In this document: positions 1-64,000 of the stretch, piece after piece
Numbering within the stretch: the stretch's first letter is position 1
Layout of the letters: each line of letters begins with the position of its first letter
Assembly (NCBI GenBank): GCA_964658305.1
Contig: OZ210885.1
Span: 1,798,001-1,862,000 of the forward strand
Reading direction: 5' to 3'
DNA: 64,000 bases
Source of the DNA: Leptogorgia sarmentosa
Taxonomy: Eukaryota
Translations under genes and position numbers: made by a program
Notes under the pieces: model-generated
What the model was told of the DNA's origin: nothing
The model's input: only the letters and a program-made list of their open reading frames with translations
Database searches by the model: none

Positions 1-210
1 ACACGCTAAAGTATCGTAGGGAAAATATACGCGCAATTTTGTCAAGCCGGCATAAACCTCTTTCATAACGTGTATAATATTCGCTGTGTGTGTTTAAGGT
101 AATACAATGTATAATTTGCGTCGTGATCCTTCTGCTTTGATGATCTAAATTCCATAGCAAACCTCTTTAATATCTTTGAAAGCAATGCCAATGTATAATT
201 TGCGTCGTAA

Positions 211-658
211 TATTTTTGCGTATCTGCGTATAAATCTACGGCACGCAGCGTCTCATTTCCATCCTACTTTTGATATCCAAACAACCCGCAAAACCTGCTG
301 TAATTCTGTCATGTTTACACTTACCAGATCAAGATAGGATAGTAGGATAGAAATGAGAAAAAAGTACAATATTTTAAACGATTTGCGAACTTGCTCGCTT
401 CGAAGTTTGAAGTATTTACAAATGGCGAACATGAGACACGACGCCGCACGAAATCAACATCGGAAATTATCGATATGCGAAAAGCTCTGCTCTGATTGGC
501 TACAAGCTAACAGCACGAAGCTCTGATTGGCTAGAAGCTAACAGCACGAAGCTCTGATTGGCTGCAAGCACGGTTACGGTTACAGTTACAGTTACAGTTA
601 CAGTTACAAGACGATAGCAATATATCTGCGTCACTACGTCACGCAGATACAAAAATTG
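211..658. mobile_element. Non-autonomous interspersed element, possibly Helentron/DINE-like, with an internal minisatellite, microsatellite and terminal stem-loop
   Basis: Terminal hairpin TATCTGCG..CGCAGATAC followed by AAAAATTG (623-658). An inverted partner TTTTTGCGTATCTGCG lies at ~213-228. A reverse-complement relative occurs at ~18666-18770. The left boundary is uncertain. Confidence 0.5.
489..608. repeat. 31-bp tandem repeat (2.6 copies) followed by a (GTTACA)n microsatellite
   Basis: GCTCTGATTGGCTA(C/G)AAGCTAACAGCACGAA-type units start at 489, 520 and 551. GTTAC(A/G) hexamers run from ~572 to 608. Confidence 0.9.
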
Positions 659-877
659 AAGTGAAAATAAAAAAAATCATAATTGTGATATTTTTCACAT
701 TCTTAGTTCTATTCCTTATCTTATGACTTCAGCGAGCAACAAAAGTTCTATTCACCACATGATTAAATAATACGGTTATAATAATTTATATCTCAAGGGT
801 ACGAAGCCTTTCATTCCCAAAGGTTTGTCAGCGATTGAAGGATCACGAAGGCATCGATTCTTTAAACTAGGCCTGCA

Positions 878-1738
878 TTAGGAAGCGAATAGACTGTTTT
901 TCAACGCCTTCAATGCTTTTTTCCCTTCTTTGCGTAGAACATCGTTTTTCCAGAAGAAAATAAGACAGTTGAATGTAGAATTCGCATTGGCTACAGTACT
1001 TGTCCAAAAATTAGCAGCTTTCGTATTTTCTGACGTTGATTTCTCAGCGATGTTGAACGCAATGAAGGAAAACGCTGGAATGTACATCAATAACAGAAAG
1101 CCAACGGCCAACAAACAGGTTGAAATGTCCTTTAAATTAACAGGTGGCATCGAAGATGTTGGTGACGTTGAGTTTTCGCGACGAACTTTTCGGCAAATCA
1201 TGAACAATTTGTAGTTGAAGAACACGAACGGAGGGAATACTGCAACGACGAAAATGAGCATAGCCTTTGGAAAGGAAATGACGAAGTCATTAGCAGAAAT
1301 TATTGCTAGGGTAATCGGCAAAAGAGATAATACGGCAAGGAGTGTTAGAAGTTTGCGTCTCGTGAGCGATGTTCGATGAAAAAATGGATAGTACGTTCCA
1401 AGATATCTTTCGATGCTCATCACCAGAAGAGCAATTAAAGAAAAGCCAATAAACATGTTCGAAATGTGCTCATAAATTTGCACCCTGGCTAGTAAATCAT
1501 TCTTTTCTTGCAACCACCAAACCAGGCGAAGAATTAGGATTGGATGATTCGTGATAACCACAAGGAAGTCGAAAAATGACAACACCATGATCATAAAATA
1601 ACATAATTTATTTCGAAGATACGCTGAACTTCTCGCGAAACTGACAATGACCAATAGGTTTAAAAATGTCCCAGCGCAAGTAAGAAGGATGTTGACAACA
1701 CACAGAAATATTGACTGGACCTGCACTGCAAGATCCAT
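878..1738 (-). CDS. Intronless rhodopsin-family (class A) GPCR, orphan
   Basis: Seven hydrophobic segments with class A motifs: GTFLN (TM1), LSFFD (TM2), SIERY (DRY-like) and NSTFNCLIFFW (TM7, NPxxY-like). The first ATG is at 1738 (MDLAV), matching the start of the paralog at 7474. Confidence 0.9.
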   Translation of the reverse strand: MDLAVQVQSIFLCVVNILLTCAGTFLNLLVIVSFARSSAYLRNKLCYFMIMVLSFFDFLVVITNHPILILRLVWWLQEKNDLLARVQIYEHISNMFIGFSLIALLVMSIERYLGTYYPFFHRTSLTRRKLLTLLAVLSLLPITLAIISANDFVISFPKAMLIFVVAVFPPFVFFNYKLFMICRKVRRENSTSPTSSMPPVNLKDISTCLLAVGFLLLMYIPAFSFIAFNIAEKSTSENTKAANFWTSTVANANSTFNCLIFFWKNDVLRKEGKKALKALKNSLFAS

Positions 1739-2643
1739 ATCTTCGGAAGAAACCAACTGTTACATCTAACAGTCTGTGCATTTAGTCTTGTATTGGCGGA
1801 ACTGCATGGTCTTAAACAACTTCCTGTACTTATTCTGGAATGTTTGATGACGTGGATCCACTTGCGTAGGCGGAGGGACGACCTTGTGGTGTGTTTGTGT
1901 TTGGGTGGGAGGGGGGGGGGGCGCAGTTAACACATCCCCCACTTTACGGTCAATCCGACGGTAGATTGATCTGTTTTAGACCTGTCGGTCGAGCAAGCAT
2001 TAAAATTAGGGCATTTTCACTAGGACATATGGGCTGGTGCTTGCCTCAATAGGAAACAATCGCTTCAAATTTGAGTATGTAAGACACAATTTTAAACAAA
2101 TTCTTTTTCAAATTTTATGTTTGAATGATTAGGCCAACCCAGTAAATTTTGCGATGTCGTTTGGATAAACACTGAAATTACTATTACTATTAGAGTATTA
2201 ACGCAGCCTCTACAAGATTATTTCAAATTCTCAAATTGAAAAATTTATTGAACATTCATGCACGTTATTTGCAAGAACACAATTTTCAATTTACAAGGAA
2301 AACATTTTCCTTTTGCGAGGACACCAAGTGTATACGAGGACACACTATTTTAATGCATGAAGACTTTGTTTTGACCGTTTAAAATTTAATATTTTCTTTA
2401 CCGAAATACAATATTAAACGGGCGGAGAGAGACAGACTGTCTGAATCATATCTAAGCTATTTTGTTGAATATGAAATTAAAGATTATTGAAGAAAGATAA
2501 AAATAATTATTTATTAAACACTTTGCTTATTAAGTACATAAAATACAACGTAAACAAAAACTTCATCAATGTTCGAGTTCCAGTCTGACAGTTCGATGTC
2601 ATTGGTCGATGGAAGAGTTGGGGTTTCCCACATACGGCTGGCA

Positions 2644-2847
2644 CGTACACACGTAAAAACGTGCAAGTCGTGACAAACCTGCAGCAGACTTGCTACAAGC
2701 TTGTTCCAACAGGCCAATATCAAGATGTGTTCACACTGTAGCAACTTGACAAAATAACGTGTTGTTACCAATTGTTGAAAGGCTTGCAACAAGCTTGTTG
2801 CGAACACATCTTGTTGTGACAAGTTGTGACATTTTTACGTGTGTACG
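2644..2847. mobile_element. MITE with 16-bp terminal inverted repeats
   Basis: CGTACACACGTAAAAA (2644-2659) and TTTTTACGTGTGTACG (2832-2847), with internal ACAAG(C)TTG repeats. Confidence 0.75.
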
Positions 2848-2949
2848 CATACAACCATTCGCATTCTTATAAACTGCCAACTTGGCTTTCCAGTTTCATG
2901 CAAGAAATGTTTAATGTTCCGGTTATCTCACTCTCCACTTGCTTGGAAG

Positions 2950-3900
2950 ATATCCCAAACCTGAACATTTTTTTGTCTAATGTTCCATATATTATACAGG
3001 TTGACTGAGTGCGAACCAGCAACTCTCACAAAGTGTTTCCGCAAGCGAGAATCAAATCGTGTTCCATTGACCGATATTCTTCGGCGATCTACCAAACAAA
3101 CCTCAGTTATCAGAATTTCCTACTGCATAACAAAGAACTGTGAGGATGCAAACAAAGAAAGTTTTTCGATTTCGAGAATATGTCAGAATATTAAAGGAAG
3201 ATTTAGGTGCACTCCGTCTTACAGGATATGAAAAAACGCTATTTAGGTACTTATTTTGTGTCATCAGTGTCCGACCAATTTTAAAATAAGCTACAGACAT
3301 GAATATGGTTGGGAGAAAGCATACTATTATACTATGATATACTATAGCTATGGAAATATTTGATATAAACAGTTCCGACATCGTTCCAAGGCAACAAGCA
3401 TAACGGTAGAACAGGTCCACAACCGGCAATCAAACCAACGATGATGAAACCACAAATGACTGAGCTTCAATTTCCGTCGACTTATGGCATATTTTAAAGG
3501 TTGCACGGTAGCACAGTAGCGAAGCACTGAAATCAACAATATCATAATTATTCCTGAGATTCGAAAGATATAGCTTGCATATTAATTAAAAAGACACTAG
3601 AATTTGGTGAAATTAAAAACTGCTTCTCCCAGGAACAAGAGATGCAAGAGGTAAAATTAATGATCAGTACACCCAGATCACAGATTGCAAGTTGTAGAAC
3701 AAGAAATTAGTAGTTGTTTCTCAACATATTCTTTCGTCTTAGTATGGAGATGATAACCAAAAGATTACCAAGAAATTTAAATACTACCGATATTAAATAC
3801 TAAAATAGATTGGTTCCGCCAATAAGAACCCGACACATAAGGACAATGTTCTCAAAGTGTCTTAAACCACTTGTCTGAGCTATATTGATAAACAGGAAGA
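2950..3900 (-). pseudogene. Class A GPCR pseudogene from a different subfamily than its neighbours
   Basis: Translates as LGNLLVIISILRRKNMLRNNY*FLVLQLAICDL with an in-frame TAA at 3707-3709. Also ISVLRYCATVQPL (TM3), FLPTIFMSVAYFKIG (TM5), RNRKTFFVC (TM6) and a frameshifted TM7 (SHSVN..IYGTLDK). Several frameshifts; boundaries approximate. Confidence 0.8.
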
Positions 3901-4512
3901 AGAAGAAAAGTTTCCGCAACTTTAGCATGAATTAGAAAATATGGATTTGAGATTTGAAAATTCGAGCATATTCTTCTATTTTAAACGATTAAAGAGTCAC
4001 GTTTTCGTGCTAGTTTTTGCAGTTAACTTCCCAAAACGGGAACGACATGTAAATTAGTTCACCAAAGATGTGTTGCAGATGTCGAGGACCACTTGAATCT
4101 CCATAAATGTCGACAAAGTTTGAATCTAAGAGCCGTCCTTTGTTATGAGCAGAACCGCTGACCATGAGGCACAATTCAAACCACTATAAATGTACTAAAA
4201 CTGCTTGATATTGTCCTTACCCTAATCTGCATTGCGTAGGTTGTAAATAAACAGCATGTGTCATAATTTCACATTGATACGTTTATTTCTAAAAGATTTG
4301 ATAAGTACTTATTTATATCACAATCTATTCTGCAATCTTGGAAAAAATATTTGTAGACTTTGAAAATAAAGCTTCTGAAATAAGCTCATGCAGTTATTTA
4401 TTATTTAAACTCCGTTATTTAGATTTATTATATAGTTAACAGTCAGGGCGAAAGCCAATCTGTGATTGGTTGATTCGTGGTCACGTGGTTTTAAAATTTG
4501 CAAATTGGCTCT

Positions 4513-4880
4513 TTTGAGCGATGTTCGATGAAAGAATGGATAGTATGGAGCGAAGAGGATATCTTTCTATATACGCTCAATTATCCGAAGAAGGATTATA
4601 ACGAACTACAAAAGCCAATTAACACGTTCAAAAGATAATTTCGTACTGATCACGAGAAAGTCGAATAATGGTAGCACCATGATTATAAATCATAACATAT
4701 AATAATTATTTTTTTCAAAGATATTACAGACATATTTATACTAGACTACGCATAGTCTATTTTGCCTTGTAAGCGCCCTCATTTTGACCCCAAGCGTCTG
4801 TACACGCAGGCTATATTTATACACGCTATGACCAATTAGTTCAAAATATTTTGACGCAAGTAAATATGACATTAACCAAA
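4513..4880 (-). pseudogene. Heavily decayed fragment of the 878/6626 GPCR family
   Basis: GAGCGATGTTCGATGAAAGAATGGATAGTA, AAAGCCAATTAACACGTTC, AAGTCGAATAATGGTAGCACCATGATTATAAA and ATGACCAATTAGTTCAAAAT..CGCAAGTAA match 1364-1690 collinearly, with deletions. Confidence 0.7.
4742..4813. mobile_element. 72-bp MITE with a 9-bp target-site duplication
   Basis: Imperfect ends TAGACTACG...CGCAGGCTA, flanked by TATTTATAC at 4733-4741 and 4814-4822. It interrupts the GPCR relic. Confidence 0.65.
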
Positions 4881-5079
4881 TTATTTTAGATCCATATCTA
4901 TAGTGTCTTCTTTTACGGACAGTAAAAATAGGTTATCATATACTCGGGATGAGGTTCGCTCACTCGGGACATTGGTGATATCATATCGTCCCTCAAGCGA
5001 TAAAACTGATATCACCTCATCCCTCGTATGATACATACTCATCTCGTACAATATAATACCTTTTCCGCTCACGCATTTG

Positions 5080-5280
5080 AGGGTCCCCTATACTTTTCGC
5101 GTGAAGCGTGATTGGGGTCATTTTTTAACTCGTGAAACGTGATTGGCGATTTATTTAATCCGTGATTCGTGATGGAAACGTTTTACGTGAGCGTGAAGAT
5201 TACTTTTGATTTAAGCGTGACTTGTGAACGAAGTCTAGAATTGAGTGTGATTCGTGAACAGCCTTTTTTGCGTGAACAGT
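5080..5280. repeat. CGTGA-rich repeat, probably the subterminal region of a DNA transposon
   Basis: About a dozen CGTGA motifs within 200 bp after GGGTCCCC. Confidence 0.5.
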
Positions 5281-6625
5281 ATTGAGAATTTTATGTACTT
5301 CTTTCCTTGGTTTTGAACATATTCTTTGACCATATGTCTTAGATGTCTTCAAAACGTTCAAAAATAATTTGAAGGTATAACGAACCACACTGTCCACACA
5401 GGAAATCAATAGACAGTCACACTCTACGCATGATACAACAACCTTGTTTGAAAAAGCAAAACACCACGACGTCGGTTGAATGTTCATTATCCTTGCAACA
5501 AATCTTTACTCCTTAAAATGGCTTCAAACGATTAACTCTATTAACTTACCAAATCCTGGCAGTTTGAGAAAATGCGAAAATAGCTTTAAGTTTTACAGGT
5601 AGACTGTTTAACGAAGTAGAACGGCTCGCGAAGACGGTTCATACAGACTGCTCTCTGTCAAACAATCTTCGCTCCGGGAGTGGACACGTTCACCTCATTT
5701 AGACTTGAACCCCTGGAGTTCAGATTAATAATTTGTCAAATACAAAGAAGCGAAGAGTTAGGCTTGGTTCAGACGTCGAACTTTTCATGTGTCGAACCAA
5801 ATGCAAATGAACTCAAACAAAGAACTTAGCTCGTTAACATTAGGTTCGGCCTCATTTCCAGATCATATTTACATAAGGTCGACGATTGTATTTTTTTTGT
5901 ATTGATTGCTTTCGAGAGGTTGGTGGCATGAGCGACGTTGAGTCGGTATCGTAGTGAGTGTATTCATTTCCTGTCTGCTAGAGTTACATAATTCAGACAT
6001 TTTTAGGGAAGGATTTTTAGACATTGGCTTGAAATATATTATGGTATAATGCGGTCTTTTCAGACCTTGATTGCCTTCACTCTCTGTGCAAATCATCATC
6101 TCTCGAACAGAAAATGAGACAGTTCAGTGTGAGAGATAACATTCTCCTCTGTGTTTGACCAAATAACGCGATGCGTTTGGAAGTCAAGTAAACGAGACAA
6201 ATATAAAGATGTTTTGTCATTATATATAATTTATGGAAATATGCTTTACAGGTAATTGTCTCAGCTGCTCTATAAAAACTAAAAAAACACGTCTCGGTCT
6301 CTATATGGGCAGCACTTTTCTCAATAGGAGACAGACAAACTCTTTAAGTTCAAACGATATCAAGAAGCTCACTGTTGGCCTTTTATTACCGCACGCGATT
6401 GCATGAATTACCTTTTTGAAAAGGCCCAGTAATGGCCAGTCCAGAAAATTGGCGTCAAAATCAAATAATTTAAAATTATGACAAATTTTCACATTAATTG
6501 TAGTCCCTATCTTGTGGCTTCAGCAAGCACCAAGACCCTACACGCTACCTAGACATATGTCAAGGTTACAAAGACTTTCATTCACGAAAGTTTTGTCGGT
6601 GATTGAAGGATCGGGAAGGCGAGAA

Positions 6626-7474
6626 TCAGCAAGAAAATAGAACCTTGAATGCTTTTTTCCCCTCTTTGCGTAAAACATTGTTTTTCCAGAAGAAAATAAG
6701 ACAGTTGAATGTAGAGTTCGCATTCGCTATAGTACTTGCAAAAAAAATTGGAGCTCTCTTATTTTCTGACGTTAATTTCTTGGTGAAGTTAAATGCAATG
6801 GAGATAAATGCTGGAATGTACATCAATAACAGAAAGCCAACGGCCAACAAACAGGTTGAAATGTTCTTTAAATTGACAGGAGACATCGTGGATGTTGATG
6901 ATGTTGAGTTTTCACGACGAACTTTTCGGCGAATCATGAATAATTTGTAGTTGAAGAACACGAACGGAGGGAATACTGCAACGAGGAAAATGATCAACGC
7001 CTTTGGAAAGGAAATGACTAAGTCATTAGCAGAAATTATTGCTAGAGTAATCGGCAAAAGAGATAATACTGCAATAAGCGTTACAAGTTGGCGTCTTGTG
7101 AGCGATGTTCGATGAAAAAATGGATAGTACGTTCCCAGATATCGTTCTAGGCTCATCACCAGAAGAGCAATTAAAGAAAAGCCAATAAACACGTCCGAAA
7201 TTCGCTCGTAAATTTGCACCCTGGCTAGTAAATCATTCTTTTCTTGCATCCACCAAACCAGGCGAAGAATCAGGATTGGATGATTCGTGATAACCACAAG
7301 GAAGTCGAAGAATGACAACACCGTGATCATAAAATAAAATAATTTATTTCGAAGATACGCTGAACTTCTCGCAAAACTGAAAATGACCAATAGGTTTAAA
7401 AATGTCCCAGCGCAAGTAAGAAGGACGTTGACAACACACAGAATTATTGACGGGACGTTCACTGCAAGATCCAT
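6626..7474 (-). CDS. Intronless class A GPCR, tandem paralog of 878..1738
   Basis: 282-aa ORF that is collinear and highly similar to the first copy (SLERY, NSTFNCLIFFW). The 5' and 3' flanks are also homologous; the C-tail is shorter. Confidence 0.9.
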   Translation of the reverse strand: MDLAVNVPSIILCVVNVLLTCAGTFLNLLVIFSFARSSAYLRNKLFYFMITVLSFFDFLVVITNHPILILRLVWWMQEKNDLLARVQIYERISDVFIGFSLIALLVMSLERYLGTYYPFFHRTSLTRRQLVTLIAVLSLLPITLAIISANDLVISFPKALIIFLVAVFPPFVFFNYKLFMIRRKVRRENSTSSTSTMSPVNLKNISTCLLAVGFLLLMYIPAFISIAFNFTKKLTSENKRAPIFFASTIANANSTFNCLIFFWKNNVLRKEGKKAFKVLFSC

Positions 7475-8110
7475 ATCTTCGGATAGAAATCAACTTGTCA
7501 TTTTACCGTCGATACACCGGTATGAACTGAGCTGTATTCCAACAACTTCCTTTACTTATTCTGGAATGTTTTATGAAGTGGAACACTGCGTATGCGCGTA
7601 GACGAAGCATATACGTGGGGGGGATTGTTGTGGGTTTTTGTTGGGAGGGGGCCGGGTAGTCGCCTCCCACATTCGACAGATTGATCTGCTTTTTATACCT
7701 CTAGACAGCTGTTATCATCGTCGGTACTTAAAACTCACTATCTCAGTCTGGAAAAAGTTAGGACTCTGAACTGGCCGTTTTCGACGATCTAGGGATTCAA
7801 AATTTCATCGCTTGGCGCCAAACATGATGGCGACCAATTGACAAATATAAATTCGTTTTTCAGTGCGAACTATCAAATTCCTGATGAAATGAAAATGACT
7901 ATAATTAATTATCCAAATTTCTGGTAGATTTGAAATTTTCCTCGCAGAAATACTGTACTAGAATGTGAATGCTATTACATGTTTTAACAAATTGCATAAC
8001 ATGGCCAGAAATGCGAGACATGCGCCTGTCTTGCTCAGCGGTTTTCTTCAAGATAATTTGAGAGCGCACGACTTTCCCACTGTGAATCAGTATGATAATA
8101 GCAAAACAAA

Positions 8111-9041
8111 ATGGCCGAAACTAGAAGCCGTAAAGATATTGACTATAGGCAATTGCACTTGTTTTCGTCGACGGGTTTATACGACACGGCGAGCAAAGGA
8201 AGAAAATCAAAATTTTACGATGCTGAAAGGGTCATTGCGCGAAGGAAAAGATCGAAAGTAAGTTATTTACTTGATTGTATGTAATATAATCTCGAGTTAC
8301 GGTCGGTGCCAGACACTGCCAGTGTAGTATAACATACATGTATTATACTGATTGTACGGATATTTGCGCCACAAAAATTGATCTTAGGTTTGATTATCTT
8401 TTCCAGAATTATGAATATCTTATTAAGTGGAAGGGATGGCCATTCCGTAGTTGCTCGTGGGAGCCATCAGGAAATTTAACCCCGGCTCTTTTAAGGTATA
8501 TATAGGCAATGTAACATATTTTACATTTTATTTCCACTTGCTGCTCTAGACATGTGGCTGAGAATCTATATTGGACATATATTGAATCTATATTTTTATG
8601 TTTAGGAGTTATGATCACCCATACAAACCTGACGAACCTAGGCTAGAAAGAGCTTGCCGGGATTTTGTGCACACAGTACAGTCAGGCCTAAAATCAAAAT
8701 CCTATGCCCCAATTTATGTCCATATGGAGTTAGATGTGTGGAGGTATATAACCCACAATAAGGGGGAAGAATGCGAGCACAAAGGCTACAAATTATACGA
8801 AAAAAATGAATTTGGGCATTTTGTGGGCTTACCGAACGACTGGTTTTATACCCTTAATGCACATGGTGAAGGCATGGCCATAGATTTTCCCATTAAGGCC
8901 AAACCAGTTTTGTCATGGACACCGTCAAAGTTTGTTGAAAAAAATGGGAAATTGGTCAAAGGAGAAAGAATGCCTATTGAAAAAATTGTAATCGTGTTTG
9001 TAAAGAGAGCCTGTAATATTAATAATGTAAATAGTACCTAG
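8111..9041 (+). CDS. Spliced chromodomain-containing protein (223 aa) with an uncharacterised C-terminal domain
   Basis: Exons 8111-8257, 8407-8495 and 8606-9041 have GT-AG introns and compatible phases (0, 2). The joined sequence FYDAERVIARRKRSK|NYEYLIKWKGWPFRSCSWEPSGNL fits the chromodomain consensus (Y-x-V/A-E..YLxKWxG..sWEP..NL). Confidence 0.8.
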
Positions 9042-9064
9042 GTTAACAATATGTACAATAAAAG

Positions 9065-9360
9065 TTATTGCTGTAATGCAATACGGTACATGTCGAGCAG
9101 TCTTGTAACATTTTTTACTTTCGTTTTGATGCCAAGATCTTTCAGACGTGAACGTAATTCGTCTGGGGTAAGAGTCAAGAGGGTGTCCTCATTTTCACTA
9201 GTCTCGTTAGACAATCGAGGGCGCTTGCTACGACTTTCCCGTATTCCTTTTGACCAGTAATCATCCGATTTCTTCTCATATCGCCTTGGTGTTCTACGTA
9301 CATCACTTAAATACCCTAGCCTTTTTTCAGCCAGCAACACATCTTTACACGCATACCAAT
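9065..9360 (-). pseudogene. 5'-truncated coding relic, possibly the C-terminus of a DNA transposase
   Basis: WYACKDVLLAEKRLGYLSDVRRTPRRYEKKSDDYWSKGIRESRSKR followed by a SAP/HeH-like helix pair (LTPDELRSRLKDLGI). No ATG-initiated upstream frame is visible. The family assignment is from recollection only. Confidence 0.35.
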
Positions 9361-12300
9361 AGTCAACACTATTTCATCTTCGCTCACAGAAGCCTTTCTT
9401 ACATAACTTAGGCATTGTTCAGTAGACAAAGAAATGCTGTATTTAAATTTATTTAAATCAAATTGTTTTAGAATATCTGACATAATCATTACAAATTTAA
9501 ATTATGGCGCTCAATGGCGCGAATCAAAATAAACAACGAACAGATGGGTATATAGGGGGACATTTAAAGCGAACCCTCTTTAATCCTCTTTAATCCTAAT
9601 ATAAACTATCGAAAAGCCTGGTTTCTAAGCTTCGTATTGATACCAAACATGGCGAAATATTTCAAAACAAACGCAGTTTAGGCAATGTTTTGGGCGTTCA
9701 TAGTCGCGCGAATCATCGTATATGGATCAAATTAAATCATTGAATTCCCTTGTTTTTAACGCTGAATTGTAACCTGTTAACATGGACGGATTATTTCGAG
9801 AATTGCTGTGCGAATATTCGTTGTGTTGTTGTTTACGAGGGAAGGGCGGCAAATTTGATCAGAAGTGAAACGGATCTTTAATGGCCGTAGAAAAATGCTT
9901 GTTATTGTGGAATTTGCGCCATTTATATATAGTAATACTAACCAATTGGAGATCAAAATTGCGTTCGAATTGTAACCAGATGGCGGTTGAAATAAGGTAT
10001 GAAAGTAATTTTGTTAGACTACCGAAGTTTCGATCGTATCATATCAAGTGCGGCAAATGAGTAAGCTCCGAACAAACTTGCTCAAATTTGAATATGATGC
10101 TGCTACTAATACATTCTTATAGAGCCTTTCCGCCATCTTTGTTTACTAAATGTCGAGTATGCGCAGTTTAAATGTCCCATATTTCTGGCCATGATATCTA
10201 GGTTGCTTCCTAACAACAGTATCAGGACTATTACTTCCAGTTAACTCTATAAGTTACCCACGCGTTGGGATTGTTGTTTCCAGTTGACGATGAACCATAT
10301 AAAGGGACATTTACTGAAGTATGGCACCTTATAAGAACATAGATATCTAAGAGCAACCGTGTACGACATCCGGGAAGGTTTCCGTAATTTTGACAGTTGG
10401 TGTGAAAATCAAACACTTCAAAATTGTGACAATGTTTCACATATATGTAGCCACTTCAAATTCCTAATTTTATACTGCCTATTTTAATTTAGCGGAGGAG
10501 TTTGTAGTTATAGGAATTCTAACTAGTTTCTAGTGGTCACATCTGAAGGTGAAGAAAAATATCGGCCCAGAGTTCAATGATGTGTCGTATTTTCAAACGG
10601 CACTAATTGAAAGTACTTAGGTATACAGTGATTTAAAGATGAATATTAATGTCCAAGCAAGCGAATACATAATAATATCATCAGTATTTCGTCCAAAACT
10701 GGGAATTTTCGTCCAAAGCTTTCAGTCCCTCAAATGTCTGTTCTTCTGACTTTGCTATATACTAACATCAGGTAACACTAAGTTCGATCTGGAAATGCGT
10801 GAAAGTCTACACATTTTGAAATTCAAAAGTATCCTTAACAACATCTCTTCTACACCTCATTAATCACTAAACCCACGCGAACATAACCTGGTTAAATGAT
10901 AAACCGGCATAACTAACGTCATTCCTAAATTTTGACACACTGGTTTCCTAACTTTCTTCCTTTTTGTCCTTTTAAATTTGAATAGCAACTTTTTCTTTAT
11001 ACACCTTCTATATTTTATAATTATAATGCTCTGATGTTGTAACCTGAAACGAAACGTTACCTAATAAATTCTATATAGCCTTGAATAAACATGGAACAAC
11101 ACACTTGTAAATACACTGTTGATATTGCACCTTCCGGAAGGGCGAGAGCAATTTAAAGTCATTGAAATAATTTTATCTCGAGTACTTGCTATTTTAAATT
11201 CTGTATTATTTATTTTATTCTATAATACGTGTTAAATAATACACACGGTATCCAGGCATGAAACACATGCAAAATAAAGTCTAGTTTCAACATTGTCGTT
11301 GGCTGTCGCTCGCTGTTGCCAAGAAAACATGGAGAAGCAACAAAAGTTTCCCTCACTATCCATCTACACGATACAAACAAAGTCGGCGTTTTGAGAAACT
11401 GCCCTTTGTCGGCAATTAGTCTGAGAGAATGCCTAGCGACCATACACGACAAAAATAAAAGTGGTTCGCTAGACTTTCGCTCTCAAACAACCAGCGACCG
11501 CTAGTGACCTTGAGCCCATTATGGAAACTAACCTTATGGAATTCGTTCATTCGATTTTAAGAACATAACAAAGTTTTCAACTTTAACGTACCTGTTTGAT
11601 ACACTTTCATCGACCTCAATAGATAATATCTGTCAGTACAAAAGAACAATGACATGAACCTAAAATATCTTAATTGTTTATTATCCACGGACGCACATAT
11701 CAGAATTTTCTGAGGGTTGTTTAAGGAGCTTGGGACCGACTCAGTAATATTCAAATATCACGAGCTGCCACCATGGTTGCCGCCAAGCGACAAAATTTTG
11801 AACATTTAGAACCTCTAGATTTCCAGAAAAGACCATTTCAGAGCTAGCTTTTATTAACTCCACCTTTTTTAAGATTATGACCTAACCTGATCGCGAATCC
11901 TTATAGCACCGACTGTTATAGTTTTGAGTGAAATCTGGACCGACTTTTCGCGACTTTGTAACGCTCGGCGGTTTGACACGCCCCCCCCCTTAATGACATT
12001 TGACACCCTCCCCCCTTGCTATAATTCTTAATTCCTTAATTCCTTGAATGACAATATTAATAAACATTGTAACAAGGTAAACTTTGAAGACTGTGTTTTC
12101 GCGGTTCAGCACGATGATCAATGAATTAGGTTCTTGGTTACATCCGTCGTTTTCTATTTGTATGTACTCTAACTGCGTGTTGCTAGCCAACTTTACCAAA
12201 ATCAGTAGAGTGTCTTTTCCGGAAGTAAAAAGTGCACTTGGTGAACCGGAAAAACGATCACTTGTTATGACGTCGCCGTGAAGGAGCTTCGTAACGAGGC

Positions 12301-12709
12301 AATGAATTATCTGTAATTCTTTAGTCTGTAAATAAATTGTGTCATTTTACAATCGGACCTTTTGAAATATTTTTAAAATTAAATTCATTATTAGAGCAAA
12401 TCGTAAGTCATGAAAGAGCGCAGAAACAAAAATGAATCACTGCATGCTTATCGAATATATCGATCACGAATGATTCACGAATCACGATTTTTCGACGCGG
12501 CGTTCCTTCACTGAGACGTACGTACTCATAAAAAGTGAGAGTTTTTCCTATTTACTAAGTTCACTTTTTACTTTGGCAAGATGCACTGTACTGATTTTGG
12601 TAATACGACAAAATTGTATATCATAGCAAATATTCTAATAATGGTAGTTATGAGAATATTTATTTTTGAATTTTGAACAAGAATATTTTTGTTCATAATC
12701 GACATACTG

Positions 12710-13063
12710 TTATAAATGGCGCCTCATGGCAGGCGGCGAATCATTTGTGTCCGGTTTGTACACTGCGCCTTGGTATTGTTGCTCCGCGTGTGGCTGAAAA
12801 CACATCGGCTCTCCTTGTTGTGCGGGGTATAATTGTAGCTCTTGGATCGAAATGACTGTGTTAGTTGCTGAAGGCTGCGTTACTATGGTACAGCCTTGAC
12901 GACGACGTCTTGAGGCACAGTAACAGCAAAACACAACCACAGTAGGTAGTAGAACACCGATGACGATAGTTGCAATGATCCAATCTGGCAGAACTTTTGT
13001 CTCAATGCCATTTGCCATAGCGAAGGTTAAATAAAAAACGGTAGTTATTGTTATATACGCCAT
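12710..13063 (-). CDS. Small single-pass membrane protein (Shisa/CYYR1-like layout), about 117 aa
   Basis: Signal-like MAYITITTVFYLTFAMANG, TM segment WIIATIVIGVLLPTVVVF, juxtamembrane CCYC-x-x-RRRR, and a P/Q/Y-rich cytoplasmic tail. Confidence 0.6.
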   Translation of the reverse strand: MAYITITTVFYLTFAMANGIETKVLPDWIIATIVIGVLLPTVVVFCCYCASRRRRQGCTIVTQPSATNTVISIQELQLYPAQQGEPMCFQPHAEQQYQGAVYKPDTNDSPPAMRRHL

Positions 13064-14282
13064 GGCTTGTTTATGCATGTAAGTGAAAAATTGTGAAAAA
13101 TTATTATTTCCTTTTAATATACAAGTTAATAATTTACCAGTTGCCACGGTAACGTATTTGCTGCTTCAATTCGCTTTCTCACATTAATTTTTTTGTAACT
13201 GAGAATAAAAAAAATTATTTCCTTTCCTGTCTTATGACTTTTATTAAAGCAACAATAGTCAGCTGTTTCGCATTTCCCCCCTCATTTTTAATTGGCCGGT
13301 TGTACGAAGTCAGGTTTAGGCAGATAAGCTGAGATAAAAACAAGTCTATTAACTCATTGAACATTGAACAACAAAACTGAAAGTTTTCAACATGCATATA
13401 GAACAACTATAACTACCACTACGTATTTAGTGCATGAAATTTAAATTCATACGTTTGCAAGAGTTGCAATGTTGGAGTGTTATTAAATTTTCGTTTATCT
13501 ACCGTTTAGGCTAAACGGGCTTCGTACAACCAGCTCCAGCAATCGTTTATGGAGTTGCAATGATTAATGCAATGAAACCTATATAGCAAGTATAGACACC
13601 GGAGATTAAATCGGCAGACGCGGACATACATCTCAAATATACTATAAACCGAATGCGGACGCGAGACACATTCAAAAAATGGTAGATAAAGACATGAATG
13701 ACAGAAAGAATTATTGTGCGGATTGCGCGGGAATCTATTTTGGAATGCTACAACCCATCCTATCAATTATGTTTCGCTCTGCCTATTCATGTCAGCACTC
13801 TAGTATTTCTGAACGTTGCACAGTAGCCAAACAAGCCGAAGGTGAGGCAGCGTTCAACTGTTCAATGGATGTAATTTACGGCACGTTTCCAAATTCACCA
13901 TAAATTTTTAAGCAGCAAAATATCTACTCACTTCGCCACGAAAGGTCGGGAACTTCGTTTCAAGGATCAAGATTTTTTCGTGGCAGATTTTTTTTCTAAC
14001 CTGAACAGTTTTCAGTTTTCTAACCTCAACCGTGAATCGCAATAAATTATTCTTCCTTACTGTATAAAGACGATTGTTAAAATAGAAGTCCGTAGCAGAT
14101 GGTTCCAAAATATATAGATTCAGGGGAAAAAGAGGAATATGAAAGAAACAACAACAGTTAAGAAGTTTATTGAAGATTATAATTAATAACTGACGTACTG
14201 TATGCTTGAACTACGATGAAAGTAAATCACAGAAAAATTAATAAAGTAATAAAGTAGTGAAACATGATTACATAGTTCGTAT

Positions 14283-14709
14283 TTACTTGAATGCGTTCTT
14301 TGGATGGCTGAATTGACGGCGTTGAATAGCCTTCGCAATTTGCTCTTCGCTTGGAGGATCTTGAGTAAAGATATCAAATCCAACGTTGGTTGCTTGCCAG
14401 TCATCTTCATGGCTAGTCTGGGACGTCAGTAGCCACGTGGTGAGGATAACAGGCTTTGATTTTTTGTCAGGACTCAGTTCCATGTGGCCAGACCAACTGC
14501 AGGTGGAATGTGCATTGAGGTATTTGTTTTGGTATGTCACAACCCATCCTAATGTATCTCCTTGAGTGTCAAATCTGCCCACAAGGTCATATTCGTGCTC
14601 GGCTGTTCCAACAGCTGAACAGTATTTTCCGACAAAGCTTCCCTTAATCTCATCCCAACTTGTCAGAGTCATCGTCGATCCAAGTTCGTTGTGCCACTTG
14701 GACGATACC
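14283..14709 (-). CDS. Avidin/streptavidin-family biotin-binding protein (main exon; first exon unresolved)
   Basis: Avidin motifs WHNELGS, Y-C-SAV, LGWVV, HSTCSWSG, TTWLL and DDWQATNVGFDIFT. Acceptor CTCAG lies immediately upstream of 14709. Confidence 0.85.
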
Positions 14710-14938
14710 CTGAGATAATTGGCAACAAGCACTACAAGAAACAATTATAGATACCATAGCGATTTTAATTAACTGACTTAAAATCCATACGTTTTTCTAT
14801 CTTTTGCAACATTTAAACCGCATCTGTGTTATACGTATAGTTCGTAGGTTGTGCCTACGGTACCTCAAAAAGTCTCTAGAAAACGATTTTCATTGTCCAT
14901 GTCTTCAGTAGAACTGGAATATTTTGTACGGGAACTAA

Positions 14939-15065
14939 GGCCCATTTTAGACGTCGAATTTCCATTCAAATGCAATTCAAACAATAGTTAATGAGAAAAC
15001 ACAGCTCATTATCTATTGTTTGAATTGCATTCGACGCGACGGAAATTCGACGTCTAAAACGGGAC
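14939..15065. mobile_element. Palindromic MITE with TAA target duplication (PIF/Harbinger-like)
   Basis: GGCCCATTTTAGACGTCGAATTTCC and GGAAATTCGACGTCTAAAACGGGAC ends; inner arms ATGCAATTCAAACAATAG/CTATTGTTTGAATTGCAT; TAA on both sides. Related sequences lie at ~5760-5850 and ~50395-50495. Confidence 0.8.
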
Positions 15066-17333
15066 TAACACTTTTTATCACGCTGAATTGAAATCCGAAA
15101 AGTTCTCACTGACTTTTCTCACGAAATGCTGTTTTATGTTTACTAATTTCGTGACAACTTTTTCTTTGTTCAACGACAAGGATGGATAAAGACACAAGAC
15201 TGAGGTTAAAAGGGATGGAGGAGAGTTGGTTTTCAAAGAAGATTCAAGCTTTAAACAGTAAACGTCGAGTTCAGTTCAGCTCAGTTTATTGTTAATGTCA
15301 GATTTTGCTCAATATCTATTAGATCACAAGGACGTTTATGCTAAGACTTTTGGCTATATATCACTGGCCTAAATATAACTCCTTACATGGGATCAAAATA
15401 TTATATTATACAACCATTCAAAGCGCCGATCTTTGGTAATGAGTCGAATGAGTTAAATTTCGAACACTGTTTCGATCTGAGACGTAATTAAAGAGGTAGA
15501 TTGATTGAGATTCATTGCATTTGTATTAACACATCTGTTGGTGTTATTCTGTGTAACAAGCGAAAATTATTGGAGACTGGAGAGAGTACTTCAATTTAAG
15601 TTAAAGTACTGTATAACACGTTTTGTTTATATTACATGTATTTAGTGCAGATAATCATTGCAGTTCCAAAATCTAAGCACTTAATGGACTTAAAAAGACA
15701 TTTTGAAAAACAACCAGAATCATGGTACACTATGATCAGTGTAAGTTTATAAATAGAGATTTCAAGTCAGTTATGCTTAGCTTCTTGAATTTCATTATTA
15801 TTCTTATTAAACATGGATAATTGGATGGCTGTGCTTACTATAATTTGTTGCTTTAAAAAAGTTTTATCACACTTAACATTTTTTATTTTTTAGAACCCTC
15901 TTTATATATTCAATTTAGTGTTTGGTCTTGCAGATTAACCATTAAGAACTAGAATATGAAATTATGCTTATCTCAACACAATCATTCCGAACTGGAAGAG
16001 AAGTGAAGAAGTGAGAGGTCTCTGGAAACTTTAAATCGACTGTCGTATTTTGGCATACATAAAGCAAATAAATTTAAAGCAAATATGCTTATCAGTACAG
16101 CAAGAATTACTCTATCACTGGAGTTAGCAACAGCACGGTGCCTCTGCAATTGCAATTGTTAACGTTACGTTGCTTAGTGATTCAGCCTCCCTTTTCATAT
16201 ATATGCTTTCTGAAAGGGTATATGTATATATAGTTGTAATGACCACTCATCCAGTCTATCTATCGAGCTCAATGATTAAATTGCCTGGTTGCCAGGTTTT
16301 GAGCAAAAATTACGCGATTTTGTAAAAAATTTCCTTTTTATATTAAGATTGATTCTGTCCTGAAGTCTTTACCAACAACCCATCAACAGTATTTCATTTT
16401 AGCTTTGACCTAGTGGTTATACGTTAAGTTCGCTTTACTTTTAATACTTTTAATTGTTGCGTTGAAAGAGTATAAATTTTTAGGTCAGTCACATGAGCCA
16501 ATTAGAGTTTTGACATCAACATCCTTGAGCTTATTCAAACACATCGCTAAAACTGATGATTTTAGGAGCGTTATCTGCACTTTCGCTAAGTTGAGAACAA
16601 GATTTGTTGTTTATGTCTAAAGCGCCTAAAATTACATAATTCAAAATTAATCTTCTGAATGTTATCGATCGTGTCCTTATCCATCCATGTCGTTGAACAA
16701 AGAAAAACGTTGTCACGAAATCAGTGAACATCAAACAACATTTTGTGAGAAAACTGCGGGTCTAGCCAGTGAGATTAAGCGTGGTAAAATTGTTAGTTCC
16801 CTGCACCCCAACAAATATCTCAGTTCTAAAACATGGAGTTTAATGAAAGTAAACGATACCAGACAATATACACGGCCTATTTTCCAGTGAACAGTCTGAC
16901 AGAGAATAACATGTATATAAGGTGTCTAGTTTGAGATGTGCTAACAATATATCGGCTCTAGTACGCGCGCACAATACTGTAATGAATTATGAACTGGAAG
17001 AACTGTGTGATATATATCAACTTTGCCTCCAACAAGTTCAGCTTTTATCCAAATTCCCTGACATGAATAACTTCCGCTTTCATTGAATGTCGACAAATTT
17101 AAAAGCAACTTTCTTGAAAAATTTGTAGGCTCTCAATATAGTCAGTGGTTGATATTTTTGAATATATACCGAAACAATGCAATTGGCGAATGCCAAACAA
17201 CAAATTGAAAGCGAGCCTCTCTGAGCGAGCCTAGTGTACTGCACTGACTATCCAACCTACTGTAATGTCCGGCACGCTAGCTAGTTCGATTCAATTTATT
17301 TATCATAGCTGCAAAAGTTCTACTCACCACTTA

Positions 17334-17545
17334 GACCCCGTTCACACGGTACCGGATCGACTTCGTCACGACATCAAATTTAATATAGTTTCGATCAAGA
17401 CGAGTGTGGCTCTTAATCTATGGTGATATTGCTGAATTTAATAACAACTAATCATGGAAGAAGTGCACGGTAGGAGTAAAAATAACCTTAACTCACCGAA
17501 ATCAATGTCGTGAGTACGTGAACCCGGTACCGTGTGAACGGGGTC
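17334..17545. mobile_element. MITE with TTA target duplication (PIF/Harbinger-like)
   Basis: Perfect TIR GACCCCGTTCACACGGTACCGG / CCGGTACCGTGTGAACGGGGTC, with TTA at 17331-17333 and 17546-17548. Confidence 0.85.
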
Positions 17546-18521
17546 TTAAACGATACAATCACTGATTTGACTTTTTGAGTGAAGGCCTGCAATTCGGAAG
17601 TCGTAGAGAGGCCCTTGCTCAAAACTCGATCGAACGTTATTGTTTTGAGTGTATATATCGCTTGGTTAGGTATCGTGAAGTAGACACTATACCATTGCTA
17701 CTTGTTGTAACGTTGTTGTTCTTATATAGACCAGATAACGTTCGCGTGTTTGTGTGCATGTTCATTCCTTTTAGTATTAAATTCAACTGGGTGATATTTT
17801 CAACTGATAGAACTGTATATAAACCCCAAATTAAAGGAATTTAACCTAATAGTGCTTCCGTCATTATTAAGCTTTCCTATAGAACACGAATTTTATCAAA
17901 TTGTGACTCATGGCTGGGTTAACCTGCTTTGATATACACGAGAGATGTGGTGGGATTCATTCATAACGCGCTAAAGCGCTAGCATGGATGTATTATTCCC
18001 ACTGCCAGCAAGCATACAATATCTTCATGAAAATTAATGCATCTTATATCAGAAGGCGACGTATTTGCCACTCAAATGCAATGCAGGAAGCAAATCTGTA
18101 CTCATAATTAATCATATACATATAAATATATATTAGTATGACATACCTTTTGATAGATGCCTTATTGTTACGCTCATTTTTTAAAGGGGCTATAGAGAAA
18201 ACGGGTTTTCTTTAAAGTGCAAGATTACTGTCAGGTTTCGATTTGAAAGATTGCTTCCACGCCTGTCAAAAATGCCTGCGATATCTGAAGCACAGCGGTT
18301 ATTAATTCCTCTACTAGAAATACATATATGCCCTCGCTTCCCCTCGCCTTACTAACCAATTAATGCAACTATATTTTTGAAACATGAAGTACTTCAAAGG
18401 CTGCCTGAGGTTGTTGCCATGGCAACACGATCGGAAATGCATATTTCTGTATTTTTTTGAAAACAGTAAAAATATCAGCTTTTATTATAATAGTACACAC
18501 TCAGTGAGATACTGTTTTCAA

Positions 18522-18598
18522 TCGATATATCTTCACAGATATGGAAAATATTTTTATATACAGTGAGATATTTTCCATATCTGGGAAGATATATCGAT
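18522..18598. repeat. Inverted repeat / hairpin
   Basis: ATCGATATATCTTCACAGATATGGAAAATAT pairs with ATATTTTCCATATCTGGGAAGATATATCGAT (one mismatch). Confidence 0.8.
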
Positions 18599-18665
18599 CA
18601 CGTGATCACATCCCGCCAATAAATTTGTTTTCAAAATGGCGGCGTTCATCTAAGAGTGGCGATCC

Positions 18666-18770
18666 AATTTTTGTATCTGCGAATTCGCAGATATATATGC
18701 TATGACCCTGTTAGCTGTTAGCTTCTAGCTGTTAGCTTCTAGCTGTTGGCTTCTAGCCAATCAGCGACGA
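18666..18770 (-). mobile_element. Second copy (end fragment) of the repeat family at 211-658
   Basis: The reverse complement reads CTGATTGGCTAGAAGC..AACAGC..TAGCATATATATCTGCGAATTCGCAGATACAAAAATTG. Confidence 0.65.
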
Positions 18771-19139
18771 GCTTTTGTTTACAATGACGTAATGCAAGAT
18801 GGCGGCCTTCGAGGAGTGAAGGCGATGTTTCGATGGGATTTTTGCGAAAATGTGAAGTGCAGTGTTTAAGTACGACGGCTTAAGCAAACAATGTTGACTT
18901 TGCAGGTCCCTGTCAATGTCCAGTTGTAATTTAAGACGTATTAAAGCATTTGAGACGGCAACGTGCTGTTTTATCGACCTTTCGATTTGTAAATTGAAAA
19001 TGCGTGCAGAGCACACTGTACAGATGCCCCCACTCATGAACGGTTTTGTCACAGCACGCTATATAAAAACTGGATATATTCTGTTGAAGTAGCCCAATCG
19101 GCAGCGAGATGCTTTTGTTGTTCCTGTTCGCAGTTAAAT

Positions 19140-19436
19140 GGTCGGTACTAGATCATGGGTGAGATATGCACATATCCGCGACTGCTGTACATTCACGTCA
19201 GCGGTGATAGAAATTTCTATTGGCGTATTCACAAAATAAACCAGTCCCAAACCATAAATCTGACCCTAACCTTTGGTTATGGTTTGGGACTGGTGGTTAG
19301 GGTCAGATTTATGGTTTGGGACTGGTTTATTTTGTTTTATTTTGTGAATACGCCAATAGAAATTTCTATCACCGCTGACGTGAATGTACAGCAGTCGCGG
19401 ATATGTGCATATCTCACCCATGATCTAGTGCCGACC
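19140..19436. mobile_element. Foldback/MITE element forming a near-perfect hairpin with ~130-bp arms
   Basis: GGTCGGTACTAGATCATGGGTGAGATATGC...CTGACCCTAACC is mirrored by GGTTAGGGTCAG...CATGATCTAGTGCCGACC. GTTAAAT occurs on both flanks as an imperfect TSD. Confidence 0.85.
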
Positions 19437-20327
19437 AGGTTAAATCTAATCATATTCAAGATGGCGGTTCAAAATTGAAATAAGGCCAAAACGATATAAT
19501 TAAATAATTTAATGACATTTACTTGTAATATAATATTAGGTAATCTCAGTTATATGACGATATTCAGTATAAAGCCATCGTTTTATGCATATCGGAGGCA
19601 CAGTCACGGAGAAAGTCCGTACGTTATTAGGACTAATATAAACTTGAATTTGGTGCGAAATACTACATTTATTTGCATGAAACGTTTTAAATATAAAATA
19701 TTCAAGTCAGTCTTTCATATGAAACAATTTCCTGCCAATGTTTTATGTTCGCTCGTGTTCTTTTGGGGTAAAGTTTGTAAATATTTTGTGAAATCCTGCC
19801 TTTAAAACGATACACTTATACTCTGGAATTGAGCCGTGAATAGATTAAATGCGGCTACGGCTACCTTTCATACAAATAGTAGACTGTAGATAGTAAATAC
19901 GCAAAACAAAAGTTCACTGCCGACAACATATTGACGAACTTATCTTGTGTTTCAATCCGTGGTCGTTTGTTCCCCTTTCTCGATCAGCGTTTTATATCTT
20001 CTGAGAAGGCTTTTCAAGTCTTATAGCGTAGATCTTGTCTTTGTTTTCGCCTTTCCAAAGGACCAAAAGCTTTAAAAAGCTTCGGCTCTTCTTGATAGTC
20101 CGGCATAATTTTGAGATCAGTGATGACCACCCTTACACCCATAACCCAATATGGCGGCGAACTGACTTTCAACTTCGCTATGCCCTCCTTTACCCGGGTG
20201 TAAATAGCCGTGCAGCAACCCCCCGCGATCGCCTTACTAACCAATATTAATGAAACTATATTTTTGGAACATGAAGTACTTCAAAGGCTCCCTGAGGTTG
20301 TTGTCATGGCAACACGATCGGAAATTA

Positions 20328-20736
20328 GCCTTTTCACGCCATGCGACCAGGCCTTAAAATCCGCCATTTTTGGGTGGCAAAATCATTGTTTTTGTCGATT
20401 ATCTGTTATCAAAACAAAAAAGATAAAATTTTTCGCTTGTAAACAATTGTTTGTCACTTAGTCAATTCATAAGTGTTGAAAATTTGAATTAAATTGCAAA
20501 ATTTTTCCGTGTAAACACTTGCCAAAAATATTCATTTTTTCATCCCGTGTTTTCTTGGCGAAGTTTCAACATTTTGTGCTGAAACTTCACACATAGTTAC
20601 CGACAGTCTCGTATTTAGTAAAATACGATAAATTTGGTTTAAATGTTGTTTCTATAAAACAAAATTTACATAATTCAACCATTTTGCCACCCAAAAATGG
20701 TGGATTTAAGGCCTGGTCGCATAGCGTGAGAAAGGC
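20328..20736. mobile_element. MITE with ~55-bp TIRs and TTA flanks, nested in a duplicated segment
   Basis: GCCTTTTCACGCCATGCGACCAGGCCTTAAAATCCGCCATTTTTGGGTGGCAAAAT and ATTTTGCCACCCAAAAATGGTGGATTTAAGGCCTGGTCGCATAGCGTGAGAAAGGC. The empty paralogous site is at ~18430-18445. Confidence 0.85.
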
Positions 20737-20869
20737 TTATTCATATTTCTGTATTTTTTTGAAAACAGTCAAAATATCAGCTTTTATCTTGTTTTATTGG
20801 CATTTTTAAAATTAATTTGAAGAACCATTTGTTATCCGTACGTTATTAGGACTAATATAAACTTGAATT

Positions 20870-22903
20870 CCCAGCTAGCACACAACGTTATCCCAACGTT
20901 GGTTAAATGTTGTATTTAGGTTAAGTCATGACTTAACGTAAATACAACATTCCCACCACATTGTTTTACTTATTTGAAATGACAACACGTTGGGTCAACG
21001 TTGTTGGAATGTTAAGTTTAACGTTCGATGATTTGATATTTTTACGTTATATAGTAACGTTGTATCCACGTTGGTTGAACGTTGTGATAAACGTTTGATA
21101 AAGGTGATATTTCGACGTCGTAAAGTTACGTTGTACTAACGTTGGTTGAACGTTGTGACTAACGTTAGATAAACGTGATTTTTCGGTTATATAGTTACGT
21201 TGTACTAACGTTGGTTGAACGTTGTGATAAACGTTTGATAAAGGTGATATTTCGACGTCGTAAAGTTACGTTGTACTAACGTTGGTTGAACGTTAAGACA
21301 AACGTTTGATGAAGGTGATATCTTCACGTCGTATAGTAACGTTGTATCAACGTTGCTTGTACGTTGTGGCTAACGTTAGATAAACGTGATTTTTCGGTTA
21401 TATAGTAACGTTGTATCAACGTTGGTTGAACGTTGTGATGAACGTTTGATAAAGGTGATATTTCGACGTCGTAAAGTTACGTTGTACTAACGTTGGTTGA
21501 ACGTTAAGATAAACGTTTGATAAAGGTGATCTTCACGTCGTATAATAACGTTGTATCAACGTTGCTTGAACGTTGTCATGAACGTTAGATAAATAATATT
21601 AATAAACAAGAAAAAGCTTTGTCAATTTTGCGTGTGCTATTAAGTGCCACCAAAGGCGTAAACGACGAGATATTAGAAGATATTATTCCAATTGCGTTGG
21701 ACTCTGTAGACCAACTTGAGGAGTTATGTTTGCGTTTAAAAGATCTCTGGTCACAATACGGTTTCAAAGGCAGAAAAGCAAAAAGACCATTTAAAGAGCT
21801 TGCAATATGCAAAGTTGTGAGTAAGTACAATTGAAGATGATACAACAGTTCTATTGTATAGATGGTTGAAATTTCGGTCAGGTGGTTAGAATACTGACAC
21901 CACGTTTTTTTTATTTTTATCTTCCATGTTAGAAGCATGCATGAGAGCTCAGAGAGAAATAACGGAGATAAATGTTAAGGAGCAGATTGGGGAAGTCTTG
22001 AAATATGCTGCAAGCAAGGCTGGAGGTTCCAGGTTCAAGGTAATAAACAAATGATTCTTCCTATTTTGTCCTAGTATGTTTGATGTATTAAATATTTGAT
22101 GAATTATATGCACATACAAATATACGTGTGTGTGCACGTAAAAGGCGTTCATAGTTTGTAAATAGCTAGAATATGCATATTGATGTCGAATCGCTCTTCT
22201 TTGCAGAACCGTAAAAATCCGATAGCGGTGAATCAAAGTGGAAGTGGAACCATCGTCATAACGTGATATAACATTTATGTTTAGAGTTTAGGGTTTTGTA
22301 GCTATATGAATAACTATGCTTGTGAATAACTCCCTTTTTTAGAAATCAATAAAATGTTAAGACAATTTTTAATTGTTTTATATACATGAATTATTTTGCT
22401 ACAATGGCCGACGTGGGAATGGAGTTCCAATTGTATCAACAAGCAGCCAAAGGTCTACTTTAAACCAAAACGATACGGAAACAGAAAGATCGACGTTTCG
22501 AGAAAAAAGCCTTCGTCGGGGAATTAGTATGCACAAAAGGCCGAATCTGTTTGCATTTTTTATTACGGATTGTGCTAACTTTTCTAACGTTATTTGCACG
22601 TTTTTACAAACGTTAGTACTAACGTTGTTACCACGTTCCTACGAGTTCACAAAACGACGTTCACACAACGTTAATTATAATGTTATCTAAACGTTGGACG
22701 AACGTCGAAACAACGTCGCTTGAACGTTGGCTTAAACGTTGAACGAACGTTATAATAACGTTACTTCCAACGTTAGTATTAACGTTGTTACCACGTTCCT
22801 ACGAGTTCACAAAAAGACGTTCACACAACGTCAATCACAACGTTATCTAGACGTTCGACGAACGTCGAAACAACGTTGCTACAACGTGATTGTGCTAGCT
22901 GGG
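20870..22903. mobile_element. Non-autonomous EnSpm/CACTA (CMC)-like DNA transposon, about 2.03 kb
   Basis: Termini CCCAGCTAGCACA..AACGTT and AACGTGATTGTGCTAGCTGGG with TT on both sides (2-bp TSD). Long subterminal AACGTT-rich tandem arrays lie at ~20885-21590 and ~22585-22890, with an internal coding relic between them. Confidence 0.75.
21619..22040 (+). pseudogene. DUF4806-like accessory ORF relic inside the transposon
   Basis: IPIALDSVDQLEELC..LWSQYGFKGRKAKRPFKELAICKVV, then an intron, then ACMRAQREITEINVKEQIGEVLKYAASKAGGSRFK (from 21933). The pattern resembles DUF4806 with an internal deletion. Confidence 0.5.
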
Positions 22904-23007
22904 TTTGCTATAAAAATATTATAGCAATATGCTAATAATGGTAGTTATGAGAATATTTATTTTTGAATTTTGATACAACAGTATTTTTGTTCATAACCGA
23001 CATACTG

Positions 23008-23241
23008 TTATAAATGGCGCCTCATGGCAGGCGGTGAATCATTTGTGTCCGGTTTGTACACTGTGCCTTGGTATAGTTGCTCCGCGTGTGGCTGAAAACA
23101 CATCGGCTCTCCTTGTTGTACGGGATATAATTGTAGCTCTTGGATTGAAATGACTGTGTTAGTTGCTGAGGGCTGTGTTACTATGGTACCGCCTTGACGA
23201 CGACGTCTTGCGGCACAGAAACAGCAAAACACGACCACAGT
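23008..23241 (-). pseudogene. 5'-truncated duplicate of the membrane protein gene at 12710..13063
   Basis: Near-identical C-terminal ~77 codons and 3' flank. Similarity stops in the middle of the TM segment, and the signal/TM start is missing. Confidence 0.75.
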
Positions 23242-24447
23242 AGCACAGTATAAAAGATACAGTAGTCCAACTCATTGTTTTTTTGTAAGCTGTATTCGTC
23301 ATGATACGTCACTCAGCAAGTGCCCTAAACAGAATCATTCAAAGACAATCTGAAGGCGAGGCAGCGTTCAACTGTTCAATGGATGTAATTTACGGCACGT
23401 TCCCAAATTCAATAAATTTTTAAGCAGCAAAATATCTACTCACTTCGCTAAGAAAGGCCGGGAACTTCGTTTCAAGGCTTTTCTTTTGGAAAATGATTTT
23501 TTCGCGGGAGCTGTTTTTTCTAACCTGAACAGCTTTGATATACCTTGTGCCGTTTGTGTAAAAGTCCTAACTGTACGTATACGTTTTAACTACATATTAT
23601 AGAAAGAACATAGAAAAACTACAAAAACTGCAGAACTTTGCGGCCCGAATAATCACAGGAACACAGAAATATGAGCATATTACTCCAATACTAAAACAAC
23701 TGAATTGGCTACCTATCTCAGATATGTTAATTAAAATACATTGTTGGCGTTCTAACGTTCAAATGTCTGAATGGACAAGCCCCTGATCTCAATTCATATT
23801 TTCAGGAAAGATCATCTTTGCATGATAGAAACACCAGAAATAAAAAAAAAACTTAACATTCCAGCTTATATATAGGTCGGCAACCGGACAACGAACATTT
23901 GAATATCAAGCAGTATCCCTGTGGAATTCTTTACCAGTCATATTACTAGTACTGAACATGACAATTTTAAAGATTTTAAAAGATATTTTCATAATTATCT
24001 GTTTGAACTTTTTCTTTTAAAATCTAAATAAACTTATCTAATAAAACTGTAAATATATTAAACTGTAAATATATTATAGAATAACCTAGATATAATTGTA
24101 TATGTAAATTAATCTGAAAAATAATAATAATAATAATTATATACATATTACTTATCACTCCAAAATAGGCGTAATTTTGTGGTTGGTTAACTTTACCACT
24201 GACTATAGTTAATTTCAACTAGGCCGCTGGGGTAAAATAATATTATTTAATGGAAAATTTATGGTGACTAGCGCTAAAAAAACCTTCAAGAAACTTCAAC
24301 GTTTCAGTTACGTAATATTCAGGCTTTTGAATAGCATCCAAATAACTTTGATTCTTATGCAATGGGTCAAAAAACGTTGCAATTCTTCTATGGTAAGAAT
24401 GGAGGAAAGTTCAGACTAGGAAAAGGTTAAATTTGTCCCTCCTTATC

Positions 24448-24919
24448 CTAATCTGAGGCGTGAGTAGATAAGGCGAACGCAAAATCCCATAACTGTCGAA
24501 GAAAATTTCTCTTCTTCATTTTCGTTTCAAAATCTTCAGGGAGCGCAATCTTTAAAGCGACTTCACAACGTTTAAATTGAGACTTAAAGTCGCCAGGATC
24601 CTCGCGCGGCCTCGAAAACTCCTCCACCTCATCGTAATACACTGTCAACGCGGATAAGAAGTCATTCTTAACATCTGTGCTTGCAGGTAAATGTTGGGAC
24701 TTGGTAATTCGAACCAAGCGAACATCTTTCCAGAGACCTTTATCAACAGAAAACGGCTGGTCATCAGTGGAAGCTGGCTTCAATACGTTGGCGTATTTCT
24801 CGTAATCTGTGCCAGAAATTTCATCTTGTTTCAAAGTCGCTCGTGACTGCAGCAAGAAACGTATGTCAACTTCACGGCCATCAAGAATGAATTGTTCACT
24901 TTCTCGCTCTTCGTCTTGT
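24448..24919 (-). CDS. Helicase-RdRP gene, last coding exon
   Basis: Acceptor TATTTAG at 24920-24921. A phase-2 join gives R-QDEERESEQFILDGREVDIRFLLQSR; the stop ends at 24448. Confidence 0.75.
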
Positions 24920-27900
24920 CTAAATAAGAAAGTACAAGCAGGAATAATTCAATAGTGTACAAAAACACCATCAAATGGATCTGGTAGTGTCAAATAGTAT
25001 TTATAAAATAACCGGGAGTAAGTGAAAAAGACTGCGCGCGCGTGATTGGCTAACAGCCGTTGTTAATGTGAGATTATGTAAACACAGCTATTTCCCGCTG
25101 CTTCTCGCTATTCCGTTATTCCGCTTTTGTCATCGTGTTATTTTGTAAAACTCGTGCAAGTTTGGGAGAACTCGAAATGTGTGGAAACACTTGCCCTTCG
25201 GGCTTGTGTTTCCACACATTTCTCGTTCTCCCAAATTTGCACTCGTGTTTACATAACTCGATGTAAACATAGGAAAATGTTTCTAGGCATCAGACATATC
25301 TAGACATCAGCAGGCGGCACATTAGGAGAAAATTAGTACTTTATTAATAATTACCTATTTCGGTTGCTCTGCCAGATTCGTTTTACATCCGTGACGCACC
25401 ATCGAAGATTAGGAAATCTGACCTCTTTAAATGCCAATTTCTCGTCAAATTTCACGTAAAATTCGACATCTTCGCGGTAGATATCCACTGAGTAGGTTTC
25501 CATGTAGACTGCGTTCTCCATGTGGAATCCATACGATCGAAGGAAGTTCTTCATCTTGTCTTCCTGATAAGCAATGGTAAAGAAAGAACTTCTAGAAGGC
25601 TTATTTTTTACTCGTTTTTTACTCGTTTCATCGCTTCTGATTTCTTTTCTCGGCCTTCTTTTCCTTCTAGTGTGACGTTGCGTTTCCTGATCAACATAGT
25701 CAATTTCCTTTGGAGCTTCGCGTTCCGTTTGGTCGAACCCTTTTTTCAATTTGTTTGCTCTAAGCATGGCAATAGATACGGATTCACTATCTGCAAGGAA
25801 TAGATGTGGTATTCTAAACAGATATGCTCTTCCAAAGTGTACTGCTACTTCATGAATTCCATGTAATTGGGGATCATAGTCTCTTTCGAGGACTTGAAAC
25901 TGCAGTAAGAATTTTTCCGCAAAACGATTGAACATATATTGGGTGTCCTGTGTTGATGGATTTTTTACAAAAGCGAGATGTTGTGGGAGACCATCGTGGG
26001 TCTGATTGCACGGTCCTATGTAAGGAGAGAGGGTGAGCCCATCTTTCACACTTTTACTACCTTCGAATAACATCAAGTTGGCACCCTCTACAAAAGATCC
26101 ACTCATGAGAGACCACTTGTCTGCAGATGCTTGAACTGTCATACGTTCTAGTTCTCTACGTACTGCACGTATTGCTGGCTCACTTCCTCTGACTTCGAGA
26201 ATTGCTGCTTTCCGATGACGTGGGAGACGAGGTCGAATGACCACACTTGTTGCGCCCGTCTTCCTTGCAATTTCTCTAGATTTGCTTTTCTCGACACCCG
26301 ACATGGAGAAGGAAAGAAGAGATGAAAGGAATATCACGCTGTAATCTTCGGAACTAATGCAGGCAAGCATAATTTTTACATCAGCGTACTGCGCCAATAG
26401 TTGATATGAACGTTGCATGTGGTCTTGAAGAAGCTCGATTTTGTCAATCCCAGTTAGTTCAGAAACCTTTTCCTTACCAAGGATACGTGAAAATGGTTCT
26501 GGAATATCTATGTCGCCAATCTTTTCAAAATCGTGAAAGAATTGTATCAACATCCGGCCAAGGTCGTCGAGGTTTGTGCATTCCTTTCCTTGTTCATTAC
26601 ACGTCTCGCTTTTGACGGCGCCCATAACATTCTCGAACTTCGTACACAAGTTTACATCTGAGCTCCGTCCACCAACAAGTTCGTCAAACTTTCGGAAAAC
26701 CTCGTCTCCTTCAAGAATTTTAACTTCTTCACGTTGTATATACTGCGAGATAAAAAGGATGCTCATTGCGTTGGAAATGTTTTCAACATCAGCAGGATTT
26801 CGCAACAAACCGATTCCAACGCACCATTGATGAATAGTCCGGAAGATCAGCAACAAAAGAGGATACTTTTCCACGAGGTTGGAGAGCAACATGGCCATTA
26901 GGATACTGACCTTTGACGCGCTTATATCGCAGACAATGTTGGAGGAACATTGAGTTGATGTAGTCAGTTTTTCAGTTGGTTTCTTGCAAATAAGAATCTA
27001 AGAAAAGAAAATTATTCAGTAATGTAAGATATTTTGTGCAGTGAAAATCCATAAATTAAGTTTTCCTTACGATAGGTCATTTTTCAAGTCCAATGTTTTT
27101 CAGTCCAATCTTACTTGGCTGTGGTCTCAAGCATAGGGAGTTCAAGATGACGACAAGGGATCGACTACGAGTACAGACCAACAATCCGGATGAGTAAATA
27201 CAATTGAAACAATTTCCACCAAACATATATGCAGAAAAAAAATTATGGTGTCATTTCGCTTTTTCCTTGGCCATGTACCTTTAAAAAGGACTACGTAAAA
27301 AAAATATCTCACTACAGTGAGATATTAAATTTTGGAAATCTACATGTACTCGTAGTCAGTTGTCGGTATCTTAAACTACCCAATATCTAATAAAGCACGT
27401 GTTTTAAATTGTACGAAAAATGAAATTTTCTTACCGGATGGCGTTTCTCTTTATTTTGGAGACGAACTTCGAAGAAGAGATTGTTTTTTTCTTTGTCATT
27501 CTCTTCGGCCTTCAGTTTACACACAAGTTGCTGAAGAATGTTCTGTTCCATTTCATTGTTTATGTCGCCATCAGTGGTGTGGGTACTTGGGATGATACAG
27601 AGTTCCATGTTTGAATTGTGATGGCAAAACAGCGTTCTTGATGTTCCAGCGAAGAAGGTGGAGTGATTCAATGCCTGGAGATGAGAATCAATTGAATTCT
27701 TCACACGTATTCGCTCTTTTACCTGTTCCAGCAACAGCATCTTTTCGTCATTGAATATTCTGACGAGACTCTCGCCGACCGCACAGTCAACGTTTTTGGG
27801 AGCGTTTCCGGGCGAATGCTGCTGACACTTCGACATGACGTCATCGAGAAGCCATGGAAGACCCAGTAAACGTTTTCGCTCAAGTTGTTCCCAGCTCTCT

Positions 27901-30900
27901 TCATATGTGGCTTCGTACCAGGCTGAAGCTTTCAGGCATATCTATATTACAAACGATAGGTAGAAAGGCTTTACGCTTGCAACTTTTGGTTGAATTTCTA
28001 GTGCGGTTTTCTCGTATTGATGGTGTAAATGAGTAAACCTGTCACAAACGTTTGGGGATAAGAGTTGCACTCAGAAGATCCGTTATTAATCCACTCGTTC
28101 ACAATTACCGAAGGGAGGAAAATTAAACAATGTACGAAATCTATTACCACAGGTCTATGCTCGTTACTTATTTATTGCCGTTATACGAATGGGTGAAAAG
28201 GAAAATTGTCCATTATTTCATGAAGTCCAAACGTAGTTCAGAGAAGTTTTGCAATCAGTGGAACTATCCAATAGGCTGTACTATCTTGTCTTACGTTTGA
28301 AAAGACATTTTTTTTAAAATTCAGACTCAGTACAAAGGTGAATAATATTGGAGCTCTATTAAAATCAGTTAAAAAAGCTCGGATGCTTCTCAGTATGAAA
28401 AATGATAATCAATTAAATTACCTCTTCTAGATCTGATAGTTTGGCGTCTTTCGTTAATCGCTGTTCGCTCATTCCAAACTCTTCAAAGAACTCACGTCTA
28501 AACTCGCCACGTATGCCACGCAATATCTCCTTTACGACATCTGCAACCCTTGGTTTTTCTTTAGGCAAGCGATTTCGCATCTTCAGGAAACAACCAGTGA
28601 ATATCTCCGCCTCTGAATGGATACCGTAGAGACGCATTAATGCTTCCATCTTATCACGGTATTGTTTATACACCTCCCTCGCACGAGTAAGGTATTTTTC
28701 TCTTCCTGACAAAAGAAAAGATTTATCTATTCGCATTCTTTGGTTGCACTTTTCGGAGGTCGTGTCTTTGAACTTTCGGCAACGCCGATAAAGCTTTCCC
28801 AGAACGTTTTCCGAGGGGTAGCTTGGTTTATCGGTTTTCATCATGAAGTCCGGATAATCTTTTAGCGCCTTCATCTTTGGCATTTTGGGCCACATTCCAG
28901 TTTTCGGGGCATCCACTGCCAAGGAATGAACCTCAGCTAGGTGTAGACAGATTTGTGATTGAATTCCATCTTTTTCTTGATCAGCAAGTGCTTTGTGTCT
29001 ATTATCAATAACCCCCAGTTGGTCTGACCGGATATAATCGACGACAAACTTGGTCAGGTGAGTGGATGTGATTGGTTCTGCCTCTTCTTTCTTTGGTGGC
29101 GCTTTGTAATTCATAGCTTGAAAATCTGGCTTGTTTGGGAGAAGACTTTGTTTCCAGCACACAAAATACAAATCACCGTCCAAGTCACCACCTGGAAAAA
29201 TGAAAATATTTCAACATTCTAAATTACCATTCGTTATGTAGACTAAATAGCCAATTGTGTTGTTGTACGTATCTTTGTAGATAATATAGACTGCAGGAAA
29301 TGTTATATAGTTGCTGAAAAATGTTTATGCGAAAAATTTATATATTTATATATAATCCATCTTATGATACGTTCAAACGCTACCATTGTTGAGCACGATT
29401 CCCATTTTGGCGTACGAAAACTAGTGCTGATGCCACCTTTCGACTTTGCTAAGTTTTCACCTTTGACAGTAGGAAATGTGAAAAATTTTGAATTTAAAAT
29501 TTGAAATGCATTTCCTTCATGCGTGCTCACTGACGAAATGATGCCAAAATGTGAATCGTGCCCGGCAAATCGTAGCGTGTAAACGAACTTTTTAAACGGA
29601 AATAAATAAAAGTTACTATTCCAGCTAATAGGCTGAATCTAGACTCCTATAACAAAGGGACTGTCTATACTGCCACCATTTTTCGAAAACGATGTCTTGA
29701 CTAATATGATAGTTGCAGTATATCTATTACTTGCCATCTTATTAGAACTCACAAGCCCCACTGGATACGCGATGGCCTTGGGCAACAAAATAGGACTACC
29801 AGAAGCTTACAGTTGCTGAATATTCCACTATTTAAGACCGCTAGTAGCCATAGATCCTTTTATTACCGTACAGTAAGCATATGGAACTCTTTAGAAACTC
29901 TTTAGAATCAAGTGACTCAGTACATATTTTCAAGCAAAAAATTAAATCTCATGCAATTATTAAAACAGTTTATACTATCTTAGGATTAGTATTTCGTTTT
30001 GTACATATAATTAGTTTATTACTTATTGTAAATTATCACTGAAAAGCTTCCTTGTATTCTAGGAGCATTTTAGGTTATTTAATGTTCAAAATCGTGGAAA
30101 TGGATGGTTCGTTAATTAGCATAGCATATATTGATAAGGAAATATTAATTAACAACATTAATTAGCCCGTATTAATTAGCATATTTACCTGACATCTCGC
30201 TGGGGTGAGGACGCAATCCCACTCGTGGAAAAACAATACAATCAACCAGATGACTGAGGCCTGGGGCATTCACAGCCTCGAACTGACGGATATCCCCGGG
30301 ATGTAAACATGGATTTCGTGTGACAACAACTGGACCGGTGAGACATCTTGTATCGTCCAAGTTGAACTCGTGTTCTCCATCTGGTTCAGTTGAAACTGCC
30401 GAATACTGAACGAAAACCTTAAAATAGATGGATTAAGATGGACATAAGTATTTTATATAATAGCCATTCTACTCAGTCTACCTTGAAAAAGAATTTTGAT
30501 AAATGAACGGACCGTTCCCCAATTTTAGACAAATTTTCGAATTAGGAGAATTCATCATCACGGCTAAGAAAGAGCACCATCAATTTAGTAAAATAATTCT
30601 GAAGTTTGAAACTCGTTAATTCAAAAGTTCATCAGAAAGGCGAAAGATCCATTCAATAGCAGCTTGTTTGGAAAATAAAAAATCCTTATCCTGCAATTTT
30701 AAATTTTGAAAATTAATAAATTATTTTTAAGAAAAAACTAACCTGTCCCGGCTTTAATATTCCTTCCTCGTCCATGACACCCATCATCAATCGTGCTTCC
30801 TCTGGCGGCAAAAGTATCCGGCCACGTGACAGGAGTTCGTGAATGTGATTTCTATGCATGGCAACCAGTAGGGACTTGAAGAATGGCTCCGTTGTTAATT

Positions 30901-33900
30901 GTAAACCACCATTTGACAACGTACGATAGGACATTTCAACTTTACTTCCGCTTTTTAAAAACGGAATTGCATCAATTTCGTTGACCAACATGTCTGCCAC
31001 AAAAATAAAATTTAAAAAGAATTATTATATTGTTATAAAATACAATTTTGTTCTATTTATTGTGACACATTTTTTATTGGCGACAAGGAACGTCTTATAA
31101 ACTATACCCTCACTAATAATTAATTATTGGATATTAATGATTATATAACAATTTGAATCATTTCAACATTTCTTCAAATCGTCAAGTTATTAAATATAAA
31201 GTAACATCGATAAGTTACGGAAGTTAAGATAAGTTACTGATGTGACTACCGAAGCGTCAAAAAATGAATCCTTCTGGTCTATAAAATTAGCTTATTAATT
31301 TGGCACATAATTATAACAAAGATTGTCTATACATACATTAAAGCATATAGTATGTTTAACGTACTTGCCAATTTATCCAACATTTCCTTTTGCAAAGCAA
31401 TAAATGTGTCATCGGGGACCTCAAGATTGGAAAGAAGCATAATGAGCTGGTGGTTGAGATAAACAGCCTGGGGTCGAGAAGTGTGGGTAACTTCAAGGCG
31501 ACAGTGATTGCTTTCGAATTTCTTCATACTTGGACGGAACGATGCTTTTCTGCCGGGCAATTTAGGATCACTTGCTAGTACTCCTTTGTAACCAGCGAAT
31601 CTTATTTGAAAAGCGGAGGGTGTAAAAGGCTTTTCTAACTTCTTTGCTACCTGAAACGAGAGTTCAGAGAATTATGCGTTGATTCGAGATTTGGATGAAG
31701 TGCGAACTATGGTTCAATGGATGTTGTATCCAATACATTGCAATGCATATATAGGTTAATCTAAATTATAATTACTGCATCAAGTCCACACATTTTTTCT
31801 TACCTCAACAGCAAGCTCCTGCGATATTCGGCCAATTCCATCAGAAAAACAATAATCATTGTCAGCAGTCATAACGTCGGGTTCTTCTGTGAACATTTCT
31901 TCATCACGTGTTTCTATGGCAACTGTATCCGAAGATGTAGAGAAACATTGACCCATTCGAGCCATGTAAGTGGCTACACACCTACACAATTGGAAGCACG
32001 TTGTATCAATGAAACAAGTTTTCTTTTATGGATATTTTTGCATGACTTAATATCGGTCTTACTGTCCATGTCTCATTAATTATGCAACATCTTCAATGGT
32101 ATTTTTAGTTCCATAAGTGAGCACAAAATAAATTACATTCACACGATACGACTAATCATTGAATACCGACACCATGCAATATGTTGGATCTTTTTAACGT
32201 AACAATAGCAATATAAGTAGGTAGTCTTTTCCCAACATATTGGTTGTAGGTATTGAAAGCCTCCTGACAAAAGTTGTGGTAGCCTTTATTCTATATTTAA
32301 CCTATAGGATACTGCAGTAGCGCCCCGCACGCATATTCACGCAATCGCATGAAAATATTCGTTAAAATTTCTTACTTTATTTGGGAAAAGTCTCCCATCC
32401 ATTCTCGCACTTCCTCCACTGAAGTCCTGGACCCCAAAAACCAACAGCTATGATTGCGAAGTTGACTGTTAGAAGCCGCTAGAAAATGGAATGTCGTTCC
32501 TGCAATGTTCAACCCAGTGTTTAGATCTTGATTGATATTATCCAAAATTAGGTCAATACTACCCCGTCCCATAGATAGCTTGGAATGATTTTCTTCTCGA
32601 ATACTGACGCAAATGAAATCATCGTTTGATTCAAAATGTCTGAGCACGCGATTCTTTACCATAACTTCGGGTGGATGCAGCAAAACCCTTGTTGGAGTGA
32701 TAACGACTCGCTTTATTAGAGCACAGTGATTGGGAATTTGATTCTGGTTTTTCGTCGAATGAAATTTAATTTCGCCTGTTAAAAATTTTTCCAGAGTCGC
32801 TTGTGGGTCGCAGAATGGATCTCTTTCAAACGCGAGGCGTAATTTCTCCAGGCAAGCCAAATCAGGATTTCGACCTTGAAGTAGCTCAGCCAGACGCCTT
32901 TCGCAAACTCTTCCACGAATGGACGGGTGGGAGGTGACAATACCCTTAATGATATAGCGGACATCAAAATTCAATTCAGTGGGAAGATTGATCTCGGGAA
33001 ATCGTCCATATGTGTCCTTTATCCAACAGTAAAAGGCTTTTTTCCCGAATCTCGTATCAAGTGTGGTTAGCAGTGATCTTAGAAGTGTGGATTCCTTTGG
33101 TGGGATTCTAAAGCAGTAAGTGAAGCTCTCGCCCCACGCTTTACTACCCCCTCGAACATCGACCACTCTTTCCCAGAACTGGTCCGCATCTGCATGGCGG
33201 GGAACCGGACGATCACGAAAACTTCGGACTACATCAGGATATTCATCATCAGTCGAAAATCTATCGGAATCGCTGTCAGATACTTCAGATAGATTCAGAT
33301 CAATTCCGGCATCCAAAGCATTATTATCTTCATTTTCACTGTCGATATCAGCATCTTCATCATCGTCAATGTCCGCAAATACATCGTTGTCATCAATATC
33401 ATCGGTATATTCTCGATATATTCTGGGAGGGTGCTTCACGGTAAAAATTGCTCTTATCATTTCATTGTCAGTTTTCTTGCGATCAACCAGAACAAAGTCT
33501 TCCAGTTCGCTATATCGGATTTCCAGCTTGTAATTTCTTCTTCGCCATACAAAGAATACGGTAAGCATGTTGAAGCTGTGCTCGAAACGCATTTCAACCT
33601 GCTTCACAGACTCCATATCGAGAGGCCATTCATACTGGAAGCTGGATCGACCGACCAAAGTTCCAACATGCAGGGAATGCGCGAGTAATGTACAGTTCTC
33701 TTCAACTTTTCGAGATGTTTGCGGAAGTAAAGGATACAGCCAAATATTCAACATCTCTTCTTTTTCCAGTATTCGACACCACACGTCAGAAACACTACAG
33801 ATAAACTCATCTTTGGATCGAAATTCATGTGAGATGTTATCTTCACGCTGTTGTAGTGTGAAAGCAATTGGTGGTGTCGAACCTTCTTCCTGGCCAACTG

Positions 33901-36226
33901 TCAGACCATGAATGTTCTCTGTCGGGGATGATGTCGTTGGCCTAACATTGAACGTGCGCTCTAAATTATCAGTTACAGTTTCCAATTGTTTAGCGCAGAT
34001 TTCTTTTCCCTGGAACAACTTGATGATCACGGTAACTGTAGGCCTATATCGCTTAACATAGGTAATGTTTTTTACTTCTTCATCTACAGGCGATTTCAGA
34101 TCAGGCTGTTTTACTTGGCACTTGAATTCACGAGCTTGTTGTTCGGAAACTTCGTTCTTCATAGCTTTAGAAACGACACATTTCATGTTTTCTTCTCGGA
34201 CAGCTAAATCCTTGGCCAACAGTTCTTCCTTTCCGGTACAGATTACAACAAACTCGCTATCGGATCGACGAGAAGCGCGGCCACGGCTTTGTACAAAAGA
34301 ACGTAAAGTTGCAGCACCCTCAAACCGAACGACCAAGTTGCAGATGGGAACATCTAATCCCTCTTCCAAGACACTTGTACTAATGAGTAGCTTTACTTCG
34401 CCGGATTTGAATTGTTGTAAAAGGACTTCTTGCTCGTCTTTCCAGGCCATTCCATCGAACCCACCATCTCCGTGACCTACAAATGCGGCAGGATTCAGCA
34501 ATCTGGATATGTCTGGATTCCCTCTGAGTTTTTCGCAAAGTTTGTAGGCTGTCTTACGCATACACACGAAAATAATCCCTCTGGAAGTTTGATCTTCTCG
34601 TACCCGAAGAATAAACTTGCGTATCCGGAGCTCCAGACGTCCGTAACGATCAGACATGGGGCAAGTCTCGTCGACCATTCCTGCGGCATGGTTCTTTAGG
34701 TCCACAAATGTCTGCTTTGTCCCGATCAACCTCTTCAAGGCACTTTGACTTGGGGAAATGGCTTGAATGATGCTGTTCACGCAACCGTTCAAGTATTCAA
34801 TCGCGTCCTTGTAAGAAAGAACTTGATTTACGTCAACAACGCTGAGCAGGCGCATGATGTGTTCACTGACGATCAAGGTTTCTACCATGTTCTTGTCTCC
34901 ATGACATCTCTCTATCAGATTTCTCAGCGCTCCTCTGAAATGATTACAAAACACAGTTAGGCGCGTGAGCAGCTGACCACAGCCTACGGTCTTTTCGATA
35001 AGGCTTTTTCGAAGTTCTTCAATATGATCCTTCACGAGTGTTTCCAGAATTATCTGACGCGTATTCGTTGTTGTTACAACGTCATACCAAGTGTCGGGTG
35101 CATTGACGTGAGCAACCAAATCATCCGATTCCACAGGCATCGTAACATGGCAATGTAGATTTTTAAGTAACTTTTCAAGCTTCTCGGTGGTTCTTTCTAC
35201 GGTCATTTCACCAGCCGGTGAAGCAGTCAATCCTAGCACAAGAGGTTTCAAAGAATCAGGTTTAAGTTGTTGATAAAAATCTTTCATGATTTGATTGTAA
35301 GGATGACCGCCATTGCAATGATGCGCCTCATCAAATACGAGCACAGAAATATTGGAAAGTCGAATTTCCGAATTTCCCACTGCGAGATTATCCAGAAATA
35401 TTTGGTGTGTGAGAACTAAAATATCCACTGTCCTATCGGCCAGCGCTTGATGAACATCTTTCTTCTGTAATGGGGACATTTCACCTGTCAATGTTGCAAC
35501 CCTCAAATGACGAAGCTGGGACTGAAAATACGCACTTTGTTGATAAGCCAGCGGTATACGATCAACGATGAATACCATAAACTTTCCGGGATTGAGTTGC
35601 TTCATGCAACTGAACACCATCGCTGCAACTAATGTCTTACCCGAACCAGTAGGAAGATAAACAAGTTTGTTTCCACGCATAGTTGCCAGAAAAAGTTCAC
35701 GCTGGTAGTTTCGTGGTGTCTGGGCTGTCAAACAGTCAATCTCTCTTGATGAGCAGGTTAATCCTGTTACGTCGCAGTACGTCATGGGCACACTGGACTG
35801 ATGTGTTTGACTGGACATGACTTCTGATGGACGAAATTCAATAACCTCAATTCCCAATGACTGTAGATATGGAGCCACCGTTGCAAGCTTCTTCATTTCA
35901 ATCTTTTCTCCGTCATTTAAAAGCCAAATATTTTCTACCTTGTAACAAACAAGCAATATCGAGGCGAGATACGTTATATTCCCCACGTGGGTCGCACATT
36001 CTCGGCAACGGATTATATATGGACAATATCTAGCGCTTCTTGCTGATCGCGAGTTCTCTTCTTTTGTAACTTTAGCGTAAGCCTCGTCTTCCATTCCTAC
36101 TCTTACTGCAAGGTGTCGCTGTGAAGGGGGCATTGTTGCAAGCATTAGGATTTCTTTTCGTGCCAGTGTACTGTCACATTTTTTGCAGATAAGAGAAATG
36201 CCGGTTGTCACGTGATTTGAGGCCAT
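24448..36226 (-). CDS. Multidomain RNA-silencing enzyme: Zn domain + RIG-I/Dicer-like DExH helicase + cellular RNA-dependent RNA polymerase + degenerate nucleotidyltransferase-like + KH-like + unknown C-terminal domain (about 2728 aa)
   Basis: Nine coding exons with GT-AG introns and consistent phases: 36226-32376, 31981-31804, 31650-31365, 30993-30743, 30417-30189, 29191-28422, 27941-27435, 26997-25355, 24919-24448 (8187 nt, a multiple of 3). Helicase motifs LPTGSGKT, DEAH, TAS and QSRGRA. RdRP motifs ARMGQCFS, FSDGIGRIS, FQIRFAGYKG, RNPCLHPGD, SGGDLDGD and KASAWY. Confidence 0.9.
25144..25253. repeat. Palindromic repeat in the last intron of the RdRP gene
   Basis: TGTAAAACTCGTGCAAGTTTGGGAGAACTCGAAATGTGTGGAAACAC pairs with GTGTTTCCACACATTTCTCGTTCTCCCAAATTTGCACTCGTGTTTACA around a GCCCTTCGGGC core. 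Confidence 0.8.
25355..26997 (-). CDS. Helicase-RdRP gene exon 8 (second half of the NTase/PAP-associated-like region, KH-like domain, start of the C-terminal domain)
   Basis: Acceptor TTTCTTAG|ATT at 26997, open for 547 codons, donor AG|GTAATT at 25355. Confidence 0.8.
27135..27381. mobile_element. Degenerate MITE in intron 7 of the RdRP gene
   Basis: GGGAGTTCAAGATGACGACAA..GACTACGAGTAC and GTACTCGTAGTCAGTTGTCGGTATCTTAAACTACCC form imperfect TIRs. Confidence 0.6.
27435..27941 (-). CDS. Helicase-RdRP gene exon 7 (end of RdRP head domain, start of NTase-like fold)
   Basis: ICLKASAWYEATY..LLGLPWLL runs in frame into FFAGTSRTLFCHHNSNMELCII; donor CCG|GTAAGA. Confidence 0.85.
28422..29191 (-). 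CDS. Helicase-RdRP gene exon 6 (catalytic DLDGD)
   Basis: GGDLDGDLYFVCW (DLDGD at 29186-29172), LGVIDNRH, HSLAVDAPKTG, YPDFM, VLGKLYR. Confidence 0.92.
30189..30417 (-). CDS. Helicase-RdRP gene exon 5
   Basis: VFVQYS..GPVVVTRNPCLHPGDIR..HLVDCIVFPRVGLRPHPSEMSG. Confidence 0.92.
30743..30993 (-). CDS. Helicase-RdRP gene exon 4
   Basis: EPFFKSLL..RGRILLP..LMMGVMDEEGILKPGQ. Confidence 0.9.
31365..31650 (-). CDS. Helicase-RdRP gene exon 3
   Basis: PSAFQIRFAGYKGVL..RPSMKKF..YLNHQLIMLLS. Confidence 0.9.
31804..31981 (-). CDS. Helicase-RdRP gene exon 2
   Basis: YMARMGQCFSTS..YCFSDGIGRIS. Confidence 0.9.
32376..36226 (-). CDS. Helicase-RdRP gene, first coding exon (Zn domain, DExH helicase, RdRP N-terminal region)
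   Basis: 3851-nt open exon with ATG at 36226, 16 nt after an acceptor-like TTTTTCAACAG (so an upstream exon may exist). It ends VITPTRV..NRVLRHF..FLAASNSQLRNHSCWF..WMGDF, the start of the RdRP domain. Confidence 0.92.
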
Positions 36227-39200
36227 CACTTCCGCTAACTTTCTGTTGAAAAAACGAAATATGCGTCGTGCATTATGTCTTTTATACAACAAATGTTAGA
36301 ACCGCAAAATTCAAGAAATCGGCAGTTATGAGAGCAAATCTTTAACAAAAGGTTATGATATGCCGTAAAAGGACTGGGGGATTAGATTAACTTAACTAAT
36401 CGGATAATTCTGTATCCGTGTGTATTTGAATTAATAGGAGAAATCCTATCTACTCGAATACTTAAACTGGAAAACAAAGTGTACAAGATCAGGAAATTGA
36501 CAGAAAATTAATTCAAAATATCTGCCGATGTCCACTTTTTTGTGCCAAGAATTGGCTTCTTCCCTTTTTATCTTGACAGACTAAGTGAAAAGGTCGAATT
36601 TGAAGGATAATTATTTGAACTTAGGTTAGAAGTGTTTTAGCCAGTTTTGATGCCGCTTTGAGCAATTTTCAGTCGGCGCTTGTTACAGAAAAAGGCAAAT
36701 TGGCTCAGTAACCGGACGACTACAAAATATTCGATTCAAAGCAGGCTTTGCGAGCTGTGATGAATTGGAACGAGTTCTCTGACGATGATCAAAAGACAAG
36801 GAAAGCTCAAGACAAGGGAATATTAAATCTTGCAAATGATCTCTAGCAAAAACGGCTCTTCCAGTGTTAGATAAATAGGTCCACCATCTTTATTCTTGGG
36901 ATCATTATTATAATACCCACCTCCTACAGGGACAGTAACAAACGCTATACACTATAAGGAGATCCGTGCTCAGGCTATTTCATGATCAACCCACGCAATA
37001 TAAAGTTTAGCAATTATGCAAAACGGATGCTGATCACTATTAATTGTAAATAGTACCCTCAACAAGGAAACTGAACGTCCGGTTTGTCTGGCTAAATTTA
37101 TGTGCAGAACATCGACTATAGTTGTGTACAAGTGATAATTTAACTTCTTTTTAGGTAAAGGTCGTTTTTATGACGCGTTTTATCTTCTCAATAGTACATT
37201 TGTGTACTACAGTAAATTTTAATTTTTCTAAAAGCGATCGACTTCATGTATTTGTGTACACTGTACATATATATATATATATATACGTATTTGACAATTT
37301 TGTTTGCTTTGGACTTTGGCCGGATATTGTATCCTGTGGATATCAGGCTATCAGCAGATTCTTAACGGATTTCATTGTGGTTAAAAAGGTATGTACGAAG
37401 CAAAAGAAACTCATTGCTCTACATCAAATCCGCACGGCGCACGTGTTACTTTCGGCCAACTTATCACACTATAGTCTATAATTATATTATAATGATTTTG
37501 ATCATAAAAATTTGAGAAGCTTTGCATATTTAAGGCTTTGTATAAACACAAGTACAAATAAACGGCGCCCTACAGCATAAAGAAACAGCTTTTGTTGGGT
37601 ATATAAAAATTGAATAACATTGAATTCTGGTCTATCTTGTAGGTAGTGGGTATGCCTTCGCTTCCCAGTCGATCGATGAATGACAAAATAGCCATAACTG
37701 CACTGCATTTGTGGGTAGAATTGTAACAAAATTGTCCCCGTTGCGCGTGACCTGCTGACCTGCTGAATATACTGAATGATTATTTCTCAAAGGAACTAAT
37801 CTTTGGTTTAAACGTACCCTAAAGCAGCAACAGTAAGTGAATTTACACAAAACACTCCAAATAGCTTGAGCGTTTTGCACTGAGCTGACTGGCGGTGAGC
37901 ATGAGACGGAGAAAATGAAATTAATATCATGACTAGCTATTGACGACGGTGTACTGGACTACACTTATGGAATACAATTTGATTGAGAACAATGACCGCT
38001 TTCTGGATAGATTAGCAACTAAAATTTAAATATTATAAATAGTATTGACCCAAACCACCATTCTAACCTTCACTCTATTTCGGTTGCTCATTTTGAAAAA
38101 AGGGCCGCGTGTATTTCACCGTTGTTGAAGAACAGCGCTCGTTGGCGTCGAAGGCTATTATTGCCAACCCCTGACTTCAAATTGGTTATAATTTTTTTAT
38201 TCTCCTGTGATAATCCTTACTATATTCAGCTTACCTTTTAGCCAAGTTGACGGTTTTCAGAAATATTCTACATTTCAAACACGTCTCAATAATATACGTC
38301 TTCAGGTCAGAATGAGAAAACGAAACAAAATTTTCTGTGATAATACTAGGAAATTCAATTCTTGGAATCAGGCACGTTGTCAACTGTCAAGCTCCCAAAA
38401 TATCCCGAGGTTTCCCCCAAAATCCCCACTTTTCGTTCTCAGGCTTTCGGCCTAACGGCAAAAAAATTAAAACCCGCAGTTCGATCGAAGCTTGTCCACC
38501 CTAATTTATTAGTCGATTATACGTTTTTAAGTCGATTTCGTGTTGAGTACTTTGGTCTTCGGGTTCTCAAAAACCCCAAGAATGTTGATTAAAATGAATT
38601 TACCAATTAATATTGATTTTAATCCTGCCACCATTTTGGTGTTTCAAGTGCACATCAAGATTTGTTGCACTAAATTTGTTCGCTATTTCCATCATCAGAT
38701 CGAGAGAGGCAGGGGTCGATCTGCTCGACTTTGGAAGATTCGTAGCAGAAGAATGTTTGAATATGGGCTATCTTGAGCGAAAATATAGTCATTATATTCT
38801 GGACTGCGAGATCATTTCAGCGACATTATAAGCAGTGGGTTTAAGGAATAATAATGCTTTCTACATTGAAAGAAAAAATGAAGGAATTGGTCGCTATTGA
38901 TATGTGATAAGCGAAATAGCTATAACTATTAGCTACTGTAGGAATTCCCGACACTTGAATCACTAATGATACCGACTTGAAAATAACCTTATATCGGCTG
39001 TCCTAAGTATATAAGCCTACTGTAAGATTATCCTTTCTGTATAGACTGTCGCCCAAGTCTGGATTGTGAATCACTAACTTCCCCAGTTTTCCAAGCGCTC
39101 GTTTCATAAAAACGTGACATCATCAAGACATCAACATGTTTGATAGGAGCAGTCTTGCATACTAAAGACGTGCTTACAGAAAGAACTAATCTGACAATCA

Positions 39201-42200
39201 ACAATCATGATTCTGACTTAAACCCCGCAAGTCTCGATTGTGAGTCACTAACTTCCCCTGTTTTCCAAGCACTTTTATAAAAACGTGTAATGTTAATATA
39301 CATTTGATCGGAGAAGACGTGCTCACCAATTTTAATTTATTCAACGTTAGAATGAAGCGAGAATATTTTAGCGCATAACTGACTGAATACAGAATGTGCA
39401 CACAACGTATTGAATGAACTTGTCCACTAAAACTATAGGCACGAAGCCCCGGAACTATAAGAGAAATTAACTTACTGACAAAAAGGTTTTCTAGTAAACA
39501 ATGATTTTGTGTGCATTAAGTGTTTTGATGGTTCATTAAAAGTTCTTTGAGGTGAAAAATCTTTGTTCATACAGCACAAGTGTTTTAACAAGAAGCTTTA
39601 ACAGTATACCGAGATAATGTGACAAACTGCATGACTACAAAATTTATCTTGAGCAACTATTCAGCTTTTCAAACGGTGATGAAGCTAAACGTTTGCATTA
39701 ACAATGCGAAAAGGATTAATTTCCAATTCTATCACTAAACAACCGAACATAACCGTAATCCTAATCCTGCTGATTATCCGTTTTTAGGACAAAGTTATAA
39801 TTATGCACTATATGGAATATGACCTGAGTGATCTTTAAACAAAAACGGGTTCAGTATGTCATAAATGGAACAGAGAAGGGCTGAGAAAACGACGGCCGCA
39901 AGTTGTGGATGGTATTTTCGAATAAGACAATAAATTATTGTTCAAGGTTTCTATGTCTTCCTAATCGTCTATCCCTTCTAAAGTAACGAAGTAACCAGTC
40001 CTCCCTCGTGTGTAACGCGGTTAGAATTCATCTACGAAGACACGATGACCCTTCACAATAATAATTATCCTTTTCACATTTTTAGTGCGGTTTCAGCTCA
40101 ATATTCTCATCCTGTATATCAATAATAAATAAAAGGGACAAACAGACTTGGTAAATTATTCACTACAGATGGTCGGGTTTTTGCTGGATCGTGGATTATG
40201 TTTCGTGCACTTTGAAATTTACTGTAGAGGAATTAATTATCTTCCGACATGGAGAGCAAAATTGGATTATTATAAATTTGAGATTTTATGGCCTTTTAAA
40301 GAGCTTTAGTTATTTGACTTCTGATTCAACATTTGCCGTTTGCATTGCATAAGAGAACAGTTTAATTTGGGGCTCTTATCATGAAATACTTAATTGGCTC
40401 TCCGTATTTACTATTATTGTGTTCAAATTATCCCGTTCGGACGTTATGAAATAAATTGAGTACATGCAGTATGAAACGGGCATATAGGCAATAGGCAAAG
40501 TATTATAAAATCAACGAATTCTCCCCCCCCCCTCCGGAAATTTTTTTATCTTTAGTCTAGATTCTTCGTAGCCACACTTAATTCTCTCTCTTCGTACGTT
40601 ATGTTTTGACATATTTTGGCTGAAATAGGATGTCCGAATTGAAAAACCTACGTCCTTTCGATGAAGTGGTTTGAAGTGTGTTCAGAAATAGCAGCCATGT
40701 TATAATTTAACTTGGAATACTGCGCGAGCGACATGAGTTATTGCACTTTTTTTCGCTAATTCTATTCTGATGACGACTGTAGTTGCGTACAGATCATGCA
40801 ATATTATTCATATACAGGAAGTGGAACAATGGCGCAAAAAAGGTTCACGCATTTGATGTTTTACAGCAGAAATTTGTATAAAAGTTATAAATAAAAGTTA
40901 CGCGGCTGCATACAAAAAGGCCTAACTTAATAAGTCTGCTATGTCACATTAAGCGGATCTTAAGATCTTCGTGCTCCTAGACTTAGTCTAGCTATTAGTG
41001 GAGATATTGTAGTTTTAAATAAAGAGGCTTTATCGCGATTCCTTAATTTTGTTGGAAAGAAAGAGATTTTATTCAAATTGCAATACTTGCTAAGATGAAA
41101 GCCTGCTGCAATGGGAAGACTAAATTGCCAACTAGTGGACGCAAATTCATAAAAATCGTTGTCATTCGCTTTGGCAAAAAACGTTCCAAACAATTCCCTC
41201 ATGTTTCTTCGATTTTGCCGTTATGTTCATATACCCATACCTGAAGTAGCTATATATTCACGTATATCACGCTAATGAAATCATTGAAAGCCATGAACAT
41301 TATCAAAATCAACTTGATTGAAGTTTATAGCAGAGGATGCAAAAGGATCATATTGTTAATAATAATGCATATAGAATTTTCACCATGATTGCAACGACAA
41401 CCTTTGGCAAAAATCTTGCAGAAAGCCTGTGCGTGGAAGACAAATACCTAAAAGTAGACTGCCTAACTGCGATGGACATTTTAATTCCGGCGTGTCTGAG
41501 AGCTAGGGATATGTAGTTTACCTCGATGGTTTTCTTTTGTAGCAACAGAAAGCAAAACAGTCAATAAAATTAATGTTAACAAGATGTATAATTTACGAAA
41601 AATAGTGGAAGATTGAAAGATAGAAAATTAGTTTAGCTCTCCTAAGTTGAACTACCAAGGAAAATTATTAAACGCTTAACTCTTCCGCCAAATAAAACCT
41701 AATCAAATTATGGATTATTGTTCACTCATTACAGTTGTAGATCTAGTTATGTAGAGAAATATTTTCATATTTTTCGTAGCGCTTATGTACAAATTTCGGA
41801 ACCACGATGGCTTCGAAATTACCAGAATAATTCCTGAACTTTTTCGCCAGCCCTGAACGGTCGCATATTATTTTGTAGAGTAGATTTAGCACTTATACAG
41901 AGTCCTTGTTTGAAACACAGTCGCATTGTGCAGAATATCTGGCTTGCACGTCGTGGTACTTTATGCTGTCTTCAAGTTTCAATACAAGGACAGGATGTTC
42001 GTTCGTATGTACTTGATGAAGAACTAGGTTTTAGACAAAAAATGACTTTTATTTGTTCTTTATGAATAGTATGTGTGATTCTGCATGTTCGCTAATGCAC
42101 TCAGTAACTGTCAAGAATCGACGGAAATAACCGGTGCATGTAGTTTAGCACGCCATATTCAAAAACGTTCACAGAGAGCTTTAGGTGTGTGTCAAGAAAT

Positions 42201-42218
42201 ATGCATGATCTCAGTTGA

Positions 42219-42330
42219 TATAAAAGTAGCTGCTAGTGACAGGAGGTATGCAGTTCTGTTTGAAAGTTTGTTCCAGTTGGAAGATACTTCATATTGGACT
42301 GAGAGACAATATTTCTGTCTGAAAGGTTGG
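42219..42330 (+). promoter_or_regulatory. Putative TATA box and non-coding first exon of lectin/VWD gene 1
   Basis: TATAAAAGTAGCTG at 42219, conserved as CATAAAAGTAGCTG at 54244 in the paralog. Both are followed ~100 bp later by AAGGTTGGTA (donor-like), and both ATGs sit 8 nt after an acceptor. Confidence 0.5.
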
Positions 42331-42628
42331 TATAACATGCAAGCTTTTGTAGTTAGATATCTTGCAGTTAGGTTTGATCAGATTGCGTTTTTTAGGTTTT
42401 TTCATTTCGATTTTGATGTCATATCGTTGTGTATTTGGATTTAGATAATTCAAGGTTTTGGGCTTTTGATTTTTAGCTTAATATATATTTAAAAGCCAGT
42501 GCTGTCTGGGTAAATTTGTTTCGGTCTTGTTTTAAGAAAAAAGCGTAGAGCTATACAGTAGCTCTTCAGTCCATAATAATTTATTTTACTTCTATAATTA
42601 TTCACTTGTGATTCTTTTAGACAACAAG

Positions 42629-45600
42629 ATGTTGAAATTTCACATTCTTCTGGTTGTTTCGGTTGTTTTGCCAAGTAGACTTGATGGTAAGTGTAAATTA
42701 CTACAGGCGTACATTTCGCTCAATCGATTAGCAGTTTCGCAATTGACAACCCGCAAACCACCCGCGGTTCGTTTGGAGAGACAACACAATGTAGGAAGGA
42801 ACTTTTAAGATTCATTTGAAGAATAAGATATTAAAGATATCTTATTATTGCACATCCATGAGTATAGAGAATTACGGGCAGTGGAGCCGTGAAGTAAAAT
42901 TCCTATCTTATATCGCACTCACGATTATTTGGTACATGATAGTGGAAGTCGTATCAACGTTTTGATTGCTTGACATTTTCTTGCCTGCAGAAGTTTTATT
43001 ATCGCCTGTTTGCAGGCTGAATGAAAGACGGGAAGTACAATGTCTGTACTGCTACACGTTATGCACAGGGTTCTCTTATAGCAAGCGAATTGTGTGACCA
43101 TAAGCAAACAAATAAACATTTTGTTAATGTTTTTTAGCTGCTTGTCCCAATGAGTGGAAAGAATACGAAGATATTTGCTATAAAAGGTTTCCAGCAAATT
43201 CTTGGAGGAACGCCAAAAAAGCATGTGAGGCTATTGAGGCTAAACTGGCTGAGCCAATAGGGGATGAGCAAAACAAATTTCTGAATGACACGTTTGAGGG
43301 AAATGATTGGCTAGGTTACACTCGATGTCATAGAAACAGCACGTGTCGTCTGGATTTCTCTAATGCCGCGTGGACCAACTGGGCGGCTGGTCAACCAGAC
43401 AAGTCACCGCAATATCCCCCGGGACAAAGAAACAAGGACTTCGCAGTTGTGATCCGAGGAGATGGAAAATGGATAGATCAACCAAAGCAGGAAAAACGTC
43501 GTTATATTTGCGAAAAACCAGGTAAAGCTGGATTTCTGGGGTGGGGGGTTGGGCGGGGGGGTTGCTTCAGCCCCCCTAAATATTTTTTGATTGAAAAAAA
43601 TGTTTTTAGAACACTAAAAAGCTTAAAAGGAAAACATTCTAATAAACGATCGGCAAAGACTCGCAAAAGGAAGCAATTTAAGGCCTAGATTAAAGGCCAA
43701 CCCTCACATTTTATCTATTTGAAAATGTAGACATGTAAAGGACAGGTAAAGGTGGAAGCAAGACGTGAACGATAATTTGGGGGTTGAATATTCAAGTACA
43801 CACATGTGACGACAACTGATTTCAAATGGTAGTTCCATTACACCAGTTTCGTCGGTGTTTAGATTATGCTTTCGCCAATTTGGAAAAATCATTAGTTGTA
43901 CTGCAGTGTACTCGTCTATGCCAATCAGCATCTAGGAATCTTATTTATGGTAATTTTAATAGAAACATTCTTTTTTCCCAGAGGACCTATGTTTTGGCAA
44001 CTTTTGTAACCCAAAAGGAAGTACTTGTGTTGATGGAAAATGTGTGTGCAAGCCTCCGCATTATGGTGAATATTGTTATGGTAAGTTCTGTTTTGTATTT
44101 CATAACATTGCATGGATAGGCTTACTGGAAAAATTAAAAAGTATTAATGTTTGAATGACAGGTCCATCGTTTTGTTATCTATACATAATTCATATACCAA
44201 AACAATATACACATAATAAACGGCCGATTTTTACGATCGGCAAGTCAAGTAAATGTTTTATCATTCAGTTTGCTTCAACTTTTTTCCCTCCATGTATATT
44301 ATGCGTCCTTTGCAAAAATTCAAAGATGTTTAATGTTTGGAATAACTAAAACAAGTTTTTGAAATGAGTGTGTTTATGTTTCAGGTCTGCCTTGTGATAA
44401 AAAACCTTGTGAAAACGGGGGAACATGTAAAAATGTACCGGAAGGCTACACGTGTACATGTATCAATCATTACGCAGGGAAAAACTGTTCAGGTAAATAA
44501 TTATTCATTGTCTTTTTCATTCAAATTAATCTACACAATTTACATTGTGTAGATTAATCGAGTAGAGCTAATATGAGTAAAAATTAATATCAAAAATTAC
44601 AGATTTTTGTCCACGATTGATCAAAGAACAATTAATGTCAACTTTTTCTGTCAAGTCATGTCCCTTAAACTGTGGTTTTGTACTATAATTAATTTATATA
44701 ATTAATGCACTATAACATACATACTGGCCATGTAAGTTAGCAAACTTCAAAATGTGACATAAAGGTAGGTCCCGGATAAACGTTCTATTCACTACCGATA
44801 CAATAAGATTGGGCGTTTCGACCAAAACGCCTCTTCCCGAGGAAGGGTCGTAGTGAGCAATTCAAACTTTTTCTTCCTTTTGGTATTCTAATTCTACTAT
44901 TCCATTGTGCCGCAATGGTAATGCAACAAGCAAGCATATCGTATTCACTAGAAATAAGTAAACAAACAAGCAAGGCTCCAAAATATAATATACATATTTT
45001 TTCACCTATTCAGATGTCTCTTCACAATATGATAACTATAGATTATTTTTCAACGAAAAATGTTGGTATACGTGTTTGAAAAATCAAAACGTTACAAAAA
45101 ATGTTTATATACACCATAGAAATTGTAGTATCTTTTTTCATTACTTTCAGAACCACCTCCATGTAAGATTAATGATCCCTGCATAAATGGTGTTTGTGAA
45201 GACATCAGCAACGTTCAGTACAAATGCAAATGCAACATGGGCTGGATTGGAACTACTTGTGCAGGTATTTTTTAAATACTAATGCTTTGGTCTTCAAATT
45301 CATGAATGTAATAATATAATAATGGTTTCACAAATTATTAGGCAAGGGGGGGGGGGGGATGTTATTTGGATAAAATGGTCGATCCTAAAGAAATACCAAA
45401 AATTGGATATTGTTTTTTCCAGAACGACCATGTGATCGCAACCCTTGTCCCAAAGCAAAGAAATGCGTTAACAAAGGATTTACACACGAGTGCGTTTGTG
45501 AGCGAGGCTGGACGGGCAATAACTGTGAAAAAGGTAAGAAATCTCGTTTAAATTTAATTTTTCGAATAAAAACCAACCCAAACTATTTACCCTCCCAAAC

Positions 45601-48600
45601 CCCCGCCCCCGCAAAATTATCACAAAATGGATTGGTAATGAGCGTCAACATGCATTATGCATTTTCACGTTATAATTTCGAGTCTTTTACTTAGTGTAGC
45701 TGGAACTACAAGCTAATATTTTGAGATTATTGATGACAATATATTTTTCGACAGAGGGAGTGACTAATGGTGATCCTCACTACAGAACATTTGATGGTAG
45801 ACATTACAACTTCCAGGGCAAGTGTGAATATATTTTCGCCAAAGATTGTAGCGAAGATCATGCTTTTGAAGTTCTTCAACAGAATGAAGCTTGTGCCAGG
45901 CCCGGTAGCTGCACTAAATCTCTGAAAATTATCACCCAACAAATGGAGATTAGAATGGAGAGAGGGGGAATCGTTTATGTCGACGGAATTCGCGTTCCTC
46001 TTCCCTGGAGAGCTTCGACACCTACAACACCTTCGAATCTGGAAGTAAGGGAAGCTAAACCTCAGACAACAGGTAATCTTAACCAGAAATTTGAATTATT
46101 AGCAATTTTATTCTCGCCCAATTCCTTTTACAATAATGTAGACTGTATTTAGCAAACGTATTACAAACTTAATACAGGGTGAAAGTCCTCACAGTTGTAA
46201 TAATTATATCAATGATGTCATAAAACTACCAAGCCAGAAACGACTGCTACACTGAGGCGAATCGCAACATGCTCAAAATCGTGTATTCCAACACTGGCTG
46301 CCCGTAAAGCCGAATCAGCCAACGTTCCAAACGCTGGTCGTTGATTTCGGCGAACTTTTCCTAAAAATATAAGGTTCATTTAATTCAAACACGGCATTCT
46401 GAAGAAATCATATCTCCGAAAGAAAGGGAAAGCAGTTTCCAGGCTTTAATCAACAAAGTACCGGTCGCGCCACTTCCAGTGTGATATGAATAATAATTTT
46501 CTACACAGCACTGTGAGATTTGGGTGTCTCTTTTTCTTTGTCTATGTGAAAACGTATTAGCAATTAATTATTAATTATTAATTATTATGAAGCATATAAA
46601 TTCTATGAATAAGTTTTTGCAAATAAACTGCTATTGCTATAATCAATAAATCAAAGGGCACCTGAAAAATTCAATAGAGAGTTGGGCTGCATGGACCAAT
46701 CAGATTGCAAGAAGTGTTATAGCCACACAATTGATACTAATGTATATACTACTTCAGGTGAGGTAACTACAATTACTGGCCACGGAAATGGTGCTTTTCT
46801 GCAAGTTCCTGCTCTCTTGTTTTCTGTCCGTTGGAATGGCTACATGGATGTGAATGTAAAAATTAACCAACGTTATAGAAACAAGACCTGCGGTTTGTTG
46901 GGAAATGCTGATAGCAATGTAAACAACGATTACCGACTGCGGGACGGGACTGTTACTCAAAATGTTGCAGAGTTTGGAAACAGCTGGAAGACGAATCCTC
47001 ATTGCGTGAATGGCAAAATTCCACCAGATCCATGCACGATGCTCAGCAGACAAGAATACATTAAGATCCAACAAAAGTGTGCCAGAATGAGGCAGCCACC
47101 ATTTAGCCAATGCAATGAAAGAGTCAATTCAGATAATGGTCATATTACTGACTGTGAATACGACGTATGTGCTATGCATGATTCTAACCCATCTGGAGCC
47201 TGGTGCCAAGCTATGGAAACGTACGACGAGGCTTGTACTGCGTTGGGAGTCAAAGTTGACTGGGAAGGAAAACCCGGGTTTGAAGAATGTGGTAAGAAGT
47301 GCATCATAAACATTCCATTATAGGTTGCATTCACAGTAAATGCGAGAAAATTTTCTTTAGTAGAATTATACTAGTATTGAATTGCAAATACTGCAATTTG
47401 AGTAGCTTCTCAACTCGCTATCTATTTCTCCATGTTACCGAGAATCAAAGTTTCTTTTAATGAAAACTAATGTCCTTTTGCATGTTTTTTTTTATTTTCT
47501 GTTTAATCTCTGCTGCTGGATTATTTGATTTGGACGAGGTGTATATTTATCAGACAAATTCGTACAAAATACCTGACTGGAAATTATCCGCCTAGTGATT
47601 TGAAGCTGTTAAGCAATTGAAGCATGCGATCTTAGTCACTTCGTATTGTTAACTTCCTTATTTCTAGGAAATCCATGTGCCAATATTCCTTGCTTTAATG
47701 GTGCCATATGTAGGAATACGAACAGAACAGCATACGTATGTGATTGTCCCACAGGATTCAGTGGTCCTACCTGTCAAAATGTTGGTTAGTATATAATTTA
47801 AATTACATTACATCTTATTTTGAGGACAACTATTATATTTCATATCATTTTGGTGGGCAATTGTGGGTGTTGTGGGAATTACCATATAACGGTTCAGTGG
47901 TGCTTTTATATCCATGCCGGTGAGAAATGTAGGAAATTTTCAGGAAGTATATGGTAGCTGAAGGACATCATAGCTACAAAAAAATTCCAAAAAGCAACTA
48001 AAATGCAATAACGTTGTATTTTTTCTGTAATTTAAACTGCCATGCTTGGTAATATGTCAATTGTCTTCTTTCAATCCCCTTCATCAATTTTAGAAACCAA
48101 TCATAGGTAGTGACAGGTATTAATTTTTATCTTGCTATTTGTAGACTGCAGGCCTGGATATACTGGCCGTGGTAACCTTTGCTACAAGTTAATGGGTAGA
48201 CGACCTTGGCCTGTTGCAAAATGCCGACAAGGAGATCAATTCGTGTCTGCAGAAGACGAAGATGAAAATAGATTCATATACGAGAAATTTGTGGAACCAT
48301 CCAGAAAGTCATTGTGGATGCACGCCCGTGTTTGTGCAGGAGGGAAGCTTTGTCATCAGGATTACGGCCCCGTGTTCTACAACAACATCGATGGTGATCT
48401 GCCAAAGACGGGATGTGTCCAAATGCCTTTCGGGAAAGGGATGAAATGGTTCGTGAAGAATTGCAGAGCCGCTGCGGCCTATGTTTGCAAATACGGTGAG
48501 TGGTTTTAAGTGTCGATTCGTGCATTCTAGTTTTACATATAGTTATAGCCCCCCCCCCCCCCCCGAAAATGTTTGGGAAATACACGTTTTATCACATCAT

Positions 48601-48842
48601 TTAGGCCTTGTTGGACTTTTCAGCTGCCCAAAATCTACGAGCTGAACTAAGTTCTTTGTTCAGATTTGGTTGGTCTGATCCAAACACGAGTTTCGACGAA
48701 TCAGAGCACGCGTTATATACATGTTATTTCATAATAAACATTCCCTTTTAATGAATTATACAGGCATACACCGAAATAATTTTATAATGGCCAATATAAA
48801 AATACTTAAAGAACTGTTTATCTTTTTGCAGAAAAGTTTTGA
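42629..48842 (+). CDS. Secreted C-type lectin - 4xEGF - VWD/C8 - EGF - C-type lectin protein, paralog 1 (about 734 aa)
   Basis: Exons 42629-42686, 43138-43521, 43982-44080, 44385-44492, 45151-45264, 45423-45533, 45755-46072, 46758-47291, 47668-47784, 48145-48495, 48832-48842, all with phase-1 GT-AG introns. Signal peptide; WLG and [31 protein letters not shown]. Confidence 0.88.
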
Positions 48843-51800
48843 AGTTAGTGCTGAGGAAGAAGCCTCGTGTTAATTAACACGAGTTACTTTATAGTTGCAA
48901 TGAAATAAGGTCAGCCGGATATCCTAAAAATAACTGTAATGTAGCTTGTTGTCCTTACTGTTTTCGAATAAATAAAATTTAGATATCAAATACGTACAAG
49001 CTATGATGAGATGCCAAATCAGTAGACAGACCAAATGCATGTTATAAAGCATTTTTATGCTCATTGTGTCATGTGAAGTAAATTCAAATATACCATAAAT
49101 CATTGTTCTATGTCGTATCAACATTTCGTCTCATGGAAGTGACACACTAACAACATGTCAAATAATACTACCCAAAATAGATCGATTACTCAATCAGTGA
49201 AAAATTTGACACATTTACGAAAATCATCATGGCAGTAACTGTTTCCAATCTTAGCACTTCTTGAACAGTATTTTGAGATTTTGAGCACTTTTTAGCCACT
49301 TGTGGCAGCTTTTTCTAGCATTTTAGAAGCGCAATCAGGAAAGGGCTGGATTCTAGAGACCATGACAATTTCAATGTCTTGGAGCAACAGCTGGTGTCGT
49401 GAATCCTATAGGCTAAGTTACGCTTTTTGCCCCCTAACTTTTTTGCTGGGATAAGTCATGATAATATATGCTGCTTAAGAATTTAAAAAGAACTGCAAAT
49501 TTTTTGCCTCCCCCCACCTTTAAATAATTCCCGCGTCCCCTGAACAAGTTCTTTAAATCGTTCCAAGTATTCTTCAGCCAGATTCATTGATTTTAAAAGC
49601 CTCTATTCAGGGTAGTTAAGCAATCTCACCCCCACGAGAGGTCAAAATTCATCGTAAAAATTATTTAAGATTTCCTATATATAATTTCTGTTGTCTTTTG
49701 AAATATTGGCCCTGGTGGCAAATTTCATTGGATATTCGCCCCCCACCAGGAATTTCAACCTTGGAATTCTTGAACTGAATTAAAAATTGATACATCATGT
49801 CGTAATCTTGAGAGAATTTTCATCGCGTGAAAAAAGTGTCGCTTTCTCCTTAGAGATGCAAATAATATTATTATCTCATGCAGATGGCAGTTTCCTGTCG
49901 GCCATGCCATTATAATATTATATGTTCCAAACCATTTAAGGAATACCCAGACAATTACTTCTTGAAAACCATATCGTCAGTCTGTCTGTTTTCAAGTAAT
50001 TCGCATAACTAAACCATAATTATCAGGCCAGCAAACAAACCGAAATTTGATCTCATCCCTGTATGCTTTTTACCTCAAAACGATATTTATCAAATCGAAC
50101 TAAGAGAGTTGAACGAATTGAGCAAGTTGCTGAGACCAGTCATGCTTTGTTGTTGTATAAATACAGGATTTCCAATTATAAATCACTAATAACTACTTTT
50201 CTTGATATTATTATGCTCTAAATTATATTTATATCTTGATCAAAAGCTAAATATTTTCTTTCTATTCGTGAGGTGCTTGAAAGACCAAGCTTAATTCCCT
50301 CAGTGAGCGGACTTACCAGCTCCTTATCTGTTGAAAAACAACAAGGGAGTCCTTGAGGAGGCCATTTCCCCTGTTGGCATTCATCCCATTAAACCTAGTT
50401 AATGAAGACGTCCAATGCAAATGAACTCAAACAAAGAAATTAGCTCAATAATATTAGGTTCGGTATAATGTAAAGTTGGATGTCTGAACTAGACTTTAGC
50501 CCTCTTTGTGTTCGAAGTAGCCGGTCTTCAATGGTATTTATGGAGTTGGTATTATCTACATTACCCCAATGATCATTCTTTCGGGCAAAGTTTAAATGTT
50601 ATACAATAAGTTATGTAAAAATCTGAATTGTGAATAACTAACTTCCTCTGTTTCAAGCACTCATACTATTCAAAGAGCATGGTATTTTTATGCGTTTGCA
50701 TATCAGTTACACGATAATGATTGCTATTATTAACATCAAAGTGGATTTAGGACTTAAAATTATTTAGAATACAACCAGGATAAACAAATACTGTACAATA
50801 AAGTTGTAAGAGAAGCCACGCAAGACTGAGAACTAAGTGTCTTAAGTTTATCTCACTGCTATGCGAATCCAATATCGTAAAACATTGGTCCTAAATAGAA
50901 TTAACTATAAATGAAGCAAAGGTACCGTTGATCGATTCGCGACAATTTAGTACGTGTTGAATTGAACTCATAGAAAATTCTGCTAACACAAGATAAATTA
51001 AATTGAACTCATCAACTAAAATTATAATATTAAGCATGCACAAAGTACCGGAACTTTAAACAAATTAATGCATTAACAATAACGTTTTATTGTGAACAAA
51101 GATTGATGGTTTTTATAACAGTTCTTTGACATGCAAAATCTTTGTTTGTATGACAAAAGTGTTTGTATTTTGAGAAGAAGCTGGAACGATAACAAGCCAA
51201 AATAAAATGATACACCGCGTGCGAAATTCGTCCTAAGCAACTATTAATAGTTATTGCATGTACTTTTTCGAAAAGTGCATGATTTTCTCAGTTTTTGTAT
51301 CAACACCACCGACACGTATATACCTAATTTTAAATCTGACCCAAAAAGCAAGGCTGTAGCCCTAACCCTATTACTATTAACATCCCTTGACTAATCCTAG
51401 CCTGGTAGTGATCGATCATCCTTCCTCTTAGGACAAAGTTATTGTCGGACGGAGTGACCTGGGTGATCATAAAACTTATTATTGATCCTAGTTATTGCTT
51501 GCAACAGGTAGTGGATTTGAAACAAAATTAAGGCAATAATTGTGCACATGAAAATTTACTGCATGTGGGGAAAAAACCGGCCTATTTGTGAGCTTCTATA
51601 CATGTAGGTAAATTGCTCGGGAGATTCAGCATTTTAACATCAGATTTGTCGTTTGGGGATCTTAGCGCCAAATCCTTAATAAATACACCTCAATATATAA
51701 TATTGATTATGTATCATTGTATATTTTGTTCATGAAATAAATTGAATGCAAACAGTAAGTGGACAAGTAGTTTAGTTTCCTCCATACGTAAGTAGGGATA

Positions 51801-54243
51801 CTGCAGCAGACTATTAATAGTTTTCCTAATGGTGTTTGCTGCAACGGGATGTTCGAATTAAAAAAAACATACGTTTCTTCAGTGAAGTGGTTAAAAGTGG
51901 TTTCTTCAGAAATAGCAGCCATATGGCGCAATTAAGACAATTAACCTTGGGAAACCGCACGGGAGGCATGGATTTTGTTGTCAATTTTCGTAATAGAACG
52001 AGAAAAGTTGGCACAGATATATTTTATTAGCAAAAAATTAATGATATTATCATATAATATAAATCAATGCATAGCAGTATCATTGGAGTCGATATCAGTT
52101 TTATCGCTTGAGGGGCGATGTCACATCTCTGTGTATATTATAATTATATTTCAATACTGGTGCCTTGCAAAGTAAAAGGTAGCTGAAGCGCACTGAATGA
52201 TATTAGTGACGACACGATAATTATAGTATACGAGGATAATACAAGGTTGAGTGGGCGTGGCGCCCTATTTCATGCATGCATTATCCTTATTAGTGCAGTT
52301 CACTGAAATTTGGCGTTTTAAATTTCCACAAAATGCCATTGACTGACTGGGATGCTAGTAATGGATTCACAATGTAAGCATGCTACGTGAAACCCCCATT
52401 TTCAACAATTTCGACTGTAATGGAACAGTAGTGCAAGTTCTATTTCATATTGAGGTGATGATACAGTTTAATAAGTTCACCCTGTTGTTCTCCAAATATG
52501 GCCCATACAATTGTTCTAGGCGGGCCTGTTTTATCATTTTACGTGGTAAGGTAGCTTCTTGAGGTATAATAATAATAAAAGGATTTTGGCTGTGGGGTCG
52601 ATAGGGGGCGTGCCCTCCTCAGTTTGTTTTTGAGAATTCACTAAAATCTTTGAGATTCAATATCAGAATCGACGTAGTGAAGAAAGGAATGTGATTGGTG
52701 ATACTTTAGCAATTACTATGCGCAGGCGCATGTTTGGCGTGTTGCTCACGTAGGCAAAAAATTTCTGCCAAATGTTTCTGAAAATCTGCCTACTTTGTAT
52801 ATTTTTTTGCCGATATGTTCGCGTTGTTCTGAGAGAATTGTACCCCCAATGAAATGTAGAGAAATGTACCCCCAATGAAAACAATTTCATTGAGTTTTGG
52901 AAAGTTTTAGGCAATATGACGATTTTGTGTTCGTGTAAAATTTTCTCTCACGGCAAGCGCCGCACCTACTCCGTCTCAAACACGCGCCTGGTCGTGCGTA
53001 GTGTTAGCAGAATTTTCGTCATGATTGAAGACATGGAGTGGTTGCAGTGTGTAAATATATATGTTATATAACTGAAGTCGGATTGCCTAAAGACATCATT
53101 TTGGAAAGGTTCTTTCCCCGTTCATTATGAAAGCTTAATATGAACACTAAAACAGCATTGCTAAAAAGCTGTATAAGATACGAAATTGAAGTTGAGAGAA
53201 GGGTTATCCATGGTAAATGGGATATATCGCATTACAATTAGTGATACTTAAGTTAACACCCAGATGTCTCCAAGGGTTTTACAATGATTCTAGGAGCAGG
53301 CAAGGAAACAAGGAATTAAATTGAATTTAAAAACCTCTATAATTCAATGAATATTTAATTAAAGAACTCAAAAGAAATTTAAAGTATGGCTGTATAATTT
53401 TGGAACTGTCGAAATGATTTAGCTAAATCAATGTAAAATGTGACAAAGAACAATATATTGCACTTGCAATGATAATAAAGCTCTTTTGAATGCAAACAGC
53501 TGCCAGTCGTCTGTTTCCCCTACTTAGAAATATCAGTTGTGTTCCTGTTGTTGTGACGCAATTCGATTGAACGAGAATGAGAAAGTTAAAAAAAGTATAT
53601 GCGAAGTCATGCCCAATGAAATATTGGCGATGTTATGCAGATAGTTATGTGTTCGTACACCTAAAAAACTATATTTTTTTCAAGGAAATTAATATTGATA
53701 GTGTATCTTAGATTTGTATTGCATGGTCAATGTCAGGCTACAGGGCATTATTCAGTGCCATTTTGAGCTTCAAAGCCATTCACGTTGTGTATTTTATATT
53801 CCGTTTTGGGTTGTTGTTCAGAATAAGAGACAGAGAAATGATACAGCATACGGCTCAGAATGAATTCCTGAGACATATTTTTACATTTTCAACACAAACC
53901 AAAATAAGTCTCAAGGCTCCACAAGGCTTTGAAACCGCGACCTTGGGATAGCTCGAATGCATGCATGTGTTCCTCAGGATGTTCAATAACAACAGGATTT
54001 TTGTTCCCAGTTAATGAAATGCCGCGTTTTAGATGAAATAAAAATTTATAGATCTTTGTCTTTTGGAAGCAATATCTGTCATTCTGGAAGTTCCCTGATC
54101 AAAGTGCGTCCTCGGATACACTCTACCAGTAATTATCATGAAGAATCGACGGAACTGGCTTGTTCGTGCAGTTTACAATGCCACGCCAATATTTGACAGA
54201 GTGTTTTAGGTGCTTCTCAGGAAACATGCGTAATTACGGTTGG

Positions 54244-54345
54244 CATAAAAGTAGCTGTCAGTAGCAGGGGGACCCAGTAACGTTTCAAAGTTTGTGGCAG
54301 TTGGACGTTATCATTGGAGAAATAACACGTCTCCGCAAGGTTGGT
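54244..54345 (+). promoter_or_regulatory. Putative TATA-like box and non-coding first exon of lectin/VWD gene 2
   Basis: CATAAAAGTAGCTG homologous to 42219, with a donor-like TTG|GTAAGA at ~54344. Confidence 0.45.
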
Positions 54346-55350
54346 AAGAAACAATAATGCTTTTGCATACCGTATATCTTGAATTTGGGTTTGATTATAA
54401 ATATTTGCTTTATTATTTCGAAATAAAACCAGACATATCATCATCATCATGTATTTGGGTTTGTAATTCTACAAATTGTTACATGTTATCAAAATTTAAA
54501 ATACATTACAGTTTCCAAACTTTTGTAAACTATTAATTTTGATATTGTTTATACACTCAGTTGACAACATGCACGTTATATGCAACCTACAATCAGGGCC
54601 ATGTATATAGCTATATGGAGCAGATAACGCGGTTGGGTGTGTGCAGGTGTAATTTGTATAATATAATTTATTCATTTCCTGCCCGACGAAGTTAGCTGCA
54701 AACATATTGATGATTATTGTCGTATTTTGACGTGCTTTATCCCTCGTCAAATTAATATTATTATGCGTACATTAATAATAATTTTACACGCGTGTGCATA
54801 TATACGTATATGTAGCAAGAGTAAAAGTATTTAGACCTACAATCGTTTGCTCTTCATTTAATTCAGTCTTAGATAAATTAAAATATATTTTAAGATTTGT
54901 TTAATTAAATTTCATTTGTAGCAAAATTGTTTTAGAGTTTTGGCGCATGAGTATAGAAGACTTTGGGTCTTTGCCCAACATTAATCAGAGCTGTCAAATT
55001 ACTTAAGTATACGTTATAGCTAATTTGAATTGCAAAGGTTAAGAGTTTTTTCATGCATATGCACCCTGTATTATACAGAATGTCTGTTTGTAGGAATTAT
55101 TCGTAAGCATTTGAATGAATCCGTAGGATTTGTTTACATGGTTTATTCATTGCATTTCCTACATTTTGAGAGAAAACTCAACAGTCAAAGAAAATATTGT
55201 TAATGATAATTTCCGACTTTTTTTATTTTACATTTTAAAGATCAGTGTTATGGATGTTATTGGTCCCAGTTTGAAAATATTAAAGTAGCTACTGTAGAAT
55301 TGCTCTTTAGAATATAATTTATTACTTATATCATTCCTATAGAAAACAAG

Positions 55351-58300
55351 ATGTTGAAATTTCATATTTTACTGGTTATTTTGGTAGTTGTACCAAGCAG
55401 ACTTGATGGTAAGTGTAAATATATATTCTATCGGATATTTGTTATACACAAGAGATTTTCGGCTGCACTTGTACAAGAGATTACTTGCTGTGTCACACTA
55501 TTGGCATGAAAAGTTTTAAAAATCTGATTTTTTCTGTATTATCCTCGAAATAACCAAGTTCGATTTAGCTGCCTATTTTAAAATGGCGTAGCTACATTAG
55601 TTCATTAGGATATTATTATTCATTGATATTTTGAAATTGCGCGCTGTATAGTTACTTATTGCATTTGAAGTTACTGAACAAAGCACCTACCGTCATTTCC
55701 TGTGTAATGAAGCATCTCATTTTAGCGCTAGCGTTATTACCCTAAGAGACACTGCACAACCTTCCTGTGTCTGATTTCGCACCAAAAAAGATTTCAGAAG
55801 TCCAAAATGAAATTGGAATTAATTTTAGTCTAACAAAATTGACGTTACCGATTGTAATAAAAACATAATGAAATCCATAAATCTTCAATTAGCTAAAGAC
55901 ATATCGGCAAAAAATTCTTTTCGTCCAAAACTTTTGTTAGTGAATTTCTAATAAAGTAAGAACGAAAATACGGAATACCATAATGTAGATCTACTAGTTG
56001 CAGAACTAATGCACATCATTTGCGTGCCTATATTCTGCTCCCAGAGACACTATCAAAATAATATTATACAGACAACTAGCTAATTTAAACATTATCAAAA
56101 TAATTAGCAACAAATGAAATAGAGAGTTTTTGTTAACATTTTTAGCTGCTTGTCCTACTGGTTGGGAAGAATACAATGAAAATTGCTATAAAAGATTTCC
56201 AGCAAATTCCTGGAAGAAAGCCAAAGCAGCCTGTTACGATCAGGATGCTACACTGTCTGAGCCTACTGATGAAGACGAGAACAATTTTCTTAGGAATACA
56301 TTTGGAGGGAACAATTGGCTTGGCTTGTCTAGATGTCATAGAGCCAGCACGTGTCGTCTGGATTTCGCTAGTGTCACGTACACCAACTGGGCTCCTGGTC
56401 AACCAGACAAGTCACCACAATATCCCCCTGGACAAAGAAACAAAGACTTCGCAGTTGTGATCCGAGGAGATGGAAAATGGTCAGATCAACCAAAGCTGGA
56501 AAAACGTCCTTATATCTGCGAAAAACCAGGTATAAAGATAAATGACTATACGTACATAATTAGAGCAAATCTTCAACGATAATTGAGAGGAGGGGAAGTT
56601 CATGTTATGACTTCATAGCACAGATGTGAATTATTCGCATATGTTTCAAGGAAGAGAGCATATTGATCGATGTTCCTTTATGTTCCTGCTCTATTGTAGG
56701 ATTTTGAGATAATGAATATTTTAAGAACAAAACACCCATAAGAAATAACCAGGCCATATGATCACCGAAACGTGCAATTAAAGATTTAGGTTTAGAGATT
56801 TACCCAAAGTAGGATGTGGTGTCGATCAACCTTAATTTGAAACCGTTAATTAGGAGGTGTAATTTTCAATGAAAGCATCAAATTTCTGACCTGCCAGGAA
56901 TTTAGGCAAAACCTGGTGCCTTTGTATATAAGTACTTACGAAGAGCAGTTTCGTAAATCGGCTTAAATTGTGCTTTATGCCATTTTGAGCTTCTTTGATC
57001 CAATCACCATCCAGTTTTATTATCATACAAATTATAATAATAATGATAAATTATATTCTATTTTTAGCGGATCCTTGTGAGGGCCACTTTTGTAACCCAG
57101 ATGGAAGTATCTGTGTTAATGGAAAATGTGTGTGCAAGCCACCACATTATGGTGAATATTGTTATGGTAAGTTCAGTGAATGCTTGCCAGTTCTTTGCAG
57201 TTGATCTCATTTTTATATTTGGCACAAAAATCGAGAGATTGAAATTGGGAAAATAAAGCGAATGATAAATATTTTTAGAAGCAAAAATGGTATAAAAATA
57301 AGAAAGCTTTATGAGTACGATTGTAAAAATATTTTCATAAGAATATTTTCACGGCTATTGCCTCGTTGAATAAAACATCCCATCTTTTACGGAATGAAAA
57401 TATATATTCTTACCATTGCACGAATAAGAATATTCTTTGTTTTATATAATACCAAAATAGGTGATTGCTTTTCAAGAACACTTATTAAAAGACTATAATA
57501 ATGAACTGTTTAAATAAACTGCGATCACTGTGCAAAAAGCGTGATAGTGAATAATACGAATACTATTGCATTTTGGAGAGTCATAGTGCTCGTACTATTG
57601 CACTGTTGAAAATGGAACTTTCTATTCAATATGACGTGACCATAATTAACTAAATTAACGACCTGAATGTAACGAGGTATTATATAATAATCATTATTTT
57701 CCTGACGAAAATAATGTTATTAGTTAAGTTATTTATGTCTGTGATAATTTAACAACAACTTTTTGATAATTTAACAACAACTTTTCTGTGTTACAGGGCT
57801 GCCCTGTGATAACGATCCTTGTGAAAACGGAGGAGAGTGTAACGATATACCCGAAGGCTACAACTGCACATGTAAAAATCATTATGCAGGGAAAAACTGT
57901 TCAGGTAAATTAACTAATTATTCGTTAAAATATTAAATGGTTTTCTAAAGCTACTTGTTCGGATTATTAATTTATCAAGTTATCAAAAAAATATCTGAAA
58001 GCAGAGACATTAATTCATTAATCATTGATTAGCATTGCAGTGACATATTTCAGTCATATTTCATACGTAATGATATTGTATCGTTATTGTGTAGTGAGTA
58101 AAAATTTTTGATCCTTCTTGATATTTTATACTAGTGTTAGCATTTCACTCAGGCCCTGACAGCAATACAGCTAGGAGACACTGTCATTTTCAGTCGGAAT
58201 TAGTCGACAACAAACAAGAAACTAAGAAGTATTATTGAATGAAACTCTGAATAAATACTTAAAATAATATTATGTATATAGAAAAGTAAAGTATCTACAG

Positions 58301-61300
58301 ATTATTTGTATGTAGCTATATAGGCTAATTACTAACAAACACAAGAAAAAAACACACCATAGAAACAAACATGTTGGTGTATTTTTCAACCGAGAAATCA
58401 CTACATTCATTTCATTTTTTCATTGCTTTCAGAACCACCGCCATGTAAGATTGAGGATCCGTGTGTGAACGGTACTTGTGTTGACGTCAGCAACGACGAA
58501 TATCGATGTGACTGCAACCCAGGATTTATTGGAAGGAATTGTTCAGGTAGATTTGAAATATTTTATTTGGTTATTTTTTATATTTTTGGCAGTTGAAAAG
58601 GCATGATAACTAGCTAGCTAATTAGGCGTTCACCGCTTTCGAAAAGATCTTTTTATCGTAACCATCACCTAAAATCTGTCTTTGAAAATGCCGTCCTATA
58701 TAGTGTGTGCCACTTCAACCTGATTATAAGTCACGACCATTCAAGGGGCATTCATATCGCAGTGGAAGAAAAAAATATGGTCTGATTCTTCACCCGATTA
58801 CCAAAAAAATTCAAAATATTTAAATGTAAAAAAACAGGTTGCCAAATTTGCTTATTGCCAAGTAATTTAGTTTAATAATTGTAAGCTAACTGACAATTTG
58901 CTGGGACTTCCCTGTAGTTTTGAAAATTCCGTAAATATCTTTTAATGCTAAAAAACATGAATAATTCTCGTCTAATAATGACCGAATGCATTTTGACGCG
59001 AATTTTTGGTGCGAAAACATTTCTAACACATATACATGCAGTCATACTGTATGTGTCAATGAAATTCAAAGTGAAAAGCAAGTATCACAAGCATCAAATG
59101 GGTATAAAAACCATCTGTAATGCCCTGATATACATACTTATGAAGTAAAGTCAGACTTCAGAAATATTAAAATTTTTCCTATCTACTTAGAACGACCATG
59201 TGATCGCAACCCTTGCCCCAAAACAAAGATATGCGTTAATAAAGGATTTGAACACGAGTGCGTTTGTAAAAAAGGTTGGTCAGGACCAAACTGTGAAAAA
59301 GGTAAGAAATAAGCTCCATTGTTTGAAGTTCCTTGCTGATCATAATGAAGCGTCTCCCAAATCCACTGCACACCGGTAGCTATCCGAGCACATTGGTAAT
59401 TATATAAATAACTACAGTGAAACGGATTTTTAAAATGTCGGCAATAAAATACGAAAATTTGACACTAACACATTTATGGAAAAGAAATTAACGTTTTCTG
59501 TTGTTTCACTGAATTAAACAATTACCAAATAGAATTTTAGTAGACTTATCTATCTAATTAACTCTAATCTATCTAATGTCATTGTTTTCACTCCCCGGTT
59601 TAAGGAGCTAAGCTCCCGTTAACATCTCCAAAAGCTACTAAGTATTATATGATGGGCGATCTTCTTTCCGGTCACCATGCATACGGTATTCACTGCTAAG
59701 CTGAGACTAATGTCGTTTTTCTCTATATTGAAACTGTTGCTGAGTAGCTCGTAAACCCATTTGATAATACGATGATAATTTTATTTCTAAATAGAGGGAT
59801 ACTGTTGGGGTGATCCTCATTACGGGACATTTGATGGAAGAAGATATGACTTCCAGGGCAAGTGTGAATATATCCTCTCCAAAGATTGTAGCGCAGAGCA
59901 CGCTTTTGAAGTTCTTGCGAAAAATGAACCTTGTGGTGGCACTGTAAGCTGCACCAAGTTTCTGAGAATTTTCACCCAAGACATGGAGATTAGAATGGAG
60001 AGAGGCGGAATTGTTTATGTCGATGGAATCCGTGTTCGTCTTCCCTGGAGAGCTTCGGGACCTACCTTACCTCTGGAAGGTGGGGTGGCGAGGAGAGCTA
60101 TTCGTCCAATAGGTAAATAATGTATGAGAATAATCGTGTAGCATAATGTCCTTTAGGAAGTATTTTGCGAAGTAAACAAATCTTCAAAATAAGGGGACGA
60201 GGCGCTTTAATGACTATTGACAATAGTGTGAAAACCATGAGCCCAATCATAATTCAGGATGTGCCCCGAAGCCCAAAGGATATAACAAGGCCCAGCTAAG
60301 AAATGCCTGTAGTAAAACCAAGCTACAGGGGCGGAATTACAACGTTGATTGGGGAAGGGGGTGTATATTCGTACATTCATTTTCTGCCCGATTTCAAAAA
60401 CAACTCATTTCAAAAGAAGTATGAATACGAATATATGAATTACACTGTCCCCAACTGACGCTCTGATTTCGCCAGCTGCCAGACTTTCGAGACCTGGGTG
60501 TGGCTCAGGAATTGAGGCGGCTCAGCAATTGCTGAGGAATGCTTATGAATATTCAACAAATGAAATAAGGAGCAAAATTAGGTTATCAAATTACATTATC
60601 AGATTACTAGTAGATCTATTTATTAAGTGCAGGAATTGCTTGCCGAAGGCGAGGTGATTGCATCGATCCGGAAAATGATAGACACGTAATGACAGTATAT
60701 CATATTATCGTTACTTCAGGTCAAGTAACTACAATTACTGCAAATGGGAGAGGTGCTACTCTAAATGTTCCTGATCTCTTGTTTACTGTAATCTGGGATG
60801 GAAGCTACCGTGCGCGCGTACGAATTAACCAACATTATGAAAACAAGACCTGCGGTTTGTTGGGAAATGCTGATAACAATCCAAACAACGATTTCCGACT
60901 GCCGGACGGGACTGTTACTCAAAATGTTGCACAGTTTGGAAACAGCTGGAAAACGGATCCTCATTGCGTGAATGGCGTCGTTCCACCAGATCCATGCAAG
61001 CAACTCAACCGTCTGGAGTACACTGCTGTCCAACAAAAGTGCGCCAGAATGAAGCAAGCACCTTTCAACCAATGTAACGGAAGAGTCAACCCAGATGCTG
61101 GTCATATTCATGGTTGTGAATATGACGTGTGCGCTATGAACGCCGCCAACCCTTCTGGAGCCTTTTGCCAAGCTTTAGAAACCTACGACAGAGCTTGCGG
61201 TTTAGCTGGAGTCGATATTGACTGGGAAGGAAAACCTGGTTTTGAAGAATGTGGTAAGGAAAGCATAAATGTGCAATTAGGAATTTGCCGTGCGATAATT

Positions 61301-63508
61301 TATACAGGCATTCAGGCGCGTGTTTGCCTTGTTGCTCACGTGGGCAAGGCAAAAATTTTTGTTATGTGGAAAGCCACCATGCATGCCCCCCTCAAACACG
61401 CGCATGATCGTATTTGATAGAATCATACCAGTATGCGATCTGTGCTTTGATCGGCTTCTCTACTTGCTATTGATTTCTGGTTCTGCAGAGAAAGAAATAA
61501 TTATTCGGAAGAGTAATTTATGAATATGAGCTTCCCAGTATTTCCCTCTGTTGTACACCACTGCGTCTAATTTTTCTATTCCATGAATTCTCTCTACCTC
61601 CGAACACAAATTTGAAGGAAGTGAACTATTTTCTGAGAAGAGGGTCAGAAGATTAGGCATGTTTCATTGAATCACGCGACTTAGCTGGAAAAAGTTGTCC
61701 CCTATGAGCTTAATAAAACTTGTCATCTTTTTCACTTGGCTTTGTTAACTTCTTTATTTCTAGGAAATCCATGCGCCAATATTCCTTGCTTTAATGGTGC
61801 CGTATGTAGAAATACAAACAGAACAGCATACGTATGTGTTTGTCCCACAGGATTCAGTGGTCCTACCTGCCAAAATGTTGGTTAGTATATAATTTAAATA
61901 ACATCTTAGTTTGAAAAATTGAGAAAAAAACTATAGAAACAGGAAATGTAGAGTGGCGTAGGAATTGACTTGATGTAGTTCAGTAAGTTAAATTCCTATC
62001 TTTTTCTTGTTTGTAGAGTGCAAGCCTGGATATACCGCTCGTGATAACCTTTGCTACAAGATGATAACTAGAAAACGACCTTGGTACATAGCAGAATGCC
62101 CAGAAGGAGAGCAATTCGTGTCTGCAGAGAATGAAAATGAAAATAAATTTATTTACGAGACATTTGTCAAACCATCCCAACAGTCAATATGGTTGCAGGC
62201 TATTGTTTGTGCAGGAGGCAAGCTGTGCGATCAGGATTACGGCCCAGTGTTCTTCAGCAACATCGATGGTGAATTGCCAAACACGGGATGTGTCCAGTTG
62301 CCTTTTGGGGGAGGGATGAAATGGCTCGTGAAGAATTGCAGAGACACTGCTGCCTATGTTTGCAAATACGGTCAGTATAATTTTAAATATTGATTTGATA
62401 CGAACAAAAATACCATCCGTGGTTGTTGCCTATTATGATTTCTGCATTCTGGAATGTTTTGCTTCTCGTATTCGTTTAATTAGCGGTTTCACATAGTTTA
62501 TTAAACAAATGGCATTTTTTATGGCTCAAGAAAAAAAAAATTTGCCGTTTTCAGTTCCACGCAATTTTGTCTTTTTAAAAATACCAAATTTTTGAAACCT
62601 TTAAAAAAATTCTAAAAAGGAGCATGATACTGCAAATCATTTTCCAATTAAACTTAATTTATAGCAGAAATCTGGTCATTTTTCCGTATTTCTTGCTATC
62701 TAGCAGCCGTAACTCCGTGCAAATTTAAAAGTCAATTTTCAGATAATCATCGATTTATATGCGCCTTGTGTTTTCAACACTGCTGTCGAAATGCTATTTG
62801 AAAAAACAATTCTGCTCTCTAATTGGGTAATTTGCATGGCCTGTATGGTGCATGATGTAAACGGCTGCTTAAAACGACAAATTCCTGCCGTCTCGCGAAC
62901 GTAGGAGTAGGACTACAAAAAGTCTCTGAAGGAAGCTTTCTGCTGTTGCTGCTATAGCACCAGAATATGCAACAAGAACGTTCAGGCTTCTTTTCTAATA
63001 AGCTTTCAGGGTTGTTACCAATACCGTTTCGGTTCTTTTAAATTAAATGTCTCAAATGTGCCTGTAGATGTCGCGTATATAGAGTATTTCATTCAATCAA
63101 GTGGTGCCTTCCAGAAGAGGTTAAAAGGGACGTTATTGTAATGTTTATGTTTGAATGTGGCGGCAAGGTCACAATAAACAGATTTGATAACAATCTATGA
63201 TCTAACTATCGCCTTTTTGGCCTATAGTATAATTATGGCAAATTAGCCATAAATGTGAAACTGAATCTGGTTTTCATGGTTGGTCCGCAGATCACAGGAA
63301 ATGGCATTTCCGAGATTCTAGTTTTCGAGATTTTCCGGGGAAGGGTACTCCCTCCACGACGCAGCACTGGCCTTTGTAGACAGCAGTTATGTAGAGTATC
63401 GTATCTAGTAACACCCACAGTCTCATCGTTGTAGCACACCGAGCTGATTTAATTTCCTAAACCAACGGGCTAAACAAACTATTTCTCTTTTTTACAGAAA
63501 AAAATTAG
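55351..63508 (+). CDS. Secreted C-type lectin - 4xEGF - VWD/C8 - EGF - C-type lectin protein, paralog 2 (about 735 aa)
   Basis: Exons 55351-55408, 56146-56529, 57068-57166, 57797-57904, 58433-58546, 59191-59301, 59795-60112, 60720-61253, 61764-61880, 62017-62370, 63498-63508. Exon sizes match paralog 1 except exon 10 (+3 nt). Confidence 0.88.
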
Positions 63509-64000
63509 TGCTGAAGAAAGACGTGGTGTTAATTAACACAATTTACATCTGAAATAACGTCAGATATGTACTTAGAAATAACTGTAATGATTCTTGAATT
63601 GAAACTGTAGTTCATTGTTTTTACAATTTTGGAATAAATTGAAATATTGATTTCTAAAGTATGAAATGTCTATTGCATTTCTTCTCCACTTGATTTTATG
63701 CATCAAATGCAAGATAATGACATGCCAAAGGTGTACGGAACTTGGCCGAATTGCGAACTTTCAGATATATCTAGCAGTACCAAGTACATTGTAGGTATTT
63801 CCAAATGCTTTACCAAAGTCGAACTACTGCATGCATGGGAACCGAGGCACTAAATTTGAATTCAACGTAAACTTCAGCCAAACTTTTGAGAAATAAGTTT
63901 TGATTTAGCAACTTGAAAATTACGAGTTCTTTTGGCGCAATAGTTCAAAATGAGAAAGTTAATTTAGAAAATATGAAAAATGGGTGCTGTGTTATTGCAT

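Follow-up and report, generated by a model that had tools for sequence, protein, structure and literature searches.

In a 64,000-nucleotide stretch of Leptogorgia sarmentosa DNA (the window; assembly GCA_964658305.1, contig OZ210885.1, positions 1,798,001 to 1,862,000), one gene encodes as a single chain a helicase, an RdRP, a TUTase-type domain, a KH-like domain and a barrel that is predicted to bind 5'-triphosphates. The transferase domain, which lies behind a helicase-RdRP with intact motifs, is probably dead, and on balance we favor the reading that it has been kept as a folded scaffold.

The gene lies on the minus strand (24448..36226) and comprises nine exons: exons 1-3 at 36226-32376, 31981-31804 and 31650-31365, exons 4-6 at 30993-30743, 30417-30189 and 29191-28422, and exons 7-9 at 27941-27435, 26997-25355 and 24919-24448, with the stop in exon 9. 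All junctions are GT-AG, and joining the exons gives 2728 stop-free codons; over its full length, the 2728-aa spliced protein shares 60% identity with Dendronephthya gigantea LOC114515528 (P0001). Contigs from three runs (X4, X5 and X6, three samples of a single study, none on record as RNA) run across the exon 6/7 and 7/8 borders exactly where the gene model puts them, and since their introns are missing we infer that they are transcripts. In particular, X6 record 18 spans 33130 (in exon 1) to 24169 and places 28422 next to 27941, 27435 next to 26997 and 25355 next to 24919 at consecutive record positions (2982 and 2983 for the exon 7/8 border), thus passing over the phase-0 GT-AG intron at 26998..27434 that divides the palm. 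Together the contigs link the 3' part of exon 1 to exon 9, while the helicase core is found on separate contigs of the same long exon. Compared with the window, exon 7 showed no difference in X4 or X6 and two in X5 (at 27728 and 27793); as both fall outside the catalytic motif, and the N-M-E site had no variant in the three runs, N-M-E is not an assembly error.

At the N terminus, a CxxC/CxxC domain (35894..36196) weakly resembles the RIG-I C-terminal (Yippee-like) domain (PF11648, E 0.0013; 19.4 bits, under the 25.6 cut-off). It is followed by a DExD/H helicase with motifs I, II and III intact (34262..35710; PF00270 E 2.5e-18, PF00271 E 2.3e-17) and by a cellular RdRP domain (28770..32701; PF05183, above its cut-off in six of the nine exon frames scanned) with an intact catalytic DLDGD (29186-29172). 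Pfam places DEAD and Helicase_C in exon 1 and the RdRP in exons 1-6, i.e., the protein is a helicase-fused RdRP, with DEAD and Helicase_C upstream of a DxDGD-bearing PF05183 in one transcript. No Pfam family matched at cut-off in exons 7, 8 or 9, Pfam gave no transferase family for the Dendronephthya ortholog, and exon 7 alone hit no PDB sequence at E 10; therefore the transferase domain is visible only through relatives. By a profile of 46 intact relatives, its exon 7 part (N-terminal helix and first palm strands) spans 27435..27782, and by that profile and a model of exon 8 its exon 8 part, including the helical central domain and LG..FF, spans 26362..26997. The KH-like domain (26134..26343; profile and exon 8 model) and a triphosphate-tunnel barrel of RESC1/RESC2/Cet1 type (24451..26097, exons 8-9; ortholog model), the latter with a basic insert of low model confidence, complete the minus-strand chain.

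The original prediction, made from the sequence alone, had placed a pseudo-nucleotidyltransferase behind the RdRP. All the motifs it quoted were recovered on the minus strand, where splicing puts them in a single frame: FFAGTSR (27656-27636), NSNMELC (27617-27597), RHP|ILIC, which spans the phase-0 intron (exon ends 27435 and 26997), CDISAS (26931-26914), HQWCVG (26832-26815) and LGRMLIQFFHDF, which carries LG..FF (26562-26527). Its numbering of the domain as exons 7-8 agrees with the nine-exon model, and the region was right, although the domain ends at ~26362, slightly beyond the 26480 given. The catalytic changes are also as it had read them (G-T for G-S, N-M-E for D-x-D).

The degenerate signature (27597..27656) consists of G1954-T1955, in an F-A-G-T that stands where the hFGS signature is expected, and of N1966-M-E1968 in place of the D-x-D pair. 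The third catalytic Asp is present (D2048, 26928-26926; Asp in 36 of 40 intact rows, Glu in Dendronephthya), so that two carboxylates, E1968 and D2048, remain. A G-x-x-K element after the third Asp, retained in 38/39 and 39/40 intact rows, is replaced by S2055..M2058 (26907-26896), with Met for the Lys; this Lys is found in 39 of 40 intact rows vs none of the five paralog-B rows tabulated, and in the profile alignment it lies opposite the Asn of TbTUT4 GVRNS. A further Arg/His/Lys column (36/40 intact rows) is Val in the window. On the other hand, the core residues W, P and G are kept, as is LG..FF, the start of the nucleotide-recognition motif (PAP-associated domain); PAP_assoc itself matched none of the 62 members of the family alignment A2 at E 0.05. 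Across the five rows of the window's clade, the first Asp is N, P, P, N and K and G-S is G-T, G-A or G-I in four, while Glu at the second Asp position, G1954 and the Ser before the first Asp are found in all five. In Paramecium Cid1, D68N or D70N abolishes function (excerpts of PMC4066745). Judging by its residues, the window domain is likely catalytically dead, and with the first Asp, the G-S and the Lys all gone, this copy likely does not tail RNA.

The profile of 46 intact relatives was built from rows with G-S and D-x-D only (the G, S, D and D columns are therefore 46/46 by selection) and held none from the window's paralog group. It scored the spliced window protein at 136 bits (aa 1911-2236), vs 10 bits for the best of 500 shuffles of that segment. 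Against PDB sequences, the A2 profile matched TUT7 (1.4e-18), TUT4 (2.7e-18), GLD-2 (6.9e-17) and Cid1 (8e-14), as well as TbTUT4 and Trf4, and after these transferases KH domains (hnRNP K KH3, E 6.6e-5) and then, weakly, RESC2 (0.48). The PF22600 (MTPAP-like palm) cut-off was passed by relatives from Montipora, Nematostella, Riccia and Acytostelium and by Logan P0005, and 22 of the 62 A2 members matched this family at E 0.05; the match is already in the precomputed annotation of relatives.

The Pol-beta-like fold on which the original prediction depended was found in an AlphaFold2 model of the 819-aa Dendronephthya tail (pLDDT 86.8), whose motif is also degenerate and which is 55% identical to the window over the transferase region. 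Its residues 1-320 superpose on TbTUT4 with Z 22.5 (rmsd 3.0, 274 aligned; Foldseek E 2.7e-7), and terminal nucleotidyltransferases as a whole reached Z 18.6-22.5, among them GLD-2 (21.4) and the inactive TUT4 module (20.1). A cGAS/OAS/CD-NTase identity was rejected, with Z 12-15 for the same model, under the TUTase values. The window exon 8 model (pLDDT 82.4), which contains one half each of transferase and barrel, gave by VIA only TUTase or GLD-2 chains in the top ten rows at Z 8.9-9.9, values within the range that helical domains reach through a common arrangement; in Foldseek none of its matches reached E 0.001 and the listed rows included no TUTase, and ESM Atlas returned no usable match. 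The window domain is a member of the Cid1/TENT fold that lacks the G-S and D-x-D motifs of an active enzyme, and fold, fusion and catalytic-motif loss all hold as originally proposed.

Downstream, the exon 8 model also resembles KH domains, weakly by Foldseek (E 0.012-0.085; TM-score 0.73 with hnRNP K KH3) and at Z 8.4 by VIA, identifying a type I KH fold. The GxxG loop is the rule for canonical KH RNA binding. The window domain has G-V-E-K instead, and at the fourth GxxG position Gly is not among the top residues (76 rows). Because GxxG is missing, canonical KH binding by this domain is doubtful.

The C-terminal half of the Dendronephthya model matches RESC1 (Z 21.9), RESC2 (Z 20.4; Foldseek E 1.8e-9), Cet1 (Z 16.6) and Pct1 (Z 14.9), and the half barrel of window exon 8 matches RESC1 at Z 7.6; a barrel-only profile reached RESC1 at E 0.12. 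Conserved barrel residues in the window include R2592, R2642 and E2691. Arg columns (78/80, 68/75, 57/85 and 50/71 rows) are all kept in the window, and other conserved acidic columns stand at 73/80, 66/76 and 64/71. Cet1 binds metal through the glutamates E305, E307 and E496. By the Cet1 motif, rather than by residue-level superposition, we take E2407-V-A to be the putative barrel motif a, a position with Glu in 29 of 101 rows. The modeled tunnel fold thus appears common to RESC1, RESC2, Cet1 and the window's family, where it is fused to an RdRP. In RESC2, a Cet1-like tunnel without catalytic activity binds RNA 5'-triphosphates (excerpts of bioRxiv 2023.02.01.526499), and the window barrel is a predicted 5'-triphosphate binder.

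A profile search of 1.84 billion representatives gave 240 matches at E 0.001; the best 150 of these 240, ten earlier proteins and the window formed an alignment of 161 rows, 62 of which cover motif 1. Whether orthologs retain D-x-D was a check proposed with the original prediction: G-S and D-x-D are intact in 50 of the 62 rows (named members include Stylophora, Acropora, Nematostella, Riccia, Cavostelium, Acytostelium and a Mesotaenium-coded record), and the intact motifs are missing from the other 12, including the window and P0100, an identical exon-7 record. The dead state is that of one paralog lineage, and the family as a whole occurs in many eukaryotes. This point, the KH-like and tunnel domains and D2048 were absent from the original prediction.

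A FastTree was built from 61 of these rows, excluding P0100 and every row that lacks motif 1; several of the sequences are fragments of ~105 columns. It unites the window with Dendronephthya and three unnamed fragments in a single clade (support 1.0), whose sister is a set of four rows that keep D-L-D (0.996). In a tree of 27 RdRP domains, the window and Dendronephthya group with Montipora B and Desmophyllum (1.0), and Stylophora, Acropora and Montipora A are set apart (1.0). Montipora foliosa carries both paralogs, A (P0185) and B (P0198). Paralog A keeps the full triad; the Montipora row among the paralog-B rows tabulated keeps D-L-D but has no Lys and has His for the third Asp. From the two trees and the presence of A and B in M. 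foliosa, it looks as if decay was stepwise inside one anthozoan paralog: the A/B duplication would predate the octocoral/stony-coral split, paralog B would then have lost the Lys, Montipora B additionally the third Asp, and the window's branch the first Asp. A regional search with the Stylophora paralog-A domain (7978 candidates scored; a weak search, three of whose nine matches were unrelated) found no octocoral protein, and hence no intact octocoral paralog A, among the nine matches listed.

Moreover, D-x-D is lost in Ostreobium and Caulerpa proteins and in a group with an Ostrea protein. Because the branching among the D-x-D-losing groups has a support of 0.139, we count at least two, possibly three, apparently independent losses. 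Motif 1 was unaligned in 13 of 52 RdRP-bearing rows; as 11 of these 13 score at least 20 bits on the intact profile and 10 have an RdRP-to-barrel spacing of 688-875 aa (761-821 in 7/9 controls), the domain seems to degenerate in other lineages without deletion.

This repeated catalytic loss without loss of length leads us to prefer a scaffold over an RNA clamp, a vestige or an altered enzyme. As a scaffold, it would keep both the KH-like domain and the barrel predicted to bind 5'-triphosphates in place against the polymerase, and retention of an inactive copy has a precedent in TUT4 NTD1 (excerpts of PMC6488673). The original prediction of a dead or altered fold is thus supported, and of the two roles it offered (a scaffold or RNA 3'-end binding) the scaffold is favored. 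In the other role, the dead domain would grip RNA, binding template 3' ends or a duplex surface and feeding the RdRP. This we regard as unlikely, if the strongest of the competing explanations: TUT4 NTD1, although inactive, is part of an RNA-binding surface and helps hold pre-let-7 (excerpts of PMC6488673), it matches the ortholog model as given above, and G1954, the Ser and the second-position Glu are retained across the clade; but conserved basic and pocket residues are gone from the window (Lys to Met, Arg/His/Lys to Val), and in TUT4 NTD1 the 3'-end pocket is closed (same excerpts). The resemblance to TUT4/TUT7 NTD1 lies in a transferase fold retained in a multidomain RNA enzyme after loss of carboxylates. 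The two differ in that only the first Asp survives in NTD1, the second and third being lost, whereas the window loses the first, and in that the active copy lies in the same chain as NTD1 but, where seen, in a paralog here (PMC6488673, in excerpts).

Between Dendronephthya and the window, no folded part is less conserved than the transferase (44% and 48% identity, vs 75% for the RdRP), while an intact pair of similar RdRP distance shows 53% and 64%. Ten of the 16 variants listed for the domain (among 40 of 150 rows) are non-synonymous, vs 79% expected for random single changes, an expectation uncorrected for transition bias. Low identity and non-synonymous variants also fit plain decay. These figures are what a decaying vestige, kept only for its in-frame place between needed domains, would have in its favor, yet we hold such a vestige improbable: the domain has kept its length and its hydrophobic core, the ortholog is modeled with high confidence, and, because this pair shows faster divergence in the KH and barrel domains too, the fast rate is not specific to the transferase. 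Glu at the second catalytic position does occur in the Pol-beta superfamily. Given this, the second-position Glu throughout the clade and the window's retained third Asp (Glu in Dendronephthya), the domain might still be an enzyme of altered chemistry, with E1968 and D2048 serving one metal ion. We give this very little weight: three of the five clade rows have Pro or Lys for the first Asp, four have a changed G-S, the Lys is lost, and single D-to-N changes inactivate Cid1-family enzymes (excerpts of PMC4066745). Finally, the gene model was hand-built from a single window, so that the fusion or the altered motif could in principle be an artefact of assembly or exon joining; the chance of this is close to nil, since in the intron-less contigs the exons of RdRP, transferase and barrel meet exactly where predicted and the motif is unchanged, and named full-length orthologs have the same domain order. 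Mis-assembly was rejected, as was a separate downstream gene.

With the scaffold as the preferred reading, the intact form (paralog A, Nematostella, the liverwort, amoebozoans) would act like an RdRP complex in one chain: the helicase would engage RNA, the RdRP copy it, the transferase tail 3' ends and the barrel hold 5'-triphosphate ends. The window copy would polymerize without tailing, or depend on a transferase in trans. By analogy, an intact family member may be a one-chain counterpart of the RdRP complex with a 5'-triphosphate holder added.

Such complexes are known from several systems. The S. pombe Rdp1 complex holds Cid12 and the Tetrahymena Rdr1 complex holds Rdn1/Rdn2 (excerpts of PMC4066745), C. 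elegans RDE-3 tails RdRP templates and HESO1 extends RDR6 products (excerpts of bioRxiv 2024.05.27.596008). As described in these excerpts, Rdp1-Cid12, Rdr1-Rdn1/Rdn2 and RDE-3 couple, like the window, an RdRP to a Cid1-family transferase; there, however, the transferase is a separate, catalytically required subunit, whereas in the window it is fused, followed by KH-like and barrel domains, and without D-x-D. The window protein is one polypeptide, which at best works like an RdRC without being one. Among the transferases themselves, Cid1, GLD-2, TUT4 and TbTUT4 have the palm and helical central domain seen in the ortholog model, while the window differs in its N-M-E and G-T; TbTUT4 has G-V-R-N where the window's intact relatives carry the family-specific G-x-x-K.

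Dictyostelium RrpA/B/C and the helicase-RdRPs of oomycetes, Hydra and Nematostella have the same order of DEAD-box, helicase-C and RdRP, with DxDGD (excerpts of PMC4791657), and Nematostella LOC5511133 belongs to the window's family. By contrast, the ~820-aa transferase/KH-like/tunnel tail is not described in those excerpts, which do not contain 'nucleotidyl'; nor do the available parts of the animal RdRP survey PMC6396948. The available text of PMC3950715 gives two functional domains for each Dictyostelium rrp gene, and a literature search found no paper with both RrpC and nucleotidyltransferase. The helicase-RdRP part has already been published; the transferase-KH-barrel tail was not found in the literature searched, to which subscription papers were mostly external.

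The tail bears on what RdRPs do in animals other than nematodes. Amphioxus has intact RdRP genes with no RNAi role found (excerpts of PMC6396948). Three Nematostella RdRPs are induced by poly(I:C) (excerpts of PMC8476169), and because this animal has no detectable secondary siRNAs (excerpts of PMC12768352), a role in RNAi amplification is not supported in cnidarians. A bolder reading, which we put forward tentatively and consider rather doubtful, is that the family is an ancient eukaryotic class of machines that copy RNA in one chain (with end sensor, helicase, RdRP, tailing enzyme, KH and 5'-triphosphate barrel) and come in tailing and non-tailing versions, which anthozoans would have divided between paralogs. 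In it, the barrel would hold the 5'-triphosphate of long RdRP products, and the machine would act outside siRNA amplification, e.g., in antiviral dsRNA signaling; if true, cnidarian RdRPs would have a function despite the lack of observed secondary siRNAs.

The window copy by itself is a likely lineage-specific pseudoenzyme; what matters more is the fused architecture. Relatives form a natural series, from full triad through partly decayed to dead, that shows the catalytic vs the structural part of the RdRP-transferase pairing, and the tail offers handles for it in the tailing site, the KH-like domain and the triphosphate barrel. All three are present, with the triad intact, in isoform X1 of Nematostella LOC5511133, i.e., in a genetically tractable animal.

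Loss of the transferase motifs was found in several relatives, alongside copies that retain them. Montipora foliosa carries in one genome both an intact member of paralog A (P0185), the anthozoan copies with a full catalytic triad, and a decaying member of paralog B (P0198), the group to which the window gene belongs. The D-x-D motif, N-M-E in the window gene, is also missing from the Ostreobium and Caulerpa proteins and the oyster-containing group (P0024, P0056, P0022, P0034; P0039 and related records), while the length of the domain is kept. In Nematostella, the full-length isoform X1 of LOC5511133 (P0256) keeps G-S, D-V-D, the third Asp and G-x-x-K together with the KH-like and barrel regions, and isoform X2 (P0009) stops partway, within the KH region.

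Behind the pseudo-transferase, a KH-like domain and a RESC/Cet1-like triphosphate-tunnel barrel are predicted (24451-26343, minus strand), with a basic insert of low confidence within this region; neither domain had been part of the original prediction. Upstream of the RdRP domain, contigs of three sequencing runs (X4, X5 and X6) differ from the window by a 6-base in-frame insertion at 32861.

Intron 8 of the gene contains a high-copy repeat (25000-25282), where the summed contig depth of run X1 was ~9e4 versus ~125 nearby. It includes a 50-nt inverted repeat (arms at 25147-25196 and 25200-25249) and looks like a MITE. Another element lies at 20870-22903, with terminal inverted repeats of 13 bp and numerous AACGTT-containing repeats in its interior. 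It is likely a non-autonomous DNA transposon; a Pfam search of an internal frame at 21589-21831 returned no match.

Elsewhere in the window, plus-strand frames at 43128-62390 matched C-type lectin, VWD and C8 domains and fall into two similar sets. On the minus strand lie an avidin-family frame (14286-14744) and two mutually similar rhodopsin-family receptor frames (881-1759 and 6629-7489).

Follow-up and report, generated by a model that had tools for sequence, protein, structure and literature searches.

The 64,000-nt stretch of Leptogorgia sarmentosa DNA analysed here (the window; GCA_964658305.1 OZ210885.1:1798001-1862000) carries on its minus strand a gene whose whole coding region, 24448..36226, forms an open frame of 2728 aa in nine coding exons. 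The positions of coding exons 1-5 (36226-32376, 31981-31804, 31650-31365, 30993-30743 and 30417-30189) and 6-9 (29191-28422, 27941-27435, 26997-25355, and 24919 to a stop at ~24450) come from an 8638-nt spliced contig of run X4, which spans this CTD-helicase-RdRP gene and has GT..AG at 8/8 coding joints (runs X4-X6 are spliced contigs from one study, runs X1-X3 are genomic). The 2728-aa protein is 76% identical to a full-length homologue, P0019, and its GSGKT, DEAH and DLDGD motifs are all intact. Its closest named relative is an octocoral protein, from Dendronephthya.

The domain order along the chain is CTD, linker, helicase, a weak PH-like domain, RdRP, a nucleotidyltransferase-like domain and then an unannotated tail. 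A linker of ~35 residues (aa 132-166; 35729..35833, minus) separates the CTD from a Dicer/RLR-type SF2 helicase (aa 167-690; 34157..35728, minus), which was recognised by Pfam DEAD, ResIII and Helicase_C and by PDB matches to AncD1D2, DCL1, RIG-I and LGP2, with motifs GSGKT (194) and DEAH (299). The RdRP-associated PH-like domain (33392..33679, minus) is probable, from a weak PF25358 match (E=0.086); in homologues PF25359 was found, with E=0.003 in P0019 and 6e-7 in P0089. The eukaryotic RdRP domain (aa 1176-1738, exons 2-7; 28773..32701, minus) was assigned from PF05183 and the exon chain, and its DLDGD motif lies at 29186-29172 (minus). With a DExH helicase and a PF05183 RdRP bearing DxDGD on one chain, the window protein belongs to the helicase-RdRP family.

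Behind the RdRP, at ~aa 1940-2060 and across intron 8 (26890..27689, minus), motif alignment points to a degenerate TENT/Cid12-like nucleotidyltransferase, whose catalytic aspartate pair is lost in the window gene. A Pfam scan for nucleotidyltransferases gave no match in the window exons, P0019 or P0081, and PF22600 was found in 7/7 more distant homologues scanned (in Bremia below the cut-off). Among 31 aligned rows, the motif reads DxD in 22, DxN in 6 and is degenerate in 2 (the window and Dendronephthya P0081), the remaining row, P0019, having been wrongly cut. A TENT-type nucleotidyltransferase stands behind the RdRP in most family members; judged from its sequences, the family combines a predicted RNA-end domain, a helicase, a polymerase and a tailing enzyme on one chain.

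The first domain (aa 10-131; 35834..36199, minus) was assigned by Pfam, AlphaFold, Foldseek, VIA-align and conservation as a C4 zinc beta-tent domain of the RLR-CTD (RIG-I_C-RD) type, and its end at 35834 is slightly beyond the boundary of 35850 in the initial annotation. That annotation had proposed a RIG-I-CTD/Yippee-like zinc domain with two CxxC pairs about 55 residues apart. In the minus-strand ORF from the ATG at 36226, 56 residues separate C14-C17 (CKKC, 36187-36176) from C74-C77 (CREC, 36007-35996, with YKVENI after it), and the profile and the predicted structure sharpen the proposal to an RLR CTD specifically rather than a generic Yippee domain. C74 and C77 are present in 35/35 non-redundant anthozoan-type members, and C14 and C17 in 30/30 rows with letters there; together they make up the C4 zinc-site pattern of the PF11648 family, in which the four cysteines are putative zinc ligands.

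Pfam RIG-I_C-RD (PF11648) matched the window domain with E=2.1e-5 and 25.1 bits against a gathering score of 25.6 bits, and the Acropora P0089 domain with 26.6 bits; Yippee-Mis18 matched the window domain with E=2.3e-3. Among close homologues, RIG-I_C-RD matches 8/9 (best 1e-7) and Yippee-Mis18 9/9 (best 2.6e-5). Because Yippee-Mis18 matched 16 and RIG-I_C-RD 14 of 28 diverse members, sequence alone separates the two families poorly. A phmmer search of the single domain against the PDB gave no match and profiles were needed, none of which reached RIG-I's own CTD in the PDB at E<10. Weak profile matches to YopM, ribosomal L33 and ankyrins were dismissed as noise.

Profile alignments put H38 opposite the MDA5 His-His motif; in MDA5 and LGP2 alike, K96 falls on a conserved Lys and K112-K113-L114 on the K-K-W motif; alignments to DRH-3 too place H38, K96 and K113 on conserved His, Lys and KW positions. 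We counted conservation over 35 non-redundant anthozoan-type sequences, out of 100 with the domain, and found a basic or identical residue at H38 in 34/35, at K96 in 35/35 and at K113 in 34/35. In place of the KW-motif Trp, the window protein and 31/35 anthozoan-type members have Leu; most others keep Trp. By these alignments and by counting from the cysteines, rather than by superposed coordinates, H38, K96 and K113 would correspond to the residues that stand in MDA5/LGP2 for RIG-I H830, K888 and K907, which contact RNA with or without a triphosphate (PMC3045611). Since these general RNA-contact residues are conserved, general dsRNA binding by the N-terminal domain is likely.

A narrower reading, which we consider unlikely, is that the domain selects 5'-ppp duplex ends like the CTDs of RIG-I and DRH-3, thereby recognising either de novo products of its own RdRP or intermediates of viral replication. 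The positions of RIG-I K858 and K861, located by profile alignments and by counting from the cysteines rather than from superposed coordinates, are C68 and I71 in the window, with K/R in 0/35 and 13/35 members. In RIG-I these two lysines form the triphosphate pocket; they are absent from MDA5 and LGP2, which is the published reason for the indifference of both to 5'-ppp (PMC3045611). The window domain is in the MDA5/LGP2 condition, Nematostella shows no 5'-ppp secondary siRNAs (PMC12768352), and the Nematostella response described in PMC8476169 is not one to 5'-ppp, the presence of which makes no difference there. Selection of 5'-triphosphate ends, which the initial annotation had suggested, is thus left unsupported, because the K858/K861 cluster is not conserved. 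What speaks for it is the loop used by DRH-3, which is basic here: the preference of the DRH-3 CTD for 5'-ppp RNA depends on lysines in its beta5-beta6 loop (PMC8464030), and an ungapped count back from the third cysteine puts DRH-3 K988 on K55 (basic or identical in 35/35) and K993 on R60 (K/R in 16/35), with R63 basic or identical in 33/35. K96 is also kept, and the CTDs of DRH-1 and DRH-3 are among the top structural matches. However, the register of this loop is uncertain, as HMMER opens a gap there, and the position of DRH-3 R1016 is N83 in the window domain.

An AlphaFold model of the window domain from nine sequences (pLDDT 85.9) recovered the two-sheet beta-tent and the C-terminal helix of RLR CTDs, with K113 of the K-W motif kept. 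Among the matches listed to rank 47, Foldseek returned RLR/DRH CTDs throughout. In VIA-align against 48,161 chains, the nine best were from RIG-I, LGP2, MDA5, DRH-1 and DRH-3 (Z 10.5-13.5), led by RIG-I 802-921 (Z 13.5, rmsd 3.2, 114 residues aligned). The RLR/DRH chains aligned over 106-118 residues, through the terminal helix to the model end, and identity to RLR CTDs in the structural alignments was 13-21%; MsrB, Mis18, cereblon and YPEL5 reached Z 6.6-8.7 over 84-91 residues, ending at residue 105-111 without the terminal K-W helix. The structural comparison with beta-tent families, of the kind proposed earlier as a check, places RLR CTDs above Yippee-Mis18, cereblon and MsrB. A Yippee, Mis18, cereblon CULT or MsrB type as the closest fold was ruled out on the Z scores (6.6-8.7 versus 10.5-13.5). 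When the Bremia lactucae domain was modelled (pLDDT 76.8), nine RLR/DRH chains again came first (Z 8.6-10.5) and other beta-tents scored Z 5.2-7.2. From the profiles and these models, the first ~130 residues are predicted to fold as an RLR CTD and not as a generic Yippee domain.

It is very unlikely, in our judgement, that the domain has lost RNA contact and acts, in the manner of Yippee/Mis18/cereblon, as a protein-binding module or in a purely structural role. Such a module would suit the Yippee-Mis18 profile matches given above and the ESM Atlas, where generic beta-tent clusters alone were found, with scores under 0.9 (At4g08330, FAM72 and Yippee neighbours). It would also suit the close-relative profile, which matched 17 proteins among 1.84 billion representatives, since the 13 examined comprised 12 family members or fragments and, as the sole non-family protein, one cereblon. 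However, both models rank RLR CTDs higher, RLR-specific terminal helix included, basic residues and a His are conserved at the RLR RNA-contact positions, and the pairing of the domain with an RNA helicase persists throughout eukaryotes.

The extent of this association was determined by searching long proteins with the domain plus helicase, which gave 98 matches, 56 of them with an RdRP domain. The named sources of these 56 helicase-RdRPs, a set that left out the Dictyostelium proteins, are anthozoans, a glass sponge, a flatworm, oomycetes, dinoflagellates, Pelomyxa, a chytrid and Riccia, and the named Nematostella and oomycete helicase-RdRPs fall within it. The CTD was found in 50/56 (27/33 of those held out of the profile), always ahead of motif I, and in 0/42 Dicers and other helicases. 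All six helicase-RdRPs that lack it begin inside or just before the helicase, and we attribute these misses to proteins cut at the N-terminus. The Riccia model is without the first cysteine and the Pelomyxa model without the first half of the domain.

The control set was 11 named distant proteins and 200 shuffles. Of these proteins, 10/11 scored above all shuffles with the wider profile A3, the one missed being a truncated Aphanomyces protein, and 6/11 with profile A2, from close anthozoan relatives only. Domain alignments of anthozoans and non-anthozoans match each other with 97.8% probability, and with the non-anthozoan alignment by itself as query, MDA5 is the top PDB match (E=6e-4). Moreover, CTD and helicase distances in the trees are correlated (rho 0.68, or 0.74 with anthozoans left out; 0/2000 permutations), and RdRP distances correlate with those of both, as expected if CTD, helicase and RdRP were inherited together.

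The start codon M1 (36224..36226, minus) is the first in-frame ATG of the spliced transcript; an in-frame stop lies 56 codons before it, and no Met intervenes. In contigs of 3/3 runs, all from one study, 38235 is spliced to 36242, and the acceptor at 36243, raised in the initial annotation as a possible entry point for a CARD-coding exon, is genuine. Intron 1 (36243..38234, minus, GT..AG) is 1992 nt long. Exon 1, which the 36242/38235 joint and its translation identify as non-coding, occupies 38235..39132 (minus) as covered by contigs, of which X4 covers 139 nt, without an in-frame ATG, X5 898 nt and X6 30 nt; its in-frame stop at 38389-38387 is reached by the X5 contig alone. Around this stop, the exon 1 region is overlapped by an antisense gene.

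The zinc domain and the helicase are encoded by one exon (36226-32376), and the domain precedes motif I, which bears out the earlier placement N-terminal to the helicase. Gene models of Dendronephthya, Acropora, Nematostella, Bremia and dinoflagellates begin 2-13 residues ahead of the first cysteine. No CARD family is among the listed domains of the 56 helicase-RdRP relatives, and none of the 56 has a second CTD copy after the helicase. Because a non-coding exon 1 is spliced on, the relatives' gene models start alike and no CARD occurs in the 56, the N-terminus of the 2728-aa protein is the zinc domain; likewise, the spliced contigs agree with the earlier observation that no CARDs are seen, since the first exon is non-coding, with a stop in frame and no Met. 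That the N-terminal position is an artefact, with an upstream exon adding CARDs or a helicase, or with the domain as the tail of a neighbouring RLR gene, is scarcely credible: although the 5' ends were taken from contig assemblies of a single study, with the in-frame stop in one contig and an antisense gene overlapping, the domain shares its exon with the helicase, no in-frame Met lies upstream, and the gene models of five groups start just before the first cysteine, with neither CARD nor second copy in the 56.

We consider it probable that the N-terminal ~130 residues fold as an RLR CTD, which likely joins the helicase in gripping dsRNA and thereby likely brings the RdRP onto duplex RNA or steers it there. 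Zinc would hold the CTD fold together, and H38, K96, K113 and the basic loop K55-R63 would touch the backbone at or near the duplex end, for which a 5'-triphosphate would not be strictly needed. The 35-residue linker may let the CTD reach its usual place beside the helicase despite being first in the chain; CTD and helicase could then clamp duplex RNA, and RNA-stimulated ATP hydrolysis could position, move or release the RdRP. We infer this clamp by analogy with RLRs, in which the CTD and the helicase close into a ring around dsRNA (PMC6723221), and with DRH-3, which binds RdRPs and has been proposed to drive their movement along the template (PMC8464030). The protein would unite in one chain what the nematode DRH-3 plus RdRP module divides between proteins; it would serve in defence against viruses or transposons, and it is fair to suppose that its output is enzymatic rather than signalling.

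Three Nematostella RdRPs are induced by poly(I:C) (PMC8476169), and secondary siRNAs were not detectable in Nematostella after dsRNA injection (PMC12768352). Hence 22G-like products are disfavoured in anthozoans, where the making or handling of long dsRNA would be more likely than that of 22G-type small RNAs. In Dictyostelium, the helicase-RdRP RrpC drives secondary siRNAs, probably via long dsRNA and Dicer (PMC3661229). The window gene thus offers a handle on the role of cnidarian RdRPs, which are induced by dsRNA, yet with no secondary siRNAs seen.

RLRs, and the CTD in particular, have been described as animal-specific (PMC6723221, PMC8662601). Since the same front domain heads proteins of water moulds, algae, a fungus and a liverwort, the CTD is likely pre-animal, and the RLR-type sensor domain far older than animals. 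The CTDs on helicase-RdRPs of oomycetes, dinoflagellates, a chytrid, an amoebozoan and a liverwort are a concrete candidate source of the RLR RNA-end sensor. Only tentatively do we suggest that the RLR CTD arose before animals as the head of an ancient all-in-one CTD-helicase-RdRP-nucleotidyltransferase for RNA defence, from which RIG-I/MDA5/LGP2 and DRH-1/DRH-3 would descend after the domains changed order and the polymerase was lost; if true, the partnership of DRH-3 with RdRPs would be a leftover from that fusion. Such a descent and a borrowing of nothing but the CTD fit equally well.

In an IQ-TREE analysis of 28 of 54 rows, none from an RLR, 18 helicase-RdRPs and a snail zinc-finger helicase were separated from nine Dicers with 100/100 support, and FastTree on the 54 rows agrees with the split between RdRP-helicases and Dicers. 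As the snail protein falls inside, the helicase-RdRP set is not strictly one clade. Dicers had higher helicase profile scores (393, 343 and 299 bits) than LGP2, RIG-I and MDA5 (286, 278 and 275 bits). Because Dicer helicases are closer by profile score and the tree holds no RLR, we put RLR descent from the family no higher than possible.

Compared with known systems, the window domain resembles the CTD of RIG-I, MDA5 and LGP2 (PF11648) in its predicted fold with terminal helix, its C4 zinc site, its His, Lys and K(W) positions and its Dicer/RLR-type helicase partner. Unlike in those proteins, where the CTD follows the helicase and, in RIG-I and MDA5, CARDs are N-terminal, the CTD here is N-terminal to the helicase, CARDs are absent, an RdRP lies behind and the K858/K861 cluster is missing. 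Nucleotidyltransferases are found in RdRP complexes as fission yeast Cid12 and Tetrahymena Rdn. These stand beside an RdRP as here, but as separate proteins, and in the window gene the domain is degenerate. Helicases are unmentioned in the accessible text of PMC6396948. The C. elegans DRH-3, working with RdRPs of the RRF-1/EGO-1 type, likewise joins an RLR helicase and CTD to RdRP function (PMC8464030), but DRH-3 is a separate protein from the RdRP, with CARD-like domains and a C-terminal CTD, whereas the window gene encodes one chain.

Three sets of related proteins are already in print as separate pieces. Helicase-RdRPs of Dictyostelium (RrpA-C), oomycetes, Hydra and Nematostella have DEAD/helicase-C and RdRP domains on one chain, and in the accessible text of PMC4791657 and PMC3661229 they are described as helicase and RdRP only; RIG-I, zinc, CTD, regulatory domain and nucleotidyltransferase have 0 occurrences in the main text of PMC4791657 as available. 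Coral 'LGP2-like receptors with an RdRP domain' combine RIG RD, helicase and RdRP, with a nucleotidyltransferase in A. millepora; PMC8260672 calls their domain order canonical, treats the proteins as LGP2 and uses the genes to argue that LGP2 is the oldest RLR. The 'reversed RLRs' of Hydra and Hofstenia have an N-terminal RLR CTD before the helicase and no CARD, and form one clade (PMC8662601); RdRP has 0 occurrences in the available text and supplement of that paper. Neither PMC8260672 nor PMC8662601, in the text available, makes a link to the helicase-RdRP family or to non-animals, and our literature search, with most subscription papers beyond its scope, found no paper joining the three sets or placing the CTD outside animals. 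The 'reversed RLRs' may be fragments of the CTD-helicase-RdRP family, and the coral 'LGP2-like' genes can be reinterpreted as RdRPs. What is added here to these known systems is that the CTD extends beyond animals and that three separate reports are brought together.

In the family of proteins that join an RLR-type CTD, a helicase and an RdRP, to which the RdRP gene of the window belongs, anthozoan members form two clades, and a basic residue at the position equivalent to K861 of the RIG-I triphosphate-binding cluster (I71 in the RdRP gene) was found mainly in the anthozoan clade other than that of the RdRP gene. At least two paralogues are present in the sponge Oopsacas and in several anthozoans (homologous proteins P0088/P0089, P0082/P0084 and P0109/P0118/P0124).

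The nucleotidyltransferase domain (27689-26890, - strand) is degenerate in the RdRP gene and its octocoral relative Dendronephthya and intact in most family members; in the motif alignment, six members carry DxN in the nucleotidyltransferase motif. All three spliced runs, and homologues as well, contain 6 nt at 32861 that are missing from the window, an in-frame difference of two residues. The last intron of the RdRP gene holds, at 25000-25300, a short repeat of very high copy number with inverted joints, which is probably a small mobile element.

A second spliced gene lies opposite the RdRP gene (37154-42686, + strand). Spliced contigs gave its joints 37386/37641 and 37832/39788, both GT..AG, and extend into a C-type lectin exon at 43128 (PF00059). 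Its 5′ exons lie within intron 1 of the RdRP gene (38234-36243), and the two transcripts overlap head-to-head. Two similar tandem genes, at 43128-47323 and 56118-61417 (+ strand), contain C-type lectin exons together with exons labelled von Willebrand D-like by eye. The window also holds an avidin-family gene (14283-14744, - strand; PF01382, E=2e-24) and two similar ORFs judged GPCR-like by eye (878-1759 and 6626-7489).

Two land-snail proteins, P0113 and P0115, are C2H2 zinc-finger helicases with neither RdRP nor CTD. Helicase trees placed their helicase inside or beside the RdRP-helicase group, adjoining the anthozoan clade at 92/87, and they are possibly offshoots in which the CTD was exchanged for dsRNA-binding zinc fingers.
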